Below the pieces are notes generated by a model. That model was not told the DNA's origin, searched no databases, and saw only the letters and a list, made by a program, of their open reading frames with translations. Below are positions 1 to 64,000 of a stretch of 64,000 nucleotides of DNA, one piece after another. The position numbers and the translations under genes were made by a program. Within the stretch, counting starts at the first letter, position 1; each line of letters opens with the position of its first letter. Source of the DNA: Blasia pusilla (taxonomy: Eukaryota); NCBI GenBank assembly GCA_050084515.1, contig CM114271.1, positions 36,580,001 to 36,644,000 on the forward strand, given 5' to 3'.

Positions 1-2330
1 GTCTCTTCCAAGAGTTTGTTGAATAAAGCTGGATCATATACCTTTGTACACACCATTCTAAAAATTCCAGATAATCTAATAACCACCATTCTCACATAGT
101 CCTTCAGAAGACCACGAATGCAATAAGGAAGGACTTGCTGAATGAAGACATGCTAATCATGTGATTTCATATTGCCCAATTTTTTATTAACCACATGCTT
201 GGAGAGTTCTCCACAATATCCAGATGGCACCTTCAAGTTTTGAATCCTCGAAAGGAAAGTGTTCAAGTCATGGGGAGAAAGAAAATAATCGGAAACTGGT
301 TTAAGCAAAACTTGGGGTTTACTAGGATGGGATTGCAACCACAAATGGGATCGAATCCCACAGGCCTCCAAATCTCTCCTTACTTTCATAGTATCTTCAC
401 TCCAAATAAGGTCTTGACTAGATTCTCAACGATATTCTTCTCAACGTGCATTACATCTAACATATGACGTATAAGCAAATTCTGATTGTATCGTCAAGGA
501 AGCATGGACATCTCACAACTTGAACATAGTAGCTAATATCCACAATCAAATCAAACAAAAGCTATCCTCCTCTATAGCCACTATTTCATAACATAAAGAA
601 TAGATAATATAGAGAGGAAGCAGGATACTGGCCAGTAAGGAAACGAATATAGTATACTCAGCCTTTTCACCCCAGTTCTCTTGTAGGGATCAGTAGGGCT
701 GTCTTCTCGACCCCCACTCTCATCATATGTATGTTTTTCATTTGCCCATCCAATAATCTCTCCGAAAAGTAGTCTAGGCACGCGTGGTCTAAGTTCTGCA
801 CTCCCGTTGAAATGAGATCCATACCTACGGGTCCTCCATGGATGGCTCAATGGGAGATATCGACGATGACAACCGTATATGGGCTTGCCAAAAGACTTTG
901 AAAAATCAGAATCCACTCGAGGCCCGCATATAGGACATCCTAGTTTTCCACCGTGGCTCTGCCCAACTACAGTTCTGTATGCCGGGTCATCATTTATGGT
1001 CCATAGTAAGGTAGCCCTGAACATGAAGTTCCAACTTACGCCTACCTTCTGAACGTCATGAAATTGAACCCCTTTCCACATTTCTTGGAACTCTTCCACT
1101 GGAGGAAGCAAGTATGTGTCTATGTTTTTCCCATTTACACTCTCCTTTCCTGGTATGATCCAAGAGAGCATCACAAAGAATTTTTTTGGCTGGAGCCAGT
1201 AAGGCAAGTTATAATTAACAAGAAGCACGGGCCATGTTGACCACAAACTCGACTTGTCTGAAAATGGATCCACTCCGTCCAAAGCTAGTCCAAACCTGAA
1301 ATTCCTCTTCTCCTCGGCAAAGTCTGGATATAAGTTGTCCATGTGGCGCCATGCCTTGCAATCAGCTGTATGCCTTACTAAGCCATCCTTGCTCTGATTC
1401 AAGGGGGCCCAGGTTAACAATTCAGACAACGTCCTGCATCTAAACATACGTCTCATCCGAGGTATGATAGGAAAATGCCTTAATACCTTACATGGTACCA
1501 ACGTTCTACCCACTTTCCGGAACCTTGGTTTCCCACATAATGGACAGATCTCAGCTTCATCCAAATCACCCCAGAGTAAAACACATCCAGCCAAACACGC
1601 ATGGATACTGTTGTAACCTAAGCCTAGTTTACCAATGAGTTTTTTTGCTACATAATAACTCGGTGGCGCCATGTTCCCTGTTGGTAGGACCAACTTACAA
1701 AGGAGTTTCAAAAATTCGTCAATAGCTACATTTGGGACGCCATGGGTGGTTTGAATGTTGAATAGTAACATGAAAAAAGCTAAAACATATGTTTTTGCTG
1801 TAGGGAACAAGGGTTTAGGGTAGAGGAGCTTGCAAGCTTCAGCAAGCTCCTCATATTCATCTCCATGATTGAATAGTGGTTCTTTGTTTGATATTCCCGG
1901 TTCAGGTAATTCATCAGATGGGAGAGATGTCTCTTCAGTCTCATCCTCATGTATATGGTCGTATTTCTGGAAAATATCATTGAGCATTTTATGAACGTCA
2001 ATGTGCTCGTCTATATTTGCCATGGAAGATCTCTCCCTTCCATCCACATGGAAGGTGGGGGCTGACTACATTGTCTTATCCTCTTTGGCTTTTTTTTTCA
2101 GCAAGATCATGCATAAGCCACTTCTCATTTGAAGAGTCCCATCCATCCCTAGATTTTGGCACTCGACAAAGCGCCGAGCGTCCATTTTTATCTCAAATGT
2201 GCTTCCAGCTTGCCGATGGATAACGTAGACCCACCCTTACAATCATTGCACGGACACCGCAATCTTTTACAGCCCAGTACACTAGCTCGTGTGCTTTCCT
2301 ATTGCCACAACTTGGAATCGTGTGCCTTTA
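1..2330 (-). pseudogene. CACTA transposase (TnpD/Tnp2, Transposase_21 family), spliced, disrupted
   Basis: ORF 581-2047 has IHACxxGCVL, CPLCGKPRF, KVLRHFPIIPR, RNFRFGLALDGVDPF and WSTWPV...NLP. A GT-AG intron 628-482 leads into NLLIRHMLDVMHVEKN. There is a 1-bp frameshift near 397 and TAG at 153-155 (KSHD*HVF). Upstream CPCNDC motif near 2240-2260. Confidence 0.9.
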
Positions 2331-3898
2331 CTCTAACTGGGTGGTTCAAATCCATTCTAAGGGGATTGGAAGTGAATTCCCGCAAATTGTGAACTGAAAC
2401 ATTCCAAACACATCCAAAACCATGACATCTTGCCTCAATAACGAATTCCATAAACCATGGCTGGACGAGCTATCATCTGAATGCATACCCACATGAAGTC
2501 AAGACAAGTATGATAAGGCACATATACCTAACCTGGTTCTTATGTTGATGGAGATTTCAATCATCACTAACAATCCTCACCGATGTGGTCCAACGTTTCC
2601 AACAACATTCTTGAATGACAAATGTAACACACCCAACTTTAGATAATGACTCAATCCTTTGATATGTACACTTCATCATGGCCCTCTTCTAATAAATGTA
2701 TCCAGCGAAGATCTAGACAAACAAACTATAAAGCTAATCTACTGTGAGTGACCATAGTATTTTATCTTACACTCACATCAAATTAACGACTAAAGCAAGT
2801 GACTAACCTACGTGAAGGCGCAAGGAGAACAAGGAGAAGAGTGACGTACAAGTAAATACTTGGTAGGTCAAGGAGTGAATGTCTTGGTCCCCTCCATGAT
2901 ATTTGAGTCTTCCTTTGCTCTTGTACTTGATAAACAACACCAGTTGAGCCAAATTCAACCAATTCCATGGTCGGCGCGACATGTATATATATAAAAAAGA
3001 GTTCTAATGTATGGAAAGCAAGAAAGCGCTTGTTGCTGGGATGGATGTAGAAAGAGAAGCAAGTGAAGAAGATACCATATGAGAGGAGGGAGACACTCTC
3101 ATATAGTGTGAGTGTTGACCGAACAACGTGTTTGTGCGGAGCTTCCAAGTGTCATCCAAGAAACTATTCACCAAACCATCTACTTTACCTGATTGGGATC
3201 CCCAATAGACATTACTTACCAATGCAGTAGCTTTGGACAATGAATCAAGGCTACTGAATGTGTTGAACGATTCTGGTGCTACCAGAATGAGAGAGAGAAA
3301 TACTATACTATTAAGTAGTGCATGTCGTAGCCTTGCGACCATAGACCCCGCGCCTTGGTTGGACGGTGCTTGAGAGTGGGATGGGTGTAGAGAGAGAAGC
3401 AAGTGAAGAAGGTACCTTGTACAATTATGGTGCTACCAGCTTAGCAAAATCAGCATATGCTCTTGCTCTGAGGAATACGACTTTTGCGTAGGAAGCCAAG
3501 TAATGGCTAGATGTTTCATCCCCATCATCACAGAAGGCGTCAACAATATGGCATCATATTAAGAGGAGAGAGGACCATATACGTTGCATGCGATGACAGT
3601 TCACCAACCGGTAGGGGTAAGAAATCACCCTAAGATCTTTGCATCTAGAACGATATGAGCGAAAGCTCCCTTGCTGATACCGGATCATACAACATACGCA
3701 ATTGGAGTGTAGGGTTCTACAGCTCCGGAGAGAGTTACAAAGAAAGCCAAATGTGAGAATCAACCATGAGTTACGCTTCATTGATACTCTCACAACATAG
3801 ATAGTTATCTACAACCAAAGTGAGTGAATTTTAAACACATTCTGCGAACTATTTCCGTTAGTTTTCTATGTTTCACCCGTGATCTAAGGAAGATATGC

Positions 3899-4052
3899 CA
3901 ATTTCCCAACTGAACCCAAAATATTGATATCCGACTCTACAATTCCCAATTTCTCAGTTGAACCCTTAACTATTGATGTCCGACTCTACAATTCCCAATT
4001 GCCCAGCCAAACCCTTAAGTACTGCTATCCGACTCTACAATTTCCCAACATT
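3899..4052. repeat. ~49-bp tandem repeat, about 3 copies
   Basis: TCCGACTCTACAATT(T)CCCAA recurs at about 3930, 3979 and 4028. Confidence 0.75.
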
Positions 4053-4245
4053 CAACATACAATTGTGCGAGAGCACACGAATGGTACACGTCAAAATATT
4101 TTCAACGCTTTGATCAATAACAAAGTGATGTCCTCTGGGTGAATCAAAACATATGCAATGTGCTTCAGATCAATAAGTATGTACGTGTGGAACTTCGTCT
4201 CGGTGAAGATTTCTGAATCAAATTTTATTTCACAGTCGCACATAT

Positions 4246-4317
4246 GGGGGTGTAGCTCACATGGTAGAGCGATTTCTTTGCATGCCATAGGCACGGGGAT
4301 CGATGCCCGCACCTCCA
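4246..4317 (+). tRNA. tRNA-Ala(TGC) pseudogene
   Basis: GGGGGTGTAGCTCACATGGTAGAGCG...TTTGCAT...GGCACGGGGATCGATGCCCGCACCTCCA matches eukaryotic tRNA-Ala. Acceptor stem and D arm are intact. The anticodon stem (ATTTC/GCCAT) does not pair and the T loop/B box is altered. Confidence 0.8.
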
Positions 4318-6339
4318 GATCTCATCTATGCTTGTTGCAATTTTTTGCCCCCCATATCCTATGCTGGAAATTAATCCACGGTATCTTTTTGTGCACGGTT
4401 TGATACTGTGCCTACGCGGAGAATGTAAGCAGCACGGTAAACAAGAGGTCTATGGTACTATGGACCTCCATTTTACCGTGTAGTTTGTTTCACCCAGGTT
4501 GCTGTAACCAATTTCGAATCTTTCGATCAGCAGCGATACTTCATGTGATTATCATCCTTATGATAAGTTCTTATTGTATATACAGAAGAAAACCCGGACG
4601 ATCCATAATTAATGTTTAGCTTCCTCGCAAGGACGTTGACAAAGAGTCGGTCAGGAGAAGTATCCAGAAATAAAATACATATCGATACATACTATCTTCT
4701 TTCCTACGTATTCTGTGCTCTACTCGTTGTCCTGTTACAAATATGATGGAGAAGTCAGAATGTGGCTGCCAATCCTGAATATCAAATTAATTCTAGGATG
4801 AATATCAAACGCATTGTAAGAGAGATGTAGGGACCATATACATTGCGATGATTGTTCACCAACCGGTAGGGGTAAGAATAAGGTCTGGCTACTGGGTGGT
4901 TAGAGAAGATTGTGTTTATTGGACAATTCTCTATTGGATTCTTGGGTGGGAGAGTCGTATGAAAATCTATGAAAAAATAGGAAAGCAATGGTTAAGAAGT
5001 GATGAGAAGAGAAGCGGAAGCTAACTTAGCTTACCTAATTGTGAGTGGTAGCAATGTTGAAGAGTACCGAGGAGAGATGCATACAAGCAGAGCTACACAC
5101 AGATGATCGATGGCGCTCACAACACAAAGCAAGACGCAACAGCCAGCTTTGAGTACAAGCAATACTGAATCTTGCATGGCTCAGAATCATGAAGCTTTGT
5201 CAAAATTTTCTTGAAGTGCGCATAGCCGTCGGAAGTGGAGCTCAAACCAACACGTAAAGTAGCAGACCTGGGAGAATAGACCCTAAGCCAGAGAAGAGAG
5301 CTTGCAAGAAAGTATAAACTATAGGAAGAACCAACAAGAAGGCAATTAGCAATCAATTTCCGTAAATGATTCGTGATGGAGCCCGAAACTCCTCGAGCGC
5401 CGATGAACAAGTAATAAACACCGCAGCCGTTACAAAGGCAAAAAGCTGTCAAACGTGAAATGGGTTGATCCAAAGCAAATGCAGTTGAGTTTCAGTCACG
5501 GACCGAGAGTAACTTGTGCAAAGCAAATGATCGAGAGCGCAAGAGCAGAAGCGGATGAAAGGAGAAGCTCGGTCGGTCAAGGAAGAGGGATGGATAGGAA
5601 AACAACATTGAGTGCCCGAACTAGAGAATGAAATTGGCAAGTATAGCATTAGGGCTAGAGATTGGAAAGCGTGCCACCCTCGAGTCTTCCATTGCATGAA
5701 CCAAGAAACAACAAACCAAACGTGCCTTCAACTTACAACTCGCAGTGCACAGGAGCTATAAGGTGGAGAAGAGTCGCACAAGTCAACAAGGGATGAAGAA
5801 GGCGGTAGGCGATCACGTAATCACAATCATTGCTACAAATCTCATCAGACGGCGAGACATATCCGAGGTAGCGCGCAAATCCGTAAGACACAGATCCGGC
5901 ACACCTCAATTACTGAAGACGGAGCAAAATGGAGGCGAAACTTCAAATGCGCCTGAAAATGTGCATGGAGGAAACGACCTTTGCTCGCTCGAGAGTCCAC
6001 GATCTTTCGACCAGAAATGATAGTAAACAAGGTAAGGACGCGTCACAGACGTCCGTGAACTGGAGGAGAAACACCCGAATAAACACCCTCTCCTCTTCGA
6101 TCGCCTCACTCCCACTGATCTTCAAACTTCCCACTCCCGACCTCCGAACTCTCCACTCCCGCCTGTGAACTCCGAACATTCTGAACGTCCCATACTCTAG
6201 TGCACTCTCTGCTCACTCTCTCCCGCCACAGACACACTTTGGGACGAAACAATCCATGGGACTCTAAACATTCCATGCCACATCATCATTCTCTTCCATG
6301 CCACATCAACATTCCTTTTCATGATATGGAAATTTTCTT

Positions 6340-9300
6340 AACAACATTTGCCCTAGGACCATCTCACTTTTATTTCCAACACAATATGGAAGATTATTCG
6401 ACTCATTTTGCTCGCGGGTATATTAAAAAATTGTAACTCGGGATGTAATTGAAAATCCTAACTAGGGGGGCTAACTCGCAGATCTGAACCATTGAAGTTG
6501 TGGACGGATTTACCGCAAACGGATTTGGGTCCCTCCAATTGCACCATCTTCTAAAATGATATGACATACATTTGTTAAATTTTCAGCAATAGATCTTAAC
6601 CCACTTCCCTTTCATTGTTAATTTCTCTTCGATTTGAAGCAAGCGACTTTGATTTGATGGAATAAGGCCTTCACTTGTGCCAGGTTTCACCACCATCCAA
6701 CAGTAGTACCGGTCATGGAATGATAACATTTTCATGTTATCACAATGACTCGAAATAATCTCACTCTTGACCCCTCTTTTTCTACCCTCCACACTCCACA
6801 TGCGGCCCAAAAATCATGAATTTTTTTTGAGGATGGCACCCCTAAAGTAAAAATATAGGGAAAAAGAAAAAACTTCAAATGACCACTCACACACATAACT
6901 ACAAATCGTAAACCCTAAAACCGGTCATCCATTTTTGGTTGGAGCATGGAGAGCTAATTCGCAGATCTGAACCGTTGACCATGGGGACAGATGTAAGGCC
7001 TCCTTATGTGCTAGGTTTCATCACCATCCAATGGTGAAAGCAAGAGATAACTCCATCATAACATGAAAATGCCACAAGGACTTCAAAGAATCCTACTCAA
7101 CGCCCTCTTACTCCTTCTTGGCTTGTCATTTTGTACCTTGCATCCTCCATATGGGGCCAAAAATCATGAATTTTTTTTGAAGATGGCACCCTTAACCCAA
7201 GAACAGCTGAAAAAAAGAAAAAAACATCAAATGACCACTCACACACCGAACTAAAAATTGTAAACCCTAAAACTGGTCTTCCATTTTAGGTTTGAGCATG
7301 GAGAGCTAACTTGTAGATCTGAACCATTGAAGTTGTGGAAGACATTAATGGACAGGCTCTGAAAAATATTCATTCACATCCAATGGTGGAAAACAAAGTT
7401 ACCACCATGTTACAATGAAAATGAGACAACGCCTAAGGAAAAGATTACTCAAAGTCCTCGTCCTCCTTCTTGATCCATCATTTTCTCCTCTCTTCCTCAA
7501 CCTCCTCCTCCTTAAATCTTGAAACTTTTCCCTGGGAGGCAACCCATTTTGAGGAATAGAAGCCAAAATAAAAAATTACGAATGACCACTCACACATGGT
7601 ATTAAAAACCGTAAACCCTAAATAAGGTTTCTGATTTTTGGTATTAGCATGGCAGCTTCAATAGAAGATCTGAACCGTCAAAATTCTCGAGAAATCTAAT
7701 ATCAAGGCTAGGAAAAATATTCATTCCCATCCAATGGTGGAAAGAAAAGAAACCACTATGTTACCATGAAAATAATACAACGCCTTGGAATGAAACTATT
7801 CAAAGTCCTCGTCCTCCTTCTTCATCCATCATTTTCTCCCCTCCTCCTTAACCACGAGTCCTAAAATCTTGAAACTGTTCCCAGAGGAGCAACCCAACTC
7901 TAGGAACACAGATCAAAAGAAAAAATTACAAATGACCATTCACACATGGAATTAAAAATTGTAAACCCTTAAACTGATCTTTCATTTTTGGTTTGAGCAC
8001 GGAGAGCTAACTAGCAGATCTGAACCATTCAACATGTGGAGGGATTTAAGGCCTTGGTGTGTGCGAGGTTTCATCACCATCCAATGGTGGGAGAAAAAGT
8101 AAACTTCATGACTCCAATGAAAATAACATCAGGACTCGAACATAAAAACGCCAAAAAAAACGCCTTTTCATCTCCATATTCCTTATATTTCCGCTCCATC
8201 CAACGGTGGGAAGTCAAGATGCCAGAGTGCAAACATCAAAATTGAACTAACACTTGGATCATTATTCGTGTTTTGCCTTTCTTTGTCTTTCATCTCCATT
8301 TGCGTGGCCCTCCTCTTCATCATTGTTTCTAAAAATCATGAAACTTTGTCACAAGATGTACTTATGTGTTACTATACCAATAGAAAAAGAAAATCTCCAA
8401 ATGGACACCCAAGCAGGGAATACAAAATCATAAACCCTAACTACAATTTCCCATTTTTAAATTGAGCAGGGAGTAAGATGAGGAAAATCCACATGGTCCA
8501 AAAGTAAAAGGGCCTTCTCATGTCCATATTCCTTATTTTTCAGCTCCATCCAACGGTGGGAAGTCAAGATGCAAGAATATAAACATCAAAATTTAACTAG
8601 CTCTTGGGACATTATTAATGTTTTGCCTTTATTCCTCTTTCATATCCATTTTGTTGGCACCTCTCTTCATCACCAAGTCCATAAATCCTCAAACTTTGTC
8701 ACAAGATGTACTTATGGGAGGCTATACCAATGGAAAAATAAAATATTCAAATGGACCCCCGGCTTGGGAATTAAAAATCATAAACCTTAAATAAGTTTTC
8801 CCATTTTTAAATTGCGCATAAAGTAGGATATGGAAAATACACACTGCCCAAAAGTAAAAGGGTCTTCTCATAACTATAGTCCTTATGTTTCAACTCCATC
8901 CAACGGTGGGAAGTCAAGATACTAGAGTGCAAACATCAACATTCAACTAACTCTTGGAACATTACTTGTGTTTTGCCTTTCTTTGTCTTACATTTCCATT
9001 TGCTGGGCCCTCCTCTTCATCACCATGCCTATAAATCATGAAACATTTTCACAAGATGTACTTATGTGCTACTATACCAATGAAAAAATAAAATCTTGAA
9101 ATGGACATCCAAAGAGGGAAAAAAACATCATAAATCCTAAACACGATTTCCCAATTTTAAATTGAGCATGGATAGGATATAGAAAATCCACACCGTACAA
9201 AAGTAAAAGGGCATTCTCATATCCATAGTCCTTATATTTCAGCTACATCCAACGGTGGAAAGTCAAGATGCTAGAGTGCAAACATCAAAATTAAAATAAC

Positions 9301-10346
9301 ACTTGGATCATTATTTGTGTTTTAACTTTCTTTGTCTTACATCTCCATTTGCTTGGCCCTCCTTTTGATCACCATGTCTATAAATCATGAAAAATTGTCA
9401 CAAGATGAAATTATGTGTTATTATGTCAATGGAAAAATAAAATCCTGAAATTAACGCCCGGCCACGGAATAAAAAATAAAAAAACCCTTACCGTGGTTTC
9501 GTAATTATAAATTCAGCATGGAGTAGGAAATGGAAAATCCACATCTTCCAAAAGTAAAAGGGCCTTCTCATCTCCATAGTCCTTATGTTTCAGCTCCATT
9601 CAATGGTGGGAAGTCAAGATGCTAGATTGCAAACATCAAAATTCAACTAACTCTTGGAAGATTACTTGTGTTTTGCCTTTATTCCTCTTGCATATCCATT
9701 TTGTTGGCCCTCCTCTTCATCACCAAGTCTCACCAAGTATGCCAAAAATCAATATACATTTCCTTGAGGGGCATCCCAACATCTAGAGCAAAGGGGAAAA
9801 AAGAAAAAACTCCAAATGACCACTCATACATGGATTTAAAAATCATAAATCCCAAAGGAGGTGTTTCATTTTTGGTAGGATAATGGGGAGCTAAATAGCA
9901 TATCAGAACTGTTCAAGTAGTGGAAATAATTAAGAGAAAAGTCAGTGCCACGTTTCATCACCATATTATGGTTCGATGAAAAGATAGCTACATGTTAATA
10001 TGACATACTACTCCCAACATTCGTACTCAAAGGCCTCCTCCCATTCTCTCCCCCCTCCCCTCACCAAGGGTTCTAAAAATCAAATTTTTTTTCCATAGGG
10101 GCACCCCAACACCAGGAAATAAGGGGGAAAGAAAAAACTCCGAATGACCACTCACATATGGATTTAAAAATTGTAAACGCCAAAGGAGGTGTTTCATTTT
10201 GGTAGGAGCATGGATGTTAAATAGAAGATCCAAACCGTTCAAGAAGTGCAAAAAATTAACCACGATTCTAATGCCAAGTTTGATCTCCATCTAATGGTTA
10301 GATGAAAAAATATCGCCATGTTAACATGAAAATGACACAACGGCTT
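6340..10346. repeat. Degenerate ~350-bp tandem array (about 11 units, two subtypes) inside the CACTA element
   Basis: Anchor AAATG(ACCACTCACAC/GACAC) at about 6877, 7228, 7581, 7930, 8399, 8750, 9099, 9814 and 10143. Subtype 1 carries AGATCTGAACC; subtype 2 (about 8150-9720) carries CCATCCAACGGTGGGAAGTCAAGATG. Boundaries are approximate. Confidence 0.85.
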
Positions 10347-10714
10347 TGTCATGACCGTACGGATTATGTCGTAGAGTATAGTGTGCTAGTAGAGGCCATA
10401 CCTTATGTAGGGCCGTAGTGTCCAGGTAGAGATGCGGTTTCATATATAAGATTGGGGGTTACTCAATTGAGGGTGACTTTTCCAGTAGGGTCTGCTCTTA
10501 GGTTGGAGGATATAGTGTGGAGTGCACTCAAATAACAATTAGTTCTTTGAGTTGAGCCTGTTGCGTTGAGAGTTAGCCTTGGTAGTGAGTAGAGCTCTTG
10601 GCTATGGTGGTTCCCGCAAGCTTCGACCTGGATTCTCCCATCGTGGAGTGGGTTTGGCTTGATTGTATGTGATTCTATACATGTTTTATGACATTAGATC
10701 TTTCACGGATTTCA
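10347..10714 (+). repeat. Terminal repeat A1 (368 bp) of copy 1, with TATA-like box at 10511
   Basis: Matches 19587-19954 with about 21 differences, mostly transitions. Also matches 48879-49246 and 57251-57616. Confidence 0.92.
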
Positions 10715-10726
10715 CTCAAAGAACTA
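10714..10726 (+). promoter_or_regulatory. Putative self-priming primer-binding site
   Basis: ACTCAAAGAACTA is the exact reverse complement of TAGTTCTTTGAGT at 10540-10552, about 30 nt downstream of TATAGT (10511). There is no TGG-starting tRNA PBS next to the repeat end. Confidence 0.7.
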
Positions 10727-13700
10727 GAGTAGATTGATGGTAGCTTCGATCGTGGATCAGTAGGATTTGGTTAGGATTGATTGTGTATCCAGCCGTGGAT
10801 GTTCGTGGCTTGTGGCCTATTTTGGAGATGGAAATCTGGTGCGTGGTTGTTTGGGAAAGAAGCGCCTTGCTGAGAGCTTTCCAATGCGCTTTAGATCGCC
10901 GGATTTCTTCAAGGGAGTTGGAAGTTATCAAGGATTGAAGATTCTGGTTCGTGTTCGACGGTTTGCTGATGTGGAGAACTTGGAGTGCGGAAGCTCTGTT
11001 GAAGTTCATCCAGATCGGGTGAGAGGTTCCTGTTGCTACCTGTATTGTGATCTCATGTGAAGCTATCTGCTTGAGTGTGTGGAGCGTTGCAGATTTATGT
11101 GTGCATGAATATGGGCGGAAGCGCTATCGGATTTGCGATTCTGGAGGTGTATGGACAACAAGTTTGTCTGATTTTTAGCTCGGAGTACAGATTCGGTTAT
11201 AGCTGATTTTTTGTGGAGAGATAGCTATGGTGGCCAATTGAATTTTGGTTGAAACAGATTCAATTTTGGTCAAGGATTTGTGGAGTAATTGCTGATCAAA
11301 ATTTTGCACACTAGCTCAAGGTCTGGCTATGATGGACAGCAGATCGGAGGGGCTGGTTGGTTGGAGGCTTCGAGGCAACTCGTGGTAGCTCAAGGCGCGT
11401 GGGCAAGTGGGCGTGAGAGGCGGAGTAAGGAGCAAGCAAGCAAGTTTGCTTGCTTGGGCATGAGGCAATTTTTGCAGGACTTGTGAGTTGAGTGTTACAT
11501 AATTGGTCACCCATCTTTGGGCTATTCTGCCTGGACGACGATTAACTGATGAGTTCTTAACTATGCTAGTGTACACACTGATGTACCTCATTTGGTGCTG
11601 TTTGGAGATGTGTTAGGCGCTTTATGCATCTCGGGTTTTTGGTTGATGGACCTCTAGCGCATAGTACGGTGTAGCCTCTCCATGCAGGTGATATTTTCAG
11701 GTGCTACGAGTGCGACTAGCACGTCATCGACCAGTGGCGGAGTAGCTATTGCGTTAGAATTGTGTGGTGGGTTCTATGGATTCAGGGGGCGCCATGTTTG
11801 GTGGATTGTGTTACCTTGATTTCCATTTACGATTGGAGGGTTGTCGTTGGACTTCTTGTGTTTGGATCCCCTCCATCGTTGCTTCTTGCTTGCGCGCCCA
11901 TTGTTAGGGTTGACGCTGATTTCCAGAGTAGTTTTACTCCTGTGTGCTACCGGTAGTGAGGCTAGAGTGATGACCAGTAGACCATGGGAGGCTTCTTGTG
12001 GTGATGACAGGTTAGGTTGCCTACACCCATAGCTAGTAGAGCTAGAATAGTACAGCGACATCGACGTCACTTGGTTACTTAGTGGTGGTAATTTGGTGGT
12101 GGTGCGGCATCGGCGTTGGTCATCACGGAGTTGTCTGGTGGTCTGGTTGGGGACCATGGTGTGGACAATGGTGGTTTTACATGGAGTGGATTGAGGTATC
12201 GGCTACCTTTTCCACTTCCGACGGTTGATGAAGAGGAGGACGAGGATGTTCCAAACACCGAGTCTTCTACGTTGTTATCGAGTGTTGCAACTCCATTGAT
12301 TTGGGACATGGACGGGATATATGGGGCCATGAAGGGCCCACGACGATACTCGGGTGTAGTGGGCACCATTGAGTTGGAGGACTTCATGCAGGAGTTTGAT
12401 ACGTGGTGTGATATGCAGATGTTGGGGAACGCCACGTTGTTTACACCCTTCTTGGCTTGGAAGGGGTTGTTTCAGCACTTGGAGGGACCACCCATGGATG
12501 ATTACCATGAGTTTAGGAAGGACCATGTTGCTGAGATTGAGGCGTGGAGACAATATTGGTCTCCAGGCTATGTGTCTATCATCCATGGTGGTATTGGTAG
12601 TAGTGATCCTACTATGCCAGCCAACCCGACGTTGAGTGGTACGAGTACGAGCCGGAGTGGGGGTACCAGTGGAGGTACCCATGGAGGTACCAGTGGGGGT
12701 ACTAGTGGAAGTACTAGTGCCCCACCATTGTTCATCCCGGTTGCAGAGTTCTTCAAGAGGTTGAAGAAGAACTATCAGGGATTGAAGATAGAGAAGTTGA
12801 GGAGTCTTCAGGAATTTGAGCAAAAGATTGGTGAGAGTCTTCGTGAGGCATACACTCGTATGCGACGCTTGATTTCAGTTACCCAAGGTGTGATTGAGGC
12901 TAAGGCAATCCAGTTTTGATATGGGATCTTGGACAGAGAGTTGCGCCGCAGGGTACGTGATGCTACTCTTATGAGTGATGATTCACCCACATTGACCCAT
13001 GTGTTTGCTCTATCTGAGAAGATTGAGCTTAACATGGTGGAGGAGAGAATGGCGACATCCGCATTCAGTAGGGATACAACTACTACTTCTCGTGTTCAGC
13101 AGTCCACCTCAAAGTCTCGTAGTAGTGGTGGTGGTAGTAGTAGTGGGAGTCATGGGGGGTACACACGACCTCAGTCACGTCCTAGAGGGACACTTGCCCA
13201 AAGACCATTGCCTTCATTTGCTGCCCCGCAGCAAGGACAGTCATGTTGGACATGTGGAGGTGATCATGTTAAGAGGTTTTGTCCCCAAGAGGATGGGAGA
13301 CGGACTTTGGAGGATGGTCCTCAGTCGGCCCCAACTTAGTGTGATCATTGCGGGAGACCTGGTCATCCTCAAGAGTGTTGCTTTGATCTTCATCCAGAGT
13401 TGAGATCAGGCCGTGGCCGCGGTGGAGTAGCTCCGAGAGGCCGAGGTGGTAGAGATGATAGGGGTGGTAGAAATGGATCAGTGGTTGGAGAGCCTATGGT
13501 GGCTACCCCTACCACTACAACAAAGTCAACTATGGCTGCCAGGATTGAGCAGTTGGAGCAGAAGTTGGCTACTATGGTTGGTATCTAGCATAGAGCAGAT
13601 TCGGGAGCAGGGGCTTCCACCTCTTATGGAGGGAATGATCTCTCTTATATGGCGAGTGCAGCACAGGTTGAGGCATCAGCTGCAGTTACGAGAGGAGCCA

Positions 13701-14984
13701 CTCGAGCGTCAGAGCCACGTGGTGCTATTGTGGAGTTGGACCCGCAAAGGGGTGAGGCTGGGAGGCAGGCTAGGCTTCCCCAATCATTCTTGTTGTCTGA
13801 GGTGCTTAGGACTCCATCCATGGTTCCTAGGCAGCCTGTTGAGCCTACAATGGGGACTGAGGCATCTACATCGCGTGTAGTAGACACGAATGCAGCATCC
13901 AATGCAGTATTGCGGATGGAAACTTCAGTGTTGGGATCCCCATTATTTTCGGCCACGGAGCTGATGGCTTTAGGAGTTGACTTAGCTCATGTATTTCAGC
14001 TAGCAGCCACGTTGTGTGAACGTGGGGGTGTTACTGCTACACGTGCTGAGGTGGATGAGGGTGTTGCGGTGGAGTGACCCTCTATGTCAGGTGTAGCATT
14101 GAGTACTAGTGCTACTTAGCAGGCAGCAACGGCGAAGATGGATGCATTACCAGCCCGGCCAGCCATTGATCGTGAGAGGCTTACACCTGGTGTATGTATG
14201 TTGGACAACCGGAGTGGGATATTCCGATTGGTGAGTCCTACAGGACAGGTGTATAGACTAGATAGAGTCTAGTGCCCAACTTTTGATGTTGGGAAAGGCG
14301 GCATGTATTGGTTTGGGTATTCGGAGGTCAGAGCTTGAGCCTTGCCCATTCCAGATTCAAACATCACTTGGAGGAGCCAATGATAGGTCTCAATTCATGA
14401 CACGGGAGAAGTTGTCTGTACACTTGAGACCAGATCATGCAACTGATAGCTCACGGTTGGGAGTACCTACAGTGGTCACATCAGCCGAGTCGTATGATGT
14501 ACTAGTTGGAGGAGCAGTATTATACCTGATGGGTTTTCAGATGGACTACTGGACCGAGACAACGTCATATAGACCTGGTTGGCAGTCCGGGGATGGACGT
14601 ATGAGCGAGGTTCATGTGAGATTTATTTATGGGGCTCGACCAAGAGGGTCTACCCCAAAGGTGTTAGCATCTGTGGCTGGTTTTAGTGGAGTAGTCATTT
14701 GGCCAGGAGACTTTTTGGAGGGTAATCTTTTTGCTATGGATTCTCGTGTGCATGAGGAGGTCCCTAGTTTTGCAGTTGTGGCATCCTCATCGTTGGATGT
14801 GCCACTTTGGAGTTCAGGCGGTGCACTACGGCAGGAGGCTGATCGCCTAGTGCAGGAGGCTTGGTGTGAGGCTCTTATACCTCACGAGGAAGAAGAGATC
14901 CCACAATGGACTCCTACTTCTGGTCTAGTTGGGTTATCCCCTTTGGATAGTACACCCATTGTATGACAGTATCCGCCGGAGGGC

Positions 14985-15910
14985 ATTTGTGTGTTAGATC
15001 TCTTTGGTGGGATTAGCACTGGTTTGCCTCCAGTGTTGCAGGCCGGTATTCTTGTGCGGAGATACGTGTATGTGGAGCGAGATGAGATGGCCTAGAGAGT
15101 CTCATCCCGACATATTGGTCAGTTGATGCGGAGATATCTTGAGATGTTGTCGCCATCAACTATTCGTGGGTACCAACGTGCTTTGTCGTCACACATTGCA
15201 TTGTTGGGGGCACAAGACCTTGAGAGGGTTGGTCGTGTGGATTTGGTGATTTCTGGATGGCCATGTCAGGGTCATACACGTGCTGGTCGTGGTGAGGGTT
15301 TACACGACCCTAGGTCTCGATTGTTTTGGGAGATGTTACGGGTGTTACGACATCTTCAGGTTCATCAAGCACGTGCTCCAGCTTACATTCTGGAGAATGT
15401 TCCATTGTTAGGTGACACTCGGACCCGGATGATGGCGAGTGTTTATGAGGTGCGGTCTTGGATTGGACCAGCGGTATTGTTGGATGTAGCGCGAGTTGGC
15501 TCGCGTGCACATTGTCCACGCTTGTGGTGGACAAACTTGTTGCCTACGGAGGTTCTATGTTGAGCATATGATGCAATACATCGGGATCCTTGCCTTACAG
15601 TGGATAATATCTTGGATACTGGGCGACTTTCTCAGGTGGTGAGGGTTATTGATTGGTCACCCATGGTAGTGGTGAACCATGTGGGCTAGTCTAGGATGGC
15701 ACTACCCATATTTGTGAGTTTTCCCTCGTCACATGCCTACAGGGAAGGTGGTCCCGAGCTTGTATGGGATTCTTATGTGTGACAATTGGTGGAACCTAAC
15801 ACTAATGAGAGAGAGCCTGCAATGGGATTTGCTACTCGTGTGACAGCGGTTGCTTCCATTTCTGAGGCTTCACGACGTCATGTGTTGGGTCAGGCCATGG
15901 ACCTGAATTT
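14985..15910 (+). pseudogene. DNMT3-like C5 cytosine methyltransferase domain in copy 1
   Basis: Motif I VLDLFGGIST, II YVERD, IV GWPCQG (15255-15272), V DPRSRLF, VI ILENV, VIII AHCPRLWWTNL, IX ExExAMGF, X VLGQAMD, in canonical I-X order. Confidence 0.9.
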
Positions 15911-18900
15911 TTTTACCTGGATTTTGAATCTTGGGATGGCCGAGCACCGTTGACTTCAGACTATGTCTATGGGTCTTCCACCCCTTGTGATGAGCTCGAT
16001 GGCTACCAGGATGGTAGAGACATCGGATGGGGGCGAGGAGAATAGTATTTTGCATCCTTGGAGTAAATGGGATGTAATCGCTGGGCATGTGGAGTTGGTT
16101 GCTCATGCTGGTGGAGGTGTTATTTGCTCAAATGATGGTGTAGCTAAGGGTGTACCATCTTGTGAGGGGGTTGCCTAGCAGCCAATGGCGTCGTCCTCTC
16201 CCTCTAGTGTGCCAGTGGAGGAGACTTGGGAGCCATTACTTGGGCCCAAGCTTAGGGGAGGTGAGAAATGACGCTTGACACAATTCCTACGTGCTTATAG
16301 GAGTTGTTTTGCCTTTAGCATGAAGGAGTTTGGTGCTTTGGTTGGACCCGGTATACGGATTGATTTGGCCAATCTTCCGTCGTCCCTACCGATATAGTGA
16401 TATGGAGAGGGACCTGATTCAGAGTAGGACGTTGGACCTTTTGGAGGGTGGATTAGTGGAGTTTTCGCATGGAGAGTATGCATCAGCCACTGTCATGCTT
16501 GCTAAAAAGGATGTGCATGGCAACTACACGGATAGGCGGATGTGTGGAGATTACCGTCTTATCAATCGGCAGCCCAAGGCCGATAGGTATGCTATGCCTA
16601 CACCTGAGGAGATCTTTGATGTGGTGGGACATGCAAAGATTTTCAGTACTTTGGATCTTCGGGTAGGATACCATCAGTTTCCGATTCGAGAGAGTGACAA
16701 GGCCAAGACAACATTTTGGGGTGCCAACTCTCATGGCAAGGATTGTTTGTACCAGTGGAAATTCTTACCCTTTGGGTTAAAGAATGCACCTGCTGAGTTT
16801 CAGAGAGTGATGGATAGGATCCTAGCAGGGTTGGATTTTGTTCGGTGTTACATTGATGATATCTTGGTGTTCAGTAATACGGTGGAGGAGCATCAGATAC
16901 ATTTGTAGATTGTGTTTGAGCGGTTGAAAGCTCATGGTCTACGTTTGCATCCCGGAAAGTGTAAGTTCTTCCATGAGGATGTTGAGTACTTGGGTCATGT
17001 GATCTATCCAGGTGGTTTGGGAGTTCAGCAAGCAAAGGTGGAGGCTATTGCACTTATTCCTCGTCCGGTAGATATGAGTAGAGTTCGGCCATTCATGGGA
17101 TTGGCGAACTGCTATCGGAGGTATGTGAAGGGATTTAGTGCTAGGGCAAAGCCTTTGAACTTATTTCTGAAATCAGATCACGAATGGAACTGGGGAGATG
17201 ATCAAGAGAGAGCTTTTTTGGAGCTCAAGGCCCAGTTGGTGACGGCGCCTATCTTGAGGAGACCTATCAGAGGGCACCCATTTCAGTTACACACTGATTG
17301 GAGTAGGTTGTGACTTGGAGCGGTGTTGACACAACATGATGATGAGCACATGGAGTTTGTGGTGGCCTATGCAAGTCGTACGAATAATGCAGGGGAGTCG
17401 CGCTATAGTTCATATGAGGGAGAGTGCTTGGCAGTTGTGTGGGCTGTGGCACACTTTAGGTGTTACTTGTTTGGCACACAATTTACCCTTGTTACTGATC
17501 ACCAGCCGCTCAAGTGGTTGATGGAGTCTGACAAGCTTACATGGAAGCTTGCATGGTGGGCTCTTATCTTACATGAGTATCACTTCCAGGTGGTACATAG
17601 ACCTAGAGTTTCCAACCTTGATGTTGATGGGTTGAGTAGGAACCCATGTACAAGCCATGAGGATGCAACTGGGGCTAGATGGCATGGCGAGGTTGATGAG
17701 GAGATGGTGTCAGTTTGGCATGCATCCGCCTTTTTATGTTGGTTAGGGGTGAACTCTAGTATGGAGGACCACATGACATCTTACTCTAGTCGGAGGATAG
17801 ATGGCCAACCTTCAGATCCTAAGGTTGGAGATGGTGGTACGGATTAGCATGATATTCATGATGATGCGTTGGTGTTGGAGTTCCTACGGACCAGTAGGGT
17901 GCCAGGCATAGTGAGTGCCAAGGAGCGAGATCGTGTTCTTCAACGTGCTAAGAGGTATCAATTGGAGAAACACATATTCTCCGTGTGTGGGAGGATGGTT
18001 GAGTACGAGTAGTGCCGCATTTGGCTCAGAGAGAGCCCATTGTGCGACATGCCCATGAGGAGTTGGGATATTTTGGGGTAAAGGATACGTATAGCTTACT
18101 CCTTGGTCAGTATTGGTGGCGTGGCATGCATACTCAGGTGCAGTAGTTGGTGTCACGTTGTATGGTTTGTGACCGTATGAGGGCATCATTCAATGTCCCT
18201 ACACCACTGTTACATCCCTTGCCTATTATGGGGTTGGATTACTGTTGGAGTGTGGACTTTGTGGGACCATTACCGTTGACTGTACGACATCATCAATATG
18301 TGTTGGTGATGGTGGAGGACTTCTCCAAGTGGATTGAGTTGGTGGCATTACCTGACAAGGCAAGTGACGGAACGGCGTATGCGTTTCTTGATAGAGTCCT
18401 TAGTCATTTTGGTGCACCAGCTGAAGTGCTGACCAACCAGGGTACAGAGTTTCAGGGTGAGTTTCAGGTCTTGTGTGACAAGGCGTTGATTGATCATCCG
18501 ACCACGTCTCAAGATCATCCAGAGGTGGATGATTTGGCGGAGCGTGTGGTTCAGACGGTGAAGAGGGCATTGGGCAAGTATGGCCTACAGAAGGGGCATC
18601 TTGGAGACTGGGATATTCAATTGCCATGGTTAGCCATGGGATATAGGTTCAGTCGCCAAGCATCCTTGGCTTCCTTCTCACCTTATTTTTTGTTATACGG
18701 CCGAGATCCAGACTTGCCAGCAGCAATTTGTGGAGAGTCTAGTGAGGTGGTGAACCTTGATGACCCTGAGATGTGGATGAGAGTGTGTTCTCAACGGGCA
18801 CAGCTCTTCCGGAGAGTTATGCCAATAGCCTTTGAGAATCTTGCCATTGCTCAACACAGGGATACGTTGCAGTATGCAACCATTCGGGGTGGAGATTATC

Positions 18901-19156
18901 GACCATCGATCCGTAGGTTCCATGTGGGGGGTTGGACTATGCTTATTTGCATTAGATTGCTCCGACAATGTTGGATGTGACGGCAAGCCGCACTATTTTA
19001 CGAGTGTGCGAGGTGTTAGCTTCTGGAGTTCTCATGTTGGAGAGTCGTGATGGAGTTATTTGGAAGGACCATGTGCGTAATTATGCCGCATGTCATCTTC
19101 CAAATGTGGATGATACTGTTGACCCAAGCTTAGCCATGATACGTGCTAGCTTGAGG

Positions 19157-19291
19157 TGCATGTTATGTGGGTCTGCTGGTAACGCAACCACTATGTTGAT
19201 GTGTGATCGGTGTTCTAGGGGTTGGCACATGATGTGTTTGACTGCACGTATGGATGTTGTTCCTACTGGAAGGTGGGTTTTTCCTCGATGT
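19157..19291 (+). other. C-terminal PHD finger after the integrase (copy 1)
   Basis: CMLC...CDRC...WHMMC...W-x-(C>F)-PRC. Copy 2 (56834-56968) has the intact C4HC3 pattern. Confidence 0.88.
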
Positions 19292-19460
19292 ACTTAGGAG
19301 AGGTAGATGACTTGATCTTTGCATGATATGGATTACAGATGTGCGACTAACGATGGGGCAACCTAGCACCCGACCTTCTGATTCGTGCACCCACGAAGGT
19401 GTATAGCATGTAGTAGATGTATAGGGCTACCTGGGAGTTAGAGGGACCTAACCGCCAGTT

Positions 19461-20060
19461 AGGGGGGCGAGTTGTGGTACTTTTTTCTTTGTGGATGCTC
19501 TCGTCTATGTTATGTATGTATGTATGTATGTGAGTATGGTATGTCAACGATGTATGTTGTATGACGATGTGGATTTGCACGACATCTGTCATGACCATAC
19601 GGATTATGTCGTAGAGTATAGTGTGCTAGTAGAGGCCATACCTTATGTAGGGCCGTAGTGTCTAGGTAGAGATGCGGTTTTATACATAGGGTTGGGGGTT
19701 ACTCAGTTGAGGATGACTTTTCTAGTAGGGCCCGCTCTTAGGTTGGAGGATATAGTGTGGAGTGCACTCAAAGAACAGTTAGTTCTTTGCGTTGAGCCTG
19801 TTGCGTTGGGAGTTAGCCTTGGTAGTGAGTAGAGCTCTTGGCTATGGTGGTTCCCGCAAGCTTCAACCTGGATTCTCCCATCGTGGAGTGGGTTTGGCTC
19901 GATTGTATGTGATTCTATACGTGTTTTATGACTCTAGGTCTTTCACGGATTTCAGTTGTGGTACACTTGTGTTTGTGGATGCTCTCATCTATGTTATGTA
20001 TGTATGTGAGTATGGTATGTGAGCGATGTATGTTGTATGACGATGTGGATTTGCACGGCA
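19461..20060 (+). repeat. PPT plus 3' repeat block of copy 1: B1 (19473-19584), A2 (19587-19954), B2 (19957-20060)
   Basis: AGGGGGGCGA-GT-TGTGGTAC...GCACGACA-TC-TGTCATGACC...GATTTCA-GT-TGTGGTAC...GCACGGCA. Confidence 0.92.
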
Positions 20061-20109
20061 GCTTTGAATAATCCCTACCAACATTAGAGCATTAAATCAT
20101 TTAAACATA

Positions 20110-20326
20110 TTAGTCGTTGTTTATGACTCATCTTTAGTGGGCGAGTAAAACAAGTATGACTTGTCTCTACTAAAGGTCATTGATAACTACGTTAGTCATA
20201 TGAAGATGACTCAGTGAGTTGTACGACCCTAAATTTGATGACTAAACCATTTAAGTCATAATTTGAGTCATTCTTTTGATGAGTCACTTAAAGTCTAGTC
20301 ATAAAAACCACCCATTTCTTCTAGTG
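20110..20326 (-). repeat. CACTA subterminal repeats and TIR
   Basis: About a dozen ATGAC(T/C)/(A/G)GTCAT-like motifs in alternating orientation, ending in ...TTTCTTCTAGTG. Confidence 0.8.
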
Positions 20327-21356
20327 GATCCTCCAAAATCCAAAATCCAAACTCCATCTATAACCTAAACCCATGATCGAAAGTGGATGCAACTGTGGAG
20401 TCGGAGCATTGAACGATGCTCGAACTCGAACTCGATCACACATCATACACTTGGCAACAAACTGCTGAACGTTAGTCTGCATGCCTGTCCACCAATACTA
20501 TATCTGGAGCAAGGTGTAAGTCCGCTTCACTCCAAAATGACCCAACTCCTTGTAGGCATGACGCACCAAATGTGCTCTCTTCGAAGGACGAGGCACCACA
20601 CACACTCTACCATCCTCACAAACTCGCAATACATGTGTCCCCTCCCACCGGAACTGTCTGGCTTGTTGTAGGATCCCGCTCTCTAGCACCCACTGTACTC
20701 GTGACGATGCCTATACGCAGGTACTCCAAGACCACTCCATTGTCGTGAATGTCTCAGCCACCTGTCGTCTCCTCATCGACCTCTGGATCTAAGGACTCTC
20801 CATCAGACCTTGCCATCAAAGTCTCAGCAATCTGGCTCTCCATAGCCAAAAAGCCCAAATAGGCTGAGTGCCATCATGGCACCAACTCCTCATCACTCTC
20901 ACCATGCCAACAAGCTCCAGTCGTATCTCGTTGACTCGAGCATGGATTACAGCTCAAACCATCTGCATCTTGGTTGAGCGTCGTAGGTCTATGCACCACC
21001 TAGAAGTCATACTCTTGCAACAAAGAGCCCACCTTGCAAGCTTCCTTGTAAGCTTGTGGGACTCCATCAACCACTTAAGTGGCTGATGATCAGTAATGAT
21101 GGTAAAGGGATTGCCGAATAAATAACACCTAAAATATATGACAACCCACACCGCAACCAAGCACTCACCCTCATACAAGCTATGCTTTGCCTCTAGAGCA
21201 TTGTTCGAGTGACTAGCGTAAGCCATCATGAACTCTCTACCATCATCATCATGCTGGGTGAGCACGGCTCCAAGCCCCAACATGCTCCAATCGGTATGCA
21301 ACTGGAAAGGACGCCCCCTGATCAAGCTCCTCAATAAGGGCATGGACGTCAATATG

Positions 21357-22583
21357 TGTGATACCCACAATTTTGTACTTTTGAAGAATATATCTTTTTA
21401 TTCAACGAAGACTCTTGTACATTATGAATATGATTATGATTATTTATTATTATGAGGAGGAATGAGTAAGATTAAAGTGAATCACAAAGCTCCTAGGACA
21501 AGGCAAAGAGATGGAAGATCAAGGATTTGCCTTAGAGGAGAGGGAAATGCTATAACGAAGTCTAAAGAACCAACGCAAAGCTTGGAAAAGACAACGAAGC
21601 ACTGTTAAGAACTTTTTTATGAAGTGCTTTGCTCTTGAACGAAGCATGAAGAGGAAGAGAAAGAAGTACTTCACTCTCGTACGAAGCGCGAAGCACGAAG
21701 CACCTGAAACAAGAACGAAGCAGAGAGTGCTTCATCCTCAAGAAGTCTAGCGAAGCGAAGCTAAGAATGACAGTGATTTCGAGTGACACACCATTAGAAC
21801 AATTAGACTAGGAAAGGGCGCGACCCTTTGTATCAGATAGATAGTTAGGATTGTTTTGTTCTGCGGATTCACAAGGATCGTAGGAAAAGCTAAGAGAACC
21901 ATATATCTAGGTAGTTAGAAATGGTGAAGAGACACTAGCTTCATCAAGAACGCTTCGAATCTTTGGATCACTCCTACTCCAGCGAGTATTTAAGAAGCAA
22001 GACAGAAGCCATAATCATCATTCTCTTACAAAGTCCTTATGCTGTAGGAATGGTCCAAGCAAGGGAGTAGTACCCTCTGGAGCTTGTATACACTTTGAAG
22101 CTTTCTCATTCTTGATGGAGTAGTAAAGCAATCATTCATTCATTCTGATGTGCGATGCTTATGTCTGAGTATTCCTTTTGGGTCTGCAGAGTGAAGAGTG
22201 AATCAGGCAAACCTTTCTCATCAATGAAATAATCAACATGAGCTGTAGGAAATCTGTTTGACAGAGAGTAGCCTGACGAGACGGATTGAATTCAAAAAGT
22301 AGGAAAAGCCAGTTTTCATGTTGAGGTCTCTGTGAGGTTTCTTGATATTGAGAGGAAATCTACCTGAGCATGCTATCAATTCCACTAGAGAGAATCAAGA
22401 AAAGATCCTTTGGTACTAAGAAAGATCAGCAGATATTGATAAGACATTGAATATAACTCATACACATTTTAACACAACTATTACAACAAAATTGTAATTT
22501 TGAATTCTCTTTCATCAAACAATGATCCTCTTGGGGATCGACCTTATTAAACGACTGTAAAATAGAAACTCTTGTACATTACA
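21357..22583. mobile_element. Solo LTR (1227 bp), unassigned family, 5-bp TSD ATATG
   Basis: TGTGAT...ATTACA termini. ATATG at 21352-21356 and 22584-22588. Removal restores the LKDILTSMP reading in the host element. Confidence 0.88.
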
Positions 22584-23849
22584 ATATGTCCTTGAGCAAC
22601 TAAAATTCTCTCTCATGCTCATCCTCCCAGTGCCACTCGTGATCCACCTTGGTCAGCAAGGTTAGCGGTTTCGCAATCAAATTGAAACCCTTGACGTACC
22701 GTCGATAGAAGTTTGCCAATCCCATGAATGCACGAACTTGACTCACATCTGTAGGGCGTGGAATATGTGAAATAGCCTCTACCTTTGTCTGCTACACACC
22801 AACGCACCTTGGGTATATCCTATGATCCAAGTTCTCAATCTGGTCGTAGAAGAACTTGCACTTGCTTGGATGTAGCTTCAGCCCATGTAACTGAAATCCT
22901 CAAAACACCTCCTCTAGATGTCGCTCATGCTCCTCAATCGTGGCGCTAAAGACTACAATGTCATCAATATAACACCTAGCAAAATCTAGACTTGCCAAGA
23001 TCCTATCCATGACCCTTTGAAACTCAGCTGGGGCATTCTTTAACCCGAATGGTAAGAATTGCCACTAGTACAAACAATCCTTCCCGAAGGATTGATGCCC
23101 CAAAATGTTGTCTTGTGCCTGTCCTCCAATCTGATAAGCAGCTAATGATATTCGGTTCAAAGATCTAACAAATTGAAGTCCTTTACATGCCCAATAGCAT
23201 CAAAGATCTCCTCAGGAGTGGGCATGGCATACCTATCAGACTTAATAGGTCAATAATCTCCACACATCCGCCTATCCGTCCAGTTGCCATGCACATCCTT
23301 CTTGGGGGGCATGACAGTGGCAGATGCAAACTCTCCATGTGACATCTCCACTAGTCGTGCTCCAACCAAGTCCTGGATCCTACTCTGAATCAGAACCCTC
23401 TTCATGTCACTATACCTATAGAATCATCGAAAGATCGGGGTGTCACTCGACAACTCAATGCGGATGCTTGGATCCTTCAGCGTACCCAAATTCTGCATGC
23501 TAAATGCAAAAAAACTCCTATAACTCCTAAGGAACTAGTGTATTTTGCGCTGCTCTCCTCTTGTCAACTTAGGGCCCATATCTGGCTCCCAAGTCTCCAT
23601 CGTGACTACGATAGGACTCTTCAGTGTAGGTGTAGGTGGTTACTATGGTGCAACCCCATCTCGGACAACATAACTCTTATCTCCACTTGCAGTACCCGAA
23701 ACCACGCTCGATGTTGTGGCTACCATGTCCTGGCGTACCTGCAAAACATCCCAAGAAGTCCAAGGGTGCACCAACGCAACAACTATGATCTGACGCATCC
23801 TCAAATGACGCTGATTAGCTACGCCTAAGCTAAAAATCCATGTCAAGTA

Positions 23850-24765
23850 GTTTAGGTCCATTTCCTGACCCAAGTCATGACATCGTGATGCCTCTGATAG
23901 TGACGGTATTGTTGTCACTCATGTGGGGAATCCCATCGCTTGGTCTCGCTCATCGGCGTTGGGCTCCACCAACCTCTGTACCTGGTCATCCCAAACCAAA
24001 CTAAGTCCGGCCTCCTTGAATGGATAGGAAACAAGAAAACTCATCAATGTGGGAAAGGTTGCACGTGGCATGCCAATCCTATTGATCATAGTCAATCATC
24101 ATGCCTTAGTGCGTGTGAGCGAAGACTTGGATCCAAAATAGAATCCACCAACAAATCGGAGGGGTGCTCCACTCTCACATAAGCCCTTTGCAAAACCTCA
24201 TGTGGGACCAAGTTGGTCCACCAAAGATATGGGGGGTGTGCTCTAGAACCTACACTCGCCGCATCCAAAAACACTGCTAGGCCAATCCACGCCCGCACCT
24301 GATGTGCACTCGTTACAACGCGGGACCTTGAACCCCCAAAATCGGCACATTCTCACGAATGTATGCTGAAGAACAAGAGTGATGCTCTTGCAAGTGTCGC
24401 AAAATCTGCATCATCTCCCAAAACAATTTGGAACGAGTGTCACCTAACCCGCTACCTCGTCTAGCACTCGATTGGCCCTCACACCGCCAACCAACAATGA
24501 CAAAATCTATGGCCCCTACCCGCTCCAAGTCCTGCGCCCCCAGCAATGAAATATCCTATGGTAGGGAACTCTAGTATCCCTCGATAGCAGACGTAGACAA
24601 CAAGTCGAAAAAACGGAGGTGTAATTGCACAGCATGGTGAAGTGAAGCACGTCTCGCAACATCATCAATCTCCACATATAGGTATTGCTGCACGCGTACT
24701 CTTGTATGAAAAAAACAGCTAACCGGATGTTGATCCCTGCAAAGAGATCCAACACCCGAATACCC
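23850..24765 (-). pseudogene. DNMT3-like methyltransferase domain (subfamily 2)
   Basis: IRVLDLFAGI, YVEID, VGWRCEG (motif IV with P>R), RSKLFWEM, IRENV, AHPPYLWWTNL, LGQEMDL. Confidence 0.85.
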
Positions 24766-27565
24766 TCCTCTTGGATACACCACACAATTAGGGTGGTGTC
24801 CAAAGGGGTCATAGCAGCACTCCTAGCTACCTAGGGTTCCTCTGACTCGTCACACTCTGGTGCAAACATCTCGCTCCATGCGGTCTGCACATGCTCAATG
24901 GCTAAGCGTCGAAGCTCCTCAATCGAGCCCCAAAGTGGCACCTCTCCTCCACTACCTGATCGGCTAGCATGACACTCCTCTCCATAGAAATATAAGAAAC
25001 GGGAGTATCCTTTGCATGGAAATGTCCCTCAATCAAATCACTAGGCCAAGTGATTGCACTGCTAAATGCTGCTAAGATCGCCATCTCTCCTAGACGTCGC
25101 TCGATCACTGCACTTGTGAGTCGAACGAGTAATGAGCTCCTCGTCTGTAGGACGCTGACTCCTCCAAGTAATCCAGGGGAAATCCCATCGGGTATAACAC
25201 TGCTCCACCAACCAAGACGTCGTAGGGCTCTGCATCAGTCACTATCGTCTTGGCTCGCACCACGGACTCACCTATAGGATGTCCCGAGCGAATCCTCACC
25301 ACAACCTCCTATCGGGGGATATATTGGGTGATACTCGCTCCACCCAAGGATGGCTATATCCGGAATGGACAATGCTCCACATCGACTCTTGTCAAACCCA
25401 ATCCTCTGAATGACGCTTTCCCCAACATCAAGGGTTGCGCTCTTGAATCCAACAAGATGCGCTGCGGACTAAAAGCTCTACCTTCTAGACTCACCAACTG
25501 GAAGACCTCTCACCGGTTATTCAACAACACAACACCAGGAGAAGCCATGGCATGCTCTATCGGGAGTCTAGCCAGAATCTCCGCCATCCTAGCACCCACA
25601 GCCTGCCATGAATCTGACGTGGAAGGTCTTAGCATCCCCTCCAAGGACAGGTCCATCACCTCCTCTACAATCACCCCTAAACGTGATGCAGGAACTCCAA
25701 CTCTACGCTCACACAGTGTAGCGGCCAGACGGAAAACCTCGGAGGGTGTACCTCCCAATGTCATAACATTGCAAGCAAAAAATAAAGAAGCGCGGACACA
25801 ACGGTGGCCGCCTCCAACAACGTGCTTGACACGTGATCCTCTTGAGCATCAGCAATAGGAGTCTTTGCACTCGCTTCTCCCATTGCCCTTCGTGCCTGCA
25901 CACCAACAACATCACCAACTCTCCGGGAACTATGATTAGGATCCATTGATGGGGTCCTCGTCGCCTCGGACAACGTGAAGGACTGAGGAAGCTTGGTTTG
26001 TTTCTTGGCTTCTCCTCGTTGTGGATCCAACTCTACGACTACTCCACACGTAACAACTGCGGAAGCCTCCATATGGGCAACCCCGCACATCCAACCACGA
26101 TCCTCCATATCTCTACCGGCTCCATAAAACGTCGATGCCACCGACGAATAACCTCAATGCCATAGCGGCAATTTGATGTTGTAGTTGCTATATCTGAACA
26201 GCCATCCCAGCCTCACGCTCAATGTCTCCCTTGACGCATCTAGGTGGTGGGACTCTACCTCCTCCTCCGACAGCTCCACCACCCTGTCGGGAAACTCTAG
26301 CTCCTTGTCTCCCAACGGAACCACCTGGTGCACGTCCTCTAGGCCCACCCAGACTAGCAACTCCCTATAGTGCCCTCTCTGGCCCTCAATCAGGACGTAA
26401 CTCAGGGTGTAAACTGAAACACCTAGCGCATGTGTGACCATCCCTCTGACAATTTTCATAATAATAACCTCTTGGTGCAGCACCATATCCTCCTCCATGC
26501 TGAGACACACGTCCAAGACCTTGACAAATGCAATCACGCTGATGATGGGCTCCACCACATGACCAACAAGTAATCGTAGGCGGTTGCTGTTGAGCCGCAT
26601 ATAAAGGCATAGGTCTCTGTGGCACGGCCTTTGGGTATCCTCCCTGCGCTTGCGGTGCCACAGTCGACCTATCTTGGAGTCCACATTGCTGCACTGGTGG
26701 TGCAGGCAATCGTGACTGCTCTTGCCCATAATCCATGGTGGCTACGCTCTCCTCCGCCATGTTGTGCTCAATGTTCTTGGCGGTTCTTAAAATATCTCTC
26801 AACGTAGGGGAGGTGTTCATAAGAAGCACCCCTCCTGCACCCGTGTCCGTAGGGTTCAGTCCAGCATCGCGTACCATGACTGGATAGCCTGAGCCTCTAT
26901 CACCCCCTGAGTGACGTTGATCAACCGGTGTAAGCAAGTGTAAGCCTCACGCAAACTCTCAACCGGGCGCCTTTGGAAGTCATGGATGCTCCGCAACTTC
27001 TCCGTCCGTACCCCTTGGTAGCTTGCCCTCAACTTAGCAAAGAACTCAACCACTGGGTTGAACTTGGGACAAACTTGACTAGACGGTGCATCTGCTCCAA
27101 TGCGAGGCACCCCTTCTAAAACATCACTAGTAGAAGAAGAAGTAGCCTCTCTTGATTCCTCTTCCTTATCTGAGAACGGCTCTGTCCACGACACATAGTG
27201 TGGGTCATAGTAGAGTCGCCATGCCTCAATCTCCTGGGCATATCTATGGGAGAACTCATGGTAATTGTCCATGGGTGCCCCCTCTAAATGCTGGAACATA
27301 TCATTCCATGCTGTAAACGGGTTGAACTCTCTGGAGTTCCTAGCCCGTTGTGAGTCACACCAACTCCTAAACTTGGCAATGAAGTCGTGTAGCTCTATAG
27401 TGCCTACAGCACCCGAAAACCTAGGCGATCCTCTACCCCGGTCATCCATCTCGTACGCCCAACTAGTAGGACCACTCAATATGTACGGTGGATCACTAAC
27501 ACATTCCTCTATATGCTCCCCCTTGTCTGAAGAAGACACAGAAGGAGATCGAGGTGATCTCTCAC

Positions 27566-30500
27566 TGTCGCGACCCTCATGACCAAACAAGTGCCAAGCG
27601 GAACATCGGAACATTAGCGGGCTCACGCTAAGATGGTTTGCGCGTTGGAGTTGTCTCAAAGAGGAGACAAGAGACGAGACGCGAGCGAGAAGTCGCGTTT
27701 CAGATGTGATGGTCACAACTCAGAAACCTGGACCAAACGCGGAATGAGACTTGAAAGAAGTCGAGTCTAGGAAGTGGGTTGCCAAAGGAAAGATCCGGAT
27801 TTGGAACGCCACTTGCGTTTGAGAGTTTCTGACTGTATTTCTAGCCATAACTTTTAGCGCCGAGATGCGTTTGGAGCAAATAAGGGTGCGTTGGAAATCT
27901 TATAGAGAGCTGGTCAAAACGCACTAAAGATTGCTGCAAACGCATAAGCACCGGCCGAGATACAACCCGAAAACGACTGTAAGTGGAGTCGGGTTGAGGG
28001 CCACAATGAAGGGCCCGAACCTCTTTTCCCAAAGGGGAGGGGTTATTGGAGAACCCCAGAAGTACTAGTAAGGGGGAAGGTCTCCGAGAGTGCTTGGAAC
28101 CCAAACCCCACTTTGGGCGCCGCAGGGCGGCTCAAGGGCATGGAACGGAACGCGAGTTTGGGCGTTGGGTTGGAAAACCTGCACCAAGTCCATTGAGGCG
28201 ATTTTAGACATCCCTCTTGGATTTCACGCCGCGACTCAATTACTTGGGTCTCGGTTCGGAACTCACACGAGGAGCGTTGAACAGTTGGGATCGCTAGGCG
28301 TGCAAGTGTCGTTTCAGATCCCTAGACTAACCAGGAAGTCTGTTCCAAGTCTTGAAGGACTTGCCATGTGTTGGGAGCTAGGAACTAAGGAAGGTTGAGC
28401 TTGACGAGACGCCGAGTTTAGGACTCGGTGGGTTGGAACGCCGGTTGGCCAAACCCGACTAATGAGAGTGCGTGTTTGGGTGTAGATCGGCGATGAGTTC
28501 GTGACCTATTGAACGCACGCTTCCGAACACTAAAGATTGACGTTCAAGGAGAGTAGGGGCGCGACAAGTGGTATCAGAGCTTATCCTTGGTGAGCGAGAA
28601 CTTGGGGTCGTGGGATCAGCCGGACGCTTGGGAAATTTCAAGGTAGCGGCTAGACTCGGACGCTCGAGGAGGAGATCTAAGTGAGTTGGCTTGGAGATGG
28701 CGATCGAGGGAGAACAACCCAAGAAGCGCCGAATCAAGCGACGTGAACCGAGAGAGGAACCAATGCCGGACCGTGAAGTTATAGAGGAGTCGGAGACTCC
28801 GAAGAGCCGAACGCTGCCCGTGTGGGCGCCCCGATGGCGACTCCTTCCGCGGGACCAGTGGGCCCAAACTCAGGGGAAAGGACGGAGTCGAGCCAGACGT
28901 TGGACTTGTTGAAGGTGTTGGTGGAGCAGATGTCCCAGCAAAGCAAGCGGATTGCCGAGTTAGAGGCCACTCGAAACCCGAGTGCGGGCAAAAAGCTCTG
29001 CAAGACTAACCGCCACGCCATTTCTTGGAGTGGGCGCCATGAAAGTGAAGGATTTCCGGAACGAATCAATGCCGAGCGCGAAAAGGTGCTGAAAGCGGGA
29101 CAAGGTGACGGTGGCCGTTACTTTCCTGAAGGATCATGCTCTACAATGGTGGACCGCTCAACGAGAGGAATATCTGGGTGGTGAGTCACCTCTGAGTTGG
29201 GAGGAGTTCAAGGAGTTGATTGGGGATCGGTTCACCCGAGTACCAAGGGTTGCGTGACACGGTGGAATGCGCGTGCGGATGCGGCGAGTGGTTCCTTAAG
29301 CGCGTATGTGAGGGAGTTTAGTCTGGCCCGACTTCTAGTCCGAAGATGGATGAGCACGCCGAAGAAGGCTATCTTCATTAGTGGACTCAAGCCGAGCGCT
29401 GAGAAGGCCCTTTACCGAATGCCGACGTTGCCAGAGACGTGCGCGGACCTTCTGAAGCTAGCGGAGCGGATTGGGGACGATGAGGTCCAAACCCAGAAAC
29501 CCTTCGAGTCAAAAGTTTTTTCAAGAAGTCGAAAAATAAGGAGGAGGCGTTCAAAGAGGTGGAGTGGGGGCAAGACGAACTAGAGAGTCGTCGCCTCGGC
29601 GACAAACGAGTGGAACTTCATGCAAAGCCGAAGGAGTACAACACTCGAAGAGAGGGAACGGCAAGGTCGTATGCTACAAGCGTGGCGAATCGGGGCACTG
29701 TCGAAGGGTGTTCAAACCGAAGGTTAGTAATGGGAGTATGATTGCGTTTGCTGCTAAGCATCTGTTGGCGGGCGATATGGAGACGTCCCTTCAAGTCACC
29801 AAGAGGACGCACAATTTGGTGTACCTAAGATCCAAGATTGTTGATCGCGATGTGTTGTTGCTCGTGGATACAGTGCCGACTCCTTCCTAAGCCCGAGAAT
29901 CGTGAAGGAGCGGGGCCGTTCTACCTCTAAAGCGGACGAGCCCATTCGAGTGGGATTTGCAGAGGCAAGTCTCATCGGACTTTGATTTGGTCTTAGGTTT
30001 GACAAAGAGGGATGCGGGGTATTCGAGTTGAAGGAGAATTTCAATGTATGCGAAATGGACGGCATTGACGGAGTTTTGGGAATACATTCCTAGATGCGTA
30101 TGAGGTGGAGTTAAGACGCCGACCATTGAGGTTGAGCGTCTTGCTAAAAAAAGGCAAACGGTTCTAGGTGCGGTTGGTCCGTGAGGTTCAGCAAAGATGG
30201 AGTTGGTGAACTCGATCACAAGGAGGAGCATGACCGAGTTGGAGGATGGATTTCTCTGCTTGATGAGACAAGTGGAGGAGGCTACAAGCGGTATAATGAG
30301 AGATCGTGACGCCTCAAGGGAATCCAGAACCACTCAGGAAGTGGTCCAGAGTTTGAGGATGTCTTGACAAATGAGCTTCCGACTGAATTGCCTCCGCATA
30401 GAGCCGTAGATCATAAGATAGAGATCATACCCGGTTCCCAGCCGCCTTTAAAAGCACCATATAGGTTGAATCAGGGGAGGAACTTCTTGAGTTGAAAAGC

Positions 30501-33500
30501 AGATTAAGTGAGCTCTTGGAAAAGGGTTACATTAGGACTAGCAAGTCACCTTATGGAGCACACTGTTCTCTTTGTAAAGAAGAAGGATGGAAAGATGAGG
30601 TGTGTGTTGATTACCGTGCACCTTGAACAAAGTGACGGTTGAACAATTATCCTCTTCCAAGGATAGATGATCTCTTTGATAGGTTTGGCGGCGCGAGATA
30701 TTTTAGTAGGATTGACTTGAAGTCAGGATATTACCAGATTCGGATTGCCGAGGCAGATTTGGAGAAGACTGCGTGCGGGGCGAGATACGGTTCCTTTGAG
30801 TTTGTAGTGATGCCTTTCGGTCTATGTAACACGCCTCCGACGTTCACCACATTGATGAACTCCATTTTTCACAAGGAAATGGATGAGTATGTTATCATCT
30901 ATATCGATGATATCCTTATCTATTCGAAGTCACTAGAGGAGCATGTTCGACATGTGAGAGCGGTCTTGTCTAAGCTAAGGGCAAATCAGTGATCGAATGT
31001 AGAGAAGAAAGCGAATTTGGTTTGAGTAAGATCAAATTCTTGGGTCACGTGGTCGGTCAGATGGCGTCGATCCAGACATGGAAAAGGTAAAGGCGATTTC
31101 GAGTGGGAACCCCATCCTTTGTAAAGGGATGAGGAGGTTCATAGGTGCGGTGCAATTTTATCGTACTTATGTGAAAAACTTTTCGGGAATTGTGAGACCT
31201 CTCACGGATTGGACGGCAAAGTTTGCCAACACGACTTGGACCGGGAAGTTAATGAGGCATTCAACCGAGTGAAGTGATTCTATCGCAGGAACCTGTGTTA
31301 AAAGTGCCGGAGTTTGACAAACCGTTCAAGTGCATACCGATGCTAGTGATTTCGCGGTTGCAGGAATGTTGGTGCAAGAAGGAGACCGGTGGCATATGAG
31401 AGCAAGAAGCTTAGCGACCGAAAGGAGATGGCCTACTCACGAGAAAGAGTTGTTCGCGGTGGTACATTGCTTGAGGAAGTGGCGGCATTATCTAGGGCTC
31501 CACGGGACTCGAATATTCACCGATAATATATCACTCAAGTATTTTGAGACCAGGATCGAGTGACACCGAAACAAGCTGCGGTGGCATGATACCTTGGCGC
31601 GATGGATGTAGAGTTGATCCACAAGCCAGGTAAAGATAATGTGATTCCAGATGCGTTAAGTCGCAAGGAGGAACACATGCCATCGGCGACACAGTCTTGA
31701 GAGCAATGTTCCCTAAGGAAACAGATCGGAGAGAAGGATTCGTGAAGGATATATGAAGGATGCTCAAGCAGGGAATACGAGGAAGTTGAAGCGAGGGTGA
31801 GAAGGTGGCCAACATAAGTTTGAGGCACGGTTTACTAAGGTTCACAGCAGTAGGATCTATGTAGGGCAAGGTAATCGAACCAAGGTGTTAGCTGAATGTC
31901 ACGACGGACCCTTAGCGGGACATAAAGGGAGAGAAATCTCGCTAGTTGTTCTCTCGAAGCGGTTCTTTGGCCCAACATGAAGGAGGATGTTGCTCAATAT
32001 GTGAAGACTGTGTGACACCTTAGCGAATAGAGTCTCTTGTGATAAGAAACAAGGCTTCTTTTGCATCCCTTGCCGATCCCGAAGGACCCTTGCAAAGTGT
32101 GAGTATGGATTTCATCACGAGTCTTCCGAATCTGGGGATACAACGCTATACTTGTGATTGTTGATCGGTTTAGCAAGTTGGCGAGATTCGTGCCCGACGG
32201 TGGATTCAACGGGCGTATCGACGGCAAGCAACTATTCCTCGATAGCTGGTGGCGTGCTCATGGTTTGCCGAGGAGCATTGTTTCAGATCGGGATCCAAAG
32301 TTTACGATTGCTTTCGGAAGCACTTGTTCGAAAGGTTTAAGACCAAGCTGAGTTTGACGGCTTTCCACCCTGAGGCGGATGGATGATGAAAAGGTAAACT
32401 CTATCGTGAATCAAGACTTGAGGAATTATGTCGGTCTTTGATCAACGCGATTGGGTCAGTGGTGAGCATGGCGGAATCTTTGCTACAACTCGACCAAGCA
32501 TTCGCACGGGGAGAATCTCCGTTTCTCCTGGCAAATGGACGAGAGCGAGAAGGGCCTCTTGATCTAGCCCTTTCGAAGGGTACTACATTGGCACGAACAC
32601 GACAAGCGACGGCAAAAAGTTTGCTGGTAGAGATGCGAGAACGAGAAGAGAGCGCGAGGCGAAGTCTTGCAAAGGCTCAAATGAGGTACGTTAAGCATGC
32701 TAACAAGAGTCGGCGCCAAGTACGATTCCAAGTTGGAGAACAAGTGTGGTTGAGTGTGAAGAATCTCACTCTTCCGAAAGAGTTGTTTATGGTAAGCCGT
32801 CCGCCAAGTATCTTTGGACCGTATGTGATTGTGGCAAACCCGTTTGAGGATGTGTATATGTTGAGGCTGCCAGACGAGTTCAAGATTCACCCGACCTTTC
32901 ATGTGTCATTGTTGAAGAAATACCTTCAAGATAATGGACGTTTCGAGCGGAGACAGGTGGTGAGACCGCACCCGGTCATCGTAAATGAGGAGCCAGAGTT
33001 CATGGTGGAGACCATCTTACGTTCAAGGCATCGGGCCAACAAGTATGAATACTTGGTAAAATGGAAGGGCTACCATGTGAAGGAGGCGACTTGGATTGTG
33101 GAGGCGGATTTGGAACACGCAAGCAAGAATTGTTGCGTGACTTCAGCGAACACAAGCAAAGCACATACGTTAGTACGAGGAGAAGCTAGAGACATGACTT
33201 GTAATCAGTGGAATCTTGGGCCGAAGGCCGTTGTAACTAGAATATGCTTGTGTTGCAATAAAGGAGTGTATGGATTTGGAGATTCGATACCAGTGTTGAT
33301 TGCAATTTGTATGTGGTAGTGCATGGCTATGAGTCGTTCATCATAGTCTTAGAATGTACAACAAGAGGACAGACAAGGAGTATTTGAGGTGAGAGCTCGT
33401 ATGTGGATAAGCACCTAGAACGGGACCTTGTGTTGGATTACACTCGGGCTCGCCCTAGCGTCGGCGAAGGGCAGATGAAGTCTGTCTTGGGGCTTGGGGT

Positions 33501-34860
33501 GATCTTACTTGTGGCCACATAAGTAAACTTAGTGACGCGCCTAAGTCGAATCGAGAGCGACCCAATAGTAGTGCGATTTGTGGACCAGGTAAACAGGTGT
33601 GATGTTTCTGAGAATGAGTCGAAAGAGTCTAAGGTTGCACACTTAGTTAGCTTATTTGATAGGTTAGTTCCTTGGAACTAGTCCAGGCTTATCGAAGATG
33701 AGAGGCTAATAATTCTAAGTGGGGCAAAGCGACAACTAGAGACTAAGAGGAATTGCGGGTTAGCCACGTAAGCGCAATTCAATGTCAAGGGTAGGCTGCC
33801 AGGAGACTTGACATAATAAAAGTTTGCGTTGCTGAGGGCATCAACCTCTAAAAGAGAGGTGAGTGTCGTGACCCTCATGACCAAACAAGTGCCAAGCGGA
33901 ACATCGGAACATTAGCGGGCTCACGCTAAGATGGTTTGCGCGTTGGAGTTGTCTCAAAGAGGAGACAAGAGACGAGACGCGAGCGAGAAGTCGCGTTTCA
34001 GATGTGATGGTCACAACTCAGAAACCTGGACCAAACGCGGAATGAGACTTGAAAGAAGTCGAGTCTAGGAAGTGGGTTGCCAAAGGAAAGATCCGGATTT
34101 GGAACGCCACTTGCGTTTGAGAGTTTCTGACTGTATTTCTAGCCATAACTTTTAGCGCCGAGATGCGTTTGGAGCAAATAAGGGTGCGTTGGAAATCTTA
34201 TAGAGAGCTGGTCAAAACGCACTAAAGATCGCTGCAAACGCATAAGCACCGGCCGAGATACAACCCGAAAACGACTGTAAGTGGAGTCGGGTTGAGGGCC
34301 ACAATGAAGGGCCCGAACCTCTTTTCCCAAAGGGGAGGGGTTATTGGAGAACCCCAGAAGTACTAGTAAGGGGGAAGGTCTCCGAGAGTGCTTGGAACCC
34401 AAACCCCACTTTGGGCGCCGCAGGGCGGCTCAAGGGCATGGAACGGAACGCGAGTTTGGGCGTTGGGTTGGAAAACCTGCACCAAGTCCATTGAGGCGAT
34501 TTTAGACATCCCTCTTGGATTTCACGACTCAATTACTTGGGTCTCGGTTCGGAACTCACACGAGGAGCGTTGAACAGTTGGGATCGCTAGGCGTGCAAGT
34601 GTCGTTTCAGATCCCTAGACTAACCAGGAAGTCTGTTCCAAGTCTTGAAGGACTTGCCATGTGTTGGGAGCTAGGAACTAAGGAAGGTTGAGCTTGACGA
34701 GATGCCGAGTTTAGGACTCGGTGGGTTGGAACGCCGGTTGGCCAAACCCGACTAATGAGAGTGCGTGTTTGGGTGCAGATCGGCGATGAGTTCGTGACCT
34801 ATTGAACGCACGCTTCCGCAACACTAAAGATTGACGTTCAAGGAGAGTAGGGGCGCGACA
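27566..34860 (+). mobile_element. Ty3/Gypsy chromovirus (Galadriel-like), full length, 5-bp TSD CTCAC
   Basis: LTRs 27566-28566 and 33864-34860 (TG...CA, about 4 substitutions and 2 indels). PBS TGGTATCAGAGC (tRNA-iMet) at 28569-28580; PPT at 33850-33863. TSD at 27561-27565 and 34861-34865. The clade call rests on motif similarity only. Confidence 0.93.
28820..33180 (+). pseudogene. Chromovirus gag-pol with C-terminal chromodomain, many frameshifts
   Basis: Zn knuckle CYKRGESGH, PR LLVDT, RT YPLPRIDDLF...YIDDILI, RNase H HTDASDFA...HEKELFAVVH, integrase SIVSDRDPKF, GPY motif and HPTFHVSLLK, chromodomain EFMVETIL...YLVKWKGY...ATW (about 32990-33120). Confidence 0.9.
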
Positions 34861-36229
34861 CTCACATAGAGACCCTCAAAACTTGGAGGGTTTACCACTT
34901 CGGGTAAATCCTCTAGAATTACTCTTAGGTCCACTACCACGCCTCTCAAAATCTTGAAAAGACGCCGTGATGATCCTCATGCCCCTCTCACACGATCACT
35001 CTGAATCTCACGAGTAATCCCTCAATCACTCAAAGTAAATATGCGACATTCAATCTACCCTCTCTCATTGAGACATGTGTTGTGCGGCAACAAGCGGCGT
35101 GGTGCAGCAAATCAAGTGATCTATCATCTCATCGACAAACCATCCTCAACTCTGGACATCCCACATAGGTCTATGTCCCCTAAACCCATACATCATCGAT
35201 GCTCTCACCATGAGCATGAAACCCAATATCCCAAATAACTTCCCAATACCCGGAAATCCCTAACACGTGCAGGGCAAAAGACTAGAATGGGTAACTTGAC
35301 AATGAATGTCGATGTCGCTCCTCAGCAACTACAAATCTCAACCCCTACTCGATCGTAAAGAAAACTCCTCCAAATAGCACGTCGTACTCCCTTGGTTCTG
35401 ATGATGCTCAAATCTCCTCGATGTGCGATGCAAGTCCAGCGGTCCCATGCGGCACTGGCGGCACGAAACGGCTACAAACGGCACAGCACTCGGGAATGGG
35501 GTACGGCACTCGGCAACATATCCTCCTTAGTCAACAAAATGCAATGTGCTCCTAGTGATGGTGCGGCTCCGCAATCGAGACTCGGGGGATCACTATATGA
35601 AGGGCTCTACATCACCTACGACGTTTTAGGGTATAGACCCCCTAACTTATAAGTGAATTTTTTTTTCTCATCCTTATGTACTTTAAAGGAGTCATTTTTC
35701 ATTTTTGGATACCCTAAAATTCTTTAAGTAAAGCAATCGCTTGAAATAAATAAGGCCTTGAAAGAAAAGAAAAGTACCAAGTTAAGTTAATATCCACCAT
35801 GTTGTCGTTACACTATGATAGAAGGGGATTCAACCCCTAATTGAGCAAGAAGCTCAATCAGCCAATCTGTCATCCCCCTAGCCTACTCCCTCCCACTAAC
35901 CTACTCACAATGTAATAGTGTCAAGTACACTCTAAGCACAATCCACAAAAATATTGAATCCAACATGTCTCAAACATAAAAGAAACTCACCAAGATCAAC
36001 TCACACTCTGAATGTATGTAGTCAAAGCATATACGTCAACTGAATCAAGTATATATGTTCTATCTTGTACCCCTAATTTCATTGTCAATCTATTGAAATT
36101 AGGGGTACATTAGAAATCACCATTTCAATATCAATCCATTGCATATCTATTGCATCATAAGTGAATAAGGTTTTGTTGTTATCATGGCTGTATGACTTGT
36201 ACCAATTACACATGACACGAAAAATGCTT

Positions 36230-39200
36230 TGTCACATCTGACTAGTCGATAGGCCGAGATCTATTGTGGATAGGGCGTAGGAGCCAACGGACTATCTTAA
36301 GTGTAACTTTGTCCCATGGTGTCAGATGAGGTTGAGGATAGGTCCATTGTGTCAAGAACGTCGTTTCTGCAACTTTTCTGTTGAGGTCTTTCACAACCGG
36401 GTGACTTGTTGATCAAGTCACCCGCCCCTGATAACCTATGCGCGCAGGTTACCAGAAAGATAGCTATTTTTAGGGGAAGAGCCTTTTGGCTCTTCCCAAC
36501 CCTATAGAAGGGAGGAAGATGGCTTTCCCAAGCCATCTTTCTCATGTTGGGCCGTTGGAGCACCTCTCTTATATGTGTGTGAGATAGGACTAGGATGCTA
36601 GCGTCCGGATTCCTTGATAGCGCAGGGTGGACGAGGCTAGATATGCTGATGTAGATTGAGGAGTGGAGTTTTAGGCCAGGTATGCCGTTTTTACTACTCT
36701 TTATTTTTACATGAGAAAGATGTCAAGGGGTTGGTGGAAATTTGTTGTTTGCAGGTAGGCAAGCGAGTTGCCTCGGTGGGGAGCCTCTGGAGATGTGGGT
36801 GTCGTGTTTGTTAATTTTTTTTGGATTCAGGAGGCCGTGAAGCGGAAGCGCTGCCCGTTTTCACAGATTTCTTTGGTGCGGGTTGATGGGGGACAACACT
36901 CGGGTATAGCACGCGGTGTGGCGTCGAGTGTACGCAAGCGGGAGTGTCGGGAAAGAGCAGGAAGTAGTTGCAGCCACCTTGAGGAGTTCGGCTAGGCGAA
37001 GTTAGGTCGTAGCCGCCTAGGGCAGGACTAGGGTGGGCATGTTTTAGGGCGGAGTAGAGTCGCCGGCAAGCTAGGGTCGGGAGCGAGGATCGCCGTGGAC
37101 GGCGCCTCCCACCCAACGTGGTAACCAGGTAGGGCGTACGTGGTAGCGATGAAGGAGATGTGGTAGCGGTGCGGGCAACATGGTAGACGGGCTGACATGG
37201 TTGAGTTCAGACGGAGTTGAGTAAGGTTACGAGGCGCGTTTGGGGATGGGCGGAGAGGTTTGCGCGACGTGATGTTTTTCGGGCATGGCTGGGATTTATG
37301 AGGGTTATGATGGGGACACACACGCTGATGTTGATGGGAGGTTTGACATATGTGCGAGGAGATGGCTGTGCTACGGAGGTTGTCATGCCACACGTATGGA
37401 GTGGATATTGACGGTGCAGTGGTTGGTGGGCGTGATCAGGTTACCCATTCGAGTCCTTTTTCTCGCACTTATCTTCTGTGATTGAGAGTGTTGGGCATCG
37501 GGTAGTAGCTGGTGCTAGATGGATGCAGTGATGGTGATGAGTGTAGACTCTTTTCATGTGTAGCATGTTGGTGGATATACGGCGGTTGCCGAGTAGGGAT
37601 CGCATGTATGACCCGAGCGTGTCGGTAGGTTAGGTGAGTTAGTGGGAGGCTCATGGTGATCTTGAGTGTTGAGTATGCGTGAGGTTGGGTGTGTCATCAC
37701 GAGATTGAGGTTAGCATATGTGAGGTAGTGAGGAGTATGGGAGACTCTCGGTGAGTCTGAGTGCTTGAGCGGGTGAGACATGGTTGTCATCACGGCATTC
37801 TTCCAGGGTTCGGAAGAACGGGGTAGTGCAAGTAGTAGTAGTGGTGTGACACACAGTGGAGTGAGATACCGAGGGGTTACGAGTGAGGAGCTATCGCGAC
37901 ATCCATCCGTGGCTGGATCGTCATCACTAGACATCGGGTCTGATGACGAGATCGAAGATGGAGGCAGTGTCACTTGGCAGGAGATGGATGACATGGGCCA
38001 TCGGTACATGCGTCATTTTTTGGGTGTAGTGGGCACCATCGACTTAGATGGCGGGGTCTGTATCTCCTGGAAGTCACACCACGCGTCAAACTCCTGGATA
38101 AAATCATCTAAGTCGATGGTGCCCATTTTTTGGGTGTAGTGGGCACCATCGACTTAGATGATTTTATCCAGGAGTTTGACGCGTGGTGCGACTTCTAGGA
38201 GACACAGACCCCGACACGGTTCAACCCTTTCATGGCATGGAAGGGGTTGTTCCAACACTTGGAGGGTCCTCCGATGGATGATTACATGGAGTTTCAATCA
38301 CTATATTCAGTAGAGATTGATGCTTGGAGGATGTATTGGGCTCCAAGGTATGTGTCCACTAGTGGTCGCGAGGCATATGATGGGATTGTGAGAGGAGAGA
38401 GACCCACACTATCAGCCCGGAGACTAGATGGAGAGGAGGGCAGTGAGACAAGCAATGTGGCACAGACCTCTGGTGGTAGAGGGCCACCCAGCTTCAGTCC
38501 CACAATGGAGTTCTTTCGACAGTTGGGGAAGAGCTACCAGGGCGTACACACCTACAAGGTGAAGAGTCTGGAGGATTTTTAGCGATGATCAGGTGAAAGT
38601 CTGAGAGAGGCGTTCACACGCATGAGGAGGCTGATCATTGCTACATATGGAGTGACTGAGGTACAGGCAGTCCAGTATTGGTACAGGGTTTTGGACCGAG
38701 AACTACGGAGGAGAGTCCGAGATACGGTGCTGATACACACAGCGAAGCCCAAATTGAAGGTGGTCTTTAAGTTGTCTGAGCGTATTGAGCTCAACATGAG
38801 TGAGGAGCACGTAGTGACCGTTGGATTTTCTGGAGAGTCGACGGGTCCACGAGCGACGGTGATCCCACAGGTGCCACAACGAGCACCAGTACCACAGGAG
38901 CGGGCCAGTGTGCCCAAAGAGCAGGCCGGATACCGTGAGCCTATGAGGCAACAACCCGTACCTACATATGTTGCCCAGCAGGGACCGATGTTGTCTTGTT
39001 GAATGTATGGAGGAGCCCATAGGCAAAGAGATTGCACACAACATGGGAGAGGACCACAAGCGCCTCCGATTGCTCAGGAGCCACAGAGGATGGCCCCACC
39101 ATAGTACCAATGTGACTATTGCCACCGATATGGTCACACTAGGGATAGATGTTTTGACCTTCGTCGAGAGGCACGTCTAGAGGTAGGCTGAAGGCTTGGG

Positions 39201-42200
39201 GGCGGTCGTTCTTCCTAGACGTGGTGGTAGAGGACCACCACCAACTAGAGGAGATGAAGCAAGAGCACCAGAGCCGTCACTTCTCTCACGCATCGATTAG
39301 TTGGAGTAGAGGATTGCTTCTATGATGATGATGCAGCTCAGGGAAGGCACGGAGCCGCGAGCAGCTAGTGTGGCTCCAGCTTCTACCTCTTACCTTGACG
39401 CGAGTGAGGATCTCGCTAGTATGGGCTTTATGTGTAGTGCAACTCAAGTTGAGGCGGCTGCAGTGGTGACTCGGGGTGCTGCAAGAGACACCGAGCCATC
39501 GAGAGGTGGAGTTGAGATTGACCCACCAGAGGGGACCGATGGGCGGCAAGCTAGGGTTCCACAGTCATTCACATTGTCGGAGGCACTACACACACCATCG
39601 ATGGTGCCTCGACGACCAGCGGTGCCTACAGCTCATGCAGGTATGTCGACGTCACAAGGAGTTGGAGTGACAACTCCTCTGCCGGCTCGACTGGAGTCCG
39701 TGTCGACCATAGTGTTGGAGGTGGCCACCAGAGTACGTGAGTAAGACTCCGCTATTTTCCGCCATAGAATTGGCGACATTGGGAGTTGGACCAACTGAGG
39801 TGTTCCGGCTGACCGCCACGTTGTTTGAGCATGGAGAGATGACTTCTTCTTGTTCAGAGGTAGTTGAGGAAGGGGTGGACTTGCCCTCAGAGCCGGTGCT
39901 CAGGACGTCCTCCACAGAGTCATGGCATGCGACGACGGCAAAGTTGGTAGATATGCCAGCTCGACCGGCCATAGAGCGAGCAGTGGTGACACTTGGAGTA
40001 GTGTTATTGGATTACCGAGCTAGAGTATTTCGCTTGGTTAGTCTGACGGGGACAGTATACCACCCGCAGCGCGTCCTACTTGATTCGGGAGCGCAGCCCT
40101 TGATGTTAGGGAAGGCGGCGTGTTTAGTGTTGGGGTTATGGAAAGCTGACATTGAGACTTATCCCTTCTAGATACAGACCTTGATTGGAGATGTCACCCA
40201 CGTAGTGTATGACTCGATAGGAGATAGTTGTTAGAGTCCAACTAGAGCATGCAACGGATAGTGCTATGGTGCGCACACGTGCGATTACAATACTAGCTGA
40301 GCCATACGATGTGTTGGTGGGTAGTACAGTATTATATCCCCTAGGATTCATCCTTGACTTCTGGGAGGAGACCGTTGCTTATCGGCCAGGGTTGCTGTCA
40401 GGTGACGAACGGATGAGTCAGTTACCTGTGCAATTTGCGGGACCAGGTGGTCGAGCACGAGATGAGTTTGTGACCACATTGGCAGCTTTCACAAGTAGTG
40501 TTAGCTGGCCAGGAGAGTTGTTGGAGGGGAACGCACATGCGGAGGATGTCCCAGTAGCAGATAGTCCCACGGAGAGATAGGCCATGGTGGCTGTCTCTTC
40601 CTATGTTGGCGAGACCTCTTCACCATTGTGGGGTATGACTCGAGAGCTACAGAGGAGTGCCGACGACCTCGTGAGGCACGCGTGGAGTCATGCCTTTATC
40701 CCGGAGCAACGAGAGTTAGTTGGCGATCGGGCTCCTGGGGTGGAGACGTTGACCCCACTGGATACCACAGCCATTGTGTGGCAGTGTCTTGAGGAGGGTG
40801 TTAGGGTGTTAGATCTCTTTGGGGGGATTAGCATCGGATTGGCTGTAGTATTGCAGGCAGGCATACGGGTGCATCAGTACCTTTATGTGGAGAGAGATGA
40901 GACTGCGTGGCGAGTATCATTACTTCACGTAGCGAGATTGGTCCAGAGGTATCCTGAGTTGTTGTTGGTATCTGCAATACGGGGATATCATCATACACTA
41001 CCTGCCGACATCTCTTTGGTGGGGGCGCAGGATCTGGATAGAGTTGGCACCATTCATTTGGTGATTGCTGGAGGGCCATGTTAGGGTCATTCATCAGTTG
41101 GCCGAGGGTTTGGATTGCAGGATCCAAGGTCATGGATGTTTTGGGAGATGCTGCGAGTAGTACGACACTTGCAAGAGAGTCAGAGATGCTCTCCGGCCTA
41201 CATTTTGGAGAACGTGCCATTGTTCGGAGACACTCATGCATGTGTGATGACGAGTGTGCATCAGATGAGGTCTTGGTTGGGACTTGCTGTGTTGTTAGAT
41301 GCAACGAGAGTTGGATCACGCGCCCATCGTCCATGATTGTGGTGGACAAACTTGATATCATCAGAGGTACTGAGTCGAGCATACGATGGAGTCCAGAGAG
41401 CACCACATCTCACAGTGGATGCTATTTTGGGCTCAGGGCATCGATCTTAGATGGTGATGCGGGATGATAGACCACCATTGGCGATGGCCAATAGGGTGGG
41501 GGAGTTGAGGACATCCTTACCTACGCTGCTAAGCTTCCCAGCATCCCATGCCTTTTGTCAGGGAGGGCCATGCATGATTTGGGATGAGGTGAACCGAGCA
41601 TTGGAGGAGCCTATAGCAGATGAGCGCGAGCGCACTATGGGGTTTGCTACAGGTACTACAGTGGTGCCAAGGATGACTGAGGCATCTCGGAGACAGGTGT
41701 TGGGCTAGGCAATGAACCTCAAGTGTCTCACATGGATAGTTAGCCTAGGTATGGCTAAGCAAAGATGGATGCGAGTCAGAGTGGAGTGACTATTGCAAAG
41801 GTGGCTAGGGTTGCTACATAGCAACCAAAGCCGGAGGTTGCGTCCTCTCCAAGCGAGGTCACGATGGAGACTTGGGAGCCTATGATAGGTCTCAAGTTGA
41901 TAGGAGGAGAGCGACGGCAAGTTCATAGGTTTTTGAGAGGGCATGTCAGTTGTTTTTCCTTCAATATGAGAGACTTGGGTATGCTGAAGGTCCCGGGATA
42001 TGGATTGACTTGGCTAGTGATACGCCGATCTTTCTTCGCCGATCTTTCTTCTTGGAGGGAGCCTTGATTCAGAGCAGGAGTCACGACTTGTTGGAGGCAC
42101 GACTTGTGGAGTTATCATATGGGGAGTATGCATTTTCCACAATCATGCCAGCGAAGAAGGATGTGTATGGCAATTGGACGGATAGGCAGATGTGTGGAGA

Positions 42201-44960
42201 TTACCGTCCTATCAACCGATAGACGAGGTCAGATCGGTACGCCATGCCTACTCCTGAGGAGATCTTTGATGCGGTAGGGCATGCAAAGATCTTAAGTACT
42301 TTAGATCTCCGTGTTGGCTATCATCAACTTCCTATCAGGTTGGAGGAAATGGAGAAGACAGCATTCTAGGGGATAGATCGGTTCGGGAGAGATAGCTTGT
42401 ATGAGTGGCGGTTCTTACCATTTGGATTGAAGAATGCGCCTGTAGAGTTTCAGAGAGTGATGGATAGGATTCTGGCTAGCTTGGATTTTGTACGATGTTA
42501 CATAGATGATATTCTTATCTTCAATTCCACCGTTAAGGAGCATGAGCGACACCTGGAGGAGGTGTTTTGGCGATTGCAGTTACATGGATTGAAGTTACAT
42601 CCAAGCAAGTGCCGATTCTTTCAGGAGCAGATTGAGTACTTGGGACACACCATATATCCGAGTGGGTTAGGCATTCAACACATAAAGGTGGAGGCCATTG
42701 CGCAGATTCCATGCCCTACAGATGTAAGTCGAGTCCGAGCGTTTCTTGGACTGACCAACTTCTATGGATGATATGTCAAGGGTTTTAGTGCGATCGCAAA
42801 GTCTTTGACCTTGTTGGCGAGACTTGATCAGGTTTGGTTGTGGGGAGATGATCAGGAGCAAGCATTTCAAGAGATCAAGGACATGTTGACGTCCTCACCC
42901 ATTTGACAGAGACCGGTTAGGGATCGCCTATTCCAGCTACATACGGATTTGAGCATGTTGGGTTTAGGAGCAGTGCTTACTCAGAGGGATGACGAGGAGA
43001 GGGAGTTTGTTGTGGCTTACACGAGCCGATCAAACAAGATTGCAGAGGCAAAGTACAGCTCTTACGAGGGAGAGTGCTTGGCTGTAGTGTGGGTTGTGGC
43101 ACATTTCAGGTGCTATTTATTCGGCAACGCTTTCACACTTATCACTGATCATCAACCGTTGAGGTGGTTGATGGAGTCCGACAAGCTTACGGGAAAGTTT
43201 TCCAAGTGAGCTCTATTACTACAGGAGTATGAGTTTGAGATGGTTCATAGGCCAGGTTGGCTGAACCAGGATGCGGATGGGTTGAGTCGTAACCCATGTC
43301 CGAGTCAGAGAGACAACACACGAGCTCGATGGCACGGAGAGAGTGATGAGGAGATGGTGCCTGGTTGGCATGCATTTGCCTATCCTTGTTGGTTGACTAT
43401 GGTAGGTCAGCCACAGGTGATGACTCCACTAGTGGGGTTGGATGATGAATCTTTGGATCCAGAGGTCAGTGAGAAGGCGACAGGTGGTCGTGATATCCAT
43501 GACGACGTGGAGGTTGTGGAGTTCTTGAGCATTGGCGTCATATCAAGCATAGTGAGTGCTAGGGAGCAGAATCAAATCCTACAGCGAGCCAGGAGGTTCA
43601 AGTGGGAGGGGACTCACATTTTGCGGGTATGGGGAGATGGTAGGATACGAATGGTACCTCATCCTTCCCACCGAGCACGTGTAGTGCAACATGCCCATGA
43701 GGAGTTGGGGTATTTTTGAGTAAAGCGTACTTACAGTTTACTCCAGGTTTAGTGTTGGTGGCGCGGCATGCATACTTGGGTACAGCAGTTTCTAGCCAAA
43801 TGTATGGTATGTCACAGAGTGCGAGCATCCTTCAATACTCCCACTCTGCAGTTACATCCTTTGCCGATTATGGGTTTAGGTTATCGGTGGAGTTTAGACT
43901 TTGTGGGACCTTTACCATTGACAAAGCATCATCACATGTACGTGTTGGTCATGGTGGAGCATTTCTCCAAGTGGATAGAGTTGGTGGCACTACCGGACAA
44001 GGCAAGCGAGGGAATTGCTTATGCATTTCTAGATCGTGTGCTTGGTCACTTTGGTGCATCGGTAGAGGTGTTGACTGACCAGGGTACCAAGTTCAGTGGA
44101 GAGTTTCAGGCCTTGTATGATCAGGCGCTGATAGATCACCGCACCATGTTCAGAGATCATCCTGAGGCGCATGGGTTGGCGGAGAGAGTAGTACAGATGG
44201 TGAAGAGAGGATTGCGCAAGTATGGCTTGCAGCGGGGACAGTTGAGGGTGTGGGAGCTACAGTTGCCATGGTTGGCTATGGCTATAGCTATCGCTTTAGT
44301 CGGCAGGCATCCTTGGCGTCATTTTCATCGTAATTTTTGCTCTTTGGGAGAGATCCAGATTTACCAGCAGCTATTTGACGTGACATGGCCGAGGTGTTAG
44401 ATTATTGATGATCCAGATGTGTGGGTACAAGTGTGTTCTCAGAGGATGGAGATTTTTTGTAGAGTTATGGCAACTCTACCACGAATAGCACGCCTACTTC
44501 AATGTATCTCTATGATGAGCAATAGCTAAGTTCTCGGAGGCCATAGGTTCTGTTAGAGCTATTTGACGTGACATGGCCGAGAACTTAGCTATTGCTTAGC
44601 ATAGAGATACATTGAAGTAGGCGACCATTCGTGGAAGAGGTTATCGTCCAAGGATTATGAGGTTTCATCCTAGAGATTATGTGTATTTACAGCAGGCAGC
44701 ATCCACGATGCAAGATGTCATTGTAGGGTGCACCATCCTACATGTGCGCGAGGTATTACCGACCGGAGACCTCATGTTGGAGGGACGGGATGGTATAGTT
44801 TGGAAGGATCATGTGCGCAATTTTGTGTCATGTTATCTTCCAAATGTAGATGGGACAATGGATCCAAGTACATGCAGGCTTGAGGTGTATGTTGTCCAAA
44901 TTTGCAAGGGGTGCAGCCACCATGTTGGTATGTGATGGTTGTTCTCGAGGGTGGCATATA
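36230..44960 (+). mobile_element. DNMT-Gypsy element (subfamily 3), 3'-truncated within the PHD finger
   Basis: Probable start TGTCAC at 36230. Gag from about 37770, PR RVLLDSGAQPLM at 40070-40105, DNMT 40800-41720, RT YIDD about 42500, RNase H, integrase 43768-44400, PHD remnant about 44885-44960. Confidence 0.85.
40800..41720 (+). pseudogene. DNMT3-like methyltransferase domain (subfamily 3)
   Basis: VRVLDLFGGIS, YVERD, IAGGPC*G (CAG>TAG), DPRSWMFWEM, YILENV, AHRP*LWWTNL, ERERTMGF, VLG*AMN. Confidence 0.87.
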
Positions 44961-45400
44961 AACAACACCGACACATGGCTCACATGTCCATCACCTGATC
45001 ACCACCCTGACCGATAAGAAACCGTCTCCTCCCAAAAATCCAGAATGAAACCAAGGGGATACAACACTGTACTCCCTACCAACACATCATACGACTCTGA
45101 CGGTGTCGTAATCGCCCAAGTGCACACCATCGCACTATCCCTCTCATGCTCTGGCTGGAGTCTAACCACCAACTCCTGTCGAGTCATGTACTGCATGGAT
45201 GATACGCCCCAAATAGAGGTCTGTATCTAAAAGGGAAAATGCTAAATGTTGCCTTTCCGTAAACCCAACGCCAAATACGCCGCCTTCCCTAACATCAAGG
45301 ACTGCGCTCATCAAGTAGGACGCGCTGCGAGTGGTACACTGTACTTATAGGACTAACCAAGCGAAACACTCTTGTTCGGTTATACAACAACACCACACAT
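44961..45400 (-). pseudogene. Inverted fragment of the protease region of another DNMT-Gypsy family member
   Basis: ESYDVLVGSTVLYPLGFILDFWEETVSYRSGW is homologous to, but not identical with, 40266-40400. Confidence 0.8.
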
Positions 45401-45823
45401 GGGTTTGGCATGTGGTTAGATCCCATAGTTTATGATCAATAAAGAAGTTTTTGATCCTAAAATTTCATAGAGAATAGTTGATCTAGTCAAAACTCTCTAC
45501 CATTATGATTGGCATCGATTTAGACTACATAGAAATAGAAAAATATCAATCTTTAAGGATTTGAAAATTGAACTTGAAATTTTGTTCAAGTTCAATTTTC
45601 AAATCTTTAAAGATTGATATTGCAAGGTTGAGAGTCTTGCAATATCAATATTTTTCTCTGTAACCTTTCTCTGCAGAAATTGTCTTGCAAGATTGCAAGA
45701 CTCTCAATTACTCTCTAGTTAAAGATTGATATTGCAAGATTCTCAATCAGAAATTGCAAGGTTACACAAAAAAATTTGTGGCCGAGGACTTATGTCCCTC
45801 CTAGAAAGGGACATGTACGTGTG

Positions 45824-46844
45824 TGTCGCGACCCTCATAACCAAAGAAACACCAAATAGGCACCAAGCTGAACATCAGAACTCTAGTGGACTCGCGCTAC
45901 GATGATCGTGCTTTGGAGAGGCTTTTGGAAAGGTCTCTTGGAAAATTCCAAGAGACAAAATACGGAACAGAGTTGTGTGTTTCATGCATTTGTGGTCACA
46001 ACCAAGAAACCTACACCAAACGTGAACCAAGATTTGAGATAAGTTGAGTCTTGGAAGGTTGGTTGCCAAAGAGGTGAGAACCAATTTTGGAATACGATTA
46101 GCGTTTGGAGATTTTGACTGTGTTTTGGACCATAACATTTGGTTCCAAGATGTGTTTGGGAAAAGTAAGGGTGTGTTGGAAATCTTATCCTAAGACACTT
46201 CCAACACACTAAAGATTTTAGAAAATTCATAAGTATAGGCTGAGATATTGGCCAAGAATGACAACGAGAGCAATCGGGTTGAGGGCCAATCTGAGGGGCC
46301 CGATTGTCTTTCCCTAAAGTTAGGGGGAGGGCGGGGATCCGCAGAAGTACTAGTAAGGGGGAGTCTCTCCAAGGAGTCTTGGAACACGAACCCCACTTTG
46401 AGCACCAAACGGCGTCTCAAGGGCACGGGATGGAATAGGAGTTTGGCGTTGGAACTCGAAACCCAAACCTGATCCAAGGGAGTGGACTTTGTAAGCCATA
46501 CTTGGATTCCAACCCGCGATTCTTTATCGTGACTCACGGCTAGGGACTCATTGGATGTCCATTGGACAGTTGGAACCGCAAGGCATTGAAACACCATTTG
46601 AGGTTCTTGAACCGACCAGAAAGTCTATCTCAACTATTCAAAGACTTGCCTGTGTTGTAAACCGTGAAACTATGAAGGATGAGAGGCCGAGCCGAGAACT
46701 CGGCAAGTTAGAACCGTTGGTTGATCCAGACTCGACAGACGTGAGTGCATGTTTGGATGGAGATCAGCGTTGAGAGCATATACTACTGAACGCACGCTTC
46801 CGCAACAACAAAGATTAACGTTCAAGGAGAGTAGGCGCACGAAA
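45824..46844 (+). mobile_element. Solo LTR (1021 bp) related to the chromovirus LTR, 5-bp TSD GTGTG
   Basis: Starts TGTCGCGACCCTCAT and ends TTCAAGGAGAGTAGG..CGAAA, like 27566-28566. GTGTG at 45819-45823 and 46845-46849. Confidence 0.88.
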
Positions 46845-47819
46845 GTGTGGGCTCGTATTCCCATGGCCCACACCGAGGGGCCTACCCTGCATGCAACGTA
46901 GACTTGGGCTTATGCAACCCACACTCACTTAAGCAATCCATTGCCCATTCTTGCCACCCGTTCTTTGGCCCGCACCAAGCCCACAAAGGCCCGCATCAAG
47001 CCCATCCGTGGCCCGCATCGAGCCCAAACAAGGCTCGCATGGATAGCCCGCCCTCTACGGGCCTACCATAGGCCCTACGCGGGCCAGTGCAGGCGTGGTA
47101 GGATCAATGAAGGCATCGCAAGGGCTCATAGCCTGCATACCCGTTCGTTCCTTGCCCGTACTTGTTCTCGCGTCTCGAGCTGCGCGGGCAAAGGAGATAC
47201 CAGAAAACCTGGATGAGGGACTTATTAGGAAAGTTTGTTTCTGTGTAACCTTGATAAATTGTCAATCTCTAACACAAAATTCCATAACTTCTATCCATGT
47301 TGGATGAAAATTTGACCATAATTTAGGATTTTCTTACTTCGTTGAAATTAAAGGTTTCAATGAAGAAAATGATTGGGCATTATCTTGATGTTTCCTACTT
47401 TGGCACCCATATATGAATTGATTTTTAAAATTTTGACATAATAAAATAAGAAAATATGAAAATTATTCAATTACCTTATTTGAGAATACACAACTAATTT
47501 AAGCATTTGAAAATGAATAAATAATATCTATTTTTTAATATTTTTAACTCCTAATCTATGAAAAAAATTGATGATAGGCTCTTAGAATATCAACACAATG
47601 GTAGGCCATTAGCGTTCAGGTTATCTATCAAATGATACCTCTAATATGGAAAGTAAAAAGAGATAAAAGGATGGTGGACAAGACTGCTCCCAAGTGTGAA
47701 GATGTGCTTCATACATAGTCTTGTTTTATCTTTTTCAACTAGTGATATAATTATCTCTGTTTCAAACTTACTAGTAGTAACCCATGGGATGCACGGGATA
47801 TTTCAAACTTACTAGTAGC

Positions 47820-50800
47820 AACTTTTGGGGCAAGTTGGTGATTTTTCACGTGCAGCTCAAGCATTGGGTCCTCTTTCTCTGGCGGTTCCAAGTGCGGAAA
47901 CAATGGCTCTCTTAGCAGCTCTTCATCCTCCTTCAAGTGGCGATGCTCCACCTTTTGTAGAAGACTATACAACAGACCTTGACTTGGAGGTTTTCACAAG
48001 GGCTTTTTTGCATACTCCTCGCTTATCAGCAAGCGGGCTATCAAGGATGGTTTTTTAGCATCTCCGCTATTGCTTTATCCCAGCAGATTTAACAAGTGGC
48101 TTTGTCTCTCTATATGAGGAGGACAACTCGTGAGCCTCATTCCATTTTTTTGCTCCTTCTATGCCTGTGATACGCCCATTATCTATTCCCATCATGCTAC
48201 TTCTGGGGAATATGGTACTCTACAATCGGCTTGTGGCACACGTCAAGATGATCCCATGGGTGGCCCACTCTTTGCCATTGCCAATTTTCGTGCCCTTCGA
48301 GCATCAGCGCAAGCATTTCCATCTTGTCTTTTCCCTTCTATTGCTGATGACACTCACATTATAGGTCTTCCTTCTGAAGTGGTTCGTGCTTATATCTATT
48401 TCGTAGAGCAACTCTCTTTCTTAAACCTTAAAGTCCAACCTAGTAAATCTGGAGTATGGTCTCCTTTATGCCTTCCCTCAACATTCACCCCACCTACTCC
48501 TGATTTTCCCATCTACATTGAAGGGGTCCTTGGGGTCCCAATTGGCTTCATCGACTATGTCTCAAAGTTCTTGTATGAGGCCCTTTTGAAAGATGTGGAA
48601 TGGCTTTATTTGTTACCTCATCTAGGGGATCCCCAAGTGGCTTATGGGATTCTCTCCCAATTTTTTCTACGATGTCCTTCCTACCTTCTTTGCACTTGTC
48701 CTCCCACTTCAAGGTTCTTACATTGGTTGGCCTCTTTTGACACTTCTATCTTGGCAACTTTTGGTCAACTTCTTGGCCCAAATACCTTTGAGGGAGAGGA
48801 TGGTGTCTTTTTTTCACCACAAGCTATCTTGCCTATTTCTTTTGGAGGGGTGGGACTGTCCATCACAGTCGCAATCTGTGTCATAACCATACGGATTATG
48901 TCGTAGAGTATAGTGTGCTAGTAGAGGCCATACCTTATGTAGGGTCGTAGTGTCTAAGTAGAGATGCGGTTTCATACATAGGGTCGGGGGTTACTTAGTT
49001 GAGGGTGATCTTTCCAGTAGGGCCCGCTCTTAGGTTGGAGGATATAGTGTGGAGTGCACTCAAAGAACAATTAGTTCTTTGAGTTGAGCCTGTTGCGTTG
49101 GGAGTTAGCCTTGGTAGTGAGTAGAGCTCTTGGCTATGGTGGTTCCCGCAAGCTTCGATCTAGATTCTCCCATCGTGGAGTGGGTTTGGCTCAATTTTAT
49201 GTGATTCTATACGTGTTTTATGACGACAAGTCTTTCATAAATTTCACTCAAAGAATTGGAGTAGATCGATGGTAGCTTCGATTGTGGATCAGAAGGATCT
49301 GGTTAGGGCTGATTGTGTACTCAGCCATGGATGTTCGTGGCTTGTGGCCTATGTTGGAGGTAAGAATCTGGTACGTGGTTATTTCAGAAAGAAGCGCTTT
49401 GCTGAGAGCTTTCCAACGCGCTTTAGATGCCGGATTTCGTCAAGGGAGTTGGAAGTTATCAAGGATTGAAGATTCTGGTTCGTATTCAACGGTTTCTTGA
49501 TGTAGAGAGCTTGGAGTGTGTGGAGCATTGTGGATTTTTGCGTGCATGAATCTAGGTGGAAGCACTGTCGGATTTGCGATTTTGGAGGTGTATGGACATC
49601 AAGTTTGTCTGATTTTTAGCTCGGAGTACAGAGCTTGGTTGTAGCTGATTTTTTGTGGAGAGATAGTTATGGTGGTCAATTGAATTTTGGTCAAAATAGA
49701 TTCAATTTTGGTCAAGGATTTGTGGAGTAATTGTTGATCAAAATTTCTCGGACGAGCTCAAGGTCTGGCTATGGTGGACAACAGATCGGAGGGGTTGGTT
49801 GGTTGGTGACTCGTCCGTTGTTGGAGGCTTCGAGGCAACTCGTGGTAGCTCGGGGCGAGTGGGCGTGAGAGGCGGAGTAAGGAGTAAGGAGCAAGGAGCA
49901 AGGAGCAAGCAAGCAAGCTTGCTTGCTTGGGCGTGAGTCAGTTTTTGCAGGATTTGTGATTTGAGTGTTGCATAATTGGTCACCCATCTTTGGGCTATTC
50001 TGCCTGGAAGACGCTTAATTGCTGACTTCTTAACTATGTCACTGTACACACTGGTGTAGCTCATTTGGTGTTGTTTGGAGATGTGTTAGGCGCTTTATGC
50101 ATCTCAGGTTTTTGGTTGATGGACCTCTAGGGCATAGTACGGTCTCCATGCATGTGATATTTTCAGATGTTGCGAGTCCGACTAGCGCGTCATCGACCCG
50201 CGACGGAGTAGCTATTGCGTTAGAATTGTGTGGTGGGTTCTATGGATTTAGGGGGCGCCACGTTTCATGGATTGTGTTACCTTGATTTCCATTTGCGATT
50301 GGAGGGTTGTCGTTGGACTTCCTGTGTTTGGATCCCCTCCATCGTTGCTTCTTGCTTGCGCGCCCATTGTTAGGGTTGACGCAGATTTCCAGAATAGTGT
50401 TACTCATGTGTGCTACCGGTAGTGAGGTTGGAGTGATGACCAGTGGACCGTGGGAGGCTTCTTGTGGTGATGACAGGTTAGGTTGCCTACACCCATAGCT
50501 AGTAGAGCTAGAATAGTACAGCGACATCGACGTCACTTGGTTACTTAGTGGTGGTAATTTGGTGGTGGTGCGGCATCGGCGTTGGTCATCACGGAGCTGT
50601 CTGGTGGTCTGGTTGGCGACCGTGGTGCAGACAGTGATGGTTTTACACGGAGTGGATTGAGGTATCGGTTACCTTATCCACTTCCAACGGTTGATGAAGA
50701 GGAGGACGAGGGTGTTCCAAACACCGAGTCTTCTACGTTGTTATCGAGTGTTGCAGCTCCATTGATTTGGGACATGGACGGGATATATGGGGCCATGAAG

Positions 50801-53800
50801 GGCCCACGATGATACTCGGGTGCAGTGGGCACCATTGAGTTGGAGGACTTCATGCAGGAGTTTGATACACGTGGTGTGATATGCAGATGTTGGGGAACGC
50901 CACGTTGTTTACACCCTTATTGGCTTGGAAGGGGTTGTTTTAGCACTTGGAGGGACCACCCATGGATGATTACCATGAGTTTAGGAAGGACCATGTTGCT
51001 TAGATTGAGGCGTGGAGATAATCTGGTCTCCAGGCTATGTGTCTATCACCCATGGTGGTATTGGTAGTAGTGCTCCTACTATGCCAGCCAGCGCGACGTT
51101 GAGTGGTAGGAGTACGAGCCGGAGTGGGGATACCAGTGGAGGTACCCATGGAAGTACTAGTGGGGGTACTAGTGGAGGTACTAGTGCCCCACCATCATTC
51201 AGCCCGGTTGCAGAGTTCTTCAAGAGGTTGAAGAAGAACTATCAGGGATTGAAGATAGAGAAGTTGAGGAGTCTTCAGGAATTTGAGCGAAAGATTGGTG
51301 AGAGTCTTTGTGAGGCATACACTCGTATGCGACGCTTGATTTCGGTTACCCAGGGTGTGACTGAGGCTCAGGTAGTCCAGTTTTGGTATGGGATCTTGGA
51401 CAGAGAGTTGCGCCATAGGATACGTGATGCTACTCTTATGAATGATGATTCATCCACATTGACCCATGTGTTTGCTCTATCTGAGAAGATTGAGCTTAAC
51501 ATGGTGGAGGAGAGAGTGGTGACATCCGCATTCAGTAGGGATACAACTACTACTTCTCGTGTTCAATAGTCCACCTCAGAGTCTCGTAGTAGTGGTGGTG
51601 GTAGTAGCAGTGGGAGTCGTGGGGGGTACACACGACCTCAGTCAGGTCCTAGAGGGACACTTGTGCAGAGACCATTGCCTTCATTTTCTGCCCCGTAGCA
51701 AGGACAGTCATGTTGGACATGTGGAGGTGATCATGTTAGGAGGTTTTGTCCCCAAGAGGATGGGAGACGGACTTTGGAGGATGGGCCTCAGTCGCCCCCA
51801 ACTCAATGTGATCATTGAGGGAGACCAGGTCATCCTCGAGAGCGTTGCTTTGATCTTCATCTAGAGTTGAGATCAGGCCGCATCCGCGGTGGAGTAGCTC
51901 CGAGAGGCCGAGGAGGTAGACATGGTAGGGGTGGTAGAGGTGGACCAGTGGTTGGAGAGCCTATGGTGGCTACCCCTACCACTACGACAAAGTCAGCTAT
52001 GGCTGCCAGGATTGAGCAGTTGGAGCAGAAGTTGGCTACTATGGTTGGTATCCAACATAGAGCAGATTCGGGAGCAGGGGCTTCCACCTCTTATGGAGGG
52101 AATGATCTCTCTTATATGGCGAGTGCAAAGACAAAAGTTGAGGCATCACCTGCGATTCTGAGAGGAGCCACTCGAGCGTCAGAGCCACGTGGTGCTACTG
52201 TGGAGTTGGACCCACAAAGGGGTGAGGCTGGGAGGCAGGCTAGGCTTCCCCAGTCATTCTTGTTGTCTGAGGTGCTTAGGACTCCATCCATGGTTCCTAC
52301 GCAGCCTATTGAGCCTACAGTGGGGACTGAGGCATCTGCATTGCGTGTAGTAGACACGGATGCAGTATCCAGTGCAGTATTGCGGATGGCAACTTCAGTG
52401 TTGGGATTCCCATTATTTTCAACCACGGAGCTGATGGCTTTAGGAGTTGACTTAGCTTTTGTATTTCAGCTAGCAACCACGTTGTGTGAACGTGGGGGTG
52501 TTACTGCTACACGTGGTGAGGTGGATGAGGGTGTTGCGGTGGAGCGACCCTCTATGTCAGGTGTAGCATTGAGTACCAATGCTACTTGGCAGGAAGCAGC
52601 GGCGAAGATGGATGCATTACCAGCCCGGCCAGCCATTGATCGTGAGAGGCTTACACCTGGTGTATGTATGTTGGACAACCGGAGTGGGATATTCCAATTG
52701 GTGAGTCCTACAGGACAGGTGTATAGACTAGATAGAGTCTAGTGCCCAACCTTTGATGTTGGGAAAGGCGGCATGTATTGGTTTGGGTATTCGGAGGTCA
52801 GAGCTTGAGCCTTGCCCATTCCAGATTCAAACATCACTTGGAGGAGCCAATGATAGGTCTCAATTCATGACACGGGAGAAGTTGTCTGTACACTTGAGAC
52901 CAGATCATGCAACTGATAGCTCACGGTTGGGAGTACCTACAGTGGTCACATCAGCCGAGTCGTATGATGTACTAGTTGGAGGAGCAGTATTATACCCTAT
53001 GGGTTTTCAGATGGACTACTTGATTGAGACAGCGTCTTATAGATCTGGTTGGCACTCCGGGGATGGACGTATGAGCCAGGTTCCTGTGAGATTTACTTAT
53101 GGGGCTCAACCAGGAGGATCTTCCCCAACGGTGTTAGCATCTGTGGCTGGTTTTAGTGGAGTAGTCACTTGGCGAGGAGACTTTTTGGAGGCTAATCTTT
53201 CTGCTATGGATTCTTCTGTGCATGAGGAGGTAGAGGAGGTCCCTATAGTTTTGCAGCAGTGGAATCCTCATCGTTGGATGTGCCACTTTGGAGTTCAGAC
53301 CTTGAGAGGGTTGGTCATGTAGATTTGGTGACTGTTGGATGGCCATGTCAGGGTCATACACGTGCTGGTTGTGGTGAGGGATTACACGACCCTAGGTCTT
53401 GATTGTTTTGGGAGATGTTACGGGTGTTACGACATCTTCAGGTTCATCAGGCATGTGCTCCACCTTACATTCTGGAGAATGTTCCATTGTTGGGTGACAC
53501 TTGTACCCGGATGATGGCGAGTGTTCATGAGGTGCGGTCTTGGATTGGACCAGCAGTGTTGTTGGATGCAACGTGAGTCGGCTCGCGTGCACATCGTCCA
53601 CGCTTGTGGTGGACAAACTTGTTGCCTAGGGAGGTTCTACGTCAAGCATATGATGCAGTGTAGTAAGATCCTTGCCTTACAGTGGATAGTATCTTGGATA
53701 CTGGGCGACTTTCTCATGTGGTGAGGGTTATTGGTCGGTCACCCATGCCAGTGATGAACCATGTGGGCCAGCCTAGGATAGCACTACCCACATTTGTGAG

Positions 53801-56800
53801 TTTTCCCTTGTCACATGCCTACAGGGAAGGTGGTCCCGGGCTTGTATGGGATTCTCATGTGCGACAGTTGATGGAGCCTAACGTTGATGAGAGAGCGCAT
53901 GCGATGGGATTTGCTACTGGTGTGAAAGCGGTTGCTTCCATTTCTGAGGCTTCACGACATCATGTGTTGGGTCAAGCCATGGACCTGAATTGTTTGACTT
54001 GGATTTTGAGTCTTGGTATGGCCGAGCAGCGTCGACTTCAGACTATGTCTGTGGGTCTTCCACCCCTTGTGATGAGCTCGATAGCTACCGGGACAGTAGA
54101 GGCATCGGCTGGGGGCAAGGAAAATAGTATTTTGCATCCTTGGAGTAAATGGGATGTAATGGCTGGGCATGTGGAGTTGGTTGCTCATGGTGTGGAGGAG
54201 TTATTTGCTCAGATGATGGTGTAGCTAAGGGTGTACCATCTTGTGAGGGGGTTGCGTAGCAGCCAATGGCATCGTCCTCTCCCTCTAGTGTGCCAGTGGA
54301 GGAGACTTGGGAGCCATTACTTTGGCCCAAGCTTACGAGAGGTGAGAAACGACGCTTGACACAATTCCTACGTGCTTATAGGAGTTGTTTTGACTTTAGC
54401 ATGAAGGAGTTGGGTGCTTTGGTTGGACCCGGTATACGGATTGATTTGGCTAGTGATGCACCAATCTTCCATCGTCCCTATTGATATAGTGATATGGAGA
54501 GGGACTTGATTCAGAGTAGGACGTTGGAGTTGTCGCATGGAGAGTATGCATCAGCCACTCTCATGCCTACTAAAAAAGATGTGCAAAGCAACTACACAGA
54601 TAGGCGGATGTGTGGAGATTACCGTCCTATCAATCGGTAGACCAAGGCTGATAGGTATGCCATGCCTACACGTGAGGAGATCTTTGATGTGGTGGGACAA
54701 GAAAATATTTTTAGTACTTTGGATCTTCGGGCAGGATACCATCAGTTGCCGATTCGAGATAGTGACAAGGCCAAGACAGCATTTTGGGGTGTCAACTCTC
54801 ATGGCAAGGATTTTTTGTACCAGTGGAAATTCTTACCCTTTGGGTTGAAGAATGCACCTGCCGAGTTTTAGAGAATGATGGACAGGAGAGAGCTTTTGTG
54901 GAACTCAAGGCCCAGTTGGTGATGGCGCCTATCTTGAGGAGACCTATCAGAGGGCACCCATTTCAGTTACACACTGATTGGAGTAGGTTGGGACTTGGAG
55001 CGGTGTTGACACAACATGATGATGAGCACATGGAGTTTGTGGTGGCCTATGCAAGTCGTTCGAATAATACAAATGGAGTCGCTATAGTTCATATGAGGGA
55101 GAGTGCTTGGCAGTAGTGTGGGTTGTGGCACACTTTAGGTGTTACTTGTTTGGCACACAATTTACCCTTGTTACTGATCACCAGCCGCTCAAGTGGTTGA
55201 TGGAGTGTGACAAGCTTACAAGGAAGCTTGCACGGTGGGCTCTTATCTTACAAGAGTATGACTTCCAAGTGGTACATAGACTTGGAGTTGCCAACTTGGA
55301 TGCTGATGGGTTTAGTAGGAACCCATGTACTAGCCAAGAGGATGCAACTGGGGCTAGATGGCATGGCGAGGTTGATGAGGAGATGGTGCCATTTTGGCAT
55401 GCATCCGCCTTTTTATGTTGGTTAGGGATGAACTCTAGTATGGAGGACCACATGACATCTTACTCTAGTCGGAGGGTAGATGGCCAGCCTACAGATCCTA
55501 AGGTTGGAGATGGTGGTACGGATCAACGTGATATTCATGATGATGCGTTGGTGTTGGAGTTCCTACGGACCAGTAGGGTGCCATGCATAGTGAGTGCCAA
55601 GGAGCGAGACCGTTTTCTTCAACGTGCTAAGAGGTATCGATTGGAGGGAACACATATTCTCCGTGTGTGGGAGGATGGTAGAGTACGAGTAGTGCCGCAT
55701 TTGGCTCAGAGAGAGCACATTGTGCGACATGCCCATGAAGAGTTGGGACATTTTGGGATAAAGCGTACGTATAGCTTACTCCTTGGTCAGTATTGGTGGC
55801 GTGGCATGCATACTCAGTGTAGATTGGTATCACATTGTATGGTTTGTGACCGGGTGAGGGCATCATTCAATGCCCCTACACCACAGTTACACCCCTTGCC
55901 TATTATGGGGTTGGGTTACCGTTGGAGTGTGGACTTTGCGGGACCGTTACCGTTGACTGTACGACATCATCGATATGTGTTGGTGATGGTGGAGCACTTC
56001 TCCAAGTGGATTGATTTGGTGGCATTACCTAACAAGGCAAGTAAGGGAATGGCGTATGCGTTTCTTGATAGAGTGCTTAGTCATTTTGGTGCACCAGCTG
56101 AAGTGCTTACCGACAAAGGTATAGAGTTTCAGGGTGAGTTTTAGGTCTTGTGTGACAAGGCATTGATTGATCATCGGACCACGTCTCGAGATCATCTAGA
56201 GGCGGATGGTTTGGCTGAGCATGTGGTTCAGACGGTGAAGAGGGCATTGCGCAAGTATGGCCTACAGAAGGGGCATCTTGGAGACTGGGATATTCAGTTG
56301 CCATGGTTAGCCATGGGGTATAGGTTCAGTCGCCAAGCATCCTTGGCTTCCTTCTCACCTTATTTTCTGTTATACAGCCGAGATCCAGACTTGCTCGCAG
56401 CAATTCGTAGGAAGTCTAGTGAGGTGGTGAACCTTGATGACCCAAAGATGTGGATGAGAGAGTGTTCTCAGCAGAGCTTTCAGAGCTCTTTCGGAGAGTT
56501 ATGCCAACAGCCTTTGAGAATCTTGCCATTGCTCAACACAGGGATACGTTGCGGTATGCAACCATTCGGGGTGGAGGTTATCGACCATCGATTCGTAGGT
56601 TCCATGTGGGGGACTATGTCTATTTGCAGCAGATTGCACCGACAACGTTGGATGTGACGGCAGGCCGTACTATTTTACGAGTGCGAGAGGTGTTAGTTTC
56701 TGGAGTTCTCATGTTGGAGGGTCGTGATGGAGTTGTTTGGAAGGACCATGTGCATAATTGTGCGCCATGTCATCTTCCAAATATAGATGGTACTATTGAC

Positions 56801-58824
56801 CCAAGGTTAGCCATGATACGTGCTAGCTTGAGGTGCATGTTGTGTGGGTCTGCTGGTAACGCAGCCCGTCTGTTGGTGTGTGATCCGTGTTCTAGGGGTT
56901 GGCACATGATGTGTTTGACTCCACGTATGTATGTTGTTCCTACTGGAAGGTGGGTTTGTCCTCGATGTACTTAGGAGAGGTAGATGACTTGATCTTTGCA
57001 TGATATGGATTACAGATGTGCGACTAACGATTGGGCAACCTAGCACCCGGCCTTTTGATATACCACGTAGGTGTATAGCATGTAGTAGATGTATAGGGCT
57101 ACCTGGGAGTTAGAGAGACCTAACCGCCAGTTAGGGGGGCAAGTTGTGGTACACTTGTGTTTGTGTATGCTCTCGTCTATGTTATGTATGTATGTGAGTA
57201 TGATATGTCAGCGATGTATGTTGTATGACGATGTGGATTTGCACGACAGTTGTCATGACCATACGAATTATGTCGTAGAGTATAGTGCTAGTAGAGGCCA
57301 TACCTTATGTAGGGCCATAGTGTCTAGGTAGAGATGCAGTTTCATACATAGGGTTGGGGGTTACTTAGTTGAGGGTGACTTTTCCAGTAGGGCCCGCTCT
57401 TAGGTTGGAGGATATAGTGTGGAGTGCACTCAAAGAAGAGTTAGTTCTTTGAGTTGAGCCTGTTGCGTTGGGAGTTAGCCTTGGTAGTGAGCAAAGCTCT
57501 TGGCTATGGTGGTTCCCACAAGCTTCGACCTGGATTCTCCCATCGTGGAGTGGGTTTGGCTCGATTGTATGTGATTCTATACGTGCTTTATGACAGTAGG
57601 TCTTTCACAAATTTCAGTTGTGGTACACTTGTGTTTGTGTATGCTCTCGTCTATGTTATGTATGTATGTGAGTATGGTATGTCAGCGATGTATGTTGTAT
57701 GACGATGTGAGTATAGGTTTCTCCAAGGAGATACAACTATCTTGATGGATCATATCGCCCATGTAGAGGAGGGACACTTGTTATTTCAACAACAACTGAG
57801 ATCTGCACGAGCTCTTCTTCCTCTTGCTACATAAGCAATTCTACCCCCTTTCAAACAACTAATTACAAAAGGGCTTGATCGACTTCAAGAGCATATCTCC
57901 GAGAATCTGCATCAAATCAACTTTTCCAGCATTCTCTCCGAGGCATCCTCTGACGCTAATGGAGCTCGTCTACGTTCATGTGTGGGTACCAAAGTGGGGG
58001 CGTGGCTTACTGCAAATCCTCTTATTCTTCCATTTTGTCTTCCTCAAAGTATATTCTCGACAGCTTTGCGGTTACGTCTTGGACTTCCCCATCCTTCTCT
58101 CTTATGTGTCATTAGAGAGGCGGTAGCATCGGCGGCTCGTACTGCATGATACATCGTTGGGCAAGAGCAACTCCATGTCCTACCTTCAACCACACAAGCA
58201 ACCTCTCGTCGGAGAGGGGATCTTGTTATGTCTCGAGGTGGATTCCGAACACTACGTGATGTGGTGGTTTTTGATCCAACACGTTCTGACTTGGTGTGTC
58301 GAGCCGCACATACCAAAATTTGGCAGTCGAAGTTGCAGCAAGAATCAAGGAGTTAAGTTATGTTGTGAGACATGCGACTGATGGATTTATTCCTTTTGCA
58401 GTGGAAGTATTGGGTCATTTACATGTGTCTTTTGATACTTTCCTGAAAGCATGTGCTCACCACTCCCTCAAGAATCATCACCTTCCCCCTTCTCGTAGTC
58501 CTTCTCTCTGGCTAGTTACTACTTATTTTCGGCAATGCATCTTAGTGGCCTTACAACGTGCACAAGCCTTGGCATTGATACGTGGTGCGGAGGTGGTGGG
58601 GGATCGCTCGCCTCGTCGTCTATTCACGTCTGACCAACCACTCTTGTTATTGTCAGATTTGTTTCAGGCTATCAATCGTGTAACTCGTTGAGCCGATGTT
58701 TGCGTTGGCTTGTTGCCATTTTCTTTTTGCATTCTTTTATGCATTTTTTGACTCCTCTTTTGAGTTGTTATTTCCTTTCTTTGTCCTATTTTGAGATTTA
58801 CTTTACAATAAAGTGGATATATAT
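47820..58824 (+). mobile_element. 5'-truncated CRE-like non-LTR retrotransposon (RT plus restriction-like endonuclease), split by DNMT-Gypsy copy 2 into 47820-48878 and 57710-58824
   Basis: RT GTRQDDPMGGPLF, SIADDTHI, VLGVPIG, LPISFGGVGL. C-terminus GAWLTANP, ALRLRLGLP, RRGDL...DVVV, FIPFAVEVLG, VALQRAQA. AATAAA at 58807 and a short (TA)n tail. Flanked by a 77-bp duplication. Confidence 0.82.
48879..57709 (+). mobile_element. DNMT-Gypsy copy 2 (same subfamily as copy 1), split direct repeats, internal deletions
   Basis: A1 48879-49246, PPT 57133-57142, B1 57145-57248, A2 57251-57616, B2 57619-57709 (last ~13 bp lost, so no TSD is visible). Deletions of about 400 bp remove DNMT motifs I-III (about 53297) and the RT YIDD region (about 54883). 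PHD intact. Confidence 0.92.
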
Positions 58825-59199
58825 TCTTGTTTTATCTTTTTCAACTAGTGATCTAATTATCTATGTTTCAAACTTACTAGTAGTAATCCATGGGATGCAC
58901 GATGGGTAATTCAAATTTATCCATTATTATATTAATTGACCCATTTCGATCTAGACCTCAAATTTAACTGACTCCATAATTGATTATAAATTTATTGAAA
59001 ACACTCATGGAGATATGATTGGTGGCTAAAATGTCGAATAGAAAGTTGGTTTGAAAGTCAAAAAGGAACTCTCTCATACAGATATAGATTTTCGCTCGCA
59101 TGTAAATATTCCTGAACGAGAAAGTCTCATATATACACGGTTCCAATTCCTTTTCCCAAAGTAAAATTCAACGAAACGGTGTGAGCACGTATTGAAATT

Positions 59200-62100
59200 T
59201 CGAGTAGCTATGATAGACATGTTGATCAATCAAATAATTTTTTAATAGTTTCTTGGTGTGTCGGAGTTTCGTTTTCCTCTGCAGGCACCATGGCCCCAGC
59301 CCGTCTTCCTCCTCTCTTCCGGCGCGCAAATGGCGATCGTCACTGCAGCGGACTCCCTGCGGCGCGAAGACAGATGATGTTCAAACGCGATCGAGATTTG
59401 CGGGTAACGGACGGACTCAACTCAATGCCTTGGCAAATTCTCTGTTCGACGGGAACACCGGAAATACAGTACAAGAGGAGGGAACTGACCGCCGTGTGGT
59501 GGTGGCGCGGTCACAGCGGTGCAGGTGGCGGGTGGCGGGTGCTCAAGCGGTCTCAGATTGCAGCCGCACAAAGCTGGCAGGACTCAGGAGTGTAGGTTCT
59601 GGTAGCTGTAGGTTGGTCAGCTGACATCTCCGAAGACCAAGGAGGACTTTCATTTTCATTTTCATTTTATTTTTTTATTTTTTTTTTAAATTTTAATGCA
59701 TTCGGTGTATCTATTGTACTTGCTCGACGTATGGTCTCTGGACACGAAGTAGCGCGCGCGAGCCCACGCGTCTGCCAGTCGAGCGCCGTAGTTCCATCGC
59801 ACAACCGAAACACTTGTTTCGGTTGCGAATTCCTGTCCACGACGCTAGGCCGGGGCCGAGGCAGCCGTGGGTCCGGATCCAGCCGAGGGAAGGGGCGGGC
59901 AGACGCTGGAGGTCCCGCGGGGCTGCCCGCTGCTCTCCCTATCCCAGATCTGAAATCCCCCGGAACGCCACAAAGAAGGAGTGAATATTGTTCAGCTAAG
60001 GTTTGCTTTTCGGCACTTTCTCGCGCATTTAGGCTAGGAAGGGGCGGCCTGTGGTCGGCCCGGCCGTCGTCGTCGCTCGATCCACCAGGAAACGGTGGGC
60101 CCCGGCACCACAAAGTGCCCTCCCGCCCTATACTCCCGCACACGCGTACGTCCTGTGTGCACGATCTCATTCCGGACGCGAAGAAGCAAAACGGTGCGCC
60201 ATACGCTAGATGCTTATGCGGGAAACGACGGATTAGCCGAAAGAGGTACTGGCAGAGAGGATTTAACGCGAGGCGACAGAGGGTCGACAGAATAATGGGC
60301 GAACAGCATAGTCTAAGTCAATTTTCAATTCGAGGGAGCAACAGAAGAAAGCAAGAAAGGACGTCGTAGATGAGTGGGGCCCGTGTAGCCAGACGTCAGA
60401 AGGACCAAGGCTTTCGTTTCTTTTCTTTTCTTTTCCTTTTCTTCCGGAACTTCGCAAGGCACAAACCATTACAGTTACAGCGGCAGGCGCAGGATAACAG
60501 CGCGCCATCGCCGGCCGGTTAGCTGTTACTGTCACGTGCACGCTTCGCTTCCTTCTTCTTCCTTTCCTTCCTTCGTTCCGCCTTTCCCTCGTCCAACTTT
60601 TTCCCACAACCCTTCCTCTGCTTCTACCTCCGGGACTAGAGGAGAAAATTCAAAAGTAGCCAACGCATACCAAACAAGTGTCACGACTATGCGCCTCTTG
60701 TTCGGCGCGCAGGTCGGCTCAGTTGGCCTGGGCCCTGACGTGTCGGCTTTAGGAGCTCCTGAGTCCTGACTTGCAGTCCCGGGACCCGGCCGGATTCGGT
60801 CTTTAACTCGGCCGGGCAGGCCTTGTTTACTGAGACTCGGCGAATGGGTGCGCTAGAGTCGCTTCAATGCACATGGAATTTTATGCTGCAAAGTGCGAGA
60901 CGCGAACATCCGTCTCCCGGTTGCTTTATCGAGTCGTTCAGTGATTCTGCCAGCCGGCCGGCCGGCCGGCCGGCGATTGAGCTTGGTTGCTCGTTTGCTT
61001 GGCAATGCTTGCTTGCATCATCCATGATCCAGACGGACGCCCCACTACAACCGGGCAACTCCAGCTTCAAACCGAGCGTCTTGCCGTCTTGGACGTGCAT
61101 GCCGAGCGGCCCTATGGTACCGTGCTTACTGTATTCCTCGTTCGACCCGACATGGACAACGGTTTTTCTATCCCTCTCTGGCTTTCGTCTCCATTCTCCA
61201 CACTACGCTCTGAGCATCTTCCTCACTCTACTCTACGTTCGGTCCATGTCCGTCTCGATGCGCCCACATGATATCGATCGATGCATTTGGGAATGGTCTG
61301 ACATACTCCGCTGGACTCGAGCTGTAGTAATCAAGGCCTGCCAGAACGAACTCTACTGGCTAATTGGAGGATGTACCATGGACGGATGGGGCTCGATCTC
61401 CTTGGCGTGAGCTCTGACCAGATAGGTCAAGTCTTCGTTCATGTGGAGGTAGATCCCCAGAGTCCCAGGAACGGTAGCCGGATTTGATCAAGCTTTCCCG
61501 ATTTCTTGCGACTCGGTCAGCCCGACTTCGATGGATGGGGCTCGGTGATCCTCTCTCTCCGTGGCCTCTGACCAGAAAGGTTAAGTTGCCTTTCAAGTGG
61601 AGGTAGAAACCAAAAGTCCAAGCAAGGATAGACCGATTCGATGCAGCTTTCCCGATCGATCGATTTCTCTGGAGTTAGTCTTCCCCAACTTGGATGGGTG
61701 CCGTTGGATGGTTGATGAGTGAGAGTCGTCGGTCTGCTCAGTAGTGGAAAGCACGGGAAAAAAGTGCAGATGGACGAGAATACTGCGCTTCGGAGGTCAG
61801 ACTGCGCTCCAGATGGGGTTTCTTTCGTGCCTCCCCGTTGTCTTCGCCAGGAACAAACATACGCGAGGCTGAGGACTTTTCTTGCCTCATTCGACCAGTT
61901 TAGTCGAAGTCAATCGGTGAAGGGTCTGGATCTCTGGAAGGAGATTCACAATCGCCCCTAACCATCTTGAACAATCGGTTAACGGCGCCTGGGATTGAGA
62001 AAGGTCAGGTTTCGAAAGCAAACTTTATGCTTAATCAGACCCATTGCCAGATTAGCTGATCTGTCGAGAATGTCACTCTCGTATGGACCTCACAAAAGTC

Positions 62101-64000
62101 GTTACTTTTCCCTGTGGAATGAAGATGGGAATGCATTCTTTCCTCAAAACGTCGTTTTCCTTGGCAACAAGACAATCAGGAACGACCGGTCTAATTTAGC
62201 AAATGTCACTGGCTTATATATTAAAATTCTTGGAGAAGGCACCGCTGGAACATCCTGACCCTGTGACGAACAACGCTGGTGAAGCACGACCAGAATATGC
62301 GCTACAGAAACATGGTCCCGGTAAACAACATTATTTCTCATGGACCAGTTAAGAATCTCTCTTTTCCCCTTTTAACTCGGTCTGGCATTTGCTTGCAAGG
62401 GTGCTCGCTGGAAGAAGGAATTTATTTTTTTTAAATGTCGCAACCTGCTCAGATGCAGCTACGGATGAACAACTCTCTCCCACCAAGATCGACATATACA
62501 TCCTGCAGAAGATGGTTAGCCAGGCTGTTACACAAAGCGCCAAAGTTTCTAACATCAGGCCCCAGTTCTATCTTTGGCCACCTTATCGACCAGGCTCTAC
62601 GCTTTTCCATCTTCTTTGAGAAAATCTTATTTGTCTTGCACGCCCAGGGTTCTGCAATTTGCATCTCGTGTTGACACTCGGCACTCGTCATCGACAGAAA
62701 ATCTAAATCTTGACGAGGAAAAGGAGCTCGCTACTGATTGCCGTCTGTTCCCGGGCCTTTTAGATCCCTCGCCAGCCCTAGCGCTGGCCTTGGAGATCCC
62801 TCGGACCCACCTCGCTTGTCTCGGCGAGTGACGCGAGTCGCCGTAGTAGGAGTGTTTATCCACATCTCGACATGCGACTAGTGCAGCAATCAAGAGGTCA
62901 GTTTCTTCTGGCGACTTTCTATGCTCCAGATTTTGCCACACATGCGTACTGAGGCCGACGCTTACATACAGTCGCAGGGCCCAATACTCGCCATCATCAT
63001 CATCATCATCCTCCTCATCACGATCTCTGGCATGCGTGCGCGCACTGCGTATTATCGCTTTCTTCGGAAGCGCGTTTTCGATCCACTTGCAATTGAATGA
63101 ATGCATTCAATTTCGTCACAGTACTCGAAGATTTCCCGGCATAATCCGGTGGACTTGTGTTTGGCCCACTCAACTCCCATCTCCAACGTGTGTCTCCGCG
63201 GCCATGCGACATCGGTCAGGCATTTGGACTTTGGACCACTTCCATCGCACGACTCGCTAAATGTAACTCAATTCTATCAATTAGCTCTTGGCCTCCCCAC
63301 CCGTGCGTCATTGAGGCCAGCATATTCTTCGTGGATCTAGACCGCGATCCAGATGCTGATGTAGGAGTGGCCACGAAGCGAGTCAGACTGTTTAGTTGGA
63401 ACCACTGCAGTGTTGTCTGCTTAAAGCGATTGGGGTGTCACCAAGTCCAGAGAAGACGGATGGTGAATTTGTCCACTTTGAAGCAACTTCCTTGTGCTGC
63501 TAAATCATGTGATCCAAATGCATTGTGTAGCATTCGCACCGCACTCCAACCCAGACAGATCACACAAAGTTCATGTGGCGGTCGTCATCTGGCAGTGGTC
63601 CCTTGCTCCCAACCACCGTAGTCTCAATCTACTGCCATGGAAGTAGACGTCTGATGACTATGGAAGCCGCCTGTCATACTGAATTTTCTCCAGGAAAGCA
63701 GCTTTTCACCTCAACTTTCGTCAAAGATCACAGGTATCTCCAATGTTCTTGGAATCAAAATGTACGGCCGAGATTAGAATTCTGGAAACTGGTGAAACAG
63801 CACTGGCTCTCCCAAATTCTTGGCAAAGGCGTAGATCACCATTAAGAGGTTCCTTTCCCAGTGGAAGGTAACTCTGCCCTGTCCAAGTTTCTTGGAACCG
63901 AAACTTACTGATGACATTTGATAAGAACATTCGTGCTTTGTGATATTATGGTGAGGCGATCGGTCTCCATAGCGTTAATGCGCTTCGAACCCCCGACAGT
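59200..64000. other. Non-TE, CpG-retaining host-like sequence (possible promoter, UTR or intron of a neighbouring gene)
   Basis: GC- and CG-rich relative to the TE block, with pyrimidine tracts and ACGTG motifs (60534, 60738). No recognisable protein in any ORF. Confidence 0.35.
61378..61700. repeat. Diverged ~155-bp direct repeat, about 2 copies
   Basis: GGATGGGGCTCG, CTCTGACCAGA, GTGGAGGTAGA and GCTTTCCCGAT each occur twice, about 150-155 bp apart. Confidence 0.65.

Follow-up and report, generated by a model that had tools for sequence, protein, structure and literature searches.

How does a Ty3/Gypsy-type element whose integrase is of the DDE class come to carry split direct repeats in the order A...B-A-B? 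The question is raised by copy 1 (10347-20060) in the 64-kb window, the whole stretch of 64,000 nucleotides that was analysed, and an earlier note had answered it with integration from a circular intermediate, an interpretation that the present analysis supports in part. Copy 1 has the order A1-internal-PPT-B1-TC-A2-GT-B2 (Table 1), with a single T between the polypurine tract (PPT) and B1. A1 and A2 are each 368 nt long and 94.3% identical to each other, and B1 and B2 share ~86% identity with an indel inside a TATG run. The termini are TGTCATG...CACGGCA, and these two ends meet over 2 nt at B1|A2, where the abutting inverted-repeat pair reported earlier, CACGACA-TC-TGTCATG (J1), was found. 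The host sequence is a satellite of ~350 bp, and the flanks, minus one GCTT, are collinear across the join with the paralogous monomer at ~7014-7101, indicating that A...BAB was inserted as a single unit. Both the layout and the GCTT TSD outside A1 and B2 were thus borne out in copy 1.

Table 1. Features of copy 1 and of related elements, in coordinates of the 64-kb window
Feature	Position	Strand	Basis or remark
Left TSD copy, GCTT	10343..10346	+	Read from sequence; rebuilt empty site matches satellite paralogue
A1	10347..10714	+	Starts TGTCATGACC, an integrase-type left end; holds U3 3' part, R and U5
TATA-like ATATAG (10510-10515) and, 30 nt on, TAGTTCTTTGAGT (10540-10552)	10510..10552	+	Sequence reading
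PBS-like ACTCAAAGAACTA	10714..10726	+	13-nt complementarity to 10540-10552; Tf1/Tcn1-type self-priming predicted
gag with zinc knuckles, interrupted by stop codons	12092..13585	+	Translations; weak Retrotrans_gag match, E 0.005
Protease-like region	14262..14963	+	Position homologous to aspartyl protease match in P0041
C5 cytosine DNA methylase	15096..15950	+	PF00145, E 6.6e-10; PCQ and ENV motifs
Reverse transcriptase and RNase H	16324..17844	+	RVT_1 and RT_RNaseH matches
DDE integrase core, then C-terminal PHD finger	18147..19294	+	rve, E 2e-12
Polypurine tract AGGGGGGCGAG	19461..19471	+	Adjoins B1
B1 (TGTGGTAC...GCACGACA)	19473..19584	+	U3 5' part; final bases are an integrase-type right end
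J1, palindromic junction	19578..19593	+	Proposed integrase cutting site
A2	19587..19954	+	Repeat comparison
J2, A2|B2 joint TTTCA-GT-TGTGG	19950..19964	+	Interpreted as the U5 end meeting the U3 start
B2	19957..20060	+	Ends GCACGGCA, the right terminus
Right TSD copy, GCTT	20061..20064	+	Read from sequence
R2, distant relative	20341..27434	-	67-72% nt; gene order as copy 1, methylase included
R1, distant relative	38067..44960	+	Same gene order as copy 1
Copy 2	48879..57709	+	Repeat layout read as in copy 1

The coding content of copy 1 is of the Gypsy type with an additional C5 methylase, which sits between protease and reverse transcriptase and has its C-terminal motifs at 15783-15950. A Pfam scan gave no match in the protease-like region of this copy. 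PHD matches came from the homologue in copy 2 and from locus L039, in which PHD and rve lie in one ORF. A search for a tyrosine recombinase, proposed in the earlier note, revealed none among the 29 ORFs and proteins scanned, and the rve domain agrees with the Ty3/Gypsy assignment made there. The closest protein homologues are from Marchantia, Calypogeia, and Sphagnum, and the methylase homologues lie within bryophyte polyproteins. The element belongs to the streptophyte Gypsy lineage that carries a methylase (Gypsy-DNMT3; bioRxiv 10.64898/2026.05.21.726589), a name that is later than KnitGypsy-Dnmt3 of Klebsormidium nitens (de Mendoza et al., 2018, Nat Commun 9:1341, PMC5890265). KnitGypsy-Dnmt3 likewise combines Gypsy domains with a C5 methylase of the Dnmt3 type located in Pol, and the window element shares this likeness through the methylase between protease and reverse transcriptase and the A-coding-B-A-B repeats, but its host is a land plant. 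Compared by architecture rather than by sequence, the two lineages are probably homologous. The earlier note knew of no such description in Ty3/Gypsy; the layout is nevertheless already in print for KnitGypsy-Dnmt3 in a single figure legend (Fig. 4c, PMC5890265), which assigns its repeats to the DIRS structure and its domains to Gypsy, and the sections of that article consulted on the element give no termini, TSD, PBS/PPT, or mechanism.

Copy 2 had been claimed to have the same layout, and its repeat order (A1' 48879-49246, B1' 57145-57248, GT, A2' 57251-57616, GT, B2' 57619-57709) and its flanks, unrelated to those of copy 1, agree with this claim, but its right end does not: B2' lacks its final ~13 nt, so that the TSD is unreadable. 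Its methylase region carries a ~400 bp deletion. Both copies are old and degenerate, with repeats 93-94% identical and numerous stops. The relative R2 is cut off within the integrase and interrupted on its 5' side by E3, R1 is rearranged via inverted duplications, and a search for their termini in the window recovered them for neither. The window also holds a conventional Gypsy element with the repeat ends TGTCGCGACC...GCGCGACA, and J1 therefore resembles a conventional Gypsy repeat-to-repeat joint.

The layout was further assessed in 55 related loci from metagenome contigs, which are short-read assemblies; loci were grouped into sites by eye using flank sequence. All eight visible 5' ends start T(G/A)TCATGA without B upstream, and 30 of the 31 visible 3' ends terminate at the B end, ..CA(C/T)(G/A)A(C/T)A, the remaining one (L001) stopping at the start of an inverted A; none of the 31 terminates at the A end. 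Perfect 4-bp TSDs were found at five of the six sites with both ends visible (GCTT, CATA, TCTC, TGTT, and ATGT), and the sixth matches at 3 of 4 positions. The TGTCATG...CACGACA termini with 4-bp TSDs and the absence of TGTGG...TTTCA insertions, both predicted from copy 1, were thus recovered. Recurrence in independent copies with 4-bp TSDs argues against chance, and we conclude that a permuted A...B-A-B repeat layout in a Gypsy-type element is confirmed.

A second common form, A...B, was unforeseen in the earlier note and, with 18 sites, is more numerous than A...BAB. The A...B copies are clustered on the tree, needing 5 changes where 8.8 are expected (1-2 of 500 shuffles equally low; one clade of 7), and this clustering could reflect propagation by a route outside our model. 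Because the contigs are short-read assemblies, some A...B ends could be repeat collapses, although the form agrees within each site (15 contigs over 6 sites), which counts against collapse. The alternate permutation ABA...B, suggested earlier and the other product expected of a 2-LTR circle, did not appear among the eight visible 5' ends, and its absence counts against a circle to the extent that eight ends allow. Every copy seen is degenerate.

The repeat as defined by reverse transcription is B+A, since the PPT adjoins the B start and the PBS adjoins the A end. This B+A assignment, deduced earlier from the PPT of copy 1, is upheld by a conserved PPT adjoining B1 at 32 sites and by a 12-13-nt PBS after A1 that is complementary, across copies, to a motif in A that follows a TATA box by 30 nt; the PBS is kept in L008, L013, L018, and L034, and GTATAAAG in metagenome copies has the same spacing from the TATA as in copy 1. 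From this reading of the sequence, TAGTTCTTTGAGT is predicted to serve as RNA 5' end and self-primer. A PBS that would pair with the 5' region of the element's own RNA, not with a tRNA, likens the window element to Tf1/Sushi and to plant Tcn1 Gypsy elements, for which clade self-priming has been predicted (PMC6317226); the comparison is one of priming, and self-priming of the window element is suggested by the 13-nt complementarity, the TATA spacing, and a fossil in L001. The latter locus reads PPT-B-A-PBS, followed by an inverted A that extends from the self-primer motif to the first base of A, at which point the element stops, and the inverted copy joins exactly at the PBS. Such a structure is what plus-strand strong-stop DNA (B-A-PBS) would be expected to leave after snapping back and being cut at an inverted J1. 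Family sense-strand RNA spans PPT-B-A in two raw RNA runs. Only one position, 19748, has many RNA starts (30 molecules, confined to run X21); the predicted start is 32 nt downstream of it, which counts against the model.

The two internal joints behave differently. The J1 spacer is 2 nt at all 15 sites, and the J1 arms are retained in a divergent subfamily (L028) despite different A and B, as well as in a relative, L049 (47% protein identity), which has a PPT, a 41-nt B, and CGCGACA-GC-TGTCAGG. In contrast, J2 varies in length at 4 of 12 comparable sites, compared with J1 alone at Fisher p = 0.03; a table of 4/8 versus 1/44, approximating J1 plus PPT|B1, gives p = 0.006, the PPT|B1 boundary varying at 1 of 32 sites. 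The extra J2 letters in L007, L038, and L018 are GA or CGA, the PPT 3' end, and in L047 ~27 nt of B2 are missing. Length variation with PPT-derived letters is as expected of joined cDNA tips, and the claim that A2|B2 is an end-to-end cDNA joint thereby gains support. Placing the A1 and A2 labels on a tree of 8 A1 and 14 A2 sequences requires 7 changes, where shuffled labels average 6.7; the two repeats do not fall into lineages of their own, and such intermixing is expected if each cycle remakes both.

The explanation that we prefer, with a confidence slightly short of even, is that A...BAB arises because the reverse-transcription ends and the integrase ends are out of register, integrase cutting J1 in cDNA with joined tips. 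Reverse transcription would start at the self-priming PBS beside the A end and at the PPT beside the B start and would produce the repeat B-J1-A in a linear BA...BA cDNA, whose tips, AGTTGTGG...TTTTC, may be poor integrase substrates. Integrase would act on the J1 palindrome CACGACA-NN-TGTCATG inside the B+A repeat, cutting both strands after CA to give recessed CA-3'OH ends with 2-nt overhangs, which would be inserted via a 4-bp staggered target cut. A-int-B-A-B would then correspond to the two-repeat cDNA circularly permuted: joining of the tips would come first (J2, TTTTC|AGTTGTGG), with a 2-LTR circle as the simplest case, and the circle would be opened at the upstream repeat's J1. The A...B form may derive from 1-LTR circles, from linear DNA cut at its two J1 sites, or from B1/B2 recombination at a later stage. 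A circular intermediate is plausible; all 1-LTR and 2-LTR circle junctions also occur in integrated form, so that reads cannot separate a circle from an insertion. Cleavage of a palindromic 2-LTR circle junction by retroviral integrase has been described for foamy virus (PMC1180852) and for HIV-1 in vitro (PMC1905944; see also PMC4372172), where cutting the CA..TG palindrome of abutted ends converts a circle into an integrable linear molecule. In these viruses, however, it is the U5|U3 joint that forms the palindrome, and an ordinary LTR-int-LTR provirus results, whereas in the window element the palindrome lies inside U3, ~112 nt from the U3 start, hence the permuted product, and the palindrome route would be obligatory rather than a salvage path.

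No circle is needed if integrase cuts two internal J1 sites of a linear tandem, BA-int-BA-BA, to release A-int-B or A-int-B-A-B, the tandem being formed by a reverse transcriptase jump from the U5 end to the U3 start (template switching) or by head-to-tail cDNA ligation. L001 would record a J1 cut within a non-circular snap-back molecule, the commonest form, A...B, needs just two cuts in an ordinary linear BA...BA cDNA, and the PPT-derived J2 letters suit template jumping and ligation equally; we nevertheless regard this route as rather unlikely, given that tandem-repeat linear cDNA is not known for the methylase-bearing family, whereas plant LTR elements ordinarily yield 2-LTR circles with LTR-LTR junctions as by-products (PMC9324142). 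Both routes fit the same data and are inseparable by sequence. Replication could alternatively follow the Ngaro/PAT-like scheme with a DDE integrase replacing the tyrosine recombinase: a transcript would run from inside A1 to inside B2, the cDNA ends would be filled out and bridged on the internal B1|A2 template into a circle, and integrase would open the B2|A1 joint. Its attraction is that A1-internal-B1-A2-B2 is the split-direct-repeat layout described for Ngaro, PAT-like, and TOC1/TOC3 elements of the order DIRS (PMC8969392, PMC7192593), TOC1 being a non-autonomous DIRS element (PMC9940879), and that de Mendoza et al. called the KnitGypsy-Dnmt3 repeats DIRS-like. Yet such elements are described as having a tyrosine recombinase and lacking TSDs (PMC8969392), unlike the window element with its DDE integrase, TG...CA ends, 4-bp TSDs, and PPT and PBS at the repeat borders. 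The scheme leaves the precise placement of the PPT at the B1 start and of the PBS at the A1 end without a role, a J2 copied from the parent should not vary with PPT-derived letters, A1 and A2 lineages are not inherited separately, and the B-A-PBS strong-stop product is preserved in L001, all of which make it improbable.

Transposition at the DNA level, with integrase cutting or copying out A...BAB at its TGTCATG/CACGACA ends and reinserting it free of RNA, would account for termini that are short inverted repeats with 4-bp TSDs. IS3-family elements, which such a route would resemble, use circles with abutted ends, and in IS3 and IS30 a DDE enzyme acts on two inverted ends a few bases apart in a circle, but these are DNA elements without reverse transcription. 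This route is very improbable: the within-lineage A1/A2 divergence that it predicts is not seen, J2 should pass on unchanged yet varies, and PPT, PBS, reverse transcriptase, and RNase H are conserved, with full-length sense RNA present. The age and degeneracy of both window copies would suit an ordinary BA...BA or AB...AB Gypsy copy altered by a post-insertion rearrangement or by misassembly, with a fortuitous GCTT match. This is scarcely credible, since the layout, termini, and 4-bp TSDs are shared by independent sites, other species, and a divergent subfamily, and the satellite paralogues reveal a precise insertion; we regard a conventional element plus accident as already refuted by that recurrence.

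Under the preferred reading of J1 cutting in joined-tip cDNA, A-int-B-A-B would be the replicating genomic form, as it alone would yield full-length RNA, being the only form in which a downstream A supplies the 3' R. The results suggest that the integrase of this family cuts at a site inside the repeat, in DNA copies that are circular or tandem, rather than at linear tips.

Split direct repeats in the order A...B-A-B, proposed earlier for copy 1 with a 4-bp GCTT duplication outside A1 and B2, proved to be real in the computational analysis (coordinates in the table below). The 3' end of this element reads AGGGGGGCGAG (the PPT)-T-B1-TC-A2-GT-B2. The host sequence of copy 1 is a satellite with a period of about 350 bp and, after removal of one GCTT, the two flanks, read through the join, give one collinear alignment with a paralogous satellite monomer; therefore, the A...BAB unit of copy 1 was inserted as a single piece. 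The insertion point is the edge of a tandem array (6775-10346 region), where two adjoining arrays, both with repeat units of about 350 bp, occupy positions 6775-8126 and 8156-9730, the units of the latter being 82-86% alike. Copy 2 (48879-57709) was described in the earlier note as having the same layout in unrelated flanks. Its order and unrelated flanks were confirmed, but B2 lacks the last ~13 nt and the duplication is thus unreadable. A 100-bp direct repeat (90% identical; 47711-47811 and 58817-58919) lies ~1.1 kb either side of copy 2, judging from which this copy may be nested inside another repeat. Stops and frameshifts are present in all window copies.

Repeat units and target-site duplication of copy 1 in window coordinates
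Feature	Position	Element	Description
A1	10347-10714	copy 1	368 nt, 94.3% identity with A2
A2	19587-19954	copy 1	368 nt, 94.3% identity with A1
B1	19473-19584	copy 1	identity with B2 about 86%
B2	19957-20060	copy 1	identity with B1 about 86%
GCTT target-site duplication	10343-10346 and 20061-20064	copy 1	outside whole A...BAB unit

Pfam searches of copy 1 identified a C5 DNA_methylase domain (PF00145, 15096-15560) as well as RVT_1, RT_RNaseH, and rve domains, with a weak gag match. The methylase is located between a protease-like region and the RT, and the RVT_1, RT_RNaseH, and rve domains follow the Ty3/Gypsy (Metaviridae) order, with an aspartyl protease upstream in the homologous protein P0041. 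In a better-preserved relative, a PHD finger follows the integrase and shares one ORF with it. The Marchantia protein P0009 combines the methylase and RT/RNase H within one protein, and homologues of the methylase segment occur within long polyproteins from Marchantia polymorpha, Calypogeia fissa, and Sphagnum species; the nearest named homologues come from bryophytes. The host is a land plant and, most probably, a bryophyte. The earlier note had called for a Pfam scan to exclude a tyrosine recombinase. No Phage_integrase match was obtained in 29 ORFs and proteins, including the minus-strand ORFs of copy 1 (E up to 0.01-0.1), and rve is present.

The family shares with Ty3/Gypsy elements the Pol order protease-RT-RNase H-integrase with a DDE (rve) integrase, TG...CA ends (here TGTCATG...CACGACA), and a short target-site duplication. 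However, Ty3/Gypsy elements have identical LTRs at both tips, whereas here A is found at the 5' end and B-A-B at the 3' end, and the PBS and PPT, which sit just inside the LTRs in Ty3/Gypsy, here flank a B+A unit whose order is permuted with respect to the ends of the insertion. The DIRS order (Ngaro / PAT-like) has the same split direct repeats A1-int-B1-A2-B2 but encodes a tyrosine recombinase instead of a DDE integrase and, as described in PMC8969392, has no target-site duplication, in contrast to the 4-bp duplications observed here.

The boundaries of the repeat made by reverse transcription were deduced from the priming sites. The PPT adjoins B1 at 32 sites, and A1 is followed by the PBS-like ACTCAAAGAACT(A), complementary over 13 nt to TAGTTCTTTGAGT, which is located within A, 30 nt 3' of a TATA-like box. 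A PBS complementary to the element's own RNA is found in Tf1/Sushi and Tcn1, with self-priming predicted for the plant Tcn1 clade (PMC6317226), and the like arrangement in this family may reflect self-priming. Since the PPT borders B and the self-priming-type PBS borders A, reverse transcription should, judging from these motifs, build a B+A repeat. The RNA would start at TAGTTCTTTGAGT in A1 and end inside A2, and the linear BA...BA cDNA would have the tips AGTTGTGG/TTTTC. An LTR of the A+B type with a 5' deletion of B was ruled out by the lack of a PPT before A and of a PBS after B. At the metagenome locus L001 (1169-1800), PPT-B-A-PBS is succeeded by A in inverted orientation, which runs from the self-primer motif TAGTTCTTTGAGT to the first base of A, where the element ends against the flank. 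The fold-back joint is exactly the PBS complementarity, and the locus appears to be a fossil snap-back of the expected plus-strand strong-stop product.

The integrase-type ends, namely the start of A and the end of B, abut inside the B+A repeat as CACGACA-NN-TGTCATG (junction J1). The J1 spacer is 2 nt at all 15 sites (GC at 6, AC at 3, AT at 3, GT at 2, and TC at 1). A spacer copied from donor flanks as in IS circles (TC in copy 1, GT in copy 2) was rejected because GC, AC, AT, and GT form a C-to-T/G-to-A decay series of the palindrome CAGCTG, with only TC outside the series. The J1 arms are retained both in L028, a subfamily with otherwise different A and B, and in L049, a relative at 47% protein identity. 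The A|B joint (J2) usually reads ...TTTTC|AGT-TGTGG, in which AGT also represents the final three letters of the PPT region. The length of J2 differs at 4 of the 12 comparable sites: L007 and L038 carry one extra PPT-derived letter (GAGT), L018 has CGAGT with a short duplication, and ~27 nt of B2 are missing in L047. Elsewhere, length variation was observed at 0/15 J1 and 1/32 PPT|B1 sites (Fisher p = 0.03 for J2 versus J1 alone; p = 0.006 when J1 and PPT|B1 are combined in an approximate 4/8 versus 1/44 table). These differences, with their PPT-derived letters, strengthen the earlier proposal that A2|B2 represents cDNA tips joined end to end. Such variation is how joined tips would be expected to look under imprecise primer removal, and it fits a J2 that would be formed afresh in every cycle instead of being inherited from the parent copy. 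On a tree of 8 A1 and 14 A2 units, with same-site duplicates mostly omitted, A1 and A2 do not form separate lineages (labels need 7 changes versus a shuffled mean of 6.7). If the model holds, this intermingling is expected, because both units would be regenerated each cycle.

Metagenome contigs were searched with an alignment of the integrase C-terminus and PHD finger, and 229 stretches matching the pattern yielded 55 confirmed loci with 47-89% protein identity. B-like sequence was detected in 43 of these loci, and the remaining 12 mostly stop before the 3' region or are too diverged. Loci were grouped into sites by eye on the first 14-24 flank bases. The A...B form (PPT-B|flank) was found at 18 metagenome sites, and ...A-B|flank at 11, comprising 9 full B-A-B, the divergent subfamily (L028), and one upstream deletion (L031). 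Two further sites show B-J1-A without a visible end, and L001 is the single aberrant 3' end among the metagenome sites. With copy 1 included, 30 of the 31 visible 3' ends are at the end of B and one is at the inverted start of A, and none (0/31) stops at the end of A. All eight visible 5' ends begin with T(G/A)TCATGA, and none (0/8) has B upstream of the 5' A. At the six sites with both ends visible, the 4-bp duplication is perfect in five and matches in 3 of 4 letters in the sixth; the duplications are GCTT, CATA, and TCTC for A...BAB copies, TGTT and ATGT for A...B copies, and GGTT/TGTT for an internally deleted A...B copy. Two expectations of the earlier note for other copies, TGTCATG...CACGACA ends with 4-bp duplications and no TGTGG...TTTCA insertions, agree with these counts. 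A J1 scan of viral_contigs gave no match.

Several loci carry secondary changes. In L002 (3130-3150), A1 has shrunk to TGTCATTTTCA by a deletion between TGTCAT at the start of A and TGTCAT near its end, and the 4-bp duplication ATGT is still intact. Other elements are inserted inside B at two independent sites (L007:~1590 and L020:~2870, the latter being the same site as L051); their ends begin GTCGCAACCCCAC, resembling the LTR start of the window element E3. Same-site contigs from different samples always agree in form (15 contigs, 6 groups). The L038/L040 pair is a separate case. L038:1-3171 and L040:38-2752 are 99.4% identical from the upstream flank through a 5'-truncated element as far as B1 and the spacer AC, beyond which L038 continues into A2-B2-flank and L040 into unrelated sequence. 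The difference reflects either a chimeric contig or a structural variant with its breakpoint exactly at J1.

Genomic copies of this family are not derivable by integration from linear cDNA tips, because the RT-made repeat (B+A) and the integrase ends (A start, B end) are mutually permuted. In the proposed route, reverse transcription would produce BA-int-BA, the tips of which would be joined to give J2; the integrase would then cut both strands after CA at the J1 in the upstream repeat, and A-int-B-A-B would be inserted with a 4-bp stagger. Only A-int-B-A-B would be able to replicate, because it keeps the downstream A that gives the 3' R. The A...B form may have any of three origins: 1-LTR circles, linear cDNA cut twice, or recombination between B1 and B2 at a later stage. 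A...B copies made by later B1/B2 deletion would be expected to be older, and the end branches, a weak age test, show no difference (medians 0.0615 and 0.056, Mann-Whitney p = 0.69). The A...B copies are clustered on the tree (5 changes versus 8.8 expected, one clade of 7), which is not predicted by the model.

As in the earlier note, we infer a circular intermediate. The permuted ends and the variable tip joint are in line with it, but a linear tandem route, in which J2 would be formed by template jumping or head-to-tail ligation, fits equally well; the two routes are indistinguishable by sequence because all circle junctions also occur in the integrated form. It is a serious possibility, though somewhat short of an even chance, that in an old Gypsy lineage extending from streptophyte algae to bryophytes the integrase attachment site moved from the cDNA tips to a palindrome inside the LTR, with tip joining (as a 2-LTR circle or tandem repeat) and internal cutting obligatory in each cycle.

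The window also contains a conventional Gypsy-type element of young age, E3 (27566-34860), which lies nested within the 5' part of R2 (20341-27434), a distant relative. E3 has 1-kb LTRs (99% identical) with the ends TGTCGCGACC...GCGCGACA, a 5-bp duplication CTCAC, the PPT AAAAGAGAGGTGAG, and the PBS TGGTATCAGAGC, which we take to be of the plant initiator-methionine tRNA type. A third LTR (69% identical) is located at 45824-46847. A close relationship of E3 to the window family was rejected, as the identities of 35% for RT and 29% for integrase mark it as only a distant Gypsy element, and the resemblance between its ends and J1 carries little weight. The termini of R1 (38067-44960), another distant relative, and R2 were not recoverable within the window, and these two relatives carry no information on the layout. 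The protease-like region of R1 forms an inverted duplication (39998-40420 and 44976-45396, 77-84% complementary) just after the R1 PHD finger, and a second small inverted repeat is found at 38049-38216.

Sense-strand RNA covers the whole element in two raw RNA runs (X21 and X22), including PPT-B-A and the A-to-PBS joint. Almost all mapped reads originate from other family copies, with only 10 of 5031 and 4 of 4910 reaching at least 99% identity. RNA starts accumulate at a single place, position 19748, and in run X21 only; this place is 32 nt upstream of where the RNA was predicted to start. Two joints (19469->19954 and 20026->19558) were rejected as deletions and attributed to B1/B2 mapping ambiguities. 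Position 17812 is joined to 18820, with 9 other letters between and ends that are not GT..AG, in 15 (X21) and 22 (X22) RNA reads; this joint is an expressed family variant without the integrase core. Position 318 of A is joined back to position 30 (289 back; window 19616-19904) in 4 (X21) and 10 (X22) RNA reads. The latter joint is absent among the joints listed for DNA runs, and some copies may carry a partial tandem duplication of A.

A C5 DNA methylase domain inside a Gypsy Pol polyprotein is shared with Gypsy-DNMT3 (KnitGypsy-Dnmt3-like) elements. For KnitGypsy-Dnmt3 itself, de Mendoza et al. (2018; PMC5890265) describe repeats of the DIRS type combined with Gypsy domains, with the same A-coding-B-A-B order in the legend of their Fig. 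4c. The K. nitens elements are likened to the window family by this described architecture, not by sequence. The main-text section and legends of that account do not cover termini, duplications, or mechanism, and a 2026 preprint mentions streptophyte Gypsy-DNMT3 in passing only. No account of the integration of such an element was found in the literature searched, and the matches listed for split direct repeats in retrotransposons concern, by title, only tyrosine-recombinase elements or reviews. The window family is a bryophyte member of a lineage with a repeat layout already in print; new here is the evidence on the origin of this layout, namely the integrase ends inside the RT repeat, the variable tip joint, the 4-bp duplications, and the common A...B form.

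Textbook LTR elements integrate from linear cDNA tips, and circles are regarded as dead ends; circles were once proposed as the retroviral integration precursor, and the proposal was later abandoned. Cleavage of 2-LTR circle junctions by integrase has been reported in foamy virus and, in vitro, in HIV-1 (PMC1180852, PMC1905944, and PMC4372172). In the window family, the joint of cDNA tips would be kept inside every replicating copy. An attachment site moved into the LTR, with obligatory tip joining, would, if true, give LTR-type retroelements a third integration mode, one that stands between classical end-processing and circle recombination of the DIRS type. It would also show in nature the circle-junction integration that retroviruses were once proposed to use. 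The proposed route, if right, would mean that retroviral-type integrases can work naturally on an internal palindrome, that repeats laid out as in DIRS elements need no tyrosine recombinase to arise, and that this bryophyte family, which is abundant and transcribed, will be mis-called, together with its common A...B form, by TE annotation tools that look for two identical terminal repeats. These elements are also a natural system for testing the old question of circle-junction integration.

Follow-up and report, generated by a model that had tools for sequence, protein, structure and literature searches.

The 12 nucleotides that follow the first repeat (A1) of a retrotransposon copy in Blasia pusilla, CTCAAAGAACTA, are best explained as the putative minus-strand primer-binding site (PBS) of an element that, judged by its coding domains, is a Ty3/gypsy-type retrotransposon carrying a C5-DNMT. 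The best reading of this site is self-priming of the Tf1 kind, with the RNA of the element probably acting as the primer of its own minus strand. The sequence-only reading had proposed such priming from a short complementarity. The proposed site is flush with the repeat and conserved among relatives, two of its pairs have changed on both sides in one lineage and folding programs predict the helix, although the start of transcription predicted along with it was not seen.

The window, by which we mean the whole 64,000-nucleotide stretch of DNA analyzed, holds two copies with these repeats, E1 and E2 (Table 1). A Pfam scan of 10 open reading frames of E1 found gag, C5-DNMT, RT, RNase H, rve integrase and PHD domains in the order of Gypsy elements, with the C5-DNMT (PF00145, 6.6e-10) inside Pol and RVT_1, RT_RNaseH and rve downstream from it. 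The PHD finger (4.2e-08) lies in the reading frame after the integrase, where Pfam detected no chromodomain. No tyrosine recombinase was found among the 10 scanned frames, the rve integrase being found instead. E1 is 9.7 kb long and interrupts a 350-bp satellite monomer in phase, with the 4-bp target-site duplication (TSD) GCTT on both sides. Its repeats follow the order A1-internal-B1-A2-B2, which recurs in E2 and in at least 15 further distinct metagenome elements. The four copies of repeat A are 92-94% alike, and A1 behaves as U3-R-U5, on evidence that includes RNA depth and reads across the B|A junction. Named relatives come from Marchantia, Riccia, Calypogeia and Sphagnum, which suggests liverworts or other bryophytes as the hosts. 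Neither a third, 72% related sequence in the window (E3, 38181-44868) nor the minus-strand pol fragments at 20341-23606 contain A- or B-like repeats, and thus they give no covariation test.

Table 1. Features of the two element copies, in positions of the window
Feature	Position	Strand	Remarks
5' TSD copy GCTT of E1	10343..10346	+	Satellite interruption; GCTT again at 20061-20064
E1 repeat A1, 368 bp, TGTCATG...TTTCA	10347..10714	+	Four-copy comparison
TATA-like box TATAG (TATAAAG in relatives)	10511..10515	+	29-31 nt before AGTTC in all subfamilies
X1, upstream copy of the PBS sequence, CACTCAAAGAAC in the family	10525..10536	+	5' arm of hairpin with X'
X', proposed self-primer, AGUUCUUUGAG plus U	10541..10552	+	Pairing reaches T10540
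E1 putative PBS, CTCAAAGAACTA	10715..10726	+	Flush with CA end of A1; A10714 pairs too
E1 internal region	10727..19460	+	Many stops and frameshifts
E1 internal domains	gag (zinc knuckle); C5-DNMT 15096-15563; RT 16324-17000; RNase H 17200-17600	+
E1 internal domains, 3' part	rve integrase 18147-18980; PHD finger about 19160-19297	+
E1 polypurine tract (PPT), AGGGGGGCGA	19461..19470	+	Immediately 5' of B1; relatives keep CTAGGGGGGCGA
E1 repeat B1, GTTGTGGTAC...GCACGACA	19471..19584	+
2-nt spacer TC in CACGACA-NN-TGTCATG junction	19585..19586	+	Relatives: AC, AT, GC, TC, GT
E1 repeat A2	19587..19954	+
E1 repeat B2	19955..20060	+	Ends CACGGCA, then TSD copy GCTT 20061-20064
E2 repeat A1	48879..49246	+	X1 49057-49068, X' 49073-49084
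E2 putative PBS, CTCAAAGAATTG	49247..49258	+
E2 3' end	57143..57709	+	B1 57143-57248, spacer GT, A2 57251-57616, B2 57617-57709 (truncated at its 3' end)

The complementarity itself is as had been claimed from the letters alone: positions 10714-10726 (ACTCAAAGAACTA) are the exact reverse complement of 10540-10552 (TAGTTCTTTGAGT) over 13 nt. Because repeat A spans 10347 to 10714, the site starts at the last base of the repeat and extends 12 nt into the internal region. In both E1 and E2, a PBS adjoining the 5' repeat is thus complementary to the element's own repeat A. A complement of at least 13 nt to the 23-nt zone arose in 2 of 20,000 dinucleotide-preserving shuffles of the repeat, and none of 377 internal 23-nt windows has a complement longer than 10 nt. 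The second copy keeps the pairing, as had also been noted, with the C>T change already recognized plus an A>G change, which leave an exact match of 10 nt. The first lies opposite G and the second opposite T, and both leave G.U pairs in RNA; E2 therefore has 13 pairs, two of them G.U. The duplex of X' and the PBS has an energy of -16.5 kcal/mol in E1 and -13.9 kcal/mol in E2. Such wobble-keeping changes, in E2 and in one relative (L080), are weak evidence for pairing, since a transition would retain a pair anyway at 9 of the 12 positions of the PBS.

We aligned E1 and E2 with 22 metagenome 5' junctions, giving 22 distinct rows, in which the PBS core, X' and X1 are retained. The core is nearly invariant, and the subfamilies represented share 58-85% protein identity; repeat A is only ~70% alike among relatives, and the sequence past the PBS is unrelated between subfamilies. 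Between X' and the PBS, 89.6% of 260 cells pair, versus 32-47% after shifting the partner by 1-3 columns. Compensatory changes, the check suggested beforehand, were found and are confined to one lineage: in its three rows (L039, L057 and L058), 2 of the 13 pairs have changed on both sides, from U-A to C-G and from G-C to A-U, and in all other rows the pair sequence at those positions is unchanged. Shuffles reached the observed covariation in 11 of 500 cases when cells were counted, in 14 of 500 by score and in 371 of 500 by the number of pairs. X1 is unaltered in these three rows, so that two X1:X' pairs are broken there, and no compensatory change was seen for X1:X'. Self-comparison was extended to 16 more loci whose upstream flanks are long, and most of them showed no complete repeat structure.

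The position of X' within the transcript is predicted by the promoter. The TATA-like box said to lie about 30 nt upstream is there: TATAG begins at 10511, 30 nt before A10541, and in all subfamilies 29-31 nt separate the first T of the box from the A of AGTTC downstream. From its sequence, this spacing predicts X' at the 5' end of the mRNA. The RNA reads, raw runs under the same species label (X21 and X22), show that the family is transcribed in sense, with reads from A1 into the PBS as deep as those of the internal 5' region. The start expected at about 10541 did not appear in these stranded reads: depth across 10541 goes from 78 to 86 and from 132 to 136, with no clear step. The sole pile-up of molecule ends among those listed is at 10508 (22 molecules in X21, none among those listed for X22), where "begin" may or may not denote the low coordinate for pairs with a minus-strand first mate.

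X1, which repeats the PBS sequence upstream, and its local hairpin with X' had likewise been described correctly. In E2, CACTCAAAGAAC at 49057-49068 forms 11 bp with 49074-49084, at -14.8 kcal/mol. The T at 10533 in the X1 of E1 is private to that copy; RNA and DNA reads of the family show G at this position, the RNA reads in 76 of 76 and 129 of 129 cases. RNAalifold, applied to 18 sequences from the predicted start to the PBS, found the helix between 5' end and PBS unaided, with three extra pairs into U5; in this fold the helix closes a leader with several branches. Single folds begun at 10540 or 10541 give X':PBS pair probabilities of 0.77-1.0. When the fold of E2 is begun at the equivalent of 10508 with X1 intact, the probability is 0.18-1.0 for X1:X' and 0 for X':PBS. 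These folds suggest that in an RNA begun there, with an intact X1, the local hairpin would sequester the primer.

We propose the following mechanism of self-priming. Transcription would begin ~30 nt 3' of the TATA box, on A10541 or close to it, and the first 11 nt (AGUUCUUUGAG) would fold back on 10715-10725. The element's RNase H would cut after G10551, and the freed 3' OH would be extended from A10714 via U5 and R; strand transfer to R within A2 would then take its ordinary course. X1 would be missing from a 5' end that starts near 10541 but present in the read-through 3' copy. There X1 would lock X' into the hairpin, so that only the 5'-terminal X' would be free.

Other explanations of the site have to be weighed against the same observations. 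TGG is the complement of a tRNA 3' end, and none occurs within the 23 nt after repeat A of E1; a canonical element in the same 64-kb window has TGGTATCAGAGC 2 nt past its LTR. The stretch TGGTAGCTTCGATCG, which contains TGG 23 nt after A, was rejected as a tRNA PBS, being too far from the LTR and not conserved, and its complement too short for a T-arm plus acceptor stem. No tRNA genes were found in the window or in the 50 metagenome loci scanned of a total of 80. The primer might instead be a host RNA other than a tRNA 3' end, carrying ...GUUCUUUGAG; half-tRNAs, internal fragments of tRNAs and other small RNAs would be candidates. X' would then mimic the primer and keep the PBS or X1 covered until priming begins. 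We consider this unlikely, although a PBS core nearly invariant over 22 rows is the pattern of tRNA-primed elements, and half-tRNA primers are reported for plant copia lineages (Neumann 2019, PMC6317226). The PBS changes in L039, L057 and L080 are, moreover, all transitions, which would keep a wobble pair with a constant external primer. Such a primer, however, gives no reason why, in L039 and L057, X' should be altered at just those two positions that pair with the changed PBS bases, and a scan of 10300-10900 against Rfam, with E values up to 1, returned no match to any RNA family. X1, X' and the PBS also constrain one another, and would evolve slowly even without a constraint from the host.

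A purely structural role of the pairing, closing the 5' leader as a U5-leader or cyclization stem while synthesis starts elsewhere, appears improbable to us. Packaging, dimerization or translation control could be served in this way, and the RNAalifold helix does close a multi-branched leader. Synthesis could begin, for example, at the B|A junction, where the palindrome GTCATGAC lies among the first bases, and priming need not be canonical in an element whose integration ends differ from its PBS and PPT ends. Yet the homology of A1 and A2 stops exactly at the site, and no other conserved primer site was found in the first 23 nt past A. At the A2|B2 junction, the very base that precedes the PBS meets those that follow the PPT, the signature of cDNA termini made from this PBS and this PPT. 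That the complementarity has no function at all, the site (X2) being a by-product of a duplicated X1 or hairpin region, is very hard to credit. X1 and the PBS are indeed identical over 12 bases if the CA before them is counted in, as expected from a duplication, but all three segments have been kept where the neighboring sequence is ~70% alike or unalignable, and both the compensatory changes and the shuffle statistics (2/20000) speak against it.

The proposed self-priming at the end of A also bears on the unusual termini of the element. As had been inferred from the sequence, the A2|B2 junction shows the GT from the PPT side and reads CA-GT-TG, by which the end of A can be recognized as a genuine terminus of reverse transcription; this junction is found in E1, E2 and most relatives. 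The PBS and PPT thus define one pair of ends, and integration uses another, the start of A and the end of B. Among 12 elements with both of these ends seen, the 4-bp TSD is exact in nine, agrees at three of four bases in two and at two of four in one. We tentatively propose, as a possibility short of an even chance, that this bryophyte Gypsy-DNMT lineage uses two pairs of ends, with a B...A cDNA and a permuted A...B integration. Reverse transcription would be primed by the element itself where A ends and by the PPT where B starts, yielding a B...A cDNA, of which the integrase would insert a circular permutation, TGTCATG...CACGACA, with a 4-bp TSD. The A2|B2 junction (CA-GT-TG and variants by 1 nt) would be the joined cDNA ends, remade in each cycle. 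At the internal B|A junction (CACGACA-NN-TGTCATG), the DDE integrase would open an att site lying within the LTR, much in the manner of insertion-sequence circle junctions. Random opening of two-LTR circles was rejected as the source of A-int-B-A-B, since it predicts an equal number of A-B-A-int-B forms. None was seen among 17 distinct metagenome copies and the two window copies in which the upstream side of the PBS-bearing A is visible. In ~19 distinct metagenome contigs, B1 runs directly into unrelated flank, resembling an "A-int-B" form; such a form is not established, as assembly collapse of B1 and B2, or recombination between them (with the same TSD), gives the same result.

The closest mechanistic parallels are Tf1 and Tf2 of Schizosaccharomyces pombe, Tj1, sushi and Maggy, which likewise have a PBS just 3' of the 5' LTR that is complementary to their own R. 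The primer of Tf1 is the first 11 nt of its mRNA, and a start of transcription at 10541 would give the present element a primer of the same kind, its own first 11 nt. In self-primed Tf1/sushi elements, RT/RNase H cuts the primer from the mRNA (Persson 2016, PMC5341516; Guo 2015, PMC4600332). The choice of start site decides the priming ability of Tf2 RNA (Persson 2016, PMC5341516), and by our folds a start upstream of X1 would similarly sequester the primer. It is thus plausible that the element works like Tf1. That it is Tf1-like in the stricter sense is not supported; it departs from several defining features of Tf1/sushi-Tcn1. Unlike Tf1/sushi elements, it has a PHD finger and no chromodomain, a C5-DNMT, a 4-bp TSD, split A/B repeats, and a further copy of the PBS sequence, 5' of the primer and able to pair with it in a hairpin.

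Among plant elements surveyed, self-priming has been predicted for 12%, and for 83% of Tcn1 (Neumann 2019, PMC6317226). The Tcn1 chromoviruses of mosses and club-mosses, together with TAR Ty1/copia elements, are the predicted self-primers there (PMC6317226). Tcn1 resembles our element in its bryophyte hosts and in that self-priming is predicted from sequence. All Tcn1 elements (100%) have a 5-bp TSD and a CHDI/II chromodomain, their LTRs are ordinary and their length averages 6.4 kb (PMC6317226), unlike the 4-bp TSD, PHD finger plus DNMT, 9.7 kb and A1-int-B1-A2-B2 structure seen here. The motif CTCAAAGAAC does not occur in the examined part of the element-level PBS tables of that survey (Neumann 2019, PMC6317226).

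By its coding content, the element is similar to KnitGypsy-Dnmt3 of Klebsormidium nitens, which also has a Gypsy-type Pol with an inserted cytosine DNMT (de Mendoza 2018, PMC5890265). The main text of that study, figures apart, does not mention a PBS, primer, TSD or junction anatomy (PMC5890265), and our literature searches found no paper on the PBS or self-priming of DNMT-bearing Gypsy elements. A 2026 preprint treats "streptophytes (Gypsy-DNMT3)" as a known group; our element matches the DIRS-like repeat arrangement of streptophyte Gypsy-DNMT3, its DNMT being scored by Pfam family only. The same A1-B1-A2-B2 order, with the B1-A2 pair 3' of the coding region, is found in PAT/Toc/Kangaroo, Ngaro and VIPER (Szitenberg 2014, PMC4157794). 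Those elements encode a tyrosine recombinase, whereas ours has an rve (DDE) integrase and a 4-bp TSD and, unlike PAT, Ngaro and VIPER, a PBS adjoining the end of A and a PPT adjoining the start of B.

Self-priming in plants has thus already been predicted; the unusual points of the present case are the lineage and the permuted termini of the element. To our knowledge, experimental proof of self-priming exists for fission-yeast elements only, and we know of no description in Tf1 of a second copy of the PBS sequence able to form a hairpin with the primer. If the element is self-primed, it extends self-priming to a separate lineage, with DNMT and PHD finger, that is abundant in bryophyte genomes. 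With the X1 hairpin, the choice of start site would decide which RNA can be reverse-transcribed. The route with two pairs of ends, if true, would be a mode of replication intermediate between LTR and DIRS elements. The exact mismatch between PBS/PPT ends and integration ends makes it directly testable how "DIRS-like repeats" function in an integrase-encoding element.

In E1, one of two copies of a DNMT-carrying Ty3/gypsy-type retroelement in the window, positions 10714-10726 (ACTCAAAGAACTA) are the exact reverse complement of 10540-10552. The 5' repeat, A1, ends at 10714, and the complementary site therefore starts on the last base of A1 and extends 12 nt into the internal region; the zone directly after the 5' repeat usually houses an LTR element's primer-binding site (PBS). 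When the repeat was shuffled 20000 times with dinucleotides preserved, just 2 shuffles gave a complement of at least 13 nt, and none of 377 internal 23-nt windows had one longer than 10 nt; a chance origin of the match between this putative PBS and its partner segment within A (X', 10541-10552) is unlikely. In the second copy, E2, the PBS (CTCAAAGAATTG) differs from that of E1 at two positions, both transitions that leave G.U pairs. Upstream of X' lies a further copy of the PBS sequence, X1 (CACTCAAAGAAC), which forms with X' an 11-bp hairpin (-14.8 kcal/mol in E2). The hairpin is weakened in E1 by T10533, a change peculiar to E1: reads of the family, RNA and DNA alike, carry G at this position. 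The sequence-only reading, which proposed Tf1-like self-priming, was thus accurate on the perfect 13-nt complement, its persistence in the second copy and the local hairpin formed by an upstream PBS-like copy.

Relatives were collected by searching an RNase H-integrase alignment against metagenome contigs; 432 were confirmed, with 80 loci (58-85% protein identity) in the output. We aligned the 5' junctions of E1 and E2 with 22 from metagenomes, which gave 22 distinct rows; similarity among the A repeats is ~70%, and beyond the PBS the subfamilies have unrelated sequence. Despite this divergence, the PBS core (CTCAAAGAAC), X' (TTCTTTGAG) and X1 are all retained. The 13 X':PBS pairs show standard pairing in 89.6% of 260 cells, versus 32-47% with the partner slid by 1-3 columns, and RNAalifold, applied to 18 sequences from the predicted start to the PBS, predicted the terminal helix unaided and extended it three pairs into U5. 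As for covariation between subfamilies, two X':PBS pairs are altered on both sides (U-A to C-G and G-C to A-U), but only in L039, L057 and L058, which are one lineage and so represent one or two events. Shuffles attained the observed compensatory cells in 11/500 cases, the covariation score in 14/500 and the number of pairs in 371/500. X1 is unaltered in this lineage, so those X1:X' pairs are lost, and compensatory changes are absent from X1:X'. The changes in E2 and L080 that retain wobble pairs lend the pairing weak support: for 9 of the 12 PBS positions, a transition preserves a pair regardless.

A2 is bordered on either side by a second repeat, B (~112 bp, GTTGTGGTAC...GCACGACA), with B1 immediately 3' of the polypurine tract (PPT) and B2 immediately 3' of A2. 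No B precedes A1, and the order is therefore A1-internal-B1-A2-B2. E1 is inserted in phase within a monomer of a 350-bp satellite (...CACAACG(GCTT)-A1...B2-(GCTT)TGAATAATCC...); with GCTT on either side of the interruption, what was inserted thus begins with A (TGTCATG) and finishes with B (CACGGCA), and the target-site duplication (TSD) is 4 bp long. Among twelve elements with both ends visible, this duplication is exact in nine (E1, L014, L030, L071, L019, L039, L043, L061 and L066), matches at three of four bases in two (L044, L052) and at two of four in one (L080). At least 15 other distinct elements among the 80 loci share the 3' B-A-B arrangement, and A leads directly into the PBS at 22 metagenome 5' junctions. 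Upstream of the PBS-bearing A we observed unrelated flank in all 17 distinct metagenome copies with that side visible, and B in none.

The internal B/A junction reads CACGACA-NN-TGTCATG, a 7-bp inverted repeat with a variable 2-nt spacer (AC, AT, GC, TC or GT). The A2/B2 junction reads ...TTTCA-GT-TGTGG..., with the PPT-side GT at the end of A as previously described; the base preceding the PBS is joined to the bases following the PPT, and the junction looks like joined cDNA ends. PBS and PPT thus mark out the start of B and the end of A as a pair of termini, and integration takes the other pair (start of A, end of B). A2/B2 is CA/ATTG in L001, L014, L022 and L041, though their B1 is GTTG (B2 begins with A versus G in the same element's B1 in 4 of ~12 elements), and L007/L016 have an aberrant junction in which a truncated A2 joins B2 via CCGA, similar to the PPT end. 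This variation suggests that the junction is made anew each cycle, not copied. The lack of A-B-A-int-B copies (0/19) contradicts an origin of B2 from a two-LTR circle opened at random. At ~19 distinct metagenome loci (e.g., L019, L039, L043, L061, L066), B1 runs straight into unrelated flank, where a 4-bp TSD agrees with the A1 flank; these may be a real A-int-B form, assembly collapse of B1/B2 or B1 x B2 recombination. In most relatives with an A just ~70% alike, identity of B to the window's B is 83-87%, a few B copies being lower at 70-78%; B is therefore more constrained than the promoter-bearing repeat.

In every subfamily the A of AGTTC is preceded, at 29-31 nt, by the first T of a TATA box (TATAAAG or TATAG), in agreement with the TATA-like box placed ~30 nt upstream of the partner. 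RNA starting at A10541 would pair its first 11 nt (AGUUCUUUGAG) with 10715-10725, and reverse transcription would then extend from A10714, the last base of A, a course that would fit the Tf1 scheme. Folds begun at 10540 or 10541 give X':PBS pairing probabilities of 0.77-1.0. Two stranded raw RNA runs (X21, X22) mapped to 10300-11200 did not confirm a start at A10541; depth changes little across it (78 to 86 in one run, 132 to 136 in the other). Depth peaks in the 5' part of A (161 and 213), declines steadily to 28 and 9.6 at its end, and ranges over 17-44 and 5-22 in the 5' part of the internal region. Read-through from B1 into A2 supplies most of the depth over A (junction consensus ...GATTCGCACGACAG(C) in 127 and 147 reads). 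We infer that the majority of transcripts terminate within A, which would make it a U3-R-U5 unit; uneven divergence among expressed copies may also contribute to the profile. The sole listed pile-up of molecule ends, at 10508 (22 molecules in X21, none comparable listed in X22), could mark either begins or ends on this strand, and falls right at the TATA box, the predicted start being 33 nt downstream. For an RNA with that start and an intact X1, the E2 fold suggests that X' would be captured by the local hairpin and PBS pairing would vanish. This resembles Tf2, whose RNA contains the self-primer or lacks it depending on the start chosen (Persson 2016, PMC5341516). Some RNA reads (4 in X21, 8 in X22) connect 10664 back to 10376, 289 nt upstream, a joint absent from the contigs of DNA run X1 (a run label, not the segment); it may reflect an expressed copy with a partial tandem A, template switching or an artefact of the library.

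Regarding a tRNA primer, TGG is absent for 23 nt after A and the first TGG stretch is not conserved among relatives. Scans for tRNA genes came up empty in the window and in the 50 loci covered out of the 80, and 10300-10900 gave no Rfam match. The canonical LTR element in the window carries, 2 nt past its 5' LTR, TGGTATCAGAGC, presumably the initiator tRNA-Met site; its LTR termini (TGTCGCGACC...GCGCGACA) are similar to the A start and B end of the E1/E2 family.

Of the mechanisms weighed, priming by the 5' leader of the element itself has the best support and is fairly probable: it is plausible and the comparative data support it, but the predicted start was not confirmed in the RNA runs. The near-invariance of the PBS would also suit a host RNA with the sequence of X' as primer, which the matching changes in X' make unlikely. 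Less probable still is a purely structural leader stem with priming at another place, because the A1/A2 homology and the A2/B2 junction end at this very site. Complementarity devoid of function is very improbable given the conservation, the covariation and the shuffle test.

Self-comparison of the window places E1 and E2 as ~92% alike, with stops abundant throughout both. Ten ORFs of E1 were scanned, yielding the domains tabulated and neither a chromodomain nor a tyrosine recombinase. The nearest named proteins are from the liverworts Marchantia polymorpha, Riccia sorocarpa and Calypogeia fissa, with Sphagnum and Closterium likewise among the matches. The family is very abundant (22973 contigs placed on 901 bases in the best DNA run), and the stranded RNA runs show sense transcription. 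Air metagenome runs X10 and X12-X14 contain small shares (0.11-0.15) of the element's words.

Coordinates of the retroelement copies, their parts and other features of the window
Feature	Position	Details
E1	10347-20060	
E2	48879-57709	
A1 of E1	10347-10714	368 bp, TGTCATG...TTTCA
A2 of E1	19587-19954	
A1 of E2	48879-49246	
A2 of E2	57251-57616	
X1 of E1	10525-10536	
X1 of E2	49057-49068	
PPT of E1	19461-19470	AGGGGGGCGA
Retrotrans_gag (E1 ORF fragments)		weak match
C5 cytosine DNA methylase (E1 ORF fragment)	15096-15563	E-value 6.6e-10
RVT_1 (E1 ORF fragments)		matched
RT_RNaseH (E1 ORF fragments)		E-value 9.6e-29
rve integrase (E1 ORF fragments)		E-value 2.1e-12
PHD finger, C-terminal (E1 ORF fragments)		E-value 4.2e-08
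Tandem satellite array	6775-10346	unit ~350 bp, monomers 63-86% alike; E1 in one monomer
Canonical LTR element	27566-34860	young; 1-kb LTRs 99% alike; 5-bp TSD CTCAC; PPT AAAAGAGAGGTGAG
LTR copy	45979-46847	71% related to LTR of canonical element
Two more E1/E2 relatives	38181-44868 and 20341-23606 (minus strand)	pol 72-75% alike; no detectable A or B
Inverted repeat	39998-40420 and 45396-44976	~420 bp
Open frame	48130-48906	258 aa; from unrelated upstream sequence into A1 of E2
ORF, minus strand	581-2047	488 aa; close to window start

Self-priming has been demonstrated in Tf1/Tf2, is implicated for related elements of hosts ranging from fungi to vertebrates (Persson 2016, PMC5341516; Guo 2015, PMC4600332), and is predicted for 12% of plant LTR elements, chiefly Tcn1 chromoviruses (mosses, club-mosses) and the TAR copia lineage (Neumann 2019, PMC6317226). 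Tcn1 elements are ~6.4 kb long, carry a chromodomain and make a 5-bp TSD (Neumann 2019, PMC6317226, supplementary file 3); the E1/E2 element has none of these features. The closest described architecture is KnitGypsy-Dnmt3 of Klebsormidium, whose repeats are said to be DIRS-like and its domains Gypsy-like (de Mendoza 2018, PMC5890265); 'streptophytes (Gypsy-DNMT3)' are named as a known group in a 2026 preprint. We found no mention of the PBS, primer, TSD or junction anatomy of the DNMT-bearing Gypsy lineage in the literature covered, de Mendoza 2018 being included as text and Neumann 2019 with a minority of its element-level tables. Split direct repeats of the form A1-B1-A2-B2 are otherwise a hallmark of tyrosine-recombinase elements (Szitenberg 2014, PMC4157794). 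Self-priming itself is thus already known, and the permuted termini are the more unusual feature of this element.

What the first reader, a model, noticed from the sequence alone, without database searches (positions are those of the whole stretch)
14985..15910. DNMT3-like cytosine methyltransferase embedded in-frame between protease and RT of a Gypsy polyprotein
Seen: C5-MTase motifs I, II, IV (PCQ), V, VI (ENV), VIII, IX and X in the same frame as PR and RT once indels are corrected. The domain sits at the same position in four copies from three diverged subfamilies (14985-15910, 23850-24765, 40800-41720, partial 53297-53990), so it is a long-retained part of the family rather than a one-off capture. 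The motif order is unpermuted (DNMT3-like, not DRM). Established: DNMT-bearing retrotransposons are reported in dinoflagellates and charophyte algae, and moss DNMT3 acts as a de novo methyltransferase. Inference: the enzyme would be packaged in the particle and could methylate the element's own cDNA or insertion site. Occurrence in a land-plant lineage would extend the known range.
Basis: partly seen in the sequence, partly recalled or inferred. Interest (0 to 1): 0.88.

Follow-up and report, generated by a model that had tools for sequence, protein, structure and literature searches.

The report
Methyltransferase-carrying Gypsy retrotransposon relics, bryophyte-type
Four decayed copies of a plant jumping gene each carry a DNA-methylating enzyme domain like the host's own DNMT3, a kind of element described so far only from an alga but which public protein databases show is also present in liverworts and peat mosses.

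Summary
All four copies (A 14967-15953, B 23808-24773 minus strand, C 40782-41765, D 53286-54032) hit Pfam PF00145 above its cut-off, and the domain lies between protease and RT each time. It is colinear with DNMT3A and not permuted like DRM. A close intact relative folds as DNMT3A/B (TM 0.80-0.85). Between the three subfamilies dN/dS is 0.15-0.17, the same as for RT-RNase H.

All four window copies are dead: they carry stops, B has frameshifts, D has a deletion. The family itself is transcribed in the host and highly repeated.

The kind is known: KnitGypsy-Dnmt3 of Klebsormidium (de Mendoza 2018), which has the same odd A-coding-B-A-B repeat plan that I find here. Relatives at 72-79% identity are annotated as hypothetical proteins in Marchantia, Calypogeia, Riccia and Sphagnum. 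I found no paper reporting this.

New here:
- A UAG conserved in all four copies, and as the end of eight database proteins, separates gag-PR-MT from RT-RH-INT-PHD. Its context is the tobamovirus-type leaky one (UAG CAR YYA).
- The integrase ends in a PHD finger.
- A sister architecture (RT-RH-MT-INT-PHD) occurs in green algae.

Self-methylation of the element's cDNA remains inference.

The parts
10343..10346 (+). Target-site duplication GCTT, 5' copy (copy A)
   Evidence: Read. The same GCTT follows the element at 20061-20064. A DNA contig of run X1 joins 10343 to 20062, i.e. an empty site with a single GCTT (table 5).
10347..10714 (+). Repeat A1 of copy A (LTR-like, TG...CA)
   Evidence: 94.3% identical to 19587-19954 over 368 bases. 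Alignment; repeat family D1.
12092..14261 (+). gag region of copy A, with zinc-knuckle-like CX2CX4HX4C near 13343-13384; broken by stops and one frame change near 14250
   Evidence: ORFs. Weak PF03732 Retrotrans_gag hit, 17.4 bits, below cut-off. Colinear with the N-terminal part of Marchantia protein P0291. The zinc knuckle is read by eye and has no Pfam hit.
14262..14966 (+). Protease region of copy A, same frame as MT; ends in a TGA at 14964-14966
   Evidence: No Pfam hit. Homologous to the LLDSGAQPLMLGK region of P0291 and P0295. Copy C keeps LDSGAQ, while A reads IESSAQ.
14967..15953 (+). DNMT3-like C5 cytosine methyltransferase domain of copy A: 329 codons, one frame, five in-frame stops; PCQ and ENV intact
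   Evidence: PF00145 39.4 bits. Best PDB sequence hit DNMT3A, E 3.4e-9, colinear. Stops at codons 43, 199, 241, 272 and 329.
15954..16175 (+). Tail of the first reading frame after MT (HPWSxWD motif shared with relatives)
   Evidence: Translations compared.
16176..16184 (+). Conserved in-frame stop with its context, TAG CAG CCA (fits UAG CAR YYA)
   Evidence: The homologous sites are D 54257-54265, C 41819-41827 and B about 23637-23645 (minus strand). Eight of 22 database relatives end here.
16185..17313 (+). RT region of copy A (one-base frame change near 16370)
   Evidence: PF00078 70.7 bits. Frames read.
17314..17847 (+). RNase H region of copy A
   Evidence: PF17917 100.1 bits.
18147..18980 (+). 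Integrase core (DDE, rve) of copy A
   Evidence: PF00665 47.6 bits.
19157..19291 (+). PHD finger at the C-terminus of the integrase reading frame
   Evidence: PF00628 33.5 bits. Best PDB matches are MLL3, CHD4, DPF2/3, ATXR5 and KDM5 PHD fingers. The same C-terminal PHD is found in 15 or more full-length relatives.
19470..19586 (+). Repeat B1 of copy A, preceded by a purine-rich AGGGGGGCGAG at 19462-19472
   Evidence: Repeat families D3 and D4. Sequence read.
19587..19954 (+). Repeat A2 of copy A
19955..20060 (+). Repeat B2 of copy A; it ends in CA and is followed by the TSD GCTT (20061-20064)
   Evidence: Empty-site joints in DNA run X1 show that B2 lies inside the insertion.
23808..24773 (-). 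MT domain of copy B (element about 20342-27434, minus strand): three frames, catalytic PCQ read as RCE
   Evidence: tblastn pieces. PF00145 25.6 bits.
40782..41765 (+). MT domain of copy C (element about 38067-44960): one frame, four stops, one of them at the Q of PCQ; the N-terminus lies in one open frame with the end of PR (40581-41084)
   Evidence: PF00145 30.9 bits.
53286..54032 (+). Partial MT domain of copy D (element 48879-57709; A1 48879-49246; B-A-B at 57142-57709): motif I deleted, PCQ and ENV intact, four stops
   Evidence: PF00145 36.0 bits.

Best explanation
**What it is.** The window holds four dead copies, from three subfamilies, of a Ty3/Gypsy-type retrotransposon lineage that carries a DNMT3-type cytosine-5 DNA methyltransferase. 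It is the same kind of element as KnitGypsy-Dnmt3 of Klebsormidium, here in a host that is most likely a liverwort.

**Shown.**
- The domain order is gag - protease - MT - [UAG] - RT - RNase H - integrase - PHD finger.
- MT is colinear with DNMT3A and shares its fold.
- MT evolved under purifying selection as strong as that on RT-RNase H while the subfamilies diverged.
- The catalytic Cys-Gln (motif IV) and Glu (motif VI) are invariant among 31 relatives.
- The element sits as A - coding - B - A - B, with TG..CA ends and a 4-bp target duplication.
- Related copies are transcribed in the host, on the strand that is sense if the library is of the usual stranded type.
- Open gag-PR-MT frames of about 1250-1280 aa exist in Marchantia.

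**Inferred.**
- The main translation product is Gag-PR-MT, so MT is made in step with Gag.
- RT-RH-INT-PHD is made by occasional readthrough of the conserved UAG, whose context is UAG CAR YYA.
- MT is an active de novo methyltransferase that marks the element's own newly made DNA, or DNA at or near the integration site.
- The PHD finger on the integrase steers integration by reading the histone H3 tail.

In this window the copies then decayed, mostly by C-to-T changes at CG and CHG sites. That is the pattern expected of host-methylated silent DNA.
For: **Domain identity.**
- PF00145 is above its cut-off in 4 of 4 copies.
- The PDB sequence search gives DNMT3A 3.4e-9, 3B 2.7e-7 and 3C 2.7e-6, colinear over query residues 7-191. 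DRM matches only through its permuted C-terminal half (2.3e-4 to 8e-3). No DNMT1 appears at E<0.01.
- The AlphaFold model of the intact relative P0286 (79% identical to copy A over 199 aa) has pLDDT 90.4. All Foldseek PDB matches shown (ranks 1-50) are DNMT3A/B/C, with TM normalised to the target 0.80-0.85 for the isolated catalytic-domain chains.

**Selection.** MT dN/dS is 0.174 for A-C (bootstrap 0.10-0.26), 0.157 for A-B and 0.147 for C-B. RT-RH gives 0.12-0.16. A-D gives 0.97, i.e. neutral decay of two recent relics. In an alignment of 31 relatives at 33-76% identity, C140, Q141 and E183 are invariant.

**UAG.** The stop is at the homologous codon in 4 of 4 copies, with the RT N-terminus following in the same frame. 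The context is TAG CAG CCA in A and D, TAG CAA CCA in C and TAG TAA CCA in B. Eight of 22 database relatives from Marchantia, Calypogeia and metagenomes end at that residue. CAR YYA after UAG is the tobamovirus readthrough signal (PMC2754532, passages).

**Repeat plan and insertion limits.**

**Same plan in Klebsormidium.** Stated in the legends of Figs 1 and 4 of PMC5890265.

**Transcription.** 3350, 3125 and 3580 RNA reads were laid from three runs. All 30 bins are covered and reads are almost all on one strand. Only 10, 4 and 8 reads are 99% or more alike, so the RNA comes from sister copies.

**Decay.** Between A and D, transitions hit 16% of CG, 18% of CHG and 4.6% of CHH cytosines.
Against: - No enzymatic activity is shown for any Gypsy-borne DNMT3. 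The Klebsormidium domain gave no methylation in yeast, which the authors call inconclusive (PMC5890265).
- Nothing here bears on packaging or on what DNA is methylated.
- Readthrough is inferred from conservation and context only. Across the 64 kb window the nine-base motif itself is not rarer than chance: 7 matches against 3.25 expected, and 7 of 100 shuffles reach 7.
- Synonymous divergence between subfamilies is near saturation (pS 0.66-0.70), so dN/dS values are approximate. The uncorrected pN/pS is 0.34-0.35.
- All four window copies are broken, so this locus itself does nothing.
- The strand of the RNA rests on the usual library convention.
- More distant type-1 relatives (e.g. P0031) have one open frame with no stop between MT and RT, so the UAG is a feature of the bryophyte clade only.
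Confidence: 0.6

Rival explanations
1. The MT domain is kept for a role other than DNA self-methylation. It could methylate RNA, bind nucleic acid in the particle, or interfere with the host's own de novo methylation machinery, for instance by titrating partners of host DNMT3 or by mis-directing methylation elsewhere.
For: Purifying selection shows that the domain is useful but not what it does. The Klebsormidium domain was inactive on DNA in yeast, and de Mendoza et al. themselves raise RNA methylation for the LINE-borne DNMT (PMC5890265). If MT is the C-terminus of a Gag-PR-MT product it would be abundant and close to the RNA.
Against: The catalytic Cys-Gln and Glu-Asn-Val motifs and the AdoMet loop are conserved. 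The fold, including the region after motif VIII, superposes on DNA-bound DNMT3A/B. That fits a DNA enzyme better than a pure binder. There is no evidence either way on the substrate.
Confidence: 0.2
2. The stop after MT is not read through. RT-RH-INT-PHD is expressed some other way, by a spliced or subgenomic message or by reinitiation. Alternatively the family depends on RT and integrase supplied in trans.
For: Readthrough was not measured. Gene models in Marchantia bridge the stop with predicted introns (P0295, P0304). An RNA joint 17812 to 18820 shows that variant transcripts exist.
Against: ORF2 follows in the same frame in 4 of 4 copies from three subfamilies. The six bases after UAG fit CAR YYA in A, C and D, and B differs from it only by T for C at the first of the six. 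No RNA joint spanning the stop region was listed among the best-supported joints (29 further joints were not shown).
Confidence: 0.25
3. The methyltransferase similarity is a chance or artefactual feature of decayed sequence, or a one-off capture of a host DNMT3 fragment by a single dead copy.
For: All copies in the window are riddled with stops. Pfam matches cover only motifs IV-VI.
Against: The domain is in four copies from three subfamilies at the same place. In the 1.84-billion-protein library, 2671 proteins match at E<=0.001, many of them full polyproteins. Open frames exist in Marchantia. dN/dS is 0.15-0.17.
Confidence: 0.01

Closest known systems
KnitGypsy-Dnmt3 of Klebsormidium nitens (de Mendoza et al. 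2018, Nat Commun 9:1341; PMC5890265, abstract, section 9 and passages read)
   Same: Both have an unpermuted DNMT3-type domain inside the coding region of an LTR Gypsy element. Both have the unusual A-coding-B-A-B repeat plan, which the paper's legends state for that element. Ka/Ks is below 0.2 there and 0.15-0.17 here. Both hosts are streptophytes with CG, CHG and CHH methylation on silent copies.
   Different: The host here is a land plant, bryophyte-type; the paper speaks of an acquisition 'in the K. nitens lineage'. I could not see their figure or supplements, so the position of the DNMT within their Pol is unknown to me, as is the presence of a stop after it or of a PHD finger. No Klebsormidium sequence was in hand, so direct relatedness was not tested.
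SymbioDIRS-Dnmt3 of Symbiodinium (same paper)
   Same: It has a DNMT3-type domain in a retrotransposon polyprotein and the A-coding-B-A-B repeats. Two domain orders coexist there, as the two orders (MT-RT and RH-MT) do among the green-lineage relatives here. Its DNMT methylates CG de novo in yeast.
   Different: It is a DIRS element with a tyrosine recombinase. The elements here have a DDE integrase (rve), TG..CA ends and a target-site duplication.
Host de novo methyltransferases DNMT3A/3B (solved structures, e.g. 6w89, 6f57, 6kdl)
   Same: Best sequence and fold matches. The motif order I-IV-VI-VIII-IX-X is the same, and the TM-score is 0.80-0.85 over the catalytic domain.
   Different: Identity is only 20-23%. 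There is no PWWP or ADD domain next to the catalytic domain (Pfam finds none in P0291 or the window frames). It is fused to Gag-protease instead. A PHD finger sits far away, on the integrase.
Chromoviruses (Ty3/Gypsy elements with a chromodomain at the integrase C-terminus)
   Same: A chromatin-reader module is appended to the integrase C-terminus. A chromovirus of this kind lies in the same window (Chromo PF00385 44.2 bits at 32390-33316).
   Different: Its nearest solved relatives are, as I recall, readers of the unmodified H3 tail. The element also carries a methylation writer.
Leaky UAG of tobamovirus replicase (UAG CAR YYA; PMC2754532, passages) and gag-pol stop readthrough of gammaretroviruses (recalled)
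   Same: An in-frame UAG is followed by CAR YYA, separating an abundant upstream product from a polymerase made by readthrough.
   Different: Here protease and the methyltransferase lie upstream of the stop, together with Gag. Readthrough was not measured.

Membership tests
C5 cytosine DNA methyltransferase (Pfam PF00145) | Profile match above the curated cut-off (22 bits) | tested here: met
   A 39.4, D 36.0, C 30.9, B 25.6 bits.
C5 cytosine DNA methyltransferase (Pfam PF00145) | Catalytic Pro-Cys (motif IV), Glu-Asn-Val (motif VI) and the AdoMet loop FxGxG (motif I) | tested here: met
   A has DLFGGIS, GWPCQG and ILENV. D has PCQ and ENV but motif I is deleted. C reads PC-stop. B reads RCE. 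C140, Q141 and E183 are invariant in 31 relatives.
DNMT3 subfamily | Unpermuted motif order, closest to DNMT3 rather than DRM, DNMT1/MET1, CMT or DNMT2 | tested here: met
   The PDB sequence search gives DNMT3A/B/C at 3e-9 to 3e-6, colinear. DRM matches at 2e-4 to 8e-3, only through its permuted half. DNMT2 is at 8.5e-3 and DNMT1 is not listed. The Foldseek matches shown (ranks 1-50) are all DNMT3A/B/C.
DNMT3 subfamily | Placement inside the DNMT3 clade in a phylogeny with plant DNMT3, DRM, CMT and MET1 | not tested
   No reference sequences of these families could be obtained. The tree holds only transposon-type relatives.
DNMT3 subfamily | Host-type accessory domains (PWWP, ADD) N-terminal of the catalytic domain | tested here: not met
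   Pfam finds none in the window frames or in the 1278-aa Marchantia protein P0291. Gag and protease lie upstream instead.
Gypsy-DNMT3 retrotransposons (KnitGypsy-Dnmt3 type) | DNMT3-type domain within the gag-pol coding region of a Gypsy-type element | tested here: met
Gypsy-DNMT3 retrotransposons (KnitGypsy-Dnmt3 type) | Terminal repeats arranged A-coding-B-A-B | tested here: met
   Copy A (10347-10714; 19470-20060) and copy D (48879-49246; 57142-57709) both show it. The insertion limits were confirmed by empty-site contigs. No repeats were detected for B and C.
Gypsy-DNMT3 retrotransposons (KnitGypsy-Dnmt3 type) | Purifying selection on the DNMT domain (paper: Ka/Ks < 0.2) | tested here: met
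   0.147-0.174 between subfamilies. Synonymous sites are near saturation.
Gypsy-DNMT3 retrotransposons (KnitGypsy-Dnmt3 type) | Sequence kinship with the Klebsormidium copies (common descent rather than a separate capture) | not tested
   No Klebsormidium protein was identified among the named hits.
Ty3/Gypsy LTR retrotransposon | Order PR-RT-RNase H-integrase with a DDE (rve) integrase | tested here: met
   PF00078, PF17917/PF17919 and PF00665, in that order. The same order holds in the full-length relative P0031.
Ty3/Gypsy LTR retrotransposon | Two identical LTRs ending TG..CA, a PBS next to the 5' LTR, a PPT next to the 3' LTR, and a 4-6 bp target duplication | tested here: inconclusive
   The TG..CA ends and the 4-bp GCTT duplication are met. 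The right end, however, is repeat B, not A. A purine tract lies before B1, not before A2. No clear PBS abuts A1.
Type I leaky stop (UAG CAR YYA) | UAG followed by CAR YYA, with the downstream frame open and homologous to polymerase | tested here: met
   A and D have TAG CAG CCA and C has TAG CAA CCA. B has TAG TAA CCA.
Type I leaky stop (UAG CAR YYA) | Measured readthrough | not testable with these tools
   Needs a reporter assay or protein data.

The most novel reading that the evidence does not exclude
Bryophytes, including the genetic model Marchantia polymorpha, host a live lineage of Gypsy elements that make an abundant Gag-protease-DNMT3 fusion. They make their RT-integrase-PHD only by leaky-UAG readthrough. 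The element would then write 5mC on its own new DNA or at its landing site while its PHD finger reads the local H3 tail, giving a self-contained reader-writer kit. The lineage, with its sister architecture RT-RH-MT-INT-PHD in chlorophytes, would date back to early green plants rather than to a capture in Klebsormidium.
Probability: 0.3. Interest if true: 0.8.

Novelty: new member of a known kind. Interest (0 to 1): 0.6.

Why it matters
Retrotransposons that carry the enzyme class their hosts use to silence them are known from dinoflagellates and one charophyte alga. What the enzyme does for the element is an open question, and the only Gypsy-borne example tested gave no activity.

These results show the same kind of element in land plants, with open reading frames in Marchantia polymorpha and transcripts in the window's host. 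That moves the question into organisms with transformation, mutants of the host methyltransferases and good methylomes.

The conserved leaky-type UAG predicts that the methyltransferase is made in step with Gag rather than in step with RT. The PHD finger on the integrase predicts chromatin-guided integration. Both predictions are directly testable.

The spread of two domain orders from chlorophytes to bryophytes argues against a single late capture in the Klebsormidium lineage.

Tried and rejected
- **Whole genome.** None is held for this window, so copy number and a search for open copies in the host could not be done.
- **Sequencing runs.** No listed holder is on record as RNA in the index. 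The RNA evidence comes only from laying three raw-read runs of the same species label.
- **Read laying variant table.** It was cut after position 13599, so I could not read which letters sister copies carry at the stops inside MT. One loose end at 15557 in run X22 reads a sense codon where copy A has TGA.
- **RNA joints.** The joints 19469 to 19954 and 20062 to 10347 look like circle or tandem junctions. They are equally explained by reads from sister copies fitting B2 and A1 better than B1 and A2. I draw nothing from them.
- **Homodimer prediction.** A job on the MT domain (two copies of P0286 41-368) gave no support. This is no evidence either way.
- **Earlier scan notes.** Nothing for this genome or this sequence.
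- **Rfam.** Only one tRNA in the window.
- **Pfam.** No protease, gag (above cut-off), zinc-knuckle or integrase zinc-finger family in the decayed frames or in P0291.
- **Repeats.** No terminal repeats were found for copies B and C.
- **Host.** It could not be named; run labels are coded.
- **Literature.** Searches for the bryophyte case found nothing (one search failed on a syntax error and was re-worded). Subscription journals and the supplements of PMC5890265 were not visible and may hold relevant lists.
- **A one-off capture or chance similarity.** Rejected; see rival explanations.
Full report
**What is in the sequence.**

The region 10347-20064 is one retroelement on the + strand (copy A). 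Reading stop to stop gives a run of pieces. Pfam names them as:
- a weak gag;
- C-5 cytosine DNA methylase (PF00145, 39.4 bits against a cut-off of 22);
- RT (PF00078);
- RNase H (PF17917/PF17919);
- integrase core (PF00665);
- a PHD finger (PF00628, 33.5 bits) at the very end.

A self-comparison of the window and a tblastn map with copy A's pieces find three more copies:
- B on the minus strand, about 20342-27434;
- C, about 38067-44960;
- D, 48879-57709.

A and D are about 92% identical in DNA. A, B and C are 67-71% identical to one another. In every copy the methyltransferase (MT) lies between the protease region and RT. Every copy passes the Pfam cut-off: C 30.9, B 25.6 and D 36.0 bits.

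**State of the copies.**
- In A the protease region (14262-14966) and the whole MT (14967-15953) are one frame. The 329 MT codons hold five stops and no indel.
- C is likewise one frame of 328 codons with four stops. One of them replaces the Gln of the catalytic Pro-Cys-Gln. Its MT start lies in one open frame with the end of the protease region.
- D has lost about 400 bases, including motif I, but keeps PCQ and ENV.
- B is spread over three frames and reads RCE for PCQ.

So all four are relics. Between A and D there are 347 transitions and 165 transversions. The transitions hit 16% of CG, 18% of CHG and 4.6% of CHH cytosines. Where copy A differs from the RNA of sister copies, A-for-G and T-for-C in copy A outnumber the reverse (table 1). 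This is what decay of host-methylated DNA looks like.

**What kind of methyltransferase.**

Against all PDB sequences the read-through MT of copy A is closest to DNMT3A (E 3.4e-9), then DNMT3B (2.7e-7) and DNMT3C (2.7e-6). It aligns colinearly from motif I to motif VIII. DRM enzymes match only weakly (2.3e-4 to 8e-3), through their C-terminal half, as expected of a permuted relative. DNMT1 is not listed at E below 0.01.

I folded an intact natural relative rather than a repaired copy. P0286 is 368 aa and 79% identical to copy A over 199 residues. With an alignment of 31 relatives it gives a model of mean pLDDT 90.4. All the Foldseek matches shown in the PDB (ranks 1-50) are DNMT3A, 3B or 3C, with TM-scores of 0.80-0.85 normalised to the isolated catalytic-domain targets. 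In the 31-sequence alignment the catalytic Cys and Gln of motif IV and the Glu of motif VI are invariant.

I could not bring plant DNMT3, DRM, CMT or MET1 sequences into the session. A family tree against them was therefore not made.

**Selection.**

I used codon-by-codon comparison of the copies, with stop codons left out (Nei-Gojobori).

| Pair | MT dN/dS | Note |
|---|---|---|
| A-C | 0.174 | bootstrap 0.10-0.26 |
| A-B | 0.157 | |
| C-B | 0.147 | |
| same pairs, RT-RNase H | 0.12-0.16 | control |
| A-D | 0.97 | bootstrap 0.57-1.76; the two diverged as dead DNA |

Synonymous differences between subfamilies are near saturation (pS 0.66-0.70), so the ratios are rough. Even the uncorrected pN/pS is only 0.34-0.35.

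**A conserved stop after MT.**

About 75 codons after MT, copy A has TAG at 16176-16178. The same frame then continues into the N-terminal part of the RT region.
- The homologous codon is TAG in D (54257) and C (41819).
- In B it is TAG, followed by TAA where the others have CAR.
- In all four copies the RT N-terminus follows in the same frame.

I inspected 22 database proteins of the same clade:
- eight end at this residue (three from Marchantia polymorpha, one from Calypogeia fissa, four from metagenome contigs);
- two end two residues short;
- two run on into RT through a gene-model junction that omits the stop;
- ten end earlier.

The six bases after the stop are CAG CCA or CAA CCA. These fit CAR YYA, the context that makes the tobamovirus UAG leaky (PMC2754532, passages). 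The motif alone is not significant in 64 kb: 7 matches against 3.25 expected. The argument rests on position and conservation.

I read this as follows. The first frame is gag-PR-MT. RT-RH-INT-PHD is made by readthrough. More distant relatives such as P0031 have one frame without this stop.

**Ends of the element.**

Copy A is built A1 (10347-10714) - coding - B1 (19470-19586) - A2 (19587-19954) - B2 (19955-20060). Copy D has the same plan.

DNA contigs of run X1 join 10343 to 20062. This is an empty site, so B2 belongs to the insertion. The ends are TG and CA, and GCTT is duplicated on both sides.

This A-coding-B-A-B plan is what de Mendoza et al. describe for DIRS elements and, by their Fig. 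4c legend, for KnitGypsy-Dnmt3 (PMC5890265). How a DDE-integrase element comes to this plan I cannot explain. A purine tract lies before B1, not before A2, and no clear primer-binding site abuts A1.

**Relatives and host.**

A HMMER search of 1.84 billion representative proteins finds 2671 matches at E up to 0.001 and 437 up to 1e-10.

Of 202 relatives in hand, a domain scan gave:
- 19 with MT before RT (the window's order);
- 34 with RT-RH-MT-INT, mostly with a C-terminal PHD;
- 6 with MT-INT only;
- the rest fragments.

On a tree of 84 MT domains, 43 rows have a known order, and a single change explains them.

The window's copies fall in an 18-row clade (SH-aLRT 100) with all the Marchantia and Calypogeia rows. 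A and D sit beside unnamed metagenome rows, not inside the Marchantia polymorpha group.

Named holders:

| Order | Named taxa |
|---|---|
| MT before RT, or MT-only fragments of the window's clade (window type) | Marchantia polymorpha, M. paleacea, Riccia sorocarpa, Calypogeia fissa, Sphagnum troendelagicum, S. fallax, S. tenellum |
| MT before RT, deeper branches | four Closterium strains |
| RT-RH-MT-INT | Scenedesmus, Haematococcus |

An intact CACTA transposase frame at 584-2065 has its best named match in Riccia (49%). The host is thus most likely a liverwort. It could not be named, because no genome is held and the run labels are coded.

**Expression.**

Three RNA runs of the host's species label cover the whole element on one strand, which is sense under the usual stranded-library convention. 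Nearly all reads are 90-99% alike, and only 10, 4 and 8 reads are 99% or more alike. The RNA therefore comes from sister copies, not from this relic. The DNA run shows very high summed depth, which means many copies.

**Comparison with what is known.**

The kind is known from de Mendoza et al. 2018 (abstract, section 9 and passages read). Later papers refer to it as Gypsy-DNMT3 of streptophytes (PMC12344493 and the 2026 preprint 10.64898/2026.05.21.726589, passages).

I found no paper that reports it from a bryophyte or names the Marchantia genes. The library lacks most subscription journals, and supplements were closed.

New relative to what I could read:
- the land-plant hosts;
- the conserved leaky-type UAG, with MT on the Gag side;
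- the PHD finger on the integrase;
- the two domain orders across green plants.

Function remains inferred. The only Gypsy-borne DNMT tested gave no methylation in yeast, which the authors call inconclusive.

**Verdict.**

This is a new member of a known kind, with several testable new features. The locus itself is inert.

Noticed in passing
window 584-2065 (-): An uninterrupted 494-aa frame of a CACTA/En-Spm-type transposase (precomputed Pfam PF02992 in its relatives). Its best named match is Riccia sorocarpa at 49% identity. It is the only long open TE frame in the window.
   Followed up: partly
window about 27844-34429 (+): A separate Gypsy element of chromovirus type, without MT. RT is at 30636-30989 (PF00078 75.1 bits). 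The integrase tail has SH3_Tf2-1 and a chromodomain at 32390-33316 (PF00385 44.2 bits). Near-identical flanking repeats lie at 27844-28131 and 34142-34429.
   Followed up: partly
window 17812-18820: RNA reads in all three runs (15, 21 and 30 reads) join 17812 to 18820 with nine other letters between. A sister copy lacking about 1 kb of the integrase region is therefore transcribed.
   Followed up: no
window 44873-45307 (-): A further fragment of the same family's protease region (47% identical to copy A's over 146 aa) lies on the opposite strand right after copy C. This would be a fifth, partial copy.
   Followed up: no
window 10347-20064 and 48879-57709: A purine tract lies before repeat B1 rather than before A2, and no primer-binding site directly follows A1. 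The priming sites expected for an LTR element do not fit the A-coding-B-A-B plan.
   Followed up: partly
relatives P0016, P0058, P0132 and others (not in the window): A sister architecture, RT-RH-MT-INT-PHD, occurs in 34 of 202 relatives. Named holders are the chlorophytes Scenedesmus sp. PABB004 and Haematococcus lacustris.
   Followed up: partly
runs X10, X12-X14: Air metagenome runs hold 11-15% of the element's sampled words.
   Followed up: no
window 4246-4317 (+): One tRNA match just above Rfam's cut-off (32.3 against 29 bits), inside AT-rich repeat-like sequence.
   Followed up: no

Follow-up and report, generated by a model that had tools for sequence, protein, structure and literature searches.

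The 64,000-nt stretch of the Blasia pusilla genome that we analysed (contig CM114271.1, positions 36,580,001 to 36,644,000; hereafter the window) contains a decayed Ty3/gypsy retrotransposon whose integrase has a true PHD finger as its last domain, encoded at 56834..56968 on the + strand. The element is an under-described member of the known Gypsy-Dnmt3-type family, and its domains follow the order gag, (protease,) DNA methyltransferase (DNMT), reverse transcriptase (RT), RNase H, integrase and PHD. We favour, with a probability of about 0.6, the explanation that this finger forms the C-terminal module of a Gypsy-Dnmt3-type integrase and that, in living members of the family, it tethers the enzyme to histone H3 tails.

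The finger (CMLC-x11-CDPC-x4-H-x2-C-x14-CPRC; residues 132-176 of the translated ORF 56441-56974) retains all eight zinc ligands at the canonical C4-H-C3 spacing, C-x2-C-x11-C-x2-C-x4-H-x2-C-x14-C-x2-C. A scan with PF00628, which a preliminary description of this DNA had proposed, matched the whole profile (positions 1-47 of 47; E 1.2e-9) at 38.5 bits, as compared with a Pfam gathering cut-off of 24 bits. That description had held the finger to be intact and the last domain before the stop, and this was borne out: a single Thr separates it from the TAG codon (56972..56974, +) that closes the pol frame. The general C4HC3 pattern occurred only here in the six frames of the window and in none of 200 shuffles. 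Upstream, the finger shares its reading frame with the SH3/Tudor-like beta-barrel of the integrase C-terminus (56615..56767, +), which was placed by the strands at residues 59-109 of the AF2 model of P0001 and by a family profile that aligns the region with the Ty3 Gag-Pol integrase (7q5b). The gap from barrel to finger is about 22 residues, similar to the gap preceding the chromodomain in the window's own chromovirus. In the AF2 prediction the finger has a pLDDT of 92-97 throughout and superposes on the fingers of DPF3b, BAZ2A and MOZ at 0.6-1.3 A, with the two short strands and interleaved zinc sites of the PHD fold in the model.

This finger lies in the second of two copies of the element, which are 90-93% identical in self-BLAST. 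Copy 2 (48879..57709, +; found by self-BLAST, with its ends set by LTR alignment) begins with the LTR A1 (48879..49246, +; TG...CA), 92.9% identical over 368 bp to the 3' repeat A2 (57251..57616, +). Just 5' of the 3' LTR stands a block, B1 (57142..57235, +), which is repeated after this LTR as B2 (57616..57709, +; 98.9% identity over 94 bp), forming a split direct repeat, A1 ... B1-A2-B2, that is also found in copy 1. Between these repeats, tblastn located a DNMT remnant (53277..54029, +) that lacks the first part of the domain including motif I, covers residues 70-329 of the relative P0193 and shows a gap of ~400 bp relative to copy 1 in self-BLAST, followed by RT and RNase H in broken frames (54308..55259, +). 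PF17919 and PF17917 match the ORFs 54766-55116 and 55068-56144 of this region, and the latter ORF also encodes the H2C2 zinc domain (PF17921, E 1.8e-12) and DDE core (rve; PF00665, E 7e-10) of the integrase, at 55704..56132 (+). The reading frames of copy 2 are interrupted by several breaks.

Copy 1 (10347..20057, +) is a decayed copy of the same element, with LTRs 94.3% identical, a repeat set at 10347-10714 (A1), 19470-19581 (B1), 19587-19954 (A2) and 19954-20057 (B2; all +), 86.6% identity between B1 and B2 over 112 bp, and a possible, weakly evidenced 4-bp target duplication, GCTT. The B1/B2 pair was also seen in 4/14 related loci examined, one of which has A1 as well. Pfam and tblastn placed RT, RNase H and integrase at 16369..18944 (+; PF00078 1.8e-19, PF17917 9.6e-29, PF00665 2.1e-12). 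A second finger had been reported at 19157..19291 (+), and the same domain is indeed present there (PF00628, E 4.2e-8), albeit not intact, as its seventh zinc ligand is Phe in place of Cys; upstream of it lie an in-frame stop and a 5-bp indel. Copy 3 (40806..44963, +) is a diverged relative (~72% nucleotide identity) with DNMT, RT, RNase H and integrase, truncated inside the PHD, and the remnant previously noted near 44885-44960 was recovered at 44868..44960 (+), where the second Cys is Ser and the sequence is cut off after the His. Copy 4 (20339..24286, -; tblastn with P0193), a related element, has no PHD because its truncation falls in the integrase core. Since the frames of copies 1 and 2 are broken many times, the finger of copy 2 alone has stayed locally intact; both copies are dead, and none in the window can be functional. 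In both copies the integrase core is out of frame with the PHD, which raised the possibility of a programmed frameshift or of a separate ORF; we rejected this because the shifts come from two distinct 5-bp indels at separate sites, and at either site one copy is broken while the other reads on.

The finger takes the place that a chromodomain would occupy in a chromovirus, as the preliminary description had stated. Scans of 10 ORFs from copy 2 and 34 from copy 1 gave no match to the chromodomain profile PF00385, whereas a different element in the window matched it at 32999-33124 (E 1.8e-11), providing a positive control. That element is the window's own chromovirus (27566-34860), a separate lineage whose RT is only 26-38% identical. 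PF00385 was likewise absent from the 120 integrase relatives listed. The element therefore lacks the chromodomain after the integrase by which membership of the chromoviruses is judged, and is not one of them. Membership of the Chlamyvir clade was considered and rejected as well, as published descriptions of that clade give a chromodomain and never a PHD.

A search of 1.84 billion representatives with the segment comprising the integrase C-terminus and the PHD yielded 4678 relatives at E<=1e-3, 226 of them at E<=1e-30, in alignments that extend through the finger. Integrase was followed by PHD in all of the long relatives scanned (30/30), and PF00628 matched 87 of the 120 integrase-core relatives listed. 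Named relatives come from Marchantia, Calypogeia, Sphagnum, Klebsormidium and chlorophyte algae, including volvocine polyproteins; the chlorophyte ones have a long tail after the finger. The integrase-PHD layout is thus ancestral, and common to a large family in green algae, mosses and liverworts. In four Closterium relatives the protein spans the beta-barrel and then terminates with no PHD, and the finger is therefore dispensable in some lineages. All eight ligands are kept in 239/267 proteins, most commonly at the 11/4/14 spacing found in the window. Conservation reaches 90-99% at the Pro, Gly and Trp of a P-x-G-x-W motif and at the Asp that follows Cys3. In one moss-type family (28 pairs), the NG86 dN/dS of the PHD was 0.15 and that of the integrase C-terminus 0.16. 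Comparing the window copy with 14 loci of its closest family gave 0.23 for the integrase C-terminus and 0.58 for the PHD, the last figure coming from 45 codons of decayed, non-independent copies.

What such a finger would bind can be approached through its solved relatives. The nearest of these, by sequence, profile and fold, are the PHD fingers of CHD4, KDM5A/B (PHD1), DPF2/3, BAZ2A/B, ATXR5, PHF21A, UHRF1 and AIRE, at 36-49% identity and 0.6-2.1 A across 45-54 columns. The titles of several matched PDB entries describe complexes with unmodified H3, and the closest structures in the fold search are nearly all complexes with histone tails; the histone state read by each relative was taken partly from PDB titles and partly from recall. 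Among the fold matches, the best 60 of 79 sequence matches and the best 60 of 107 profile matches, there was none that we take to be an H3K4me3 reader. In K4me3 readers the Trp of the aromatic cage stands two residues before the His; the window finger has Gly at that position, and its Trp immediately precedes the His. The strand residues, the Asp after Cys3 and the P-x-G-x-W motif form the H3-tail groove in related fingers.

Together, these resemblances place the finger closest to readers of the unmodified H3 tail, and both sequence and model fit the reading of unmethylated H3K4 that had been proposed for it. One part of the expected signature is absent, however. Related readers hold unmodified K4 through acidic residues, and the family consensus has an acidic D-D-E in the loop between Cys2 and Cys3, whereas the window finger has no acid in the first eight positions of this loop, just before Cys1 or after Cys1. 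The finger thus lacks one of the features expected of a K4me0 reader. Acid-free fingers account for 9 of 51 unique terminal fingers (the window's included) as compared with 1 of 161 with extended tails, and in the window's subfamily the acidic loop has been lost and basic residues gained. H3K4me0 specificity is thus an unproven candidate for this subfamily, suggested by family resemblance.

The element had also been described as encoding a DNA-methylation writer, and copy 1 confirms this: a C5 DNA methyltransferase lies at 14985..15932 (+; tblastn), in which motifs I, IV (PCQ) and VI (ENV) are recognisable despite in-frame stops, with a PF00145 match at 15096-15560 (E 6.6e-10). It stands upstream of the RT, as it does in K. 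nitens P0292 and in the relatives P0193 and P0297. Its longest PDB alignments are to DNMT3A/B, with weak E values of about 1e-4; M.HaeIII scored slightly better over a short stretch. Among the 120 integrase relatives listed, 17 have a DNMT and 87 a PHD, the two occurring independently of each other, and 3 also carry a Dam-type domain (PF05869). The DNMT-bearing relatives come from liverwort, Closterium and chlorophyte records, and the Closterium elements have the DNMT without a PHD. In streptophyte-type elements the DNMT precedes the RT, whereas chlorophyte-type elements have it between RNase H and integrase, and these two positions suggested two independent captures. We set this aside in view of an identity across the two architectures (29-41% over 238-431 residues) about equal to that within the streptophyte type (30-44%). 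No PDB DNMT reached E 1e-6 against P0270, and a single DNMT lineage carried by transposable elements (TEs) appears, from these identities, at least as likely as two captures. Within the polyprotein the DNMT stands as a module of its own, and we saw no evidence of its mechanistic coupling to the PHD. Published work on related elements suggests de novo DNA methylation by a retroelement DNMT.

By pol order, the presence of a DNMT in pol, split repeats and homology, the element matches the published Gypsy-Dnmt3 family. KnitGypsy-Dnmt3 of Klebsormidium nitens (de Mendoza et al. 2018, PMC5890265; "streptophytes (Gypsy-DNMT3)" in bioRxiv 10.64898/2026.05.21.726589) is likewise a Ty3/gypsy element with DNMT in pol and DIRS-like repeats in the order A1 ... 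B1-A2-B2, the split direct repeats being stated in a figure legend of the 2018 paper. In K. nitens P0292 a DNMT is followed by RT, RNase H and integrase, and its identity to the RNase H-integrase region of the window is 47% (E 1.5e-84, 99% of the query); the K. nitens integrase runs into a PHD finger through P0204, which is 78.7% identical to P0292. The hosts differ, as KnitGypsy-Dnmt3 resides in a charophyte alga whereas the best named matches of the window element are from Marchantia and Calypogeia. The main text and three text supplements of PMC5890265 do not mention a PHD finger, and they place DNMT acquisition "in the K. nitens lineage", whereas the DNMT-bearing relatives found here also include liverwort, Closterium and chlorophyte ones. 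In the text of the literature searched, there was no description of a PHD on Gypsy-Dnmt3 elements or liverwort retrotransposons.

PHD fingers in Gypsy elements, and a possible role for them in targeting, are already in print. PMC6673714 notes that many retrotransposons encode PHD fingers able to read histone tails, and that chromodomains direct Gypsy integration (Gao 2008, cited therein). Chromoviruses (PMC6673714, PMC3350952, PMC6317226) likewise have a small chromatin reader after the integrase beta-barrel, at about the same distance; theirs is a chromodomain whereas the window element has a PHD zinc finger, and the expected ligand would be H3K9me for the former and the H3 N-terminus for the latter. 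Gypsy-7a_cRei / REM1 of Chlamydomonas reinhardtii, as described in PMC9940879, is also a green-lineage Gypsy LTR element with a PHD in Gag-Pol, a likeness drawn from its description. No DNMT is reported for it, and a figure legend puts the PHD before INT, so that the position may differ. The intergenic insertions of this active PHD-bearing element are 2.6 times the expected number, and its authors suggest that the PHD is connected with targeted or harmless insertion (PMC9940879). EpiLTRs (bioRxiv 10.64898/2026.05.21.726589) similarly combine a chromatin reader and a DNMT in one retroelement; they belong to different lineages, in which the reader is a chromodomain, a DAM is added, and a DNMT sister to DNMT4 is attached at the 3' end of pol. 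Host PHD readers of unmodified H3 share with the window finger the strand, the Asp after Cys3 and P-x-G-x-W, the differences being that the window finger is fused to a DDE integrase and belongs to a subfamily without the acidic loop.

In living members of the family, then, we infer that the PHD finger would bind the N-terminal tail of histone H3 on nucleosomes, and that this binding would tether the integrase-cDNA complex to chromatin, a role akin to that of the chromodomain in chromoviruses and of host reader proteins for retroviruses. If the finger belongs, as its resemblances suggest, to the readers of H3 with unmethylated K4, insertions would be steered away from active promoters with H3K4 methylation; direction to one specific heterochromatin mark would not be expected.

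The genomic setting of the copies had been offered as fitting such steering, copies 1 and 2 both being regarded as inserted inside other TEs. The window is a nest of TEs: copy 1 is flanked by tandem repeats and a truncated antisense relative, and at its 5' edge copy 2 interrupts an ORF (48118-48876) with reverse-transcriptase-like features, the latter being a sequence-atlas lead only. This setting supports only in part the view that both copies inserted inside other TEs, with no empty site or split host element seen. Comparing the flanks of copies 1 and 2 with 80 related loci gave no nucleotide match and a single protein-level match, upstream of copy 2, and a sequence-atlas look-up of the ORF 59596-60366 gave no usable match. 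Nesting in TE-rich DNA can also come from selection after insertion, and selection against genic insertions equally explains the clustering of copies there.

Two other roles for the finger have to be weighed against H3-tail tethering. The finger may serve the element's own DNMT in the manner of an ADD domain, sensing unmethylated H3K4 and directing or licensing methylation of the new copy or of chromatin near it, rather than choosing the insertion site. This analogy draws on the presence of PHD and DNMT in one pol frame, in the window's family as well as in P0193 and P0297, on the resemblance of the finger to H3K4me0 readers, and on the alignment of the DNMT fragment, best over its length with DNMT3A/B. 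We consider it very unlikely, as RT, RNase H and integrase stand between the two modules and a protease is present, so that DNMT and PHD probably end up in different mature proteins; moreover, the excess of PHD over DNMT among the relatives listed, and the Closterium elements with DNMT and no PHD, run against a functional pairing. Neither the best 60 of 79 sequence matches nor the best 60 of 107 profile matches included an ADD chain of DNMT3 or ATRX, and the finger is a single canonical PHD, not the GATA-like finger plus atypical PHD of an ADD. The link to the DNMT3 ADD domain drawn in the preliminary description is thus an analogy only, and an origin of the finger from that domain was rejected on the absence of ADD chains among these matches together with the independent occurrence of PHD and DNMT.

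The finger may instead have a non-histone role, binding a host chromatin protein, Gag, RT or nucleic acid, or aiding nuclear retention or multimerisation of the integrase. Some PHD fingers do bind non-histone ligands, and the loss of the acidic loop with gain of basic residues in the subfamily would suit such a role, as would the lower constraint on the window-lineage finger than on the adjoining integrase segment. Against this, the residues of the H3-tail groove are the most conserved of the non-ligand positions, and the closest solved structures are nearly all histone-tail complexes, which leaves a non-histone role unlikely. That the finger is foreign to the element, as a captured piece of a host gene or a chance arrangement of Cys and His, is hardly credible: the Marchantia gene models P0173 and P0176 include this segment under a host-protein annotation, yet their only matches are to PHD and they look like annotated TE fragments. 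The finger is in frame with the integrase in the window, it recurs in three diverged copies there and in hundreds of polyproteins of algal to moss retroelements, and shuffled windows never yielded its pattern.

A broader reading joins these strands to the preferred one, and we regard it as doubtful in its entirety. It would see in the element an unnamed, ancient Ty3/gypsy lineage of green plants, spanning chlorophytes to liverworts and mosses, with DIRS-like repeats, an H3-tail-reading PHD as the built-in targeting module of its DDE integrase, and one DNMT module carried since before the two architectures diverged. Such elements might follow a stealth strategy of integrating at nucleosomes without H3K4 methylation and methylating the new copy, and the bryophyte subfamily, in losing the acidic loop, might have switched its histone specificity.

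The chromodomain is the textbook example of a chromatin reader borne by retrotransposons; the PHD finger is a second type of reader at the same position of the integrase, in a layout common to hundreds of sequence clusters of green algae and bryophytes. The practical gain is modest, in that Gypsy-Dnmt3 elements are extended to liverwort- and moss-type sequences and are found to carry a domain undiscussed for them in the literature examined. The two loop variants of the finger would predict different histone specificities. If H3-tail tethering holds true, these elements would offer a natural comparison with chromoviruses, both types being present in this one window, and Marchantia or Chlamydomonas would provide a tractable system for the use of host epigenetic marks by transposable elements.

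The last 46 residues of P0001, a 177-residue open frame on the plus strand (56441-56974) that joins the integrase C-terminus to the finger, contain the series C-x2-C-x11-C-x2-C-x4-H-x2-C-x14-C-x2-C; a single Thr and a TAG stop come after it. With the first Cys at 56834 and the last at 56968, the translation agrees in coordinates and pattern with the preliminary description of a C4HC3 finger as the final domain ahead of the stop. The Pfam scan proposed there as a check matched PF00628 over the full profile length (E = 1.2e-9; 38.5 bits, cut-off 24). Across all six frames, the general C4HC3 pattern turned up in the window once, at this finger, and in 0/200 shuffles. An origin as a host-gene fragment or a chance pattern was excluded.

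Self-comparison of the window revealed an LTR element in two plus-strand copies that share 90-93% identity: copy 1 (~10347-20057; LTRs 94.3% identical) and copy 2, which bears this finger (~48879-57709; LTRs 92.9% identical). Copy 3 (40806-44963) is ~72% identical; copy 4 (20339-24286) runs antisense and breaks off inside the integrase core. The second finger described, at 19157-19291 in copy 1, is a PHD domain (PF00628, E = 4.2e-8) but is not intact, its seventh ligand being Phe; the remnant in copy 3 retains the beginning of the finger and no more, and has Ser in place of Cys2. In Pfam scans of all plus-strand ORFs of at least 50 residues, copy 1 showed a weak gag (below threshold), DNMT (PF00145, E = 6.6e-10), RT (1.8e-19), RNase H (9.6e-29), integrase core (2.1e-12) and PHD, in this order, and copy 2 matched RNase H, the H2C2 integrase finger, integrase core and PHD. 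Motif I, PCQ and ENV are still recognisable in the copy 1 DNMT, with stops between them, and the first part of the domain is gone from copy 2. The pol of both copies is interrupted by many stops and frameshifts, and both are dead. Integrase core and PHD are out of frame with each other in each copy, through two different 5-bp indels at different places; the ancestral frame therefore ran straight from the integrase into the finger.

The finger had been set apart from a chromodomain, and PF00385 was indeed absent from the ORFs of copies 1 and 2. A young chromovirus at 27566-34860 (LTRs 27566-28566 and 33864-34860, 99% identical) carries SH3_Tf2-1 at 32735-32923 and then a chromodomain at 32999-33124 (E = 1.8e-11), with ~25 residues between barrel and reader; the corresponding gap in P0001 is ~22 residues, counted from a predicted barrel with strands at residues 59-109. 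This chromovirus lies between old PHD-bearing copies, so that both reader types occur in one TE nest, which further comprises the four family copies, a CACTA/En-Spm-type transposase ORF on the minus strand (581-2062; 493 residues, intact-looking; PF02992, E = 1.6e-55) and tandem repeats (6775-10329; unit ~350 bp, 75-85% identical to one another). The claim that copies 1 and 2 inserted inside other TEs stands as far as the surrounding nest goes, but comparison of their flanks with related loci demonstrated neither a split host element nor an empty site. Copy 1 is flanked by the tandem repeats and antisense copy 4, with GCTT as a possible, weak 4-bp target duplication; the 5' LTR of copy 2 interrupts an ORF with features resembling reverse-transcriptase-associated clusters, a lead only. 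Such nesting would fit targeting and selection equally.

A HMMER scan of P0001 against 1.84 billion representatives yielded 4678 matches at E<=1e-3, 226 of them at E<=1e-30; in the best 150 the alignment runs mostly from about residue 12 through the finger's end. Named relatives came from Marchantia polymorpha (86% and 81% identity), Calypogeia fissa (80%), Sphagnum fallax (65%) and Klebsormidium nitens (~50%), and further from Volvox, Pleodorina, Chromochloris and Haematococcus. The best matches make a liverwort the most probable host. All 30 long relatives scanned had an integrase zinc finger and then a PHD, and four had PF00145. When the RNase H-integrase ORF, finger not included, served as the query, 87 of the 120 integrase relatives listed carried PF00628, 17 PF00145, three a Dam-type domain and none PF00385. 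Sixteen of the 33 relatives without PF00628 were inspected: six stop inside the integrase core, two have a Cys/His-rich tail with a partial or divergent PHD-like pattern, and four, from Closterium, continue past the barrel and end without a finger. These Zygnematophyte proteins (P0331, P0328, P0321, P0341) have a short basic tail after the barrel, and two have a DNMT. The PHD is much commoner than the DNMT among relatives, either is found without the other, and the two are independent modules. Three relatives (P0356, P0357, P0358) combine the PHD with the Dam-type adenine methyltransferase PF05869 in the precomputed Pfam list; DAM-LTR elements (bioRxiv 10.64898/2026.05.21.726589) share the Dam-type domain, but chromodomains are reported for them.

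Streptophyte-type relatives have the DNMT ahead of RT and end with the finger, whereas in chlorophyte-type relatives the DNMT lies in a ~700-residue segment between RNase H and integrase and a long tail follows the finger. This tail, 150-600 residues long in relatives such as P0028, P0034 and P0206, held the best stretch of no listed Pfam family (E 1e-6; E 1e-3 for P0206), and may be a further integrase C-terminal module or gene-model read-through. Between the two architectures (P0040, P0088, P0100, P0101 and P0236 against P0193, P0270, P0292 and P0297), DNMT identity is 29-41% over 238-431 residues, a level of similarity like that among streptophyte-type DNMTs, and no PDB DNMT matched P0270 at E 1e-6 or better. 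These sequence comparisons hint at a single TE-borne DNMT lineage that may have been relocated within pol.

In KnitGypsy-Dnmt3, a Gypsy element of K. nitens, pol contains a Dnmt3-like domain (PMC5890265), and the window's element fits it on every testable point. The K. nitens protein P0292 has the order DNMT, RT, RH, IN, shares 47% identity with the window's RH-IN segment and ends inside the barrel; a second one, P0204, 78.7% identical to it over a 361-residue overlap, continues into the PHD finger. In P0297 and P0193, two complete relatives, the order is (protease,) DNMT, RT, RH, IN, PHD, with 3-6 residues past the finger. The PHD finger is unmentioned in the text and three text supplements of PMC5890265 (the figure itself aside), and the text of bioRxiv 10.64898/2026.05.21.726589, which names 'streptophytes (Gypsy-DNMT3)', likewise mentions no PHD domain.

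Both window copies also share the split-repeat layout of the KnitGypsy-Dnmt3 legend, which calls it 'the same as that of a DIRS retrotransposon' without explanation (PMC5890265). A block of 94-112 bp just 5' of the 3' LTR is repeated just 3' of the same LTR (copy 1, 19470-19581 and 19954-20057, 86.6% identical; copy 2, 57142-57235 and 57616-57709, 98.9%) and is not present ahead of the 5' LTR in either copy. This pair of blocks occurred in 4/14 related metagenome loci examined (among them L076, 10568-11228; L019, 8843-9434; L058, 10727-11181), of which L058 and L059 may be one element. DIRS/PAT elements have the same split direct repeats but use a tyrosine recombinase; here a DDE integrase is combined with the order A1 ... 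B1-A2-B2, A1 and A2 being the LTRs and B1 and B2 the blocks.

Nei-Gojobori dN/dS on 501-bp segments of related loci, read with the reservation that pairs are non-independent, that the finger comprises just 45 codons and that 0-3 stops occur in most copies, was 0.15 for the PHD and 0.16 for the integrase C-terminus within one moss-type family with the acidic loop described below (28 pairs), 0.58 and 0.23 between the window copy and its closest family (14 pairs), and 0.81 and 0.63 within that family (91 pairs), as should be expected for decaying copies. Three RNA-seq runs that bear the coded species label of the best-matching DNA run, aligned to the window at 97% likeness or above, placed 405-461 reads each. 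Nearly all read pairs had the first mate on the minus strand, indicating sense RNA on the assumption of the usual stranded library, and depth was highest in the 3' part (40-51 in 56325-56625; 16-23 over the finger's bin; mostly <3 in the 5' half). Most reads were 95-99% alike, with the same differences from the window in every read, and reads of the three runs shared a joint from 55490 to 56502, skipping 1011 bases with 10 other letters between, that was not found in the DNA contigs of run X1. The reads therefore derive from other family copies, and show that the family is transcribed somewhere in the RNA-source organism, nothing beyond. Their source is probably a rearranged relative at another place, and may be one of the annotated Marchantia 'genes' with integrase tail and finger (P0173, P0176).

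Sequence, profile and model comparisons of the finger agree. The PDB sequence search was headed by CHD4 PHD1/2, KMT2C/D, DPF2/3, WSTF, KDM5A/B PHD1, ATXR5, PHF21A, BAZ2A/B, UHRF1 and AIRE; the same list came from a profile built on 48 family members, the upstream part of which matched Ty3 integrase. The AF2 model of P0001 (mean pLDDT 84.3; 92-97 over the finger) superposed its finger on DPF3b at 0.6-0.8 A, MOZ at 1.0 A and BAZ2A with unmodified H3K4 at 1.1-1.3 A, with looser fits to H3-bound ATXR5 (1.9 A) and to BHC80 (2.1 A). Whole-model matches were the Tudor-PHD cassettes of PHF1, MTF2 and UHRF1, with poor rmsd, and reflect the barrel-plus-finger layout.

Readers of H3K4me3 carry a cage Trp two residues before the His ligand; the window's finger has Gly at that position and Trp immediately before the His. 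The consensus of 193 unique fingers conserves the hydrophobic strand, an Asp after Cys3 (90%) and P-x-G-x-W (Pro 99%, Gly 91%, Trp 97%), and its Cys2-Cys3 loop contains the acidic stretch D-D-E. That stretch is missing from the window's subfamily, which has a basic residue ahead of Cys1; among 212 unique fingers, no acid occurred at any candidate position in 9/51 terminal fingers vs 1/161 with extended tails. Because strand, Asp and P-x-G-x-W are kept and D-D-E is absent from the window's subfamily, the groove for the H3 N-terminus looks conserved, while the acidic loop residues, the part that in related readers senses unmethylated K4, do not.

PHD fingers in retrotransposons, and the proposal that such fingers recognise histone tails and could direct insertion, have already been published (PMC6673714, with reference to Kapitonov and Jurka 2003 and Perez-Alegre 2005). 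An active, PHD-bearing Gypsy of Chlamydomonas shows a 2.6-fold excess of intergenic insertion (PMC9940879), and the PHD is a common accessory domain in Chlamydomonas TEs (PMC8557442); two surveys of plant LTR elements leave it unmentioned. New here is that the Gypsy-Dnmt3 family extends to liverwort- and moss-type sequences, that the integrase-terminal PHD is its ancestral state and is likewise ancestral in a far larger clade of the green lineage that lacks chromodomains, and that the finger exists in two loop variants.

An ADD-like coupling of finger and DNMT is improbable in elements whose two modules occur independently, lie far apart and are probably split by the protease. A non-histone partner is slightly less improbable, though we still consider it unlikely. 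We favour, at a probability of roughly 0.6, a finger that in living family members attaches to the N-terminal tail of H3, tethering the integrase. By resemblance, it would prefer tails without K4 methylation, less certainly in the acid-free subfamily that includes the window's copies. Such binding would hold the integrase on nucleosomes, replacing a chromodomain.
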